Source: Fonticula alba ATCC 38817 (taxonomy: Eukaryota; Protista; Nucleariida). Taken from it: a stretch of 50,598 nt of DNA. Both the position numbers and the translations under genes were made by a program. Below, piece after piece: positions 1-50,598 of this stretch. The stretch lies in assembly GCA_000388065.2 (NCBI GenBank), contig KB932204.1. One strand, written 5' to 3'. The notes beneath the pieces are model-generated. The model was not told the DNA's origin, searched no databases, and saw nothing but the letters and a program-made list of their open reading frames with translations. Position 1 is the first letter of the stretch. The number at the start of each line of letters is the position of its first letter.

Positions 1-45
1 GAGAGAGAGAGAGAGAGACCACGCAGGAGGGTAAAAATGGCGCAC

Positions 46-1463
46 CCATCGGCCCGGAGGAGTAGCGGGACTCTCCCCGACCACCAGCCCCACCCGAAGC
101 AGAGGGGCCACCATGAGGCATGCCACCCATGGACGGGGCATACTGCGGCCGACCGCCACCGAAGGGCCCACGACCGCCGTGCGGATGCCCGCCAAAGGGC
201 CCAGACCCCTTGGGGCCACCGCCGCCGCCGCCGCCACCGCCGCCGCCACTCCCCCCGCTGAAGGGGGTGTGGTGATGCTGCGGCGGGAGCCGAGGAGCGG
301 GCTTGGTGGATGTGGTGACGGCCAGCGGCGCCGGGGCCGGCGGCAGCAAGGGCTGCGGGGAGATCGACGAGCCGGCCGGTGCAGCGGCCGGGGTTTGCTT
401 GATCGGGGCCGCGCCGGCCGGAGGGTCGAGAGTGCGCTGGCGTGACACCTCGCGCCGGGCCCGGGCAGCGAGTTCGCGCAAGGAACGGTACGCCTCGGCC
501 AGGGATGCACGATGGGCGACGAAGGCCGCATTGCGCGCGGCCTGCCGCGCCTCGAGGGCCTTCACCTGATGCTCCACGTCCCGGTGCCGGGCCTGAGTCT
601 CCTCGCGCGAGGCCTGCTTGCGGATTTGCTCGGCCAGGGCGTCGTACTCGCGACAGCGCTCGGCCCGCCGGCGCTCTTGATCGAGCGTGGTCTGGATCAT
701 TTGGATGTCGGCCTCGGTGCTGGCGATCTCCCTCTCTACAGGGCGGGGCATGGGAGAGACGGGAGGCCGAGGGGGGGGGGGGGGGGGGGGGGAAGGTCAG
801 AAGCGGAGGATTCGCGGGTGGACGGGGTGCCTCGTCATCTGAGCGCCCCGTCTGCTGGGGCGCATGTATGCATATACATGTGGGCCGTCGTACCGAGCTC
901 CTCGAATTCGGCCAGCTGCGAGCCACACTCCTCGGCCAAACCGAGGCAGGCGAGCTCTGCGCTGGTGAACGTCTCAGCCATGAGGTCCAGATCCAGGAGA
1001 AGGTCGTCCAAGAGACCGGAACTATGAGCGAGCAGGGCGAGCAGGGCGAGCAGGTCAGCATATGGAGGAAGGCCAAGCAATCTCTATTCATACACGCGCT
1101 GCATCTGCGTGCGTGCGTGCGTGTACATGTGGCTGTGCATGTGCGGGGGTTTGGTGAGCTTGTGCGCAAGTTCGCGACATACCGGGTGTCAGTGGCGACC
1201 GGGGCATTGGTCAAGGCCACAACCTTGGAGGGGAGTCGTTTCCGCAGGGCTGATTCCTCGGCATCCAGGCGGTTGGCGAAGACAGCATCTGGCGGCCAGG
1301 CACGCGGGGGGTTAGTCCGTGACCCACGGGCCAGGGAGAGGGATGGAACTGGGCAAGTGGAAAGCAAGCGAACAGTACCATTGGTGGCGAGCTGTGTCGA
1401 GCAGTTCTGAATGAAGCGCCCTTGCATGTAGCGGGACTTGCCCGCCTGCGGGAACATCGACAT
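46..1463 (-). CDS. THOC7: THO complex subunit 7 / Mft1-like protein, 3' partial, with Gly/Pro-rich RGG-like tail
   Basis: Spliced exons 1463-1379, 1288-1183, 1021-894 and 735-46 join in frame with GT-AG introns (ACTAAC branch point before exon 2). Protein MSMFPQAGK...DAVFANRLDAEESALRKRL...REIASTEADIQMIQTTLDQERRRAERCREYDALAEQIRKQASREET matches the THOC7 coiled-coil motif (RQEYDALAKVI). A GTGCGC donor at 45 suggests the gene continues beyond the window. Confidence 0.75.
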
Positions 1464-3468
1464 GCTCAAGTGGGATGGCCAGCCGGGGGCCGGGGCGGGG
1501 CGGACGCGAGCAGGAAGGATCGAGGCAGCGAGGGAGGGGCGCGCCCCAGGGGGGAGAGGGGAGGGGGTCTGGCAGAGGCGCGGAGGTGACGCGCGGAGAA
1601 TGGAGCGGAGGAACGGCGAGAAGGAGGAAAGGGCGCAGAGAGGGGGGGGGGGGTTGGAGGTGGGATACAAACGGAGGCCAGGCGCCCAGCCCAACCGCGA
1701 CGGTGGCCTTTGAGGGCCGCAGTTGCCAACTATACGATCACGCCCCCTGCTGTCATGTGTATCTAGAATGGAGTTCTGTTCTGCAGTGGATCATCGGCAC
1801 CTCGACCGCTGAGGCGCCGCACCACGTCTGTGCATCCAAATGCGCGGCTCCCTCCCTCTCGGCGTTGTGCGCCTTTTTGCCCGGCGAACGCAAGCGCGCC
1901 CCACTCGTGTGCTTGCATGTGTGCTGCTTGCCGTCTTGTGCGTTCGTCCCCCCCGGGGGCATCGCACGAGCGCTCGCGCCGGGGCCCGGTACGTACGCGT
2001 GTGCGTGGGAGGGTGAGTGTCGGTACATGGATGCAAGCAGGCATGCATGCATCTGTGTGCCCGGCGGCCCCTGTCTCATGAGGGCGGTCCCGCAGAGCCG
2101 GCGGTTGAGCGCAATATTAGGGNNNNNNNNNNNNNNNNNNNNNNNNNNNNNNNNNNNNNNNNNNNNNNNNNNNNNNNNNNNNNNNNNNNNNNNNNNNNNN
2201 NNNNNNNNNNNNNNNNNNNNNNNNNNNNNNNNNNNNNNNNNNNNNNNNNNNNNNNNNNNNNNNNNNNNNNNNNNNNNNNNNNNNNNNNNNNNNNNNNNNN
2301 NNNNNNNNNNNNNNNNNNNNNNNNNNNNNNNNNNNNNNNNNNNNNNNNNNNNNNNNNNNNNNNNNNNNNNNNNNNNNNNNNNNNNNNNNNNNNNNNNNNN
2401 NNNNNNNNNNNNNNNNNNNNNNNNNNNNNNNNNNNNNNNNNNNNNNNNNNNNNNNNNNNNNNNNNNNNNNNNNNNNNNNNNNNNNNNNNNNNNNNNNNNN
2501 NNNNNNNNNNNNNNNNNNNNNNNNNNNNNNNNNNNNNNNNNNNNNNNNNNNNNNNNNNNNNNNNNNNNNNNNNNNNNNNNNNNNNNNNNNNNNNNNNNNN
2601 NNNNNNNNNNNNNNNNNNNNNNNNNNNNNNNNNNNNNNNNNNNNNNNNNCCCCCCCCCGACCCAACGGGCCGCTATCTGCATGCTCGTGTACTGCAACGG
2701 CCCGAGCCGGCCCGGCTTGTGGTGCCTACCGTCCCCCCCCCCCTCTCTCCCTGGGAGTGCCCTGCCACCAGCGCGGAGCGGGGGGATCTTAGCACGGCTT
2801 GGGGCGTGCGCGGTGAGTTTGTCCACACCTCCCTGGAGGGGGGAGACGGGGGGCGGCCTTTTTTCTGCACTTCCTCGGCCGCCGTTCTCTCTCCCTCTCT
2901 CTCTCTCCCCTGGAACTGGCTCCGGACGGACCCAGTGGAATGGGCAAAAAGCCATGAGCACTCCTAAACCCTTGCGAGAGCGCCCACCTGTGGCGGAGCC
3001 GGGGGAATACCAATGTGCCTAGACCAGCGAGCGCAGGAGAGCCCGCACACGAGAGAGCGGCGGGCCGGAGGTGTGGGCGGTGGATACAATCAGTGGCCGC
3101 CGCATGCGGGGCCGGGCGGAGGCCGGGGGGGGGGGGGGGGGAGGCCGCCGCTTTCTCGGCCCCTCACGCACAGGCGCGGCCACAACAGGGGAGGGCGACG
3201 GGAGGGGCGGGGGGAGGGTTGGGCTTTTTGGGCTGCATCACACTGGTCATCCCGGCCCAGGGGCCGCTTCACCTATCCTCCCGGTTCCCACTTTTGCTCT
3301 GGTTGGACTTCCTTCTCTGTATGTGTGTCCCTCCCTCTCTCTCTCCCCCTCCTCCTCCCTCCCCCCCCCCCTCCTCTGACACGGACCATCCCCTCTTCCC
3401 CCCCCCCTCCCCCTCCCCCCTGCGACCGATCTCTCTTTCTCCCTTGCTCGGGCAGTTTTCCCCTCACA

Positions 3469-6400
3469 ATGCAGGCCCCCGTTCTTGTTCTGCGTACGCC
3501 ACTGCCCTGCCTCCTTGCGCCTGCGCCCCTGTGAGTGTCCTCCTCCCAGAGGTGCCCACGGGCACTTTGCTGACCCTCTTCGCTGCCTTCCTCCTTCCTC
3601 CTTTCCCACCCACAGAGCAGAACACCAAGCGCCAGCACGGCCGCAAGACCCAGATTGAGAACATCAATGCTGCCAAGGTATGGCTGTGCTTGTCCCCCTC
3701 GCCGTTGGCCCGGTCTGGCCTGGCTCCGGCCCCTCGCTTGCCATCTGGCCCCTTTGGCCCCCCACCGCGCCCTGACCCCCTGCCCGCCGCGACTCGCTCC
3801 CTCTTTCGTTCCCGGGGCCTGCCCACTCGGCATTCAGACTGTCGCCGACATCATCCGCACCTGCCTGGGCCCGCGCGCCATGCTGAAGATGCTGCTTGAC
3901 CCGATGGGCGGCATTGTCCTGACCAATGATGGTAACGCCATCCTGCGCGAGTGCGACATCGCCCATCCGGCCGCCAAGTCCATGATTGAGCTGTCCCACA
4001 CTCAGGATGAGGAGGTCGGCGATGGCACCACCTCGGTCATTGTCCTGGGTGCGTTGTGCTGACTCTGCGTCCGGCCGCCGTGGGCGGATACCTCCCTCCC
4101 CGCTCTTACTCCCCCTGGGGACAGGCGGGGGGCGGACACACCACACCGCAGCCACAGAGACTCTGACATGCCTTCCGCCTCTTTTGTTTCTTTCCTTTTT
4201 TTTTTCTCGCACCCATCTCCGCAGCCGGCGAGGTCCTCAATGTGGCCCTGCCCTTCGTCGAGGGCGACATGCACCCGACCGTTATCATTCGCGCCTTCAG
4301 CCAGGCGCTCGAGGAGGGTCTGGCCTTCTACAAGACCATCGTCAAGCCCATTGACATCCACAACCGCGAGGAGATGATCTCCACCATCCGCAGCTCTCTC
4401 GGCACCAAATACGTCAGGTTCGTCGCCGAGCCAGGGCCGGCCACGTGTCGCCCTTGCATTTGCTCCCCTCCTGCTTGTGGCAGCTCACATGGGACTAACC
4501 ATCACCTTCTCCCTCTCTTCCTCTCGTCGATGCGGTGCCGCACAGCCGCTGGAGCGACCTCATGTGCGACCTGGCCTACCGGGCGGTCTTCACCGTGGCC
4601 GTGCACGGCGACGGGTCCGAGAACTCCCGCAACGAGGTGGACATCAAGCGCTTCGCCAAGGTGGAGAAGGTTCCCGGCGGTGAGATCGAGGAGTCTCGCG
4701 TGCTATTACAAGGNNNNNNNNNNNNNNNNNNNNNNNNNNNNNNNNNGCACAGCCGCTGGAGCGACCTCATGTGCGACCTGGCCTACCGGGCGGTCTTCAC
4801 CGTGGCCGTGCACGGCGACGGGTCCGAGAACTCCCGCAACGAGGTGGACATCAAGCGCTTCGCCAAGGTGGAGAAGGTTCCCGGCGGTGAGATCGAGGAG
4901 TCTCGCGTGCTGGACGGTGTGATGCTCAACAAGGACGTCACCCATGCCCAGATGCGCCGGCGCATTGAGAACCCCCGCATTCTGCTGCTCGATTGCCCGC
5001 TCGAGTACAAGAAGGGCGAGTCCCAGATTTCCGTCGAGGTGCGCTCCTTCTCCCCCTCCCTCCTCCTCTCTTTCCCTGTGCATCGCTTGTGTGATCATCT
5101 GCCACGATGGGCATTCCTCCTTCCCCCCCCCTCCCTTTTTTGCCTCCTTCTCACCATGCCGCGCGCCTGGGCCTGCACACGCACACACGACTGTACACAG
5201 ATCACCAAGGAGAATGACTGGAACCGCGTCCTCCAGATCGAGGAGGAGTTCATCAAGAAGATGTGCGACGACATCATCGCCCTCAAGCCGGATCTGGTGA
5301 TCACTGAGAAGGGTCTTTCCGGTACGTGTTTTGGCATGGATGCATGGTGTTGCTGCTGTCCTCTGGGCCTCCTGTCTGACCGCCGGTGTCCGCTGCTCTC
5401 CCCTGGCGCCGGCAGACCTTGCCCAGCACCACCTCCTGAAGGCCGGTATCAGCGCCCTCCGTCGTGTCCGCAAGTCCGACAACCTGCGCATTGCCCGGTA
5501 CGAGCATCTCACGATGTGTCCCCCTTCTCGCATCGGCATCTCCCCTGCTCGCCGACTCCGCGGGCTTTGCCCCCCCCCCCCCCCCCGCGCGCGCCTGCAT
5601 GCGCGTCCCGGCCGCTGACACAGTCACCATCCTCCGCCCCCTCGCACCCACGCACCATGAACAGCGCCTGCGGTGCCACCATCGTCGACCGCACTGAGGA
5701 CATCAAGGAGAGCGACATCGGCACCAAGTGCGGCCTCTTCTACGTCGACAAGATTGGCGATGAGTACTTCTCCTTCATCGTCGACTGCAAGGAGCCCAAG
5801 GCGTGCACCCTGCTCCTGCGCGGTGCCTCGAAGGATGTCCTGAGCGAGGTCGAGCGCAACCTGCAGGATGCCATGAACGTGGCCCGGAATGTCATCTTCG
5901 AGCCGGCTCTCCTGCCCGGTGGTGGTGCCGCCGAGATGGCCCTTGCCACTCACCTCAACGAGTATGCCAAGTCCATTGAGGGCATCCACCGTGGCCCGTT
6001 CGCCGCCATTGCCAAGGCTCTGGAGGTCATCCCCCGCACTCTGATCCAGAACTGCGGTGGCAATGTCAACCATATCATCACCCAGCTGAAGGTGCGTACA
6101 CCGAGCCCCCTCTCTGCCCGAGGAACGGGGCAGGCACATGACTCCTCCGTGTGGTCTCTCCCTTCCCCCTGGCCTCCTTCGTCCTCTTGTGTCGGAGCAG
6201 CGACGGGGGGAGGGGGGCGGCCAGTGTATATATGCGTGTGTGTGCGTGTGTGCTGACCCCTTTGTGTGCTGTGTCATTTCGGGCCGGCGTGTGCCTGTCC
6301 TCTGCTCGCGCCTCCTCCCCTCCTCCCATGCGCAGGCCAAGCACGTCGCTGGCCAGCACACCTTCGGCATCGACGGCGACCTGGGCACCCTGAACGACAT

Positions 6401-6536
6401 GGAGGCCGGCCCGCTCCACGTCTGGGAGCCTTTCTCCGTCAAGGCCCAGACCCTGAAGACTGCGATTGAGGCGGCCTGCCTGCTGCTGCGCGTGGATGAC
6501 ATCGTCTCCGGCCTCTCCCAAAAGGGCGCCCACTAA
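3469..6536 (+). CDS. CCT3: T-complex protein 1 subunit gamma (CCT/TRiC chaperonin), multi-exon
   Basis: MQAPVLVL / NTKRQHGRKTQIENINAAK / LGPRAMLKMLLDPMGGIVLTNDGNAILRE / EVGDGTTSVIVL / ENPRILLLDCPLEYKKGESQ / ACTLLLRGASKDVLSEVERNLQDAM / LLLRVDDIVSG, TAA at 6534-6536. One exon is duplicated across the 4714-4746 gap (artefact). Confidence 0.97.
4540..4911 (+). repeat. 165-bp duplication flanking an N-gap inside CCT3 (assembly artefact)
   Basis: 4540-4704 is identical to 4747-4911, including the intron acceptor, separated by ATTACAAGG and 33 N. Confidence 0.85.
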
Positions 6537-7492
6537 GCGTGTATGCATAGCCATGCACGTCCGCGCGCGCGCGCGTGTCTCTCTGCTCTTTGCTCCCCTT
6601 GACTCTCCCCCTCTTCTCCCCTGCGCGCCTGGCTCACCGCGCGCGCGCGCGCACATGTGCGTGTGTGCCTTTCCCATGCACCCACAAACACATGGAAGAG
6701 ACAGGCGCCGGGGGGGGGGGAGGACGCCCAGGCGGCGAGCCAGCAGAAAGAGAGCAAGAGTGATAGGTGGCGGGAGAAAGCGGCGGCGAGTGCAAGGGGG
6801 GGCACCCACGCGCACGCACACACATGCTCGTCGCTGGATTCGGCCATGGTGGTGCTCGGTGCCTCTCCTCCCTCGCGTCGCTCCTCTGCGCGTCTCCTCT
6901 CCCCCTTTCTCCATGTCCTTCTCCGATCGTGTCACCTCCTGGCCCTGGCGCTCCAGTCTCTCCCCATCAGCGGCCACGCCATGCACGTACTTCTGTGCAC
7001 ACGAAAGCTCCCCTTCCTCCTTGCCTCTCTTGCCCTCCCCTCTCCTGTATGTTTCGGGCATGTGCCAATGCCTGCTCGGAGCCGGGCCAGGGGGGGAGGG
7101 GCCATGCACGTCCTTTCTCCCCCCTCTCTCTCTCTCCCCCCCCCCCCCTCCCCCCTTGTATTCCCCCCTTCTTCCCCTCCACTGATAGACAGTACCCGAA
7201 AATCTGCCATAAAAAAACATATCTTCCTTGCCCCTGTCTGCTGCTCCTTTTCTCCTCTTCTCTCATCCTCTCAGGGGCGGCGTGTGTATGTGCGTGTGCG
7301 TGTATATGCCTCTTCGCTTTCTTTTGCCTTTTCTGCCAACTGCCGGGGTGTATATTGGACCAGCGAGAGGGGAAAAAGAAAAAAAAAAAGGACCCCAGGT
7401 GGCGCAAATGCGTGTCACGACGATGGGGATAGGCGGCTTTGGGACGGGGCGGCATGGCACACGTCACGCAGGGGGAACCATCCCCTCGGCAT

Positions 7493-9676
7493 CTACTCCT
7501 GGGAGACATGATACTTACGGCAGAAGTCGGCCATACGAGCGAAGGCCTCGGCCAGCTTCTCCTTGGGCGAGGTGAAGACAATGCGGAAGTAGCCCGGAAC
7601 ACCGAAGCACTGGGTGTATACGGGTCGGATTGTGTTTGCAGTGGCCAAATGGTCAAGATGGGAGTGGGGGAGGGGGGAGAGAGAGAGAGGGGGGGGGCGG
7701 AGAGCAATGCACCGGGCCCGGGGGAGGGGGGAGGGGAAGCGCTCAAAGACAACTCCGAGGAACGTACAGCACCAGGCAGGCAGTGGACCGACTGCTCGGC
7801 GATGAGGCGCTCACAGAAGCGGCTGTCATTGCCGGCAAACTCGGGCAGGGCCACCGGGTCGATCTTGACCATGACATACATGGCGCCCTGCGGGGCGATC
7901 GGCTGCAGGCCGGGGATCTTGCGGATGGCCTCGACAGTGGTGTTGGCGAGCTCCTGTCGGCATGGGGCGTGGCAGTGTAGGAGCGGAGGCTTAGCAACAG
8001 AGGGTCGTCGGCAGCTAAAGGGCATTTTCCGGACAAGAAGGCTTCAATGCCAGGGCCAGGCGCACCTCGAGCATGCGGTTGTTGTTGTCGAAGTAGGACT
8101 GCTCGGTCTCGAGGAGGATCGTCGGCAGGACGCCCTGGAGGAGGGAGTTGGCACCGAGAACCAACTGGGAGAGGCGGTTCAGACCATCGCGGATCTGCCG
8201 GGCGCCGGTGGGCGGGTCAGCAATGGCGTGTCAATGAACCCGCGGCAGGAGAGGGAGGGCAAAGAAATGGGTGGACACAATATGACAGGAGGGCCGGGAG
8301 GTGGCAGGGAGCCGCAGCGCACCTGGGCAAGCTGGCCATGACGATCGTGGATGGTCAGCCAGCCAAGGCGCCAGCCGGGGACCATGAAACGCTTGGCCAG
8401 GCCACCGGCCGAGATGACAGGCACGTCGGTGCTCAGCTACCCGGACAGCGGGGGAACAGCGAGGGAGGGGGAAAGACAACATGTGTCAGTGGGTGATGCA
8501 AGGCCGAGAGGGGGAAGACGGGGGCGAGAAGGCCGGCATGGGCCCGGCTGGGAGCGCGCGACAACAGCGAGACAGCCACATACACGAGCAATGTGGGTGA
8601 AGGTCTGGCCGGAGAAGACCATGTCGGCGTAAATCTCATCGGCAAAGATGGGCAGCCGGTGCTTTTGGGCCACTGACAGCGCGCGAGGGGAGGGCGTGAG
8701 CGAGGGCAAGGAGGGAAAAAAAAGGAGGACGAGGTGGGCGAGTGTCAGAGGAAGTGGGGGTGCGGGGGGGGGCAAGGAAAAAAGCCCACAGGGAGGAGAC
8801 GGCAAACGGCGATCCAGAGACGGCCAGTGGGGGGGGGGGGGGATACCGTACCGGCGAGAAGCTCGAGGAGGTGAGCCTCGGAGTAGTTCGAGCCGCAGGG
8901 GTTCGAGGGGTTGGTGATCAGGATGAAGGCGGTCTTCGCGTCGATCAGGGCCTCGATCGACTCGATGCTAGCCTCCCAGTTCTTCTCGGCCTGCGGTGCG
9001 TCGGAGTGGCCAGGCACCACAAGGGGGAACACACGGAAGGGCAGGGGTGGTGAGGGGGGCGTCAAGCGAAGGGGGGCACTGGCGAGGGAAGGCAGCTTGA
9101 GGCGACGGAGCCGCGCTCTGCCCCGCCGGGCACGTACCACCAGATCGTAGTGGCGGACCTCGACGCCACGAGCCTCGGCGATGGTCTGGTACAGGGAGAA
9201 GCCCGGCCGGGGGAGGAGGATGTTCTGGCCCTCGTCGGCCATGGCGCTGATGGCCAGCTCAATGGCACCGGAGCAGCCCGAGGCAATGATCACATCGGCC
9301 GGGGTGAGGGGCGCGCGCGGGTCCGAGCCGTAGGCCTTGGCGATGGCCGCACGGGCGGACTCATACCCGGTGGACGGGGGGTACCCGTTGAACTTCTTGC
9401 TGTTGATGGCCTCGACGAGGGCGGCATTGACCGAGTCGGGGACGGAGAAGTTCCCGAAAATGGTCGGGTCACCTGGAGCGATGGTGTCAGTGGCAAGGGG
9501 CAGGCACTGGGGCATGAGGCGAGCGGCGAGCGAGTGGACAAACCGATGGACAGGCGGATGTCCGCCAGGTCGGGGTTCGGGACGGTCTTCATGCCATCAA
9601 CGATCTGACGGATGGGGTTGGTGGTGCGCAGGGAGGAGGCGGAGGCCTTGAGAACCGGGAAGTCGGACATGGTCAT
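7493..9676 (-). CDS. TAT: Tyrosine aminotransferase (PLP-dependent class I), multi-exon
   Basis: [10 protein letters not shown] / [11 protein letters not shown] / [19 protein letters not shown] / [16 protein letters not shown] / [10 protein letters not shown] / IFADEIY / [16 protein letters not shown] (PLP Lys) / PQGAMYVMV / [17 protein letters not shown] at 7495-7493; ATG at 9676 or 9670. Confidence 0.93.
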
Positions 9677-9787
9677 CAACGGGAAGGGGGCTGGGGAGGA
9701 CAGACGGGGGGGGGGAGGAAGTGAGGGCGGCTGGAGGGAGGGCGGCTGGGCGGTGGCTTAGGGAACTGGGCCTGGCCTTCCGGACGT

Positions 9788-9895
9788 AGCTTAAAAAGCC
9801 CACGCCCAGGCGCTAGTCACCGCCGCCATGTTACCTNNNNNNNNNNAGCTTAAAAAGCCCACGCCCAGGCGCTAGTCACCGCCGCCATGTTACCT
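9788..9895. repeat. 49-bp duplication across a 10-N gap (assembly artefact)
   Basis: 9788-9836 is identical to 9847-9895. Confidence 0.85.
9850..9888 (-). other. Candidate 12-codon uORF MAAVTSAWAWAF* upstream of TAT (duplicate copy at 9791-9829 across a gap)
   Basis: ATG GCG GCG GTG ACT AGC GCC TGG GCG TGG GCT TTT TAA in AACATGG context. The proximal copy ends about 115 nt before the TAT ATG. Confidence 0.4.
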
Positions 9896-11600
9896 CCGGG
9901 GGGGGGGGGGGGGGGCCTGGGCCGAGGGGAGGCGGGCCGGGAGAGAGACACACCTACACACTGGGTAAAATTCACCTGCCCGCCGCGGCCCTCCTTGCAC
10001 CACTCTACCGGCACACTGCCACCGCCATCGGCCCAGGATACGCACGGAAGATCTCCCGCGGGCGCTCCCGGCCGGCCGCCCGGCCGCAGGCATCCCCTTT
10101 CCCAGTGCATGCCCCGAGGGGCGGGGGGGGGGGGCGGAGAAGGCCCGGACACGCTCTCTCGTGTGGGGACATGTGTAGAGGGTGTCCTGGCGGCCCGGCC
10201 ACCAAGCCGGGGGTGGCGGAGGGGGGGGGGGGTTGGCCTGCGATCGTGCATGTGCACACCACCCCCAGCCACTCCGGCCCGGAGGGGCGGGGTGCCGCCG
10301 CCCAGCACATGACAGACCGTCCTGCGCCTTGCGCCGAGCCCTCCTGGGGGGGGGGGCCCCCCGTCCCCCCCCCCCCCCCGAGAGTGTGAGTTTGGAGGAC
10401 GGGAACATGCTTCCTCCCTTGGTGTGCTTGTCGCCATAAAAATGCATCCTTTTCAAGGCCGTCTACGGGACCTGCGCAAGGGCTGACGCTAGGTCGTGTT
10501 TTTTTTTTCCGCCAAAGTTAGCGACCCTGCCTGCCCCCCTTCCTCTCGCCGTCCGCCNNNNNNNNNNNNNNNNNNNNNNNNNNNNNNNNNNNNNNNNNNN
10601 NNNNNNNNNNNNNNNNNNNNNNNNNNNNNNNNNNNNNNNNNNNNNNNNNNNNNNNNNNNNNNNNNNNNNNNNNNNNNNNNNNNNNNNNNNNNNNNNNNNN
10701 NNNNNNNNNNNNNNNNNNNNNNNNNNNNNNNNNNNNNNNNNNNNNNNNNNNNNNNNNNNNNNNNNNNNNNNNNNNNNNNNNNNNNNNNNNNNNNNNNNNN
10801 NNNNNNNNNNNNNNNNNNNNNNNNNNNNNNNNNNNNNNNNNNNNNNNNNNNNNNNNNNNNNNNNNNNNNNNNNNNNNNNNNNNNNNNNNNNNNNNNNNNN
10901 NNNNNNNNNNNNNNNNNNNNNNNNNNNNNNNNNNNNNNNNNNNNNNNNNNNNNNNNNNNNNNNNNNNNNNNNNNNNNNNNNNNNNNNNNNNNNNNNNNNN
11001 NNNNNNNNNNNNNNNNNNNNNNNNNNNNNNNNNNNNNNNNNNNNNNNNNNNNNNNNNNNNNNNNNNNNNNNNNNNNNNNNNNNNNNNNNNNNNNNNNNNN
11101 NNNNNNNNNNNNNNNNNNNNNNNNNNNNNNNNNNNNNNNNNNNNNNNNNNNNNNNNNNNNNNNNNNNNNNNNNNNNNNNNNNNNNNNNNNNNNNNNNNNN
11201 NNNNNNNNNNNNNNNNNNNNNNNNNNNNNNNNNNNNNNNNNNNNNNNNNNNNNNNNNNNNNNNNNNNNNNNNNNNNNNNNNNNNNNNNNNNNNNNNNNNN
11301 NNNNNNNNNNNNNNNNNNNNNNNNNNNNNNNNNNNNNNNNNNNNNNNNNNNNNNNNNNNNNNNNNNNNNNNNNNNNNNNNNNNNNNNCCCCCTCCACTCA
11401 TTTAAATCCTTCTCTCCTCCAGCCTCCACCCCACTTCCCGGGCCCCCAGGGAAGCAGTCGCCGTCGTCGCCGTCGGTACCACTGCCTGGGTCTCCCCTCT
11501 CCCTTGCCAACACGCTCACGCACACACGCACACAGGCACACGCACACACGCACACACGCACACACGCACACACGCACACGCGCGTCCCCCACCACCAGCC

Positions 11601-14190
11601 ATGGCCATCCTGGCGTTTCTTTTTGGACTGCTGATCGGCCTCGCTGCCTTGCCGGCCGGCCTGGCCTTGCTGGTGCAGCGGTCCTACTCGGAGAAGGAGA
11701 ACCGACGCCATCTGCGTGCGGAGCGCCGGCGCCGGCGGGCGGTGGTTGAGTCACGTCGAGCACGGCTCCTGGCCCGTGCGGCAACTTCGCCCGAGGCGTT
11801 GGCCGCCGCGGCCGACGGCAGCCCTTACTTGCTGGATCTGGCACTGGACCCGGAGGCCGACCAGGCGGCCGGGGCCCAGGCGGACCTGGGCAACCTGGAC
11901 GTCGACTCGGACATCGAGGATGGACCGGGTCCCGGTGCACGGAGCCTGCTTGGCCGGCCGGCCGGCGGCCCGGCCGAAGCACTTGACGACATGTTCGCCG
12001 ACTATGTGGATCTCGATGAGATCGCCCCGCTGGGCGACCCGCGGGAGCTCATGCGCCGACAGGTTCGCTCGCAGCGCCTGACCGAATGGCCAACCGGGGC
12101 CCGGGAGTCCATCATCGCCATGCTCCCGGCCCCCGGCGGGTACGATTACACGGAGGCCGACTTTGCCCTGCACCCGGGCGCCCCGCTGCCGAAGGGGGCC
12201 GAGCCATGCCGCTGGCTGAATGTGGCCCTGGCGCGGTTGTTCTTCTCCATGCGCACGTCGCCGCTGCTGAAGAACAAGATTCGCCGCAAGTTCGAGGAGA
12301 AGGTCCTGCCGAAGCTGGTGAACCAGTCGATCATTGTACGTCCGCCCCTTGCCGTGGATCGCGCCGGCTTGCTTTTGCCCCCCCCCCTTTGCCTCCCTCC
12401 GCCGGGCCCCATGGCCGCGGATGGCTCCCTTCTTCTTTTTTCTTTTTTCCTCGGCCCCCTCCCGCCGGCCACTCACATCTCGGTCCCCGCCCCGGCGGGG
12501 CATGTGCCCTGGGCCAGAAATCGGTCGAACTGTCACACCTCTTCCTCGGTGACACACCGCCGACGGTCCTCTGGGCGCGCATCCTTCCGTACAGCCCCTC
12601 GGCCAAGCACAACCACCAGGTTGTCCCGGTGGAGGTGGACCTGGCTCTGTGCTATGCCGGCGGGCCCGTTGGCGGCCAGGCGTCCAGCATCGGCGGGACC
12701 CTGGTGGTCGAGGCGTCGGTCGGCGGGGTGAGTCTCACGGCCCCGGTGTCGGTGTCCCTGCGCCGGCTGGAGGGCATCCTCCGGCTGCGCCTGCCGCACC
12801 CGGAGAACCTGTCCGAAATGGACATTGCCTTTGTCCGGCCGCCGGTTCTCGATTTGCAAGTGTCCTCGAATTTGATCCTCTTCCGGTCGCAGGTGGACCG
12901 CTTCCTGGCCAAGAAACTGGCATCCATCCTGCGCGAGCTGCTGGCCCTGCCCCAGCGCCGGCCGGTGGACCTTCCCCTGGTATCCTTCCCCTCGAAGCAT
13001 CCCCTGTGCGAGTGCGACCTGCCGGCTTTGGTGGCCGAGGCCCTGCTCAATCCCCTGTCCGGGTACCTGCTGGGACAGGGCAGTGCCGGTGGCAGTGCCG
13101 GGCATGGCGGCCTGTCCGGGGGCCTTTCGGGGGCGGCCGGCGCCGGGGGCCGGGCCGACGCGCGCATGCACCATCCGCTTCCGGGCCGGCGGTTCCGCTC
13201 GGACCCGCATGCGCGTGAAACCCAGCTCCGCATTCGCTTCCCCCTGGGCTTCCAACTGGCTGCCATGCCGGCCGCGCCGGCTCCCCTGACCGGGGCCGAC
13301 TTTTCGGTGTTGGCGGATTTGGTTTCCTCCCTGGCTTATGCCACCCTGGAGGTGCTTCACTCGCCCTCGAGCTCCACCAGCCTGGGATCTCTGCGGCTTC
13401 GGGCCCTGGCCGGTGATGATGGCGAGGCGACGCCCCTCGGGGCCGGGACCATGGCCGGTGGCGGCCCCTCTGCCGGGGGTCCGGCCACTGCTGGCATGCC
13501 GAGCCCCGGAGGGTCGTCTCATCCCGCCGACACCGGGTCATCCAGTGCGGCCTCCTCGACCACCGGATCGCCCTCCATCCATGGGGGGACCGGTGTCAGC
13601 GGCTCGACAGGGCCCGGGCCCGTGGCGGCCGGGTCCGGCGCCGCGGCCACCCTCGGCCAGGGCCCCGCACCGTCGGCGGCCGCCCGCACAGCTGCCATTG
13701 CCTGGACCAGCATCAGCGAGAAGCATGGCGCGGCGGTCTTCGAGAAGCGCAAGCCCCAGAAACCCGGCGAGCCCAGTCTCTATCGGATTCGGGCGCGAGT
13801 GGCCTGCTCTCCGGCGGCCATGGAGCGTGTTCTCCGGCAGAATGACTCCATGCACATCGCCAGCCTGGAGGCCTCCTTCCGCCAGGCGCCGGTCTTGCGC
13901 ACGGTCCTCCCCGGGGCCGGGCTTTCGGACGCCGCGGCCGGCTTCCTCCGGCGCGTGGAAGACCTGGGCGTGGAGCGGGTGAGCCTGCGGGAGTTGCACT
14001 TTGGGTCCATTCGCCGGCGCACGGCCGGCGGGGCTGGCAACTCGTCTTCCGGCTCGTCCGGCTCCGAGGCCAAGTCCGAGTCCAAGTCCCATTCGGCCGG
14101 GGCCATGCTCTCGCCCCTGACACCGGCCACCGGGACACTGGGCTCGAGCGCCGGGACCGGTGCCGGGACCGGCACAGACACCCCGCCGTC

Positions 14191-14222
<32 letters not shown>

Positions 14223-14803
14223 ACCAAGAGCAGCCGCTGAATGTCTGGCAGGTGCTCGAGGTCCATGGCACGGACCCGGCCAGTGGGTCCTTCTTCTCTA
14301 CCATGCGCTCGGTCACCTTTGCCCCGAGCCAGGGGACCGCGGCCGAGGCCCCTTCCGGTGGCTTGGCCGGCGGCATGGCCGAGGATGGCGAACCCGGGCC
14401 CGGTGGCTTCATCACCGGTGACTCGGGTGCCAGCCTCACGCGCGATTCGTCCAGCCTGGCGTCGGCGGCCACGCACTTTGCCGAAGACATCGCCTCGTCG
14501 GCATCCTCGGTGGTGGCTTCGGTCATGGGCCAGGCGGGATCCACCTCCGGGGGGTTGCTCTCCTCGTCGGCCTCGTCAGTCACCCAGGCCCTGAAGCACG
14601 CCCAGACCACTCGCCGGCCACTGGTGTACCTGTGCTCCTTCTTCATCAGCCCGGTTCCTGGTCACCCAGACGTGGCCGAGTTCACCTGGGTATCGCAACT
14701 CGGTTCGTGACAGGGGGGCAATCTGGGCTCGCCCTCCAGGCATCTACTTTGCCCTTTCCCTTTTGCCCTCCTGGCTGACATGCGTCCCTCTCCCTTTCTC
14801 CCT

Positions 14804-14834
<31 letters not shown>

Positions 14835-17057
14835 CACCTGCACCGCACACAGAGGGTGAGACGCGCGCGCTGCTTCACCCGAATCTCGCGCGCGTGGAGC
14901 GCCTGAAAACCCTCTTCGAGCGGCTTGGTTCCCCCCTGTGCGTGCTTCCTTGCTCCCATCCCCCCTTTCGGCCTATTCCCAGGTGCTTGGTCTAACCCCA
15001 TCCTCCACCGGCCCCCTTTTGGTTTCCTTCCCTTTCTCCTGCCGGCGCATAGGGTCCTTTATCCCTCGCCCTCCATCCAGAGCGGGCCCCTGCTGCTGCC
15101 GATCGAGGAGGTGTCCGTTTTGCTTCCGACACTCTCGCACTCGGGCACCGGCCTGCCGGTCCTGTCGCGGTCGGCGGCCGCCACGCCGGCCGGCCTTCGT
15201 GAAGACGGCGACACACAGGGCGATGGGGATGGACGTGGGCGTTCCCGGTCGCCGGCCGATGTCGGGCTCCTGCGGTCTGGCCGGCCGATCTCCGCGTCCA
15301 TCAGCAGCTCCATTTCTCTGGACCACCTGGCCGACCTGAGTGGGCCTCCCTCGCCCTTGGAAGCGCCGGGCTCGGCGCCGGCCGCCACTCATAGCCGGCT
15401 TTCCTCCCCGGCGGCGCCCTTCGGCGGGCATGGGGAATTCCTGACGGTGCCCGGTGCTGGGCCCCCCTCTGCCGGGACCGGGACCATGTCCACCAGCCAG
15501 TCGTATGACGATTTCCGCCAATTGCATCAGCAGCTGACCGGGTCCTCGGTCGGGGGCGATGCCACCGCCAGCGGCGCTGCGACAGGCAGCCCCGCCCGTT
15601 CGGCGGACACCGAGGCCGCCTCTGCTCGGTCGCTGGTCATGACCCCGGCAGCGCACGCGGCCCTGGTACGGCGGGCCCTCATGTCGCCATATATCCTCCG
15701 GCGGCCGTGGCGCATTGTCGACAAGACCACCATTCGCCAGCTGTCGGACACGCTGCTGCGCACGGCCCTGGCCTGCGAGGCGGCCTTTTCCCTGCCGCTG
15801 GTGAGCGATCCCTTTGACTCGGGGCTGCTGCCAACGTCCGGCTCTTCCGGCGAGGGCGCCGCCTCCGGCAAGGTCCGAAAGCTGCTCTTCCATCCACCGC
15901 TCATGGTGGCCTATGTGGATGTGGCCGAGCCGCCGGATGTGGTGTTCCGCACCTTGACCATGCCCTCGGCCCGGCGGGTGGTCCAGCCCGGCCTGCAGTC
16001 CATCAACACGCTGGCTCTGCTCAGTTTGAAGGGCACGTCGCCCTCGGGAGCCGGGTCTCCGCCGGGGGGGTCGTCGCCCGGGCCGCTGTCCCCGCGCGAG
16101 GGGCCGGCTGACGGATCGGCCGATGCCATGGACCATCTGTCGGTTTTCAGCTCCCACCGGACCATGGCCGTGCGGAGCTACAGCTACAAAGGCGAATGGC
16201 GCCTGCCCAAACGCGAGGCCTTCCTGCTGGATGTGTGCCAGCCGATTGCCGGGGTCCGGCCGGGGGCGACGGTCGCCACCACCGCGGCCGCCACCGCCGC
16301 GGCCCCGGCTGCTGGGGGTGGCGGCGGTGTGGCCGCCGCCCCGGCGGCCGGCTCCGCGCATGCCACCTCGGCAGCCGGGCCGGCGGCCACCCCCGGGAGT
16401 TACATCGCCGCGCAAATGTCCATCCTGCCGGATGGGTTCTCGGCCGGGGCCTACTTCGGCAAGGACAGCCAAATGCTGCTGAATGTGCCCCTTTCGGCGT
16501 TCATTGCGCGGTCTCCCTCGCCGGCCACCCTGGCGGCGGTGTCCCTGCCAGCGGATGACCATGCATCGGAGGCAGGCTCGGCCGCCGGGGCAGCCGGCTC
16601 GGCATCCTCGTCTGCCGGTGGGGGTGGCACCTCGGCCGGCGCGGCTGGCGCCACGTCAAGCTCGGCCACGCCGGCCGTCGGGTCGACCGGGGCTGCCACC
16701 CCCTCGCCGGCTCTGGGCGGCGCGAGCCCGGCCGTCTTGGGCCAGGCATCGCCCTCGGTGGGGTCGGTGGCCATTGGCTCCGGCTCCGCCGGCATGCCGT
16801 CCAACTCGAGTGGCGGATCTATGCAGGCCGGATCCACCGTTCAGGGGTCCGGCGTGGCGGGACCCGACGTGTCGGACGGCCAGGCATGCGACGCAAGCCG
16901 GCGCCACGCCCTGGCGGCCCAAGTGACACGTCTCTTCTTTGTGGCCATCGTCAACCCGGTGCAGGACCCGGCCCAATTGTCGCTCTTGTCGTTGCATGCG
17001 TCCGACCTGCCGAAGCATGTGGGCGAGCTGGTGGCATCCTCCTCCACCGCTACCACC

Positions 17058-17089
<32 letters not shown>

Positions 17090-19453
17090 GGCCGGGGGGC
17101 TCTCCAGTTCGAGCCCCATCTCGGTGCCGGGCTCCGGAGTCACGGCCAGCGGGACCATCACGCCGTCGGCCGGGGTGTCGGCCGCGTCGCCGTCCGGGTC
17201 CTTGAGCACGGGCGCCGGTGGGTCTGGCGCTGGCGCCGGCACCAGCACGGCGCCCGTGGCCCCGGCCGTCGGCCGCGTGGACTCGTCACTGGTGGCCCGG
17301 GTGTCCAACTCCTGGATCCGACAGTTGGAGATGACGGCCTTGCAGGCGCGCCGGCTGCGGCCGATGACCTCGCGCTTGGCCGGGCAGCTGGACCAGCTGG
17401 CCGTGGCCGAGAGCTCCCGCGCGCATGATGGTTCGGTCATCAAGTCGCCGAAGCCGATCGAGGTGTCGAAGTTTTCGTCGGACATGTCGGCCGAGCCGAC
17501 ACGCCGATTGCTGGGCATGGCCCCGGGCGGTGGGCCCGGTGTCCCGGGGCTCGGGGGCGATGCGCTGCTTTCCGGCGGCGATCGTCCGGCCGGGGGGCTG
17601 CTGCGTGCTCCGGAAGACCGGACCCGTGGGCGATCCCCTTCGCGAGGCCGGTCCCCGGGTCCATCCGGGGTGGCGGTGAGCTCGCCGCCGGCCCCGGCCC
17701 TCGGGTCCGGCATGGAGGCATGTAGCTCCATCGACTTTTCCGAGGCCCTCAGCTCGGATGACATTTCCAAGGTGACCATTCGCAATGGGTCGGCTTTCCA
17801 GGCGGTTCTGCCGGTGACGCTGGACCTCCCGGCCCCTGGCGGCTGTGCCTCGGCGGCGCAGCTTCCCCTGGACCATGCGTCCAGTGTGCAGCTCCTGCTG
17901 GACTGGACCCCGGCACGCGATGGCACCCCCCCGGCCGACCTGCCACCCGGGTCAGGGGATGTCCTGCTGGCCGCACGACCGGCCCTCGAGGCGGCCCGGT
18001 GCCTGATGACCAGCGAGGCAGGCGCCGGTACTGGGGCCGGCGCCGGTGCCGGCGGCGAGGCCGCCCGGCCGACCACCATGACCACCCCCCCGGCGACCAG
18101 CCCCTATCCCGAGTCGAATCCGCGCTTCCAGCTGCGCTTCAACTTCACCCAGGGCTCGGCGTCGAGTCATGAAATCCAATTCGCCGTGTACTTCGTGCCG
18201 GCTTCCACCACCAGCAGCATCTTCGATCGGGGGGTCTTGCCGGTCCAGTGTGATAGCTGCTTGGAATTCTCGCCCCCCCTGTCGAGCTTGCCGCTGGCCC
18301 CGGGGGTCGGGTCCATGGCCACGACCCCGGCCCAGGACCGGGCACATTGCCGGACGTGTGCCCACCTGTCGGAGTTGATTGCCGCCCGCTCGCGCTTGGC
18401 CACGGCCGAATCCACCTTCCTGACAACCGGGCCCTTTGACTGGTCATCACGCTGCCCGCCCTTGCATGCGGCCTTCTTGAATTTGCAGCGCATCGAGCAG
18501 CTCCTGCCGGCGGCCCTGTGGCCCACGTTGCCGGCGGCCCTCCGGCCGACCACTCCTTCGTACTTGTCGCCGGCCACGGCCGGAGCCGAGCCGGGGCTCC
18601 TGGCAGACTTGTCGGCCGGGCCCCCGACGACCCTCAGCACGAGCGGCGGCACCATTTCCAAGTCTCGATCGCTGACCCGGCGCCTGTTGCAATCGTCCCA
18701 CCACCGGTCCAGCTCGGCTAGCACATCGGCCTCTTCCTCTTCTTCCAGCCTGGCCAGCAGCTCCAGCAGCCTGGCCTCGAGCTTGCGCCTGGGCCGGCGG
18801 TCTCGGCGTAATGGGGCCGATGCGGATTCGCAGCAATCGTCCCTTTCGGCGGCCACCACCCCGGCCGAGGAAGATGGCTCCGGGTCGGAAACGCCGGCCA
18901 GTGGTGATGAGTGTCCCGGGGTTCTCCCTCCGCCGGGGCATTCGTCCTCCTCCTCGCTGCGCCTGGTGTCGGATCTGTCCATGCCGCTGGCCTCCGACCT
19001 GTCAGAGGTGTCCTCGCCGGATGGCGCGGCGGCCACCATAGCCGGGGGGTGGCATTCCGGCGACCCGGGAACCTGGCTGGCTGGGTCAGTTCTCCGACAA
19101 TCCGGCGACTTGCAGCGCCTCCGGGCGCCTGGGGCCTTGGCGGCGGATGCCATTCCGTCGGCCATGTCCGGCACCACGGTTCCCATGGTCCCGGGGCACT
19201 GGCAATTGGTGGTCCCCTGGCAGACATGCCCCTCGGTTGGTGTGCCGATCTCCGGGCAGGTGGATTTGCCGATCGATCTGCACAATGCCAGCTCCCCGGC
19301 CTCGGGGACCATGCTCGGGCAGGTGGTCCTTGTGTGGGACAATTCGCATGCGCGGCTGACGGAAAAGAGCGTCAGCTTCTCGGCCAGCGTGGTGCGGTTC
19401 TTCGGCGAGCGGCCATGCATGGGCCCGGGCTCGGCCGAGCCTCCGGCCGTGCC

Positions 19454-19487
<34 letters not shown>

Positions 19488-20807
19488 GCCTCGGCAGCAG
19501 TGGCCTATCGAACGGTGCCACGCTCGGTGCTGGCTCGTACCCGGCCAGGGCCTTTGTCCCTCCCCCCGCGGCAGTACTTCTCCGGCGCCCTGGTCATCGG
19601 CCGGCGAGACCAATGCTCCGTGTCTCTGCCGGTGGTTCTCAGCTTGCCGGGGCTCCTCGGGCCGGAGGGCTTCGGCAGCCGGTGGCACCTGCGCCGGCAC
19701 CGAGTGGCCTGGGAATTCCGCTCCGATGGGGACATCGCCTTTTCGGTGGACTTCCTGCCGCGGGCGTGCGTGTCCGGTCGGGCGACCATCGCCGGGTCGG
19801 ATGGCCGTGCCTCGGGACCCCCTTCGCCAGATGCTTCGGGGGTCGGGGACATGGCGGATGCCTCGGCCACCGTGACCCAGTCGGTGCACTTGCCCCTGGG
19901 CCTAACTCGAACCGGGCTACATATGGCCGGTGTGCCGGTGTCGCTGCCCGATGCCGGGATCGAAGGCGCCCATCGGGGCGATGTGGCCACGGCCGCTGCT
20001 GCAGCCGGCACAATGGCCGCCGGGCCGCCGAGTGCCGCGGGCACTGGCGCCACCACCACCACCACCACCGGTCCGGCCACGAGCCCGGTCTCGGGCGGGG
20101 CATCCTCTCCGGCCAGTGTGTTTGAGGTTCCTGCTGGTGTCCCGGTCCCGGAGGCGCTCCTGCGCCATGCCTCGGAGCTGGTGGCCCACGGACGCCAGGG
20201 ATTCTTCACGGCCGGGGACCTGGCCCGGCCGGTGGCCACCGCCAACATGACCACCACTGCGCCCACCATGCCCAGCACCGGGGGTGTATATCATGCAGGC
20301 GATCTGCCGCCGCACTCCACCTCCGAGGGGGGCAGTGGCTCGGGCTCGAGCTCGGGCTCGGGTCCCGGCGCCACGGCGGCCACTACCACCACCACCACCA
20401 CCACCACCACCCCTGTCCCTGGCACCACGCCCAGCTGCCCGGTTGGACCGCACCCGTTGGCCCCCTGCCCGTTGACACTGCCGGTGGCTTTGACCCGGCA
20501 ATCCCTGCCGCCGATGAGTCTCAGCCGGGAAAGCCGCATCGCCACCTCGGATGGGACAATCTCCGGCAGCTACGACCTAGATCTGTCGCAATTGCTGCTG
20601 GTTGGCCCGCCGGCGGCGCTGGTTACCTCGGCGTCGCGCGGTGCCGGCATCCCGGCCCCGGTGTCGCCGGTGTGGTTTGCCGATCAGGACGTCTTCCTCG
20701 GGCGGGTGGTGCTCACTTGGAACAACCAGAGTGGGCGCGTGTTCTCGCGGAAGATCACGTACCACGTCTCGTGCCAGACATTGATCGACTCGTCGCGTGA
20801 TGTGTGA
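11601..20807 (+). CDS. Giant lipid-transfer / membrane-contact protein: N-terminal TM, SMP, START, START, GOLD, GOLD (~2,919 aa)
   Basis: Exons 11601-12335, 12518-14702, 14853-14937 and 15053-20807 join in frame (8,760 nt) with GT-AG sites. Hydrophobic N-terminus MAILAFLFGLLIGLAALPAGLALLV. SMP hallmark AEPCRWLNVALARLF...KSVELSHLFLGDTPPTV...LRRLEGILRLRL...MDIAFVRPPVLDLQV. Two START-like and two GOLD-like motif sets (see findings). Confidence 0.85.
14195..14221 (+). repeat. (CAG)8CAA poly-Gln tract in the lipid-transfer protein
   Basis: Encodes Q9. Confidence 0.9.
19455..19484 (+). repeat. (CAG)10 poly-Gln tract between the two GOLD domains
   Basis: Encodes Q10. Confidence 0.9.
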
Positions 20808-21519
20808 TTGATGGACCGCGCGATCCGTTGGCTGCTCCGTCATCTCGCTCGCCCTCTCCGGTGGGGGGCAGGCCGCGGCGGCGGGAGGCGGGCGGGGGGG
20901 GGGGGGGGGGAGAGAAGCGGCTGGGACCCGGGCGCGGGCCCCTCGGCGTGCGGGCGGCCGAGGTCGCCACGGCGGAGGGGCCGCGGAGAGGGTGACCGGA
21001 ATGGGCCAAGTGCAGCAGTCCGATGGCTGGCGGCGAGGGACCGCAGCGCACCCGCTGCACCCGGGGGGGGCGAGGGCGGCGGGGCGCGGTGAGCCACACC
21101 CCCCGAAGGGCTGCAGAGCGCTCGGAATGAAGCCGGAGAAAAAAGGGCCCCTCCCGCAGGCTGCCATCCGGCCGCAGGGGGACCCGCCCGAGGCGCCTCG
21201 GAGGGTGCCGGCCGCCACCCTCTGGCGTGCCGGTGAACGGGCCGGGGAGGGGCNNNNNNNNNNGGGGGGGGGTGTCCAGACGCGGGTGCGACCCGAGCGC
21301 GGGCCCCTCCCCGTGCGAGTATGTGCCATCATGGCGGCTGGGCATCCTCCGCGACTTGGTATGCCCGGGCGGGCCCGTGTGTTTGGCCAACCGGGAATCA
21401 TCCGCACACAATGGCCCCGTATCACTTTGGGTGCCCTGTCTCCTTGGCTGCTTTGGCACCTACTTTTTGCTCCCCCTGCGCCTGCGCGTACTGCCCCCCC
21501 CCCCCCCCCTTGTAGGCCC

Positions 21520-21551
<32 letters not shown>

Positions 21552-22104
21552 GTACTGTGCATTCACCCTGCACACAGACATCTCTAATACACACATGCAT
21601 ACATTTTTCCCACTCAACACACTGTCCTGTCCTCCACCATCACGAGCACCCCGGCAAACGCACGCCCGAGGCCGTCCTGCGGCCCGAAGGAGCCAGGCAG
21701 TTGCCGTCTGGTGTCTAGGCCTGAGCGGCGTTTAGGGAGAAGATGGCGCCGGGCAACCTCACACCCGGGGGACGGGGTCGGAACCGCCGGGCGGAGGCCA
21801 AGCTGATCGGGCATTACGGCTACTTTCCGGACCAGCGCACACCGCCAAGACTTGGCCAGGGCCGGCCCGACCGAGGGGGCTTTTTTCTGAGGCCCATGCC
21901 GCTGGGGGAGGGCGTTCGGCCGCCCGAGCGCAAACACCTCCCCTCCCCCCCCCCCTCCCACTGCCTCTGCTAGAGTTCCTTTTGCTCGGGGTCCCGCTCT
22001 CTCCCGCGTCCTGCTCGGGTGTCATTCCTCTGGTCTTTTTCTTCACCCCCCCCCCCTCACACACACACACACACACACACACACCCCTTCTCTCTGGTCC
22101 CGGC

Positions 22105-25100
22105 ATGCCCGCCCCTACCCCTCGGGCGGTCAGCGCCCTGCAGATCCCTCAGCCGCAAGACGGGGCAAACAGCGCGCCAGATCGGTCGCCCATCCGGTCG
22201 CGGCCGTCGCTGGCCCCAGATGCGCATGTGGTGTCGCCCTTCCTCGGTCGTGCGGACGCCCAGTCCCGGCGGTCGAGCATCGCCTCGGCCACTTCCTTCT
22301 ATGAAGTCGGGCTCAACCATGCGGCCATGCTCTGGGGCGGGCAGACGCCGCATCTGAATGATTTGCGCTTCGACTCGGCCAGCCAGCTGGATAGCCTGCA
22401 CTATTTGAACATCGCGGTGGTGCCCTTCTCGGCCTCACCGCCGGGGCATACCGCGCCGGACTTCCTGGCCGCCCCTTCCTCCTCGAGCTGGGTGTCATTC
22501 TCGGATTTCGCCGAGATCCTCACCGAACATTGGTCCATGGATCCGAGCCATGCACGGGATGACATCAACCACCCGAGCAATGGCTTCCTCTATCGGGACT
22601 TCCTGCCGACCCCGCGCGCGGACGACGCGTCGGATCTGCTGGCCAGCGCCTTTGCCGGCCGCGGACCGACGACCGGCGGCTCGGAGGCCTCGTCCTCCGG
22701 GGCCGCGGCCACTACCGGGTCCCAGCGCCGGGCGGTACAGCCGCCGTCCAGTGGGGCGCGCCGTCGGGCGGGCGGCGCCCCGGCCGGCCCGGGCCCCCAG
22801 CCCCCGCCGGCCCTCGGTACCCAATTGCATCCGGGCAATCCGCATGCCATGGGCAATGTCAAGCTGCGCTTTTGGATTGGGCCAGGCTTCGTGGACAGCG
22901 TCAACTCCGGGAACTCCTACGTCGGGGGTGCTCGCATTAATGAGGGGGTCTGGCAGCAGGTGTTTGCCCACCGGCGCTTTGTGGCTGTACGTGTGGCCCA
23001 GGCTGCGCGGCATCCCGTCTGGTTGAGCGGGCTTGCCCCTTCCCTTCTCCTAGATGCTGGCACTGCTGCCGTTGATGTCGGGGGACTACCAGGGGCTTTT
23101 TTTTTGGGGGGGGGGGGGAGCGAGGGGAAAGAATGCTGCCTGTCTCGGAGTACTGACACTGCTCCGGTCTCTGCTGGGTGCTCTGCTGGGTGTTCTGCCG
23201 GGCATCCGCCAAATCAGGCAATTGGTGTGTTGGATTTGGCACACACCGAGGACGTTCCCTCGGCCCTGGACAAGATGAATGCCTTCTTCAATGACAATGT
23301 ACGCTCGTGAGAGGGGGCCCGGCGCATTGTTGGCTGCCCTCTCTTCTTTTTTCTTTCCTTTTTTCCCGAGCCCCCTTCTCTTCCCTTCGCCTGTCGCCTG
23401 TCGCCTGTCGCCCCTTTTCCTCTGCCGCTATTTGGGTCTTTCTTGGCCGTTCGGTGCATCCTGACCTGCTGCCTTGGCCGCCGGACCACAGTTCCCGTAC
23501 CTCACGACGGCCAAGATCATCGGCATCAATGCCCCGGTGGGGTTCCGGTCGACCGGGCAGCACAATGTCATCTTCCTGGACCAGGCCCTGAATGTCGGGA
23601 GCGGGGCCCTAGACGAGCAGTACTCGGAGGAGGACCGGCCGGACAATCATGCCAAGGCGGCGGCCCGATTCCCGCTGCTATTCAGCCACCTGGCCCCGAT
23701 TGTGGAGGACCTGGCCGGGATGCTGTACAGCAACCTGGCCGGCCAGGCGTACGCCGCCTTCCACCGGATCCACGACCTGGCCACCTGCCAGGAGCAGGGT
23801 CAGGTCCCCGGGGCGGGGCTCCTGGACCCGCCCTTCATTGTGCCGGTGGATGCGGACTTCCTCGCGCCGACCGGGGCGCCCGTTCGCCCGGGGATGCCGG
23901 TCTTCAAGAAGATGACCTACGAGGACCGGGTGCGGCTGCGAGCCTGCCGCGTGTATGCCGACCTGCTGGCCAGCTGTGGGCATATCCTGCCGGCTTTCGA
24001 GGTGTATACGCATCTGATCGAGGAGACGCGCGGCCTGCCGGATCCGATCACCATTGCCGGCGCCCTGGAGGGCTGGCTCTATTGCATTATTCAGGCATTT
24101 GTGGTATGTCCAAAGAAAAGGCAGCCCCTTGGCAAGGGTTCGGCGACGTGTGGACACCCCCATCCCGCTGTTCCCCTCCCCCCTGCTACGCGCGCACACA
24201 CACACACACATACATACATACATGCATATGTGTCCACACGCGCGCATGCTAACTACAGCCGATGCTTGCCCTGGCACAGGAGATTCGCGAGGACTATACC
24301 CCGGCTGCGCGGCAGAAGCATGGTGACATGGCCACCCTGCGGAAGCGCATCGCCAAAGCCATTCAGGACACATGCCGCCTGGTTTTCATCACCCTGCAGG
24401 GCCTTCTGCCCCCGGCCCCGGGATCCAGCGGCGGTGGCATGTTCAGCTCGGATCTCCTGCAGCCGGCCATCTTTTCGCCGGTCATGCAGCCACGCGGGGG
24501 CGCGGGCCGATTTGATGCGCCCCGACCGCGTGCCGCATCGTCCAGCAGCTCGGCCCTGTCAACCAGCAGCATGGGCATGACGAATGCAAGCGGGCCACAC
24601 TCCACGTCGGCCTGGTCTTCGGTCCTGTCCCTGACGTCCGGCTCGGGCGGAGTCCTGCCTGGCTCCTCCGCATCTTCGGTCTCGGGCAACCCCTGGTTCG
24701 GGGAAGACGACTTCCTCTCGGGCCCGACACAGCGGACCCGGTCCAGCCAGCGGGCCGCGCTGCACCCCCTGCGTACATCCACCCCGGTGCCCTTCCCCTC
24801 CGGGGTGACTGCTTGCCCAGACAAGAGCGAGCCCTTCTCCATCCTGCTGGCCGAGTCGATGCTGCGCTTTGCCCGGGCGGCTGGTCGTTTTGGTGGGCTG
24901 GACTTCGCCCGGGCCCTGGTCCGAGAGCTTGGTGATCAGGTGTGGCAACTCCGGCCACTGGATTATGTGCGTTGTGCTTTTCCCTGCGGGGAGCCTCTGA
25001 AAGTGGGGGCGGGGGGGGGACAAGAAGAGATGGTGCTGTGGTATCGGTGCTGACACTTCCCGTCCATGCTCTGTTTCTTTTTTTCGTCGCTGCCACACGG

Positions 25101-28100
25101 GGTGGGGGCCATTGTCTTCCTCTTCTTTTCTTTACAGGCCACCCTGCACTTGCAAATCTCCGAGCTCTATCGGAGCCCCCTTCGTGCCACCAAGCGCCAA
25201 TTCCTGCACTGCTACTTTTCGGCCTCAGTCTTGAAGAACAGTGCCACGACGGTGGGCCAATTTTGCGCGGCATACGACTGCCTGGCTTCACTGGGGACCT
25301 TCTTCCGCCTGAGGTGTCCCTCGCTGTCGGATGTGCCAGCCGATCAGCAGAGCACCCCCGCGCCATCCGAGAGTATGTTGTCCCTTTTGTGACCCTGGTG
25401 GCCTTCTGAGACCGGTGCCCTAACACGCCTGCTCTTCGACTCAGATGCCGGGCACTTGACGACCGGCTTCGAGCCTGAGGATGGCACGGATGGCCAGCCA
25501 TCGCTCATTGAGCAGATGCTGTCTGCGCAGCAGGAGGGCATGGGCCTGGCGGCCGGCTTCTTTCATCTGCGAATGCTGCTGCTTTTCGACCTGGCCGAGA
25601 TGTGTGCCACTCTCAGACGTACGTGACCGCGGGGGGAGGGGGAGGGGGNNNNNNNNNNNNNNNNNNNNNNNNNNNGGGGGGGGGGGGGGATCATCCCAGG
25701 AGCTTCGGGATTGGCTGATCGTACTCGGAAGGCATGCCACTGACCTGCTTTCCGTTCTTTCTTTCTTTCTTTCTTCTTTTCCCCCGCACACCACCCAGAT
25801 TCCACCCTGGCCGTGTATTACATTGGCCTGTTGCTGAAGCTTCATCATGATCACATTGACCTGGTGGAGCAGCATGAACTGCAGAAGAACCTCCTCCGGC
25901 TCATCAGCACGGCAACCCCCCCTCAGGCGGGCCCGGCGCTCGCGGTCACCTTCAACTCACTGCCGGAGCTGGTGTCCGCTGGTTTCCTTCCCTCGCCGGA
26001 ATCCTTTGCTCTGGTCTCGACACGCAGTTCGCCGGGCTCCTCTCTTTCTCGAAGCCCGGAGCTTGGGGAGCCTTTCTTCTTCAACCCCTTCGCCAAGAAG
26101 GGCCAGTCTGAGGCGACCCCGGCGGTGCCGCAAGTACGTAGATGGCGGAACACGCGCGTGCATGCACACACGTCCTTCCCTTTCTTCTGCCACTCTCCTT
26201 CGTGCCATAATCCATGCATGCCATGGTGACCTGGGCCCATGGCGATGCTGATGGTGATACTCACACGCACTTGGACCCGGCTCTCGGCGCAGTTCGGTGC
26301 TGATGAGACCATTCGCGTGCATGTGGTCCTGTCGAATCCCTTGCTCGTGCCGATTGAGATCCAAAGCCTGCGCCTTGAGTACGTTCCTGGGCATTTCAAA
26401 TCCCTGCGTCTGTCAGGCTGTTGACCTCGCCCATGTTGCAGAACCTCGGGGCTGCCATTCGACGCGCATGTGTCCGTCAATGACGTGCTCTATCCCCAAA
26501 CCACCTCGAAGGGGATTGTCCTCACGGGCCGCGTTGCCCACTTCCCGGACTCGGTTGGCCCGGAGAAGTTGCACATCCTTGGCGTCGTGATCCGAGCCTT
26601 CGGCGTTGAGCGCCTGCATGCTCTCCCCGGAGCGACGTATGTTCCCTCCAGCTCGGGCACCTTCCCGTCGCCTTCGATCTTCCAAGCCTCCCGTGCCCAT
26701 GGCGCGCCGTGTGTATTGACATGTGCTCCCGCTACTTTGCCTCGCTCCCGGCCGCATGTCGGTGCCCGCCCCGCGCCCTCCATAGGCCCATCACGGCGAA
26801 TGTCGTTCCCCCGCTGCCATACCTGCGCGTGACCTCCGTCTCGGACTTGTGCTCGGGGCAGCGGCACTTTTATGGGGCGCCTTCGCCACTGGCCGATGTC
26901 GATCCCAAGGCGGTCACCGGCCCGAAGGATGACATCCAGCTTCCGGCCTTCCTGTCATCGATCGAGCTTTTCGAGGGACAACTGTGCGTATGGCCTCCTC
27001 TAAGTGCCCGGGCCCCATGTGCCGGCGGGGTCGGCGAGGGAGCCCTCATGTGTCTCTTTTGCCCCCTCCTCTGGCTGTGGGGGGCTTTCTCCGACCGCCT
27101 GGGGTTTGTTTGTTGGTGATGGTGCTTTTCCCTGTCACTTACCTGTCCCTTTGATATGCACAGCTTTGGCGCGGTTTTCGAGTTGGAAAATCAGAGCACC
27201 CTGCCACTGAAGGCCAGCTGTGTGACCGCCACCTTCGAAGCCGACACCCTGGACCAGGCGGAGTCAGCGACGGACTTCTTTTTCAACCGGGCATATGAGC
27301 CCCTGGCTGGGGTGTCTCTCCTGGACCGGGCCCCGAGCCCGGGGGGCCTGGAGCGGCATGCCCAGGCGACGGGCTCTTGGGCTTCGGAGGCACGCACGTC
27401 CATTCCCTTCCGTGGGCGGTCCTTCCTGGTGGTCCTTCTTCGCGGTCGGCCGGGACTCACAGGCGGCCGGGTGATCGTGCGGTACACCACCGGGCCCGAG
27501 GAGGCGCCAGACGTCGGCAGCGGGACCCCAGGCGGCGGGGATCGCCCCCAGCGTCAGATCACCCTCCGCATGAATGTCACCGTCAGGCCGCTGGTCCGGT
27601 ATCGACTGCGTAGCTGCCTGCCTGCGGCGCTCTATCTGCACGAGGCACCGGAGACGCAGGCCTCCGCTGCGGCTCCGGTCCACTGGCCGGATGTCGGGGC
27701 GGAAGTGGTGTCCAATCCGGCAGCCGCGCTGACGGCCATGGCCGCGCACCACCAACAAGTGGTGGCGCCCCTGGCTGGAGCCGGGGGGGACATCAGAAAC
27801 GACATCAGCCTCCTGGAGTTGGATTTGTCGGCCTCAGCGCGCCCGGAGCCCGGGCCGCCGGTGATGGCCTGCCTGCAGTTGCTTCCCTTTGGGCCGCCGC
27901 CGGAAGGGGCTTGCTCGCACGGGTGCCTCGCCAGCGGCGGTGACCGCAGCAACACCAATGACAATCTTGGCTCGGGGCGGGCCGGCCTCTTTGAGAGCAG
28001 GCAATGCCTGGGTTTGGAAGGGATCCCGACGCTCGGCCGGGCGCACGGCTGGTCGGACGCGTGCGACGTGTGTGCGCGCTTCCTGTGGCGCATCCGTCTT

Positions 28101-29405
28101 CCTCTTTCCTCGGGCACAAGCACGCGGTATGCATCCACCCGGCGTCACTTGGGCGTTGGCCGTAGTTGGGGGAGGGGGGGGGGCCGCTTTTTGCTCTGTC
28201 CCACTCTCTTTCATGGTTGGCATGATGGCAAGGGACTGACACCTGCCGGTGGGTACACCCCAGTCTCTACTTGCCGATCTTGCGGATTCACATCACCGAC
28301 CAGGATATCCTGCACCCGGTGCCACTCCTGGGTCGGCAGTTCATTCGCTCGGCCAAGTCCACTTTCGATGTGCGTGCCTCTCTTTCGTGCGGAGGGCGGG
28401 GGGAGGGTGCTGTTATTTGGGGTGCTGCCTGTGTCTCTTGGCAGCCGGCATTGGTCGCTAACGTGCTGGCATGCTGCGTGCCCCGTCATGTAGGACGCCA
28501 TGGAGCGTGCCCAATTCTGGTCGCTGGCCTGTTTGCTGAACCGGCGCCTATTGGGAGCAGACTTCTCCCTGTCGCGGGCGTGCTCGGGCAAGATCCACTT
28601 CGGCCGGCTGCGTTTCGCCCCGCTGGACATCCGCTCACTTCGGCGTCCGGCCAGCGCAGTGACCTTCGCCCTGGCGGCGGCCCAGTCGGACAATCGGGAA
28701 ACCGGAGACCGGAGTGGGCTTCTCCCGGTCCGACGTCTGTCGGCAGCCAGCTACCAGCAGGAGACCCTCTCTTTCCAGGTGACGCTCGACCAGTGCATGG
28801 CCCACTGCCAGCTCTTGCCCCTGTGGCTGGAGGTGCATGCCCTTCCGGCCAACACCGGGGACGATCTGTTTGGAGGCGCTGCCGATGTCGACCGGCCGCA
28901 TGTGGCCTTGTCGCTGGCGCGCTCGACCTCGGATCGGGTGGTGATGATTGGCGATGCGTCGGCGCTCCTGCCGGCCGAGGTGCGCGTCGCCACGGCTGGC
29001 GATCACTTCCGGCCGGAACTGCGCGATGCCTTCGAAGTGGAGGAGGAGCAGCGGTCCGGTGCCGGGGGCGGGGCCGCCGGGCGTGGCGCGGCCGGCCGCG
29101 ACGCGTGTGCCGAAGCTCAGCCGCTTGATCCGGCGCGGCAGCCGGCCGCCGCCAGCCAGGCCATCGACCTGATGTTCCTGGCCCCGGGTCGGTACCACAT
29201 CATCCCGCGGCTGGTGTACCGGACCGCCGGGCAGCCATCCACCCGCATGCAGGTGGATCCCCAAGCCCTGGCGCGTGAATTGAAGCTGCCGAAGAAGGAC
29301 CTGGCCCTGCTGAAGGAGAGCCTCGATCGGGACAGTGTGCGCGATGCGCGGCACATCCTGTCGCCGATTGTTGTTGGCTCCACGGTCCTTGTTGTTGTCG
29401 ATTGA
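22105..29405 (+). CDS. TRAPPC9: TRAPP II-specific subunit Trs120 / TRAPPC9, multi-exon (start codon tentative)
   Basis: VWQQVFAHRRFVA-AIGVLD (cf. FQTHRKVVGLI) / RVRLRACRVYADLLASCG...IAGALEG (cf. RMRKHVGDLCLQAG...LGAALEG) / GEPFFFNPF / VHVVLSNPLLVPIEIQSLRL / NVVPPLPYL / IELFEGQ. The exon junctions I checked join in frame through to TGA at 29403-29405. Confidence 0.85.
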
Positions 29406-30422
29406 CGCCGGTCGGGACACATGCATTTTGGAGTGCGCCAGTCGCGGATGTCAGCCGCCTTTCCTGTGACCGCCAGCACTGGGGCCGGTCTCCTCTTTCC
29501 GCGTTTCTTTTTTTTCTTTTTTTTTTTCCTCGAAGACGCATCCTCCTTGCATCCATATTCGTGGACATCGAACCAAAAAAAAATATATATATACCCTCCT
29601 GCGTCTCTACCACTGTGCGAAGTGCCTCCCGGCTGTCGGCAGGGCGGGACGGGGAGAGAAACCCTGTGGGTAAAGCGCCAGGAGCGTGTGTGTGGTCGCG
29701 TGATCAGCACATCATGCGCCGATTGCCCTGACCGGGTCACAGCAGTTCGGCCTCGTTCGCCAGCTCGGCCTGACCACTCTCCCGCGCCCGTGAGTGTGCC
29801 TCGGCAGCGGCGGCCCAATCAGCGACGACCACCGGTTTTTGGTCTGTACCTGGCCCGGCTCTTCGCTGGGGAGGGGGGGGGGGGCGTGTGCACAAGAAAG
29901 AGAGAGAGAGGGAGAGAGGGAACCGGCGGAATGGGGCAGAGAAACGGCATGCACCGTGGATGGCAGCTGCCTGCTGATGCTGCTGCTCGCAGCTGCTTAC
30001 ACACACACACATACACACACTGGCGCGGTGGTGGGCATTGGGGGCTGGCGGGGGGGGCCCAGAAAAACCGCACCGAGGGAGCGTGGACGTGTTTGTTGTT
30101 TGTTGTTTTCTTTCCCATGGCGCTGGGCGACTTGGGGGCGGGCCGTGCGCCCGGTGTGCGAAGGCGCGGCGGCAGTTCCAGAAAGAACTGCCAGGACACG
30201 GTGCTGTGGTGCCTGGACGCCGGCAAGCAGGGGCGTGTATTTTTGCTGGAGCCGTGCCCCCGGGAGGTGTGAGGGGATCTTCAGCACACACACACACACA
30301 CTCTCTCTCCCTCTCTCTCCTCGCCCCTCCGCTCGCGAACACCTCTCCTCCTTCCTCCCCCTGCTTCCACCCCTCTCGTGACCGACCCCCTCCCCCCTGT
30401 TCGCGACCACCCCTCCTGTAAT

Positions 30423-31773
30423 ATGCGGCGCTTTGCCTTTTTCGCGGCAGTGGCCACCTTCCTGGTGCTGCTTCTCTCACCCGCCCTCTCTCTTGCGGCG
30501 CAGGTGAAGCCTCGCCGCGGGCCGACCATCACCGACTATGCCTACTTCGACATGCAGGTCGATGGCCAGGACGCGGGCCGCATCGTTTTCGGCCTCTATG
30601 GCAAGGTGCGTGTCATGACGGCTGACCTCGACATTGAATATGCACCTCCCTTCTCCCGTCTTCCGCTGTGCCTCCCTGACACCCGTGTCCCGGCGCTGAC
30701 CTCCCCCGCCCGCCCCCTTGCCCCCTGTGGATTCTGCCCCTCCATAGACCACCCCCAAGACCTGTGAGAACTTCATTGGCCTCGCCACTGGTCAGGTGCG
30801 CATGTGTCGTGAACTTGCCCTTCTGCTTGGCCATCGCGCGCCCTCCTCTTCCGCCTCCCGCCTCCCGCCTCCCGCCTCCTGACATGTCTTTTCCTCGGGC
30901 TCCCCTCTCCTCCCGTCCCTATCGATCGTGTCCCGGTAGCCGGGCTTCGGGTATGCCGGGTCCAAGATCCATCGCATTGTCAACAACTTCATCATCCAGG
31001 GTGGCGACATCACGGCTGGCAATGGCACTGGCGGCAAGTCCATCTTCGGTCGTCCTTTTGCCGATGAGGTGCGTCTCCGCGTTTGAGGCCAGCACAGGAG
31101 GGGGTGGGGGGGAGGGAAGGATGAGGGGGGCGAGATCAACAATGCACAAATGGCCGTACACGCCGGGCCGGGCACTTGGCTCTCCGAGCCTACCCTCGAC
31201 CTCCCAGGCTGGCTTTCTGACACGCGCGCATCCACCCATCGACGCATGCCTTGACGGACACAGAACTTCAAGCTCGGTCACAATGCCCCTGGCACTCTGT
31301 CCATGGCCAACGCCGGGCCGGACACCAACAACTCGCAGTTCTTCATCACCACCGCCGAGACCCCCTGGCTCGATGGGCACCATGTTGTCTTCGGCCGCGT
31401 TGTGGAGGTGCGCCCACTCGCATTGCCATTTTTTGCCTCTCTCTCTCTCTCTCGCTCCCTTTTGCGCCCACCCCCTGTGCGCCGGTTCCGCACCGCCTCG
31501 CTGACCATGACCATCAATCGGGCATCACGGCGGCCGATGCCACACACACACACACGAAAACACACGAAAACACACGCATCCACCCAGGGCATGAATGTGC
31601 TGTATGCTCTGGAGAAGCTCCCGGTTCGGATGGATGTCCCCATTGCCACGGTCACCATCAAGGCCTCCGGTGTCCTGAGCCCCGAGGAGGCCAAGCCGCT
31701 GGCCGAGGCGTACGACCAGGCCCAGCGTGACGCCGGTGCCGCACGTGCCGCTCTCGAGGCTGCGTCCAAGTGA
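30423..31773 (+). CDS. PPIB: Cyclophilin B-type peptidyl-prolyl isomerase with signal peptide, multi-exon
   Basis: Signal peptide [25 protein letters not shown], then [30 protein letters not shown] / [13 protein letters not shown] / [18 protein letters not shown] / [15 protein letters not shown]. Confidence 0.95.
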
Positions 31774-34700
31774 TGATACACGTGACAACCCCGATCGATC
31801 GCGAGGGTTGCAGCTACGCGCTCGTGTTCGGGCGGGGGCCGGGGGAGCACCACCCCGCCCCTTTGCCCCCCTTCATCGATAATACACCCAACATAGAAGA
31901 GAACGAGAGCGAGAGAAGAGAGGGAGGCAGAGAAAGACGGAAGCCCCCTCCCCCCCCCCCCCCCCNNNNNNNNNNNNNNNNNNNNNNNNNNNNNNNNNNN
32001 NNNNNNNNNNNNNNNNNNNNNNNNNNNNNNNNNNNNNNNNNNNNNNNNNNNNNNNNNNNNNNNNNNNNNNNNNNNNNNNNNNNNNNNNNNNNNNNNNNNN
32101 NNNNNNNNNNNNNNNNNNNNNNNNNNNNNNNNNNNNNNNNNNNNNNNNNNNNNNNNNNNNNNNNNNNNNNNNNNNNNNNNNNNNNNNNNNNNNNNNNNNN
32201 NNNNNNNNNNNNNNNNNNNNNNNNNNNNNNNNNNNNNNNNNNNNNNNNNNNNNNNNNNNNNNNNNNNNNNNNNNNNNNNNNNNNNNNNNNNNNNNNNNNN
32301 NNNNNNNNNNNNNNNNNNNGGGGGGGGGGAGGGAGGCGGGGAGGGCGCTTACTAAGACGTGGCCTCGCTCCTCCCGGCGTCCTGGCCCGGGCAGAAGGGA
32401 GAGAGGCAGAGAGACAGGGGGCGTGCGAGAAGGGCACATTTTTGCGTAAATATGTGGACATGCGCGTATGCGTGTGCGAAGGCGCCCGTCCTGCAGGCGG
32501 GCAAAGGGGCTGGAGAGCCGGGAACAGTGAACGGGGCGCGCAAAAGCGTGTTACCCCTACCCTCGCGGCCGGGGGCTCGGCGGGCGGATTCCTGAATACC
32601 CCCTGGCGGTGCATTCAGGGCGAAATCGGCCGTCCGGAGGAAGGGAACCAAGGCCGCGACCGCGCGTCCGAATAGGGGTCGCGGGTCGGACAAGTGCGAA
32701 GCCGACCGAGCTGTGGGGGGAGGGGGGGTATCCCCAGTGTCGTCGGGAACGGACCCAGAGGGTGGGGAAGGGCATCCGGCGAGGATGACCGCGAGCGTGG
32801 GTGTGCCTCCTGCATGCGCCAGGGAAATAGCCTCCGCCTGGTGCAGACGAAAAGACTCCATAACAGGCTGGCCTCAACAGGCCGAGCGAGGGAACCAGCC
32901 CCCCCCCGCCCCCCCCCCCCCCCCCCCCCGGAGAACCGTGCCAGGCTGTCTCCAAGAGTATGTGTAAAAGCAGTGTGTCAGGCCCCGGCTTGGGCCGAAT
33001 GTTTGGGGCGTGACGATGGAGGTCCGGAATAATGCCGGCTTTAAAATATGCCCAACATAATGTATTCCACAGGTACGGTCGAGGTATGGGGAGCAACAGG
33101 CTGATGAAGCAAACTGGAAGGGCGCGGCGCCGGGTGGGGATTTTCCCCTGCGAGGTCCACGCTGCTCTTCCCCCAGGGCAGGGGGGGGGGGGGGGGNNNN
33201 NNNNNNNNNNNNNNNNNNNNNNNNNNNNNNNNNNNNNNNNNNNNNNNNNNNNNNNNNNNNNNNNNNNNNNNNNNNNNNNNNNNNNNNNNNNNNNNNNNNN
33301 NNNNNNNNNNNNNNNNNNNNNNNNNNNNNNNNNNNNNNNNNNNNNNNNNNNNNNNNNNNNNNNNNNNNNNNNNNNNNNNNNNNNNNNNNNNNNNNNNNNN
33401 NNNNNNNNNNNNNNNNNNNNNNNNNNNNNNNNNNNNNNNNNNNNNNNNNNNNNNNNNNNNNNNNNNNNNNNNNNNNNNNNNNNNNNNNNNNNNNNNNNNN
33501 NNNNNNNNNNNNNNNNNNNNNNNNNNNNNNNNNNNNNNNNNNNNNNNNNNNNNNNNNNNNNNNNNNNNNNNNNNNNNNNNNNNNNNNNNNNNNNNNNNNN
33601 NNNNNNNNNNNNNNNNNNNNNNNNNNNNNNNNNNNNNNNNNNNNNNNNNNNNNNNNNNNNNNNNNNNNNNNNNNNNNNNNNNNNNNNNNNNNNNNNNNNN
33701 NNNNNNNNNNNNNNNNNNNNNNNNNNNNNNNNNNNNNNNNNNNNNNNNNNNNNNNNNNNNNNNNNNNNNNNNNNNNNNNNNNNNNNNNNNNNNNNNNNNN
33801 NNNNNNNNNNGGGGGGGGGGGGGGGGACGGGCGACGCCGAAATATTGTGTTTCCTCGGATGCCGGAGCTCGGCTCATTGGCAAAGGCCTTTTTGGCGTGC
33901 TGTGTTGCCGGGTGACTCGCGGGCCGTGGCAACATCCGACGTCAGTCCTGGAGTTCGTGCCTGCGCATGGGCTTGCGGGCGCATGCGTGTGGGCGGAAAA
34001 GGGGCGCGTGTGGGTGGCCGGGCCGGGGGGGGGCGGGGGGGGGGGGGGGCAAAGTGCAACGAGTGCGCTCGAGACATGAAGATGGTGATGGCCCGGGCGC
34101 CGGGGCGCCGCGGGTTACGGCCAACCCGCGGCTGTGTGGCGGCCGGCGGCCGGCGGCCGGCGGCGGGGGGGGGGGACGGGGTGATCGGCTCGCCTCAGAC
34201 CCCCGCGGGGGGCGGGCAAGGCAGGCGAAAGCCAACTTTAGGGGGGCGCGGAGCCGGCCGAAGACTGCCTGCAGAGTGGGCCCGCGGGCTTCTTTTGTGG
34301 CGATTGCCCGAGTGCATGCGTGCGTGCGTACGTGCCCCCTCGATAGTGCGAGAGTGCATGCGCACATTTGCCGCCCGGGTGCCCGCGCGCAGGGTTCCAA
34401 CACGCGGCCGCCCGGAGCACGGCGGGGCGGCCGGGCGGGGCCAAAGAATCCGCGCGCCTGGGATCCCGCCCCCTCGCGCCCGCCTGATCCGCACCGCTTC
34501 TGGGGAAAATGGCGCCGACAGCCTGGCCCCACTCGGGGCGGGTTCCCATTTCCCGGCCGCGGTGGATCCGGACAAGGGGCTGTGCCCCTTCTGTGCGGTA
34601 TTTGTCCGACGGTGCTTTTATTACCCCTGGTGTGGGTCGGAACGTCGCGCTTCTCCGTCTCCCTGCCTCTCTCTCTCTCTCCCCCTCTCTTTCTCTCGGG

Positions 34701-36396
34701 CTGGGCCGCCCCGGGTGGTATGGGGGCGATTGCCCGGCCAGCGGCGGCCGCAACCTCGGCACAGGTCGGCCCGGCTCTGCACCGGGGCCCTCTTTTTATT
34801 TTTCACCACCCGTGCCACCCGATGACTGAGCGGACTCCGATTGTCGGCAAACGGCCGCCCCACGTAGGGGGGGCTTCCGCTGCCAGCGGGGTGGAGCAAC
34901 GTCGCGCGGGAGTCCCGCACCTGGGGGCCGTTCTCCCAACCCCCGCGCCGCAGACGCGGGGGGGGNNNNNNNNNNNNNNNNNNNNNNNNNNNNNNNNNNN
35001 NNNNNNNNNNNNNNNNNNNNNNNNNNNNNNNNNNNNNNNNNNNNNNNNNNNNNNNNNNNNNNNNNNNNNNNNNNNNNNNNNNNNNNNNNNNNNNNNNNNN
35101 NNNNNNNNNNNNNNNNNNNNNNNNNNNNNNNNNNNNNNNNNNNNNNNNNNNNNNNNNNNNNNNNNNNNNNNNNNNNNNNNNNNNNNNNNNNNNNNNNNNN
35201 NNNNNNNNNNNNNNNNNNNNNNNNNNNNNNNNNNNNNNNNNNNNNNNNNNNNNNNNNNNNNNNNNNNNNNNNNNNNNNNNNNNNNNNNNNNNNNNNNNNN
35301 NNNNNNNNNNNNNNNNNNNNNNNNNNNNNNNNNNNNNNNNNNNNNNNNNNNNNNNNNNNNNNNNNNNNNNNNNNNNNNNNNNNNNNNNNNNNNNNNNNNN
35401 NNNNNNNNNNNNNNNNNNNNNNNNNNNNNNNNNNNNNNNNNNNNNNNNNNNNNNNNNNNNNNNNNNNNNNNNNNNNNNNNNNNNNNNNNNNNNNNNNNNN
35501 NNNNNNNNNNNNNNNNNNNNNNNNNNNNNNNNNNNNNNNNNNNNNNNNNNNNNNNNNNNNNNNNNNNNNNNNNNNNNNNNNNNNNNNNNNNNNNNNNNNN
35601 NNNNNNNNNNNNNNNNNNNNNNNNNNNNNNNNNNNNNNNNNNNNNNNNNNNNNNNNNNNNNNNNNNNNNNNNNNNNNNNNNNNNNNNNNNNNNNNNNNNN
35701 NNNNNNNNNNNNNNNNNNNNNNNNNNNNNNNNNNNNNNNNNNNNNGGGGGGGCGGCGCGCAGGCTCGAGCCCCCCCCCCCCAGAACGGCCCTCGGATGCT
35801 TCCCCTCTCCTGAGAGACGGGCGAGGGGGTGAGGGCCGGCATGGCGTGCTTCGCCGCCAGTGTGCCGGCACACTGGCGGGCGCCTACACACCTTCACCAG
35901 GCCATTTGTCAAATGGCATGGCATCCGGGCTGCCGCCTCCGGGGGATGCCTCGTCACAGCGTCTTCTCCCTCTCCCCTCCTCCCCCCTCTCCTCCTGCTA
36001 TTGGGCTGCCCCCGAACAACGTTCGCACCTCCTCCGCCGTCCCATCCCCCCCTTTTGCCTCCCCTCCCCCCCCCCCCCGATCCCTTCAACCGGTCCCCAC
36101 TGACGGCGGAGCAACTCCTACCTGGTGCGCCCTCCCCCCCCCCCCCCCCCTGCGCCCTCGCCACGCAGCTCCCTGCTCCGTGTGCCGATCCCACTCTGCT
36201 GTCCGATTGGGTCTCACTGGCCCTGCACGGCTCCCCTCAAGCTCCTGGCTTTCATTCCCTGGCTCCTGCGCTGTCCCCTAACACTGCCACTCTGCTGTGC
36301 TTTCGTGCTTGCTCCCCCCCGCCTCTCTCTCGCCCAAATCTCCTGTTGCCCTCCCCCCTCTCAGCTTCGGCGTCCTCATCAGTAGATCTCGGAGCC

Positions 36397-39300
36397 ATGT
36401 CTGAGTATGTTCAGACCTTCCTCCTCCCTCCAGCCCCCCACGCCCCCCTTTCCCGGTCTCGCTTTCTCCTTCCAATCTGCCCCTTTTCGCACCGATCCTA
36501 ATGTCTCTCTCCCTCCCCCCCCCCTTTCCCTCCCTCCACAGCATGGATTGGTTCTCGGTGCCCTTCCCAGGCCACCCAGCCACCGTCCTCTACATCAACC
36601 TTTCGCAGAATATCATTAGCTACTCGTATCCCGATGGAGCGGAGAGCATGTACGCATATGGTGCCACCGTGGTCCCCCCCCTCTCTCTCTCTCCCTCTCT
36701 TAGTCTCCCGCGACCTGACACGTGTCCCGGCCGCCTTCGCATCCTCCCCTCTCTCCCCTCGCTGCGCATGTGCATAGCCACACCCCCGACGGTGCCGTCT
36801 GGTGGTGCTTCTCCGAGAACGATCACGCGGTTTACGTCGACGCTGAGGGCACCCACAAGGTGTCGTACGCCCCCTTCGACGAGCACTGCTTCGTGGTCTA
36901 CCTGGACTCGTACCGCGGCTCCGTCAATGACTCCTCCGTGGACGATCTGACCAGTCACCTGGCTCAGAGTGCGTTCTCCCGGTCCCCTCCCTTACCATCC
37001 CACACACGCATACACCTTCCAGCCTGGCCCCCCCCCCCGCCTGCTCACGATTCTCCCTTCTCCCCCTCGGTCCTTGCCCCCTCCCCCCCTCCCCCCCCCC
37101 TGCCGCCGCCGCCGCCACGCACGCACACAGTCCCCCTGGACTCCACTGTCCCGGAGAATGACGACGAATACTACGAGGAGTATGACGAGTCGCATGGCGA
37201 CCATTCCACGGACTTCCACAATCCCATGGGTGCACATGCCGTGGGTGGCTTCGCTCCGCCGATGGTCCCGCCTCCGGCGGCGTCTTGCTGGACGCAAGAC
37301 ACCGACGAGGAAGATGCCAACTCCTGGAACGACGCCCCGGCCGACGACACGGCTTCTGCCACAGGTCTGGGCGGCTTTGGCGGCCCCCCGGACACCGCCG
37401 ACACCTCCTCCATCAGCAGCGGGTTTGCCCCGCCACCCGTGGCCTTCCTCTCGCCCGCCACCTCGGCCAATCACATCGGCGACGCGGTCCATGCGGAGGC
37501 CGCGGCCCACGCCGACCAGGCACAGCAGCATCCCCAGGCCGAAGAGCCGGCCGCCGGCTTCCCCTCCCCCCCGCGGCCGGCCGTCCCGCCAGCCCGCCCG
37601 CCGACCGACCTGCAGAGTGCCCCTCTGCTTCCGGGCTGGTCGCAGATCCTCGACACCAGCAGCGGTCGCAACTACTACGTCAACTCGGCCACCGGTGAGA
37701 CCACCTGGTCGCGGGCCATCGCCACTGGCCGGACTGACTCGGCTGTGCCGAACCAGAATGCCTCTACCAGCCGGCCGACGTCGGCCGCCCCGCGCCGGCC
37801 GCCCCCCCGCCCGGCTGGTGCCGATGCCAACGCCGCTGCCAGCTCGGATGGTTCGTTGTTCGGCAAACATGCCACCTTTGGGGGCGGACAGGCCTGTGTG
37901 TCCGGCCTCCTCCCCCCTCCCCCCCTCCCCCCCAATCTCTGCCCATCGCACCCTGTCCCCGACTACTGCTGACTCTTTCTCTTTTTCTCTCTTCTCCGCC
38001 CCCCCCCCCCCCCCCATCTGTCGCCCTTGCCTGTGCACGATGCGANNNNNNNNNNNNNNNNNNNNNNNNNNNNNNNNNNNNNNNNNNNNNNNNNNNNNNN
38101 NNNNNNNNNNNNNNNNCCCCCCCGCGCGCGCGCGCGCCATGCCATTTTCCCCGGCCTCTGCTTGTCCTCCCCTTATGTCCCTCTCTCGCCACCTGCCGCC
38201 GGCCATAGCCCCTGCCACCTCCGGCGCCCCGAAGACCGTCGGCGTGGCCGAGAACCTGGCCTTCGACCCGTCGCAGTTCTCCGGCAGCCCCGCCCACAGC
38301 AGCCAGGTGGACGCGTTGCACGACCAGATCCGGGACTTCCAGTTCGATGGGTTTGCCCAGAAGAACTTCACGGTCCACAAGAAGGGCCTCTTCCGCCGGC
38401 GGGTACCACTGGAGAGCATGCTTCGCTGGACCAAGGACATGCTCCCGTCGCCCCTGCTGCAGGTCCCCAACAAGGGCATGCATAAGGATGCCCTGAACTG
38501 CTGGCGGCATCTGCAGCGGGCCATGGGCGACCGGTCCGGTGGGCTGGTCATTCCCAAGGCCCCGGGCGGTGGGTCTTCTCCAGGGCTCTCGGCCTCGGAT
38601 GCCCCGCAGGAGGATGCCTCCCTGCGACTGCCCTATGTGTCGGCCATTGCCGCGGCCTTCCAGCCGCTGGTCGATGTGGGTGTCAACCGCGGGGCCATGC
38701 GCGATGAGCTGTATGTCCAGCTGTGCAAGCAGCTGAATGGCAACCAGAACACCGTGTCCATCATGCTTGGCTGGGCCCTGATGGCGGTGTATGCCGTGTC
38801 CTTCCCTCCGTCGAAGGACTTCGACAACTACCTGCTTAGCTTCACGGCCGACCGGCTGATCGGCGTGGCCCCGATGACCAGCGAAGGGTACACCGGGCTT
38901 GGCCTGACCCCTCCCGGCCCGGCGGACTCCGGGACCAACATCCCCCCGCCGAGCATGTCCCCGGCCAGTGCCGATCGCATTGCCACGTACATCCAATTTT
39001 GCCAGCGCAAGCTTCGGCACATTGCTGTGGTCGGGCCGCGCGGGAAAACGCCGACCCTTGGCGAGCTGGAGCGCGCCGTCGAGGCGCCCATCCGGCCGTC
39101 GGTCTTCGGCGAGCCACTGGAGGAGGTCATGCGCCTGCAGCAGCGTGCCTGCCCGGAGATGAGCATCCCCCGGATCCTGCCCTTCCTGACGGACGCCATT
39201 GTGCGCCTGGGTGGCGAGCGGACTGAGGGCATTTTCCGGTGCGCATCTTCCCGTCTCTCCTGCCTTTTCATGCCTGCCTCTCTTCCTCTCCCCCCCCCCC

Positions 39301-40040
39301 CCCCCCNNNNNNNNNNNNNNNNNNNNNNNNNNNNNNNNNNNNNNNNNNNNNNNNNNNNNNNNNNNNNNNNNNNNNNNNNNNNNNNNNNNNNNNNNNNNNN
39401 NNNNNNNNNNNNNNNNNNNNNNNNNNNNNNNNNNNNNNNNNNNNNNNNNNNNNNNNNNNNNNNNNNNNNNNNNNNNNNNNNNNNNNNNNNNNNNNNNNNN
39501 NNNNNNNNNNNNNNNNNNNNNNNNNNNNNNNNNNNNNNNNNNNNNNNNNNNNNCCTCCTTGCCCGGTGTTCGGTGCTGTCACGCAGTGTGCCCGGCGATA
39601 CGGAAATGATCAGCGAGCTGCGCCTGCGCATTGACAACCAGAACTTCGTCCTGGAGGGCATCACGGACCCTTGCGTGCCGGCCGGCCTGTTCAAGCTCTG
39701 GTTGCGCGAGCTGACCGATCCGCTGATTCCGCACGACCTGTATGACGCTTGTGTCGGGGCGAGCTCCGACACCGCGGCCTGCCTGGCCCTTCTGGACAAG
39801 GTCCCGGAAATGAGCCGCCGGGTGATCGAGTATGTCATCCGCTTCCTGCAGCGCGTGGCCCGGCCGGAAAACCAGGTCCACACGAAGATGGGCCCGGCCA
39901 ACTTGGCCATGGTCTTCGCGCCGAACTTCCTCCGCTGTCCCTCGTCCGATCCGATGGTCATCCTGGAGTACACCAAGTATGAGCAGACCTTCGTCATGCA
40001 GCTTATCGAGAACCTGCCCGCTGCGGCCCCGGCCCAGTGA
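36397..40040 (+). CDS. ARHGAP39: WW-MyTH4-RhoGAP protein (ARHGAP39/Vilse-like), multi-exon
   Basis: WW: LPGWSQILDTSSGRNYYVNSATGETTW. MyTH4: MRDELYVQLCKQLNGN...GWALMAVYAVSFPPS. RhoGAP: VFGEPL...EGIFRVPG...LFKLWLRELTDPLIP...KMGPANLAMVFAPN, with the arginine finger present. An 8-nt first coding exon (ATGTCTGA|gtatgt) is tentative. Confidence 0.9.
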
Positions 40041-41176
40041 TGGCGTGCATGCGGACGGAAGGGGGGAGCAGTGGGTGCGGGCGCGCATGCACGCGCTCGC
40101 GCTGTGTCATGTGCACAGGCAGCGGCGGAGGAATTGCGCGCGCATATGTGTGACCTGTGTGTTGTGCGGGGGCGCGATCGTGCACGAGGAGGCCTAAAGG
40201 AAGAGCAGGGTCCAGACAAGCATGTGTTGCCCCTTTGCTTTTCTCTTTCACGTGCTCTTTCCCTCCCTCTCTCTCTCTCTCTCTCTCTCNNNNNNNNNNN
40301 NNNNNNNNNNNNNNNNNNNNNNNNNNNNNNNNNNNNNNNNNNNNNNNNNNNNNNNNNNNNNNNNNNNNNNNNNNNNNNNNNNNNNNNNNNNNNNNNNNNN
40401 NNNNNNNNNNNNNNNNNNNNNNNNNNNNNNNNNNNNNNNNNNNNNNNNNNNNNNNNNNNNNNNNGGGGGGGGGGGGCATCTCTGGGCCGTTCCCCTCTCA
40501 TGGCCTTCTCCTTTCTCGATGGCGCGTTGTCCCAACGCCAATTGGTCATCTGCCTGGGAGCAGTCCCCCCTCTTTGCCTTCTTGAGCATGCGAAAGATGC
40601 ATGCGTTGGGAGGGCCATTTCGCACCATCATGCTCCCCTCTGCGGCACTGTCCCCTCCGTCAGGCCTTTGGTGACAGGGCCACCTTGGTATGTTCGATAA
40701 TCCCCCCCCCCCCTCCCTCCCCCCCGGGCATCGTTTCAGATGAACCCCGAAGGGGCCACGCCGCAGGGGAATATGACAGGGGCTGTTTCTTTGGCAGCGG
40801 GCGGCGCGAAGGGACGCTGCTAGCTCTGGTCTCTTGTGTCGCCTGGATTCTGGACCGCGGCCTGCACTTTCCCCTCTCTATCATCCCGAGCGATGATGGA
40901 GTCCCACCGATCAAAATGAAAAGCACTGGGCGGATCGGCAAAGATGTCCATGTGAAAGTGTTGATGTATTTGGACACACACACACACACACAGACACGGC
41001 CGTGTGTCGCCGTGCTGGTGGAGGAGGGGGAGGAGGGGGGAAGGGGACCTCTTGCCGCGCCAGGCAGCCGAAGGACCCAGGGAGGGGCGCGGGGGAGAAA
41101 AAGCGAAGACCCGAGAAGAGGAGGGGCTCCTGGTGAGGTGGAGGAGACTCGACCGGGGGGGGGGGGGGGGGGAGAC

Positions 41177-42286
41177 TTACTCCTCGTAGACGTCGAGCTT
41201 CCAGAAGTTCTTGGGCTCAACAACGCGCAGGTTGGTGGAGCCAAGAGTGGCGATGGACTGCATGTGCTTCTCGGTCAGCTCGAAGTCGAAGACCTTGAAG
41301 TTCTCGACGATGCGCTCCCTGGGGGTAAGAGCGAAGGAGGGGGGGTGGGGGGGTGGGGAGAGGGAACGTCAGCACTTGCTGGGACACATGGGGAGGGCCA
41401 GCCAGCTCTGGCCAAATGCATGTAAAGACACCTCCCCCCGCCAGGCATGTGTAAGGGGACGCACTCCTTGACAGACTTGGGGATGACAACGGTCTGGCGC
41501 TGGATGGCCCAGCGAATGAGAATCTGGGCGGGGGTGCGCTTGAGCTCCTCGGCGATCTCGAGGATGACCGGCTCCTTGAGGGGGGCCTTCTCGTTGCCGG
41601 AGCCGAGGGGAGAGTAGGCGGTGACCTGGTGCATGGGAGAAGGAGGGGGAGGATGGTGTCAGACACATTGGCGAGGCACGGGCACAAGGGGGAAGGCCGA
41701 GGGAGATAAATGGCGCGCCCGGGCGGCACACACGCACCTGGATGGAGTTCTGCAGGCAGTACTGGACCAGCTCCTCCTGAGGCAGGTACGGGTGAAGCTC
41801 GATCTGCAGGTTGGCCGGCTTGATGCGAGCCTCGGCCATGAGGGCCTTCATGCGGCGCAGGTTGAAGTTGCTGACACCGATGTGGCTGACATGGCCGTTG
41901 TCGACGAGCTTCTCCATCTCGCGCCAGGTGGCCAGGATGGACTCATCGGAGGCCAGGGCCTGGTTGACGTTGCCAGCCTCGGCGGTCACCGGCCAGTGGA
42001 TGAGATACAGGTCGAGCTTCTTGAGCTGCAGGTCGGCCAGGGTCTTCAGGCAGGCGGCCTCCACGCGGGAGGGGTCGTGCTCGGTGTTCCACAGCTTCGA
42101 GGTGATGAAGACCTCCTCGCGCTTGACCTCGCCAGTGGCGAAGGCCTTGGTCAGGGCGTCACCGACCTCCTTCTCGTTCTGGTCTGTGAGGCGTTGAGGT
42201 GCGGTGTGTGTGTGTGTGTGAGTGTGTGTGGGGAAGGGGAAGGGGGGAGGTGGAGAAGGGTCGGCCAATTCCCCGGGTGGGGATCG

Positions 42287-42332
<46 letters not shown>

Positions 42333-42554
42333 GTGGATGTGGCCGCGACAGGCGAGGGGGGTGACAGAGGGGGGGGGGGACGCACAGATGGCGGCGCAGT
42401 CGATGTGGCGGTAGCCGCCCTTGGTGAGGGCGTAGAAGACGGCATTGCCAACCTCGTTGACCTTGGACTGCCAGGTGCCCAGGCCGACGGAGGGCATGCG
42501 CAGGGTGGAACCGGCAAGGGTGATGAGGTGGGTGGTGGACGCGGGCTTGAACAT
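41177..42554 (-). CDS. Aldo-keto reductase (AKR1A/GCY1-like), multi-exon
   Basis: MPSVGLGTW / GYRHIDCAAIYQNEKEVG / FITSKLW / DLYLIHWP / IGVSNF / QIELHPY / AYSPLGS / VIPKS. The D-Y-K-H tetrad is intact, with the Tyr codon split by an intron. Confidence 0.95.
42290..42334. repeat. (GT/CA)n microsatellite in AKR intron 1, one of many CA/CT microsatellites in the window
   Basis: Direct reading. Similar tracts occur near 11520-11580, 21525-21550, 22058-22083 and 47402-47432. Confidence 0.9.
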
Positions 42555-44064
42555 TGTCGGGAAGGAGAGGGAGAAAAGGGGGCGGAGCAGGCGACAGGAA
42601 GAAATCCGGAGTGTGCTGGCTAGCGATTTGCTGGGGCCGAGCTGGCCGAGGGTCGGGGGGCTTTTATATCCGGGGCTCTGGGGGGGTGGGGGGGTGGACT
42701 CTCACATCTCCGGACCGATGGGGGCATACTCTCCCTTCGTCTTTGAGGGGGGGAGGGGGGGGGATGTGGGTTTGACGCTCGCCCCACTCTCGCCCCCCCC
42801 CCCCCCCCCCCCCTCTGGGGCTGTGTTGCTCTCGGGCCGGCGTCTAAGACCAGGCCTCCGGGCCGATCCTGTCCGCCCGGCCACTTCTCTCGAGAATGAT
42901 CGCTGGGCGTTTCGGTTGGCGGCCCCCCCTTCCCCAGGCAGATCGCCAACACCGGGACACCGGTCCGCGCGCCCGGCCTTCCGCGGGTTGACCCGGGGGC
43001 GCATCGTCGCACAGGGGCGGATGGATGGGAGGACCCGTCTCCCCGCCGCGGTGACCGGGGTCGGTGAGAGCCTGGGAGGTGCCAGCTGCCGGCGCCGGCT
43101 GTCGATCCCCTTCCGCCCGCACCCCGGGCTCCGCCAGGCAAGGGGCCCTGGGGCATTCGAGGCCAGATGTCTCCCCTGGAGGCGAGGGGCGGGGGGGGGG
43201 GGGGGCGGCGACACATGAAACAGGCAGCCCTCACTTTGCCTCTCTGTCACGACGAAAATGGGCCGGGGGCCGGTTTCCCTCGGCCCCGGGCCAGCGCGCC
43301 GGAGTCCCGCCAGCGGGGGCGCCCGGAGGCGGGGGCCGGCCGGGCCGCCCCGAGCGCCGTGTGCAATCAGCCCGTACACATTGCGCCAGGCGCTCTGCGG
43401 ACTAGACTAAATAATTGGTAGCTTGCTAAGCAGGGGGGGAGAAGTAAATAAAGGATTGAATAAGCTCGCGCGGCTTTGGCCAGAGGCCCAGGGCCGGGAC
43501 CGCTCCTCCCGGGCTGGCTCGGGCGTACTCCCGCGGGGGGTGGGGGGGGGGGGGGGCGGACGCCCGCCCAGTGGTCGAATATCAGTCAGTGACTTCTCCC
43601 GTCCGCGGGTCCTCCGAGAGGCGGGCAGGCGCGCCGTCTCCGGGCTGAATGTCGCCAGGCATGCCAGGCCCCGGAAGAAGGGGGCCTCTCGGTCTAAAAA
43701 AGACTATTATTACTCGAAAAAGGGGGGGGGGGGGGGGGAAAAACGTCCTTGCCCTCTTCCCCCTCGCGTCGCGTGCGAGGCGGCGGCATCATCGTGAGTT
43801 CCCTGCCCCCTTCCTGCTCCGAGAGCGTCGGTACGGGACTTGCTTTGGCCGGCGACAAGCACCAGCGGCCAGGGTGGGGGACAGGGGGGACGGGAGTTCA
43901 CAGGGCATGCGAGAGTGTTTTTCAAACGAGGCACCCCGTCCCTGTCGCGGAAAAGCGGCGCCAAGCGGTGGCACTTCAAGTTTTTTTGAGACGCCTGGCA
44001 GTGTAGGGGACTTTGGCCGGTGATTTGTCAGCAGCCGAAGGCGCGCCACCGGCGCATGGATATC

Positions 44065-44363
44065 AGATGAGAGTGGCCCGGCTACCGGCCACACGCCGAG
44101 GGTGCGTGATCCCGCGAGTGTTCGCCTCGCCCATTTAGGACCAGCCTCGGGCCGCCCTTTGGCCCGTCAGCCCCCGCCGCCTGGCCCCTGCTGCTCGGCT
44201 CGCGAGATCGGAAGAGCGTCGTGAGATGAGAGTGGCCCGGCTACCGGCCACACGCCGAGGGTGCGTGATCCCGCGAGTGTTCGCCTCGCCCATTTAGGAC
44301 CAGCCTCGGGCCGCCCTTTGGCCCGTCAGCCCCCGCCGCCTGGCCCCTGCTGCTCGGCTCGCG
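44065..44363. repeat. 140-bp perfect direct repeat separated by an Illumina adapter (artefact)
   Basis: 44065-44204 is identical to 44224-44363. Confidence 0.9.
44205..44223 (+). other. Illumina adapter contamination AGATCGGAAGAGCGTCGTG
   Basis: Exact 19-nt match to the start of the standard Illumina read-through adapter (AGATCGGAAGAGCGTCGTGTAGGGAAAG...). Confidence 0.95.
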
Positions 44364-45028
44364 GCCCGACCTCGGCGCCGGATGACCCGCTCGCCCTGGC
44401 GAGCACTATTGGCACTTTCGCCGGGTCATGTTTGCCGCCGGCGCGGGGACGAAGACCAAGTGTGCCCGGGCCTGGCTCGGGGGGGGCGAACGCCCGGCCC
44501 CGCGACATGCACTCAGTCTGCGCCGCGGCGCGAGGGGACACATGGCTCTGTTAGCACATCGCACCCGGAGGCTGCCCCCCCGCGGGCCGGCCCCCCCCCC
44601 CCCCCCCCCCCCAGGGCAGGGTGCAGGGCACCGGGAGCCTGCCCCTTGATACGCGCTGGTATTCGGGCGACCAGAGGCGGCAAGGGGGGAGGGGGCGGGG
44701 GGCAGACAGCCCGCTCAGGCAGGGGGGACCTGGCCCCTACGCCCCCCCTCCCCAGCCCCAGTCCCCCTTTCGCTGGGCCTCGATCGGGACACATCAAGTC
44801 CCAATTTCCCATCACCAGACTGGCAAAAAAGGCCGAGGGCGCGGCCCCGCCTGGAGGGGGCGGGGAGCCGAGCAGTATGGCCCGGGGGATCCCTCGGTTT
44901 AAAAGGGATCGCAGTTCGGGCATCAGCCAGGGCGCTGCGTGGCACCGTACTTTCTCCTCGCCCCCCCCCCCATCCCCCTGGTTCCGAGCTATCTAGTGCC
45001 TTCCTCGCTTTCGTTTCCCTCTGCCAAC

Positions 45029-45463
45029 ATGGTCATGCGTTATCGCCTTGTCGCCGATGCCGCGGCTCGCTTTGCCGACAGCGGCCGGGTCTTCCACGGC
45101 GGTGCCGTTGAGCTGGTGCACCTCTCCATGCGCGAGGCCTCGCTCCCGACATATCCCACGGCCACGGATATCCTGCACGCGTACAACACCCTGCCTGATG
45201 CGTCGCATTTGCGCGCCGGCGACTTTGTCGGCTGGCTGCCGGGCACGCGCGACGCATCCAGTACCGATGACTCGGAGATCCCCCTGTCCATCGATGTCCC
45301 GGAGCATGGCGGTCGTGATGGGCATGTTGCCATCTACGTCGGCCGGTCTGAGGACGAAGTTTTCGTCGACTGCCCGTACCCCGGGGCGCCAGCCCGCTGG
45401 GTCAAGTCCTACGCCACTCCTGTGCGGATTGTCCGCCCGCACCAGCTGAACTTTGACCTGTAA
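45029..45463 (+). CDS. Intronless 144-aa NlpC/P60 (peptidase C40 fold)-like protein, catalytic Cys apparently absent
   Basis: HLRAGDFVGW (cf. L.PGDLVFF), GHVAIYVG (cf. GHVGIYVG), VFVDCPYPGAPARW (cf. MI[HDE]AP.PG..VR), terminal RIVRP. ATG lies in CCAACATGG context after a pyrimidine tract. Confidence 0.7.
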   Translation: MVMRYRLVADAAARFADSGRVFHGGAVELVHLSMREASLPTYPTATDILHAYNTLPDASHLRAGDFVGWLPGTRDASSTDDSEIPLSIDVPEHGGRDGHVAIYVGRSEDEVFVDCPYPGAPARWVKSYATPVRIVRPHQLNFDL

Positions 45464-46266
45464 TCTCCGCCGGTTAGCTTGTGGTGGTGGAGGAGGGGGC
45501 GGCGTGAGTGACGCGTGCAAGCTCCCCCCCCCCCCCCCCCCCCCCCCCCCNNNNNNNNNNCCCCCCCCCCCCCCCCTTCCCCCGCTTCTCTCTCTCTCTC
45601 TCCCTCTCTCTCTCCCTCTTTCCTTCCTACTATCCACTTGAGCCCATGGTTCGTAGCTCACGCCCTGCCCCCAGTTTTCGGCGTGCGTGCGTGGAGGAAC
45701 GGCACCGTCGGCTGCGTGGCACACACGCTCACCCATCCTTCCCACCGTCTGATCGGACCTGCCACCAGGTCTTGGGATGTGTGTGTGTGTATTTGATCCA
45801 TGTTATCGATACACCAAATAGATGCCTCTCGCCTGTCCCTTTTCTCCTGAATTTGCGTTGCCCCTGTCGCGCATTGCCACCTTTGGTCGAGAGAGATACG
45901 TGTGCATGTGTGTGTGTGTGTGTGAGTAAACGGAGGAGAGGCGGCGGGGGACAGCAGTGTGGCCGTCTAACGAACTGCTCCGGTGCTGCCAATTTTTTCC
46001 CCTCCCCCGCTGGTGGGGAAGGCAGGAGCGAGGGGGGCGGGTTCTTTTTTTTTTTTTGTCGAAACAGGGGCAGATGCCACGGTGGGTGTGATAGATCGTT
46101 CTGTCCCTTTTGGCCGCTTGCCCATTTGCCCCACTCGCCCCCTGGTGCAGCAGGCGCGCGCGGACATGCAAGAGCACACACACGCAGCGAAAGTGCACAC
46201 AGAATGCAACTCCTCCGAAAAAGGGAAAGGCACGCTGGTGAATCAGCCATCCCTGACATGTGCCTA

Positions 46267-48551
<2,285 letters not shown>

Positions 48552-49219
48552 CTGCAGAGGCAGCCATGAAGGGGGGGGGGAGGGAGCGGGGAAAGATGAG
48601 CGACAAGTGTCAGGAGGGAGGCGCCAGTGCGTGTGCACAGCGGAGAGAGCGGGCAGATGAAGGCAGCCCCCCCGGGCAGTGGGGGACGTACTGTGGCCGG
48701 AGGGTGGAGGTGGGTGCAAGCAGGAGAATCGGCCTCGCACGGGGGGGGGGAGGGGGTGGAGTTTGGAGGGAGGTGAAGGTGCGCCGAGAGGGGGGTGTGA
48801 GGGGGGGGGGAGGGAGGAGGGAGCGCGGCACAGAGGGGCTGGGAGAGGGGGCGTCGAGAGTCGGCGCGCGGAGCGGTGCGAGGGGGCTGGGGGCGCCAGA
48901 TGTGCTCGGGGCGATTTCTCAAGTAGCCGGGGCTCTCACCGGCAAGCGTGCACACACCCGCCCCGGGGGCTCGGTGATCCTTCCGGCGGGGCGGGGCGGC
49001 CCCGGGAGTGGGACCTGCCGGTCGCGGGCCCCCTCGCTGGGCGTGCGGCCCGGCCCCGCGCGCGCGCCTGCGTAGCCCCGCAAACAAGAGGAGGGCCGCG
49101 GCCCCGCGCAAATTCTTGCTCCCAGGGGAGACAGCACGAACCCGGAGGGGGCCGGGCTGAGCGGGCGCAGCAGGCACCATCTAGAGAGCCCGGCAGGACG
49201 TCACACAAGCGGGCCGGCA

Positions 49220-49299
49220 GGCACGCCTCGGGGGCGCGCCGGGGGGGGGGGGGGNNNNNNNNNNGGCACGCCTCGGGGGCGCGCCGGGGGGGGGGGGGG
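49220..49299. repeat. ~35-bp duplication across a 10-N gap (assembly artefact)
   Basis: GGCACGCCTCGGGGGCGCGCC plus poly-G at 49220 and again at 49265. Confidence 0.85.
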
Positions 49300-49581
49300 C
49301 TTGTGCCCATACGCGCGGCCGGGAGCACGCTGCCTTCCCCGGGGCTCGCGAGCACGCTGCGAGGGCCCCGCAACGTATCCAGGGAACGGCCATTGATCTA
49401 ATTATGGCCTCTCCCCGCCCCCGCCCCCGTCCCCCCCGGTGAGGCCCCCATCGTCTCGGGAAGCCGGCCCGGGCGAGTGCCGATGACTGACGGACGCGGC
49501 GGGCCCCGGAGGAGAGCCGGCTCCCGGTTGGCTGGTTGTTGGTCCTTTCCCTGTATCTCGTCCCTGCCCCTGCCTGGGAAG

Positions 49582-50591
49582 GGTGTGTATTAACACCCGA
49601 GCTTGGAGCCCCCTCCTCGGAATGCGGTGCATGCTCGGGGTGTGGGAAATTCATCGCTCTCAGGTGTGACCATTCTCCCGGATGCTATGCTCTCCTCCCT
49701 CTTGCTCGAGTGAAGCAGCTTGCCGGCGGCGGGCCATGTAGGGGAGCCTCCCTTGCGCTGGGGGGCCGGTCGGGCGAGAGCGGATCAAGAGCGCCCGGAT
49801 GCGTGGCAGGCCCGGCCGCGCGTCCTGGGGCGGCATGAAGGACGATGACATGGCCCGTCCCCCCCCCCCCCCCCCCCGCCCCCTGCCCTGCTGCCGGCCC
49901 TCCCGGCCCTGGCTTCCTAGCGTCCCTTCGCGTGCCGCCGCCCCCTCCCCGCCCCCGGGGGGAGCGAGGTCGGGGAAGTTTGTTGCGCGCCCCGAGAGCG
50001 TCGTCGGTGCGCCGCGTCTGCGCGGACCGAAATGGCCCCCCCGGGGGGGGGGTGATCCCCTTGGCAGGCCGCGGCCGGGGCAAGTTGAGCCGCACTGGCG
50101 GCCCACTGTGCATGCACCCTTTCGCCGGCCGCGGGCCGGTGCACAAAGGCCGGGCGGTGAGAGCCGGAGCCGCGGGGGGGGGGGGGGGAATGTTCACGAG
50201 CCCGCCGGGGCGAGGCGGCATCCTGGGCGCCGGCGCCATGCAAGTGGCCCGGCTCCATTCCGAAATTCGCCCGCCGTCTCCGGCCGGGGGGCAGGACCCG
50301 TGTGCGGGGACGACCACAGCGGTAGTGTTGTGCGCGGGTATGCACGGTCGGCTGGCGGGCATGTGTAACTGACACGCCCGGGGGCCGGCCCATGCGCCGC
50401 CGGGGCACACTTTGTGCGGGCTTCCCAGGACCCGGAGACGTGAAGATTGGCGCCGGGCAGGGGGCGGGCGGAGCGGGCAGCAGTCTGGACACGAGGGGGG
50501 CGGTGGCGGCGCGGCGGTGGCGGCGCAGTCTCTGCCTCCCGGGCCGGATACCGTCCGGGGACGCGCCGGGCAGGGGGTGTTTATTAACACC
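49582..50591. promoter_or_regulatory. Two copies of a near-palindromic motif GGTGT(G/T)TATTAACACC upstream of the MAPK gene
   Basis: 49582-49597 and 50576-50591 share 15/16 identity. They are AT-rich within a GC-rich context. Confidence 0.3.
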
Positions 50592-50598
50592 ACCTTGC

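Follow-up and report, generated by a model that had tools for sequence, protein, structure and literature searches.

What does the long plus-strand coding region at positions 11601–20807 of a 50,598-nucleotide stretch of Fonticula alba DNA (the whole stretch analysed, hereafter the window) encode? The preliminary description had read it as one gene for a protein of ~2,900 amino acids combining an N-terminal transmembrane (TM) helix, an SMP domain, two START domains and two GOLD domains, and had proposed it as an undescribed lipid-transfer machine of membrane contact sites. We examined the gene model, the identity of each domain and the occurrence of the same architecture elsewhere.

The locus is a single spliced gene

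Three plus-strand open reading frames (ORFs) lying in two frames (11601–12731, 12086–14710 and 14925–20807) were found to fuse through three GT..AG introns into one coding sequence of four exons, which runs for 8,760 nt without an internal stop and encodes 2,919 aa. All three introns were supported by transcriptome contigs of the source organism, F. alba. Exon 1 (11601..12335) carries the start codon, the TM helix, an acidic and low-complexity linker, an 'EWP' motif and the N-terminal half of the SMP domain, and on its side the 5′ starts of RNA contigs were located at 11588–11589. Intron 1 (12336..12517; 182 nt, 70% pyrimidine) was absent from an RNA contig of run X1, in which 12335 is joined directly to 12518, the start of exon 2 (12518..14702), which encodes the C-terminal half of the SMP domain and then the main part of a START1-like domain. 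Introns 2 and 3 were deduced from one 348-nt contig of run X3 (record 20) and its loose end. This contig covers 14456–14702 and matches again from 14871, and the 18 letters between the two matches are 14853–14870, within a masked repeat, which places the joint of intron 2 (14703..14852; 150 nt, containing a (CT)n run). The match then stops at 14938 and the contig goes on with GTCCTTTATCCCTCG, unique in the window at 15054–15068, which places intron 3 at 14938..15052 (115 nt). The 85-nt exon 3 (14853..14937) encodes the START1 C-terminal helix (…ARVERLKTLFERL…), and because the contig joins exons 2, 3 and 4 in frame, START1 and the long exon 4 lie on one transcript.

Exon 4 (15053..20807; 5,755 nt) is open up to the stop codon at 20805–20807. 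Its GC3 was 0.73–0.92 in each 300-nt segment, coding-type throughout, and a scan of its composition revealed no pyrimidine-rich, intron-like stretch. RNA contigs were collinear with the genome across 15567–17247, and sampled words of 17300–20900 were present in transcriptome runs X1–X4 at a share of 0.58–0.73. Collectively, these data indicated that the locus is a single real gene, transcribed and spliced from four exons, in line with the single long gene that had been proposed. Every motif that the preliminary description quoted was found in place in the window, and its string 'FTWVSQLEG' and helix 'RVERLKTLFERL' were both correct products of splicing. The transcript evidence consists of short, low-depth RNA contigs, none of which spans the whole gene, and the assembly has a gap 215 nt before the ATG; both would suit an artefact in which neighbouring TM-SMP-START1 and START2-GOLD-GOLD genes were merged, or in-frame introns went unseen. 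The in-frame connection of exons 2–4, the uninterrupted 5.7-kb ORF with its even GC3 and the collinear RNA contigs argue against such an artefact, as does a metagenome relative described below, and we regard it as improbable.

A membrane anchor followed by an SMP domain

Kyte–Doolittle hydropathy predicted a TM helix at residues 1–26 (11601–11678), the sole hydrophobic segment of the 2,919-aa protein, with windows above 1.8 only at residues 1–8(+19), in agreement with the single N-terminal TM helix of the preliminary description. N-terminal helices also occur in the relatives introduced below, and in them as in the window protein the anchor stands directly upstream of the SMP domain. A conserved pre-SMP motif, 'EWP', begins at about 12084 in exon 1, and the two halves of the SMP domain occupy about 12198–12335 at the end of exon 1 and 12518..13051 at the start of exon 2, the latter being detected by phmmer, blastp, a family profile and Atlas, a protein-language-model comparison.

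When 1.84 billion representative sequences were searched with phmmer, three matches were obtained, all within 12518..13051 (P0001, 7e-10; P0002, 1.1e-5; P0003, 1.7e-5). Pairwise blastp gave 5e-17 against P0003, and against P0009 from Amoeboaphelidium it aligned residues 162–423, spanning the exon 1/2 junction, with E 3.4e-14. The profile of the unnamed family described below matched residues 315–402 at E 6.8e-13, the best of 52 controls reaching 0.048. Pfam assigned the window SMP piece alone only to SMP_MUG190-like (E 0.24), and the relatives matched MMM1 (PF10296), SMP_MUG190-like (PF25669) and PDZD8_N (PF26547). Residues 1–270 of P0003 scored 25.2 bits against MMM1, above the cut-off of 21.9, and P0009 scored 21.8 bits against the same cut-off; PDZD8_N was a precomputed assignment for P0003, P0009, P0010 and exon 1 of the metagenome locus L005. 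The window protein is linked to the MMM1 family indirectly, through P0003. In Atlas all named look-alikes of the window SMP piece were SMP families (score 0.89, at a recognition value below the tool's reliability mark), and the top clusters were of the MMM1, Mdm12 and Mdm34 type and not SMP_LBD. By homology, then, the SMP/TULIP domain that had been proposed is securely identified.

A small unnamed family and its compact member

An exhaustive HMMER search starting from the SMP domain led to a small unnamed family from little-known microbial eukaryotes, comprising P0003, P0011 and P0012 together with P0009 and P0010, which are hypothetical proteins from the aphelid Amoeboaphelidium (Fungi incertae sedis) and the nearest named homologues; P0003 and P0011 are among the uncultured members. 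The family core consists of a TM helix, the SMP domain and one START-like domain. The latter, which follows the SMP domain, is conserved in five relatives with 25 invariant columns and ends in '…FG[YF]x[VI]xP…C…S…KLKSFIEEL'. As the window protein matched both the SMP domain and the C-terminal part of this post-SMP domain, it is, by sequence homology, a member of the family, to which it adds an extra START-like module and about 1,000 low-complexity residues.

P0012, from an uncultured eukaryote (ENA ERZ28654292, locus L005), was found to accommodate in about 955 aa a TM-SMP unit, one START-like domain and a tandem pair of GOLD-like domains. It is encoded by a TM/SMP exon and an 820-aa ORF separated by one tiny intron, and this single ORF holds SMP sequence, the START-like domain and both GOLD-like copies. 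A fusion artefact in the window is disfavoured because this relative shares the architecture. The comparison supports a domain order conserved between the two proteins, as judged from their sequences, P0012 having the TM-SMP-START-like-GOLD-like order with one START-like module fewer. The relatives near the aphelids are without the GOLD tail, and among the family members found P0012 has it.

START-like domains

The main part of the START1-like domain occupies 13697..14702 at the end of exon 2 and is broken by two low-complexity inserts. Its C-terminal part matched the post-SMP domain of the family by hmmsearch (E 6.4e-4, against 0.071 for the best control) and by hhalign (E 1.4e-4), better than shuffled controls, and its C-terminal strands matched the post-SMP domain of P0011 by blastp (E 0.017); exon 3 forms part of the segment aligned to the 'KLKSFIEEL' helix. 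The N-terminal part gave no detectable match to this domain, and by homology START1 is partly linked to the unnamed family's post-SMP domain.

The START2-like domain (15636..17450) consists of five islands separated by low-complexity inserts. For 15636–16289 the top Atlas match scored 0.95 with 176 shared features and the START set made up 76 of the 100 matches listed, at a recognition of 2049, under the tool's mark of 2300. The model of that top match itself resembles the START domains of CERT, STARD13 and ACOT11 (TM 0.56–0.69, hit-normalised). No similarity of START2 to either START1 or the family's post-SMP domain was detected, and the language-model features provide a lead only that its N-terminal part may be START-like. 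When START (PF01852) was sought in Pfam with START1, with the START2 pieces and with the relatives' domain, no family was returned at E ≤ 10, and PDB sequence searches, with a single sequence and with a family-alignment profile, found no START chain. In the low-confidence model of P0012 (pLDDT 33), DSSP gave helices, strands and then a long helix at 474–501, an order compatible with the helix-grip (SRPBCC) fold of START, in which an N-terminal helix and a sheet of nine strands precede a long C-terminal helix. Of the two START domains that had been proposed, the first keeps its C-terminal homology and the second its look-alikes, while neither gained a Pfam or PDB match or a usable fold model.

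GOLD-like domains

The GOLD1-like domain (17733..19436) has strands at about 17757–17870, 18120–18257 and 19230–19430 and carries a helical and low-complexity insert of >300 aa. The GOLD2-like domain (19563..20804), at the C-terminus of the protein, has strands at about 19569–19781 and 20529–20804 and is interrupted by about 240 inserted aa; 'VAWEFRSDGDIAFSV' and 'GRVVLTWNNQSGRVFSRKITYHV', the motifs attributed to it, were found in the window. The last strands of the two domains matched each other (blastp E 0.007), with two further short collinear matches, and the terminal strand pair, 'G-x-h-x-h-x-W-[DEN]-N…K-x-h-x-[YF]', presumably resembles the GOLD signature.

Comparison with P0012 gave similar indications. 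'FAVYFVPAST' of GOLD1 has a counterpart in P0012, whose first GOLD-like copy reads 'FAIYFVPESS', and phmmer with P0012 residues 761–818 matched window protein residues 2883–2909 and 2422–2448 at a sequence E of 1.2e-4 (best control 0.0038). GOLD2 aligned to the end of P0012 at a blastp E of 0.2. Hhalign of GOLD1 against pieces of P0012 was weak (E 0.004–0.03), and hhalign of the window GOLD pieces against P0012 does not beat some shuffles. For P0012 residues 575–818 the best named Atlas look-alikes were GOLD_PATL1_C, GOLD_2, FYCO1 and EMP24 (170–171 shared features), their scores of 0.87–0.89 lying below 0.9, coming from only part of the protein and graded weak or lead-level by the tool; GOLD families supplied nine of the ten best named matches for this tail. 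In a low-confidence AlphaFold model of P0012, residues 589–745 were predicted to contain strands exclusively, the GOLD fold being a compact all-beta sandwich. Pfam searches of GOLD1, GOLD2 and P0012 575–818 for GOLD_2 (PF13897), GOLD_PATL1_C (PF25099) and EMP24_GP25L (PF01105) returned no family at E ≤ 10, and no GOLD chain was found in the PDB by a single sequence or by a family-alignment profile. The proposal of two GOLD domains retains the internal repeat, the weak collinear P0012 matches and the look-alikes of P0012, but neither a Pfam or PDB match nor a usable model, and GOLD1 and GOLD2 are the weakest of the sequence-based assignments.

Fold modelling and alternative readings

Low-complexity residues made up about a third of the protein, and about 1,000 residues of inserts split every domain. 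These inserts were homopolymer-rich, with poly-Q, poly-T and A/S/G runs.

Two AlphaFold models were examined, one of GOLD1 (pLDDT 32) and one of P0012 (pLDDT 33, low confidence), which gave noise in Foldseek. In the latter the included C-terminal half of the SMP domain appeared as strands and then a long helix; SMP folds are tubular beta-barrels with helices that enclose a hydrophobic channel. As the Pfam and PDB sequence searches gave no START or GOLD match and pLDDT was 32–33, the modules downstream of the SMP domain are best described as probable, putative START and GOLD modules.

A decaying gene, in which a former lipid-transfer gene was overrun by repeat expansion and is transcribed without a working product, might account for inserts of this kind in every domain and for the failure of sequence models to recognise the domains. 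A stop-free frame of 8.7 kb in 70% GC DNA, with three precisely spliced introns and a strong GC3 signal, is hard to reconcile with decay, and the conserved islands still match relatives, so that we consider this explanation very improbable. A TM-SMP protein of the Mmm1/PDZD8 type whose very long tail is for the most part disordered deserves more weight, though it too seems unlikely. Its START and GOLD islands would be other small folds or lineage-specific segments whose motif matches are coincidental, in keeping with direct START and GOLD family tests that were all negative or unusable, with a GOLD–P0012 link near noise in hhalign and with the large low-complexity share. Coincidence would, however, have to extend to the START look-alikes of START2 and the GOLD look-alikes of the P0012 tail, to an island order conserved with P0012, to terminal strands common to GOLD1 and GOLD2, and to a post-SMP domain kept in five relatives.

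The reading that we prefer, with a probability of about 0.6, is a single gene of four exons whose 2,919-aa product has a TM helix, an Mmm1/PDZD8-like SMP domain and, strung on long low-complexity linkers, two START-like (helix-grip) modules and two tandem GOLD-like (beta-sandwich) modules. By analogy with Mmm1, PDZD8 and TEX2/Nvj2, the N-terminal helix would anchor the protein in the ER with its tail toward the cytosol. The TULIP-type SMP domain may dimerise and carry glycerolipids, each START-like module may shuttle a single lipid, and the GOLD pair may recognise a partner, either a protein or a phosphoinositide, on the facing organelle. The disordered linkers would provide the reach across the contact site. 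Both the ER anchoring and the GOLD-mediated targeting to Golgi or endosome that had been suggested are inferred from such analogies.

Comparison with known contact-site proteins

Membrane-anchored SMP domains are combined with targeting modules at contact sites in TEX2/Nvj2 and the extended synaptotagmins/tricalbins. These target through PH or C2 domains and, unlike the window protein, have no second type of lipid-transfer domain. To our knowledge, known contact-site lipid transporters have one lipid-transfer module plus targeting modules. The Mmm1/PDZD8 group shares with the window protein an N-terminal membrane helix with the SMP domain immediately after it; Mmm1 lacks downstream modules and PDZD8 has PDZ, C1 and coiled-coil regions, whereas the tail here has START-like and GOLD-like modules. 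STARD proteins, CERT and ACOT11 are alike in that the N-terminal part of START2 resembled a START cluster best. Known START proteins either use PH domains together with FFAT motifs or are soluble, and the window START-like domains differ in having no Pfam START match, in their long inserts and in their fusion with an SMP domain and an anchoring helix. As in SEC14L, patellins, ACBD3 and FYCO1, a GOLD(-like) region follows a lipid-binding module at the C-terminus, but here it would comprise two tandem copies with large inserts, no Pfam match and W replacing the usual F before DN, and its partners are SMP and START-like modules rather than CRAL-TRIO or ACBP. P0012 has the same order in a compact gene, almost free of low-complexity sequence, in a 40% GC genome; outside the SMP domain its similarity to the window protein is weak.

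Wideman et al. (2018, PMC6069729) described two 'unnamed paralogs' of Mmm1/PDZD8 in flagellated fungi and opisthokont protists. The taxon range of these paralogs agrees with the homologues in aphelid Amoeboaphelidium, and the SMP clade of the window may be one of the two. As it may match these paralogs (PMC6069729), 'undescribed' fits the architecture, not necessarily the SMP lineage; full-text literature searches found no description of the TM-SMP-START-GOLD combination. Our verdict is a new domain-architecture variant of SMP contact-site proteins, in which the START and GOLD modules are putative and the ER anchoring is by analogy. More tentatively, and with odds slightly short of even, the window and L005 could represent an uncharacterised class of contact-site machines, conserved in two or more lineages of microbial eukaryotes that are distant from each other, with an ER-anchored SMP bridge, one or two START shuttles and a tandem GOLD adaptor that is absent near the aphelids. 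Such a class could be the working form of an unnamed Mmm1/PDZD8 paralog and would couple two mechanisms of lipid transfer in cis.

Should the assignments of the START-like and GOLD-like modules be correct, an SMP tube would share one membrane-anchored chain with START boxes and a pair of GOLD adaptors, a natural experiment on lipid hand-over from shuttle to bridge, and an SMP lineage known so far only as unnamed Mmm1/PDZD8 paralogs would gain an architecture that suggests a function. For expression and structure work, P0012 would be far easier than the 2,919-aa form. In the F. alba genome, low-complexity inserts within domains would then conceal ordinary folds from Pfam and AlphaFold.

Gene structure and transcription

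We found three long open reading frames (ORFs) on the plus strand, lying in two frames (11601-12731, 12086-14710 and 14925-20807), and the GC content of the coding DNA was about 70%. The contigs that served as transcript evidence belong to four small transcriptome runs (X1-X4) from 2012, all of the source organism. For intron 1, a joint from 12335 to 12518 was listed in X1 contigs. For intron 2, one 348-nt X3 contig spanned 14456-14702 and picked up again at 14871, and the 18 letters between both matches fitted 14853-14870, within a masked CT repeat. For intron 3, the match of the same contig ended at 14938, and its next letters, GTCCTTTATCCCTCG, were unique in the window (15054-15068). From the GT..AG introns read at the junctions and these contig joints, the plus-strand exons were therefore defined as 11601-12335 (exon 1; ORF and X1 joint), 12518-14702 (exon 2; X1 joint and X3 contig), 14853-14937 (exon 3; X3 contig) and 15053-20807 (exon 4; X3 contig and ORF). 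The spliced coding sequence comprised 8,760 nt, or 2,919 codons with a sole, terminal stop, and its product had one hydrophobic segment, residues 1-26. With three GT..AG introns and the 8,760-nt spliced frame, the protein length, frame joins and motifs quoted in the preliminary description were all correct, and we regard the gene model as very likely right.

Exon 4 looks coding along its whole length. GC3 was 0.73-0.92 across all 300-nt windows, and no pyrimidine-rich, intron-like stretch was found within the exon (the introns are 70-74% C+T). Furthermore, RNA contigs were collinear with the genome across 15567-17247, and the transcriptome runs contained a share of 0.58-0.73 of the words sampled from 17300-20900. 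An apparent X4 joint from 16304 to 17259 (954 nt), with CC..TG ends, four extra letters and a 21-nt side, was rejected as a chimeric assembly in low-complexity sequence; it is conceivable that this contig represents an alternative isoform without part of the second START-like module. A run of N occupied 10558-11386 and stopped 215 nt short of the ATG, and a (CA)n-like repeat (11507-11587) formed the 5′ UTR. Low-GC windows of the composition profile were due to assembly gaps, not AT-rich DNA. Rfam gave no match in the window.

An SMP domain shared with a family of relatives

Pfam returned nothing significant for the window's own pieces, the best match being SMP_MUG190-like (E 0.24). When exon 2 was compared exhaustively by phmmer with a library of 1.84 billion representatives, there were three matches, all to exon 2 residues 2-165, namely the homologous proteins P0001 (E 7e-10), P0002 (1.1e-5) and P0003 (1.7e-5); no copy of the window protein and no relative past the SMP part was found in this library. 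When P0003 was used as query, four relatives were obtained: P0009 and P0010, hypothetical proteins of Amoeboaphelidium protococcarum (Aphelidiomycota; 1,060 and 1,051 aa), P0011 (701 aa) and P0012 (818 aa). Residues 1-270 of P0003 scored 25.2 bits with MMM1, above the Pfam cut-off of 21.9, and also matched SMP_MUG190-like, and PDZD8_N was precomputed for P0003 and relatives. P0009 aligned with residues 162-423 of the full spliced protein (blastp E 3.4e-14), an alignment that spans the exon 1/2 junction and contains a conserved EWP motif. A profile of the C-terminal half of the relatives' SMP domains matched residues 315-402 (E 6.8e-13), the best of 52 reversed or block-shuffled controls reaching 0.048. 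Atlas, a protein-language-model look-alike search, returned SMP families exclusively for 12518-13069 (MMM1, Mdm12, Mdm34, SMP_LBD and MUG190-like; top score 0.89). Collectively, the link to P0003 (pairwise blastp 5e-17), the MMM1 score of P0003 and the profile match bore out the SMP domain claimed earlier, and we regard its presence as practically certain.

Besides SMP, a second domain, about 280 residues long and with the C-terminal motif '…FGYxVxP…C…S…KLKSFIEEL', was conserved in all relatives. P0009 and P0010 each had an N-terminal membrane helix, and such helices were also encoded by a small exon upstream at the genomic locus L001 and by the first exon of L005, the locus of P0012. Past its second domain P0012 carried a tandem pair of copies, all-beta in appearance and about 120 residues each, both terminating in 'G-x-h-x-h-x-W-E-N…'. 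In the L005 gene, an intron of 39 nt separates the TM/SMP exon from a single ORF of 820 aa, with convergent ORFs close behind, so an unrelated, compact genome (40% GC) has TM, SMP, START-like and two GOLD-like domains encoded by one gene. This in-frame intron (3382-3420; GTAAGC…AATAG, with stop codons inside) lies within the SMP domain, at a position different from that of intron 1 in the window. P0003 and P0011 reached their C-terminus directly after the second domain, and a convergent neighbour adjoined downstream. The contigs of P0001, P0002 and P0004 were short and stopped at the SMP domain, and were thus uninformative on downstream modules.

Metagenome scans with the family alignment and with P0012 gave pattern matches and zero confirmed relatives. 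Word-indexed homologue searches with whole exon 4 and with residues 186-323 gave no match, the exon 4 query probably being swamped by low-complexity words. A global MAFFT alignment of window pieces and relatives was misaligned beyond the SMP domain and was left unused. The gene order HR1-domain gene, RICTOR, TM-SMP-START-like gene was kept in two relatives' loci, L001 (5416-12367) and L006 (375-8106), and these HR1-RICTOR neighbours were absent from the window; in L005 (3429-7141) a RICTOR-type ORF stood on the opposite side of the TM-SMP-START-like gene.

START-like and GOLD-like modules

Two START domains had been proposed, START1 and START2. Residues 937-998, the C-terminal part of START1 (exons 2 and 3), aligned to the second domain of the family by three methods, blastp (E 0.017 with P0011), hmmsearch (6.4e-4; best control 0.071) and hhalign (1.4e-4), and no alignment was detectable for its N-terminal part. 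For the N-terminal part of START2 (15636-16289), the top Atlas match shared 176 features and scored 0.95, and the START set accounted for 76 of the 100 matches, at a recognition of 2049, below the tool's reliability mark of 2300; the model of this top match resembled the START domains of CERT, STARD13 and ACOT11. By hhalign START2 gave no signal with START1 or with the family's second domain. START was absent from the Pfam results for both modules and for the relatives' domain-sized pieces, and PDB sequence searches with single pieces and the family profile gave chance matches only, with no START chain. Thus the family match of START1 and the Atlas score of START2 spoke for the proposal, whereas Pfam and PDB sequence searches were negative; we consider START2 likely, and START1 somewhat more probably than otherwise, to be START-like.

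The tail had been described as two GOLD domains, GOLD1 and GOLD2. Their last strands were found in common (blastp E 0.007), together with two further short, collinear matches. 'FAVYFVPAST' of GOLD1 resembled 'FAIYFVPESS' of P0012 copy 1 (blastp E 1.4), and the end of GOLD2 resembled that of copy 2 (E 0.2). The C-terminal 58 residues of P0012 matched both GOLD1 (2422-2448) and GOLD2 (2883-2909) by phmmer, with a sequence E of 1.2e-4 against 0.0038 for the best control; hhalign of insert-free GOLD pieces of the window with P0012 was weak, on par with some shuffles. The best named Atlas look-alikes of P0012 575-818 were patellin-type GOLD, GOLD_2/FYCO1 and EMP24 (0.87, 170-171 shared features), nine of the ten best named matches belonging to one clan; this score is below 0.9 and is therefore a lead only. 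Pfam found no GOLD in GOLD1, GOLD2 or the P0012 pieces, and PDB sequence searches with single pieces and a GOLD profile gave chance matches only, with no GOLD chain. The likeness between the two modules, the weak P0012 matches and the look-alikes of P0012 favour the description, against the Pfam and PDB negatives, and we lean towards a tandem GOLD-like tail.

Inserts were found at a similar position in both GOLD-like modules (about 18330-18530 and 20150-20230), with a word in common (HLSELIA/HASELVA), and that of GOLD1 was helical in a low-confidence AlphaFold model. If the insert is conserved between GOLD1 and GOLD2, the duplication would predate the insertion.

Across whole ORFs, ten domain islands and the relatives' domain-sized pieces, Pfam gave SMP-type matches only. 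AlphaFold reached a pLDDT of 32 for the GOLD1 and GOLD2 region from the single sequence and of 33 for P0012 from a five-sequence alignment; a Foldseek PDB search with the latter model returned noise only. At this low confidence the models do not speak against the folds proposed for the four downstream modules.

Architecture and proposed mechanism

Taken together, we put the probability that the whole architecture is as proposed, minor relabelling allowed, at roughly 0.6; the architecture strictly as named is more doubtful. For START and GOLD, likeness to these domains is claimed, not membership. Full-text literature searches found no description of SMP, START and GOLD in one protein, in agreement with the earlier statement that no characterised protein was known to combine all three. 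Among ER-anchored SMP proteins of contact sites, we see it as a variant with a new domain architecture.

In the ER proteins Mmm1, PDZD8 and TEX2/Nvj2, SMP comes after an N-terminal anchor. By analogy, the N-terminal helix of the window protein would most likely serve as an ER anchor, with the bulk of the protein cytosolic. The SMP domain would bind glycerolipids and pass them on, probably as a dimer, each START-like module would carry one lipid, and the GOLD pair would recognize a partner at the opposite membrane. Low-complexity residues made up about one-third of the protein by a simple entropy measure, and these stretches may act as flexible spacers. Two unnamed SMP paralogs of Mmm1/PDZD8 have been reported; flagellated fungi have the first, and unicellular relatives of animals have the second (Wideman et al. 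2018, PMC6069729). Because of the aphelid relatives, it is plausible that the family of the window protein is one of these two.

Neighbouring genes and occurrence of the DNA

Pfam matches were obtained for ORFs encoding a TCP-1/cpn60 chaperonin (4535-6253, plus strand; 9e-70), a class I/II aminotransferase (8748-9515, minus), a MyTH4 and RhoGAP combination (36969-40037, plus) and a protein kinase (46267-48000, minus); several further long ORFs, for example 21982-25053 and 27156-30272, were without a Pfam match. Among runs X27-X37, words of 17300-20900 were found in a soil metagenome run (0.72), in sediment and sludge runs (0.07-0.14) and in four 2025 DNA runs labelled as another organism (0.46-0.83). 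Four 2026 RNA runs under that label (X6, X12, X13 and X17) contained none of this DNA and were thus uninformative. This pattern suggests that the source is a free-living microbe and a passenger in other samples.

Follow-up and report, generated by a model that had tools for sequence, protein, structure and literature searches.

An expressed gene of the amoeba Fonticula alba encodes a protein with a predicted NlpC/P60-type fold and alanine at the position of the nucleophile cysteine

The amoeba Fonticula alba, a bacterivorous and aggregative species that is sister to Fungi, has a genuine and moderately expressed gene for a protein of 144 residues that is predicted to adopt a papain-like fold of the NlpC/P60 type. 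The alignments support a reading of its catalytic triad positions as Ala-His-Asp, in which the nucleophile is gone and the histidine and the aspartate are kept. The gene lies in a stretch of 50,598 nucleotides (hereafter, the window), for which an original prediction made from the letters alone had proposed an intronless NlpC/P60 gene with a catalytic loss. The motifs quoted there (LRAGDFVGW, GHVAIYVG, FVDCPYPG and GAVELV) and the single cysteine of the protein (C115) are all found in the 144-aa translation. The features used in this work are given below in window coordinates; P0002 is a metagenomic homologue and MepS is the Escherichia coli endopeptidase, both described further on.

41155-42582, minus strand: aldo-keto reductase (AKR) gene, with introns at 41318-41463, 41624-41735 and 42184-42385, all GT..AG and confirmed by RNA contigs
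44988-45500, plus strand: transcript contigs of the 144-aa gene (minimum mRNA), from samples X1 and X2, colinear with the genome
45029-45463, plus strand: single-exon coding sequence of the protein with a predicted NlpC/P60 fold and without the nucleophile Cys (translation, called gene in GCA_000388065.2, alignment with P0002, fold matches)
45104-45106, plus strand: codon GCC of Ala26, at the catalytic-Cys position (Cys in P0002; MepS Cys94 by hhalign)
45236-45319, plus strand: acidic insertion, residues 70-97, lineage-specific (gap in P0002 and MepS; pLDDT <50; present in the mRNA)
45323-45325, plus strand: codon CAT of His99, the catalytic-position His in the GHVAIY strand (invariant with P0002; MepS His145 by hhalign)
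45368-45373, plus strand: codons GAC TGC of Asp114 and Cys115, the probable third-triad position and the only Cys (MAFFT; C115 invariant with P0002)

The open reading frame at 45029-45463 (plus strand) encodes 144 amino acids followed by a stop, and the public protein collection records its product a single time, from contig KB932204.1 (3.07 Mb) of the F. alba ATCC 38817 assembly GCA_000388065.2. Past the upstream stop, the earliest in-frame ATG is the one at 45029; the open frame starts with a GTG at 44939, and the 5' leader covered by RNA (44988-45028) has no ATG. The N-terminus is an amphipathic helix within the fold (helix H3-18 of the AlphaFold2 model). A signal peptide at this end was ruled out by low hydropathy: no stretch of the 144-aa protein resembles the hydrophobic part of a signal peptide, the top 15-residue Kyte-Doolittle mean being 0.71, which bears out the original prediction on this point. 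Since the protein lacks a signal and consists of a free-standing domain, it is presumably cytosolic. It contains no repeats, and the search for paralogues suggested at the outset found none within the 50,598-nt window.

Four genes are called within 10 kb, encoding a WW-MyTH4-RhoGAP protein, the AKR, a protein kinase and an APP1-type phosphatase, and all four have introns, since their genomic spans exceed what their products need. The AKR gene and the 144-aa gene are both held in a gap-free sequence (40465-45550), which is followed by an N gap at 45551-45560, 90 nt downstream of the 144-aa gene, in a poly-C run before the kinase (MAPK) gene. The gene has a GC content of 0.65 and a coding-like pattern of GC1/GC2/GC3 (0.70/0.49/0.77), its GC3 of 0.77 being close to that of long host exons at 12020-20804 (0.78-0.81), with 0.92 for the highly expressed AKR gene. 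This host-like codon composition argues for a long residence in the host. Homopolymer tracts of C or G of 12-27 nt are frequent between genes: there are more than 50 in the window (e.g., 44591-44612, 45524-45550, 45561-45576 and 42793-42813), and many assembly N gaps, including the one downstream of the 144-aa gene, directly adjoin such a tract. The region between the AKR gene and the 144-aa gene also contains a direct repeat of 140 nt, 100% identical (44065-44204 and 44224-44363, 159-nt spacing), which lies about 0.7 kb upstream of the 144-aa gene, has no RNA cover in X1 or X2, and reflects a recent duplication in tandem or else an artefact of the assembly.

Four sequencing runs were aligned to the N-free stretch 41000-45520. 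Two of them, X1 and X2, are two samples of one study from 2012 whose library type is unrecorded, and their status as RNA was judged from splicing: the contigs over the AKR gene jump at 41317/41464, 41623/41736 and 42183/42386, thus skipping three introns whose CT..AC ends correspond to GT..AG on the minus strand. The spliced AKR frame encodes 305 aa with a GC3 of 0.92 and an RNA depth of about 900-1200, which makes it a very highly expressed gene. Over the 144-aa gene, X1 gives a single contig (44998-45498, depth 68) that matches the genome without any difference, and X2 also gives a single contig (44988-45500, depth 76). The depth is about one-tenth that of the AKR gene and drops to zero between the genes, in the bins 44624-44925 and 42963-44472. 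Because these contigs run colinear with the genome, the gene is transcribed and unspliced, and it is therefore intronless as predicted. They show no joint, no loose end and no attached upstream exon, which leaves no spliced-in source for a cysteine motif; a lack of expression, raised as a possible refutation, is likewise contradicted by the depths of 68-76. The contigs are strandless, and the transcript was assigned to the plus strand because a homologue exists for the plus frame only. Their ends fall at the flanking poly-C tracts, which may set them, and the true mRNA ends may differ. More generally, RNA contigs break at homopolymer tracts, which creates false joints between tracts.

The two other runs, X12 and X13, are RNA runs from 2026 with the same species label, and gave no sequence from this organism over 41000-45520. 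Their reads match homopolymers (poly-C/G) and a short low-complexity stretch (43717-44223), with unrelated loose ends, and we rejected them as expression evidence for this reason. As to contamination of the assembly, a concern voiced in the original prediction, it is ruled out because gap-free sequence joins the 144-aa gene to the spliced AKR gene of the host; the host-like composition agrees with this.

The sequence of the protein has almost no detectable relatives. A Pfam scan identified no family even at E-values up to 10, and searches of NCBIfam and of the PDB sequences (phmmer and profile) gave no match; the rows for Opticin (E 0.18) and AvrSr27 (E 1.4) are chance matches. When 1.84 billion cluster representatives were searched exhaustively with phmmer, the protein itself and a sole other match, P0002 (E 3.7e-4), were retrieved. 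The collection covers EukProt and yielded no eukaryotic homologue. P0002, a singleton of 122 aa, comes from the JGI metagenome sample 3300059473. It aligns end to end with the Fonticula protein (BLASTP E 1e-13, 135 columns, 27-33% identity), and the two have in common the blocks DAA..FAD.G.VF..G, TA.DI, GD..GW, R.GHV.I..G, V.CP..G, KS and RP.

P0002 leads toward known families. The NlpC/P60 model of Pfam (PF00877) has no match in the 144-aa protein and scores 13.1 bits in P0002, for a gathering cutoff of 23. The Pfam matches of P0002 are weak but in register (CHAP, E 0.025; NLPC_P60, E 0.097, residues 32-90 on profile positions 16-75), and its neighbours in the ESM feature search are CHAP or NlpC/P60 clusters of phages and bacteria. 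P0002 has the triad Cys-His-Asn and lacks both a signal peptide and the 28-aa insertion of the Fonticula protein. Its gene lies on a contig of 4,135 bp, 380 nt downstream of a same-strand gene that runs off the contig after more than 1,041 aa, an arrangement that would fit a phage tail or a secretion-system effector locus. Additional searches did not enlarge the set. In a word-index protein search, the Fonticula protein and P0002 each retrieve themselves alone. Across 185,579 genomes of bacteria and archaea, the JGI metagenome contigs and IMG/VR, P0002 and the two-sequence profile gave pattern matches and no confirmed relative, and tblastn found no relative in GenBank phages and PLSDB plasmids, where the only match, to Synechococcus phage S-SCSM1 (E 0.2), was rejected as not significant. 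The Fonticula protein and P0002 define a very small NlpC/P60-like family that escapes Pfam and NCBIfam.

The assignment to NlpC/P60 comes from predicted structures. The ESM Atlas model of the Fonticula protein has a pTM of 0.74 and its structural neighbours are NlpC/P60 clusters (TM 0.64-0.67). AlphaFold2, run on the two-sequence alignment, produced a folded structure in one of five models (pTM 0.66, mean pLDDT 61), and an atlas structure search with this model agrees on the fold, with neighbours that are all bacterial or phage. The 50 best matches of a Foldseek search of the PDB with the AlphaFold2 model are cell-wall hydrolases of the NlpC/P60 superfamily (best E 6.9e-4), nearly all of them canonical; Tse1 and a small number of phage lysins of the CHAP type appear at low ranks. 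VIA-align, which is independent of Foldseek, was run against 48,161 representative chains. Its ranks 1-25 are all canonical NlpC/P60 proteins (Z 8.6-11.4), with 102-118 residues aligned at an rmsd mostly of 2.7-3.6 Å and up to 4.6 Å, and the top matches are NlpC B3 and NlpC1 of Trichomonas vaginalis. Below them come CHAP (Z 8.0) and then the type VI secretion amidases Tae3 and Tse1 (7.7-7.9), with transglutaminase and other papain-like folds at Z <7. The AlphaFold2 model of P0002 has low confidence (pLDDT 53), and NlpC/P60 is still found first, weakly (E 0.03 and worse). The two predicted models of the Fonticula protein thus agree with the fold named in the original prediction, on an AlphaFold2 model of moderate confidence and for a protein that matches no family HMM.

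The loss of the nucleophile was read from two alignments. At the start of the model helix H25-36, the Fonticula protein has G-G-A-V-E-L-V where P0002 has N-G-C-S-Q-M-V. The alignment of the pair to MepS, whose sequence was taken from the E. coli genome NC_000913.3, starts at A26 on Cys94 and places H99 on His145 (hhalign, E 1.8e-4, probability 49%); these MepS precursor residues are the nucleophile and the general base (C68 and H119 in the mature protein). His99 is the first residue of the model strand E99-103. The placement of GAVELV on the DCSG motif, which had been done by eye, is therefore recovered by both comparisons. Since P0002 has a cysteine at the position of Ala26, the change from Cys to Ala is real with respect to this relative, and it is not a sequencing slip because GCC differs from a Cys codon at two positions and the RNA contig shows the same codon. 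For the third position, MAFFT puts F-V-D-C (Fonticula), Y-V-N-C (P0002) and F-V-H-A (MepS) in one column block, so that D114 pairs with His157, the third residue in MepS, after a hairpin that is three residues longer; the hhalign alignment ended before D114. Asp114 is thus the probable third triad residue. That the only Cys adjoins this Asp, as originally described, is correct for the position of C115, and the third-triad role of its neighbour is probable, as it comes from MAFFT.

The proposal that this cysteine could be a relocated nucleophile is weakened by the same alignment. C115 is shared by P0002, whose canonical Cys is in place, and is therefore a family feature. Moreover, its side chain should point away from the groove, opposite to that of D114, because the two residues are adjacent on a predicted β-strand (E111-114). 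The other peculiarity of the Fonticula protein is the 28-residue insertion between the GDFVGW strand and the His strand, which is predicted to be disordered (pLDDT <50, residues 70-97). These 84 nt could have been taken for an intron, an explanation ruled out by the RNA contigs that run through 45236-45319.

An origin of the gene by horizontal transfer from a bacterium or a phage is somewhat more probable than the alternative; the two known sequences allow no tree. This origin is favoured by the lack of eukaryotic relatives in a collection that includes EukProt, by the structural neighbours in the atlas search, which are all bacterial or phage, and by the fact that this short intronless gene stands among intron-bearing ones, although intronlessness weighs little in a gene of 435 nt. 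The collections searched contained no relative from bacteria, archaea, viruses, phages or plasmids that could indicate the donor lineage. The proposed history would start with the entry of the gene into the Fonticula lineage from a bacterium or a phage, after which it would have taken on the composition of the host. The ancestor would have been a Cys-His-polar hydrolase, and P0002 still has Cys-His-Asn. In the Fonticula lineage, the nucleophile Cys would have become Ala26, and the groove of the former active site would have gained an acidic disordered loop at its side.

What the protein does was considered from its predicted structure and its ancestry. With the thiol absent, the covalent thioester (acyl-enzyme) chemistry of these enzymes should be impossible, and the protein would therefore be a pseudoenzyme. 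The conserved groove might then bind a peptide-like ligand without cleaving it, and by ancestry the first candidate ligand would be a stem peptide of peptidoglycan or a muropeptide, as in RipD. We consider that the Fonticula protein has about an even chance of being such a non-catalytic binder. Against this reading, peptidoglycan is not obviously within reach of a cytosolic protein, and the loss of the nucleophile together with the disordered insertion would also result if selection were relaxed on a transferred gene of no use. A more specific version is improbable, namely that in this phagotrophic relative of fungi a bacterial or phage cell-wall amidase gave rise to a cytosolic, catalytically dead muropeptide receptor acting as an innate-immune or prey sensor, independently of NOD, PGRP and LysM proteins. 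If this were so, one could speculate that the inserted acidic loop is a signalling or partner-binding element. This peptidoglycan-sensor reading would be striking if true, and is speculative.

The main competitor of the binder, which we regard as possible and clearly less probable, is a decaying relic: a bacterial or phage gene for a signal-less cell-wall hydrolase without a substrate in the cytosol would have come under relaxed selection, lost its Cys and gained a junk loop, and would now be transcribed but idle. The loss of the Cys is expected here because a transferred copy lacking an export signal would stay in the cytosol and meet no substrate there, and since P0002 likewise has no signal peptide, the cytosolic location could be an accident of ancestry. 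The protein is also an orphan with one distant relative among the 1.84 billion representatives and no paralogue, its acidic insertion of 28 residues is modelled with low confidence, and its RNA is about tenfold below that of the neighbouring AKR gene. However, the reading frame is unbroken and its start codon stands in a good context, the codon composition is fully that of the host, both predictors still fold the protein, and the motifs of the fold and groove (GD..GW, GHV.I..G, V.CP..G, KS and RP) have been kept at about 30% identity to P0002. We see a slight tilt toward function because of these kept motifs, the host-like codon use and the steady expression.

A role unrelated to peptidoglycan is rather unlikely. 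The protein would then be a cytosolic module for interactions with proteins or lipids, like other domains of the NlpC/P60 superfamily that act inside cells, and possibly akin to the C-terminal domain of AIM3/BBC1. The suggestion comes from the ESM feature search, where the nearest clusters carry PF25459 (AIM3_BBC1_C; score 0.94, 192 of 256 features), and it would suit a protein without signal peptide. AIM3 and BBC1 occur in Fungi, the sister group of Fonticula. Yet hmmscan gives no match to PF25459 at E = 10, provided that the model is in the Pfam copy scanned, the clusters listed with PF25459 are bacterial, the structural neighbours are peptidoglycan hydrolases throughout, and the search of 1.84 billion proteins found no eukaryotic homologue.

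It is very unlikely that the protein is still an enzyme, cleaving peptides of peptidoglycan or another amide with either Cys115 or a water molecule activated by His99-Asp114 as the nucleophile. His99 and Asp114 are indeed kept, and the only Cys lies within two residues of the polar residue of the groove strand. Against this, C115 is equally present in P0002 together with the canonical Cys and so did not originate as a replacement, and its side chain and that of D114 should be on opposite sides of strand E111-114; we know of no NlpC/P60 enzyme with a nucleophile relocated in this way. Finally, an artefact, either bacterial contamination of the assembly or a chance open frame in GC-rich DNA, is suggested by the N gap at 45551-45560 between the gene and the MAPK gene and by the many spurious frames expected in such DNA, but is hardly credible given the gap-free sequence up to a spliced host gene, the transcript cover confined to the frame, the full-length alignment with a homologue, the coding-like GC1/GC2/GC3, and flanks with the poly-C tracts typical of the host.

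Relative to canonical NlpC/P60 proteins (MEROPS C40, PF00877; e.g., the D,L-endopeptidase MepS/Spr of E. coli), the Fonticula protein shares the predicted fold (Z 9.2-11.4 over 103-118 residues) and the order of elements, i.e., the helix with the nucleophile position, the strand with GD and hydrophobic residues, the His strand and the strand of the polar residue. It differs from them by the Ala in place of the Cys, by the 28-aa insertion before the His strand, by the lack of a signal peptide, lipobox or cell-wall-targeting domain, and by its eukaryotic host.

RipD of Mycobacterium tuberculosis (Rv1566c; PDB 4jxb) matches the fold with Z 10.0 and also has an Ala at the Cys position. It is an exported protein with a non-catalytic, peptidoglycan-binding NlpC/P60 domain and the triad Ala-Ser-Glu (PMC12067865). 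The analogy drawn in the original prediction holds for the Ala and fails for the His, which RipD has lost too, whereas the Fonticula protein keeps both His and Asp. Since RipD is in addition exported, it is a loose analogue; its C-terminal pentapeptide repeats and its export have no counterpart in the Fonticula protein, and searches of the PDB sequences detected no sequence kinship between the two.

The best structural matches are the NlpC proteins A1/A2 and B3 of Trichomonas vaginalis (8ev4 and 8ev5, Z 11.4; 6bim and 6biq, Z 11.1-11.2), which are protist copies of a bacterial cell-wall hydrolase fold, laterally acquired and with a bacterial ancestry supported by trees. These proteins keep the catalytic Cys and degrade peptidoglycan; by its title, structure 8ev5 is a covalent adduct with E64. 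The A-type proteins have extra N-terminal domains, while the Fonticula protein is a lone domain. The Tae/Tse1 amidase effectors of type VI secretion systems are small, single-domain, papain-like and signal-less proteins, in this respect similar to P0002, that were transferred to eukaryotes (ticks and others) as Dae. Dae proteins keep Cys and His and gained secretion signals. Their bacterial counterparts Tae/Tse1 match the Fonticula protein with Z 6.3-7.9, lower than NlpC/P60, and we found no sequence relation between the Fonticula protein and Tae or Dae.

Transfers of this fold to eukaryotes (NlpC/P60 in Trichomonas, Tae to Dae) and a dead NlpC/P60 binder (RipD) are thus already known. In the literature, we found no paper that links Fonticula with NlpC/P60 or describes the C-terminal domain of AIM3/BBC1 as NlpC-like. 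What is new is the combination of a eukaryotic host, the lack of an export signal, the loss of the nucleophile with His and Asp kept, and a family of two members that the Pfam and NCBIfam models miss. If the protein is a relic, it is an ordinary case of a transferred gene decaying in the wrong compartment. Should it prove functional, it would be the first cytosolic NlpC/P60-fold pseudoenzyme of a eukaryote, and would offer a handle on how a bacterivorous amoeba near the root of Fungi perceives or handles fragments of bacterial cell walls.
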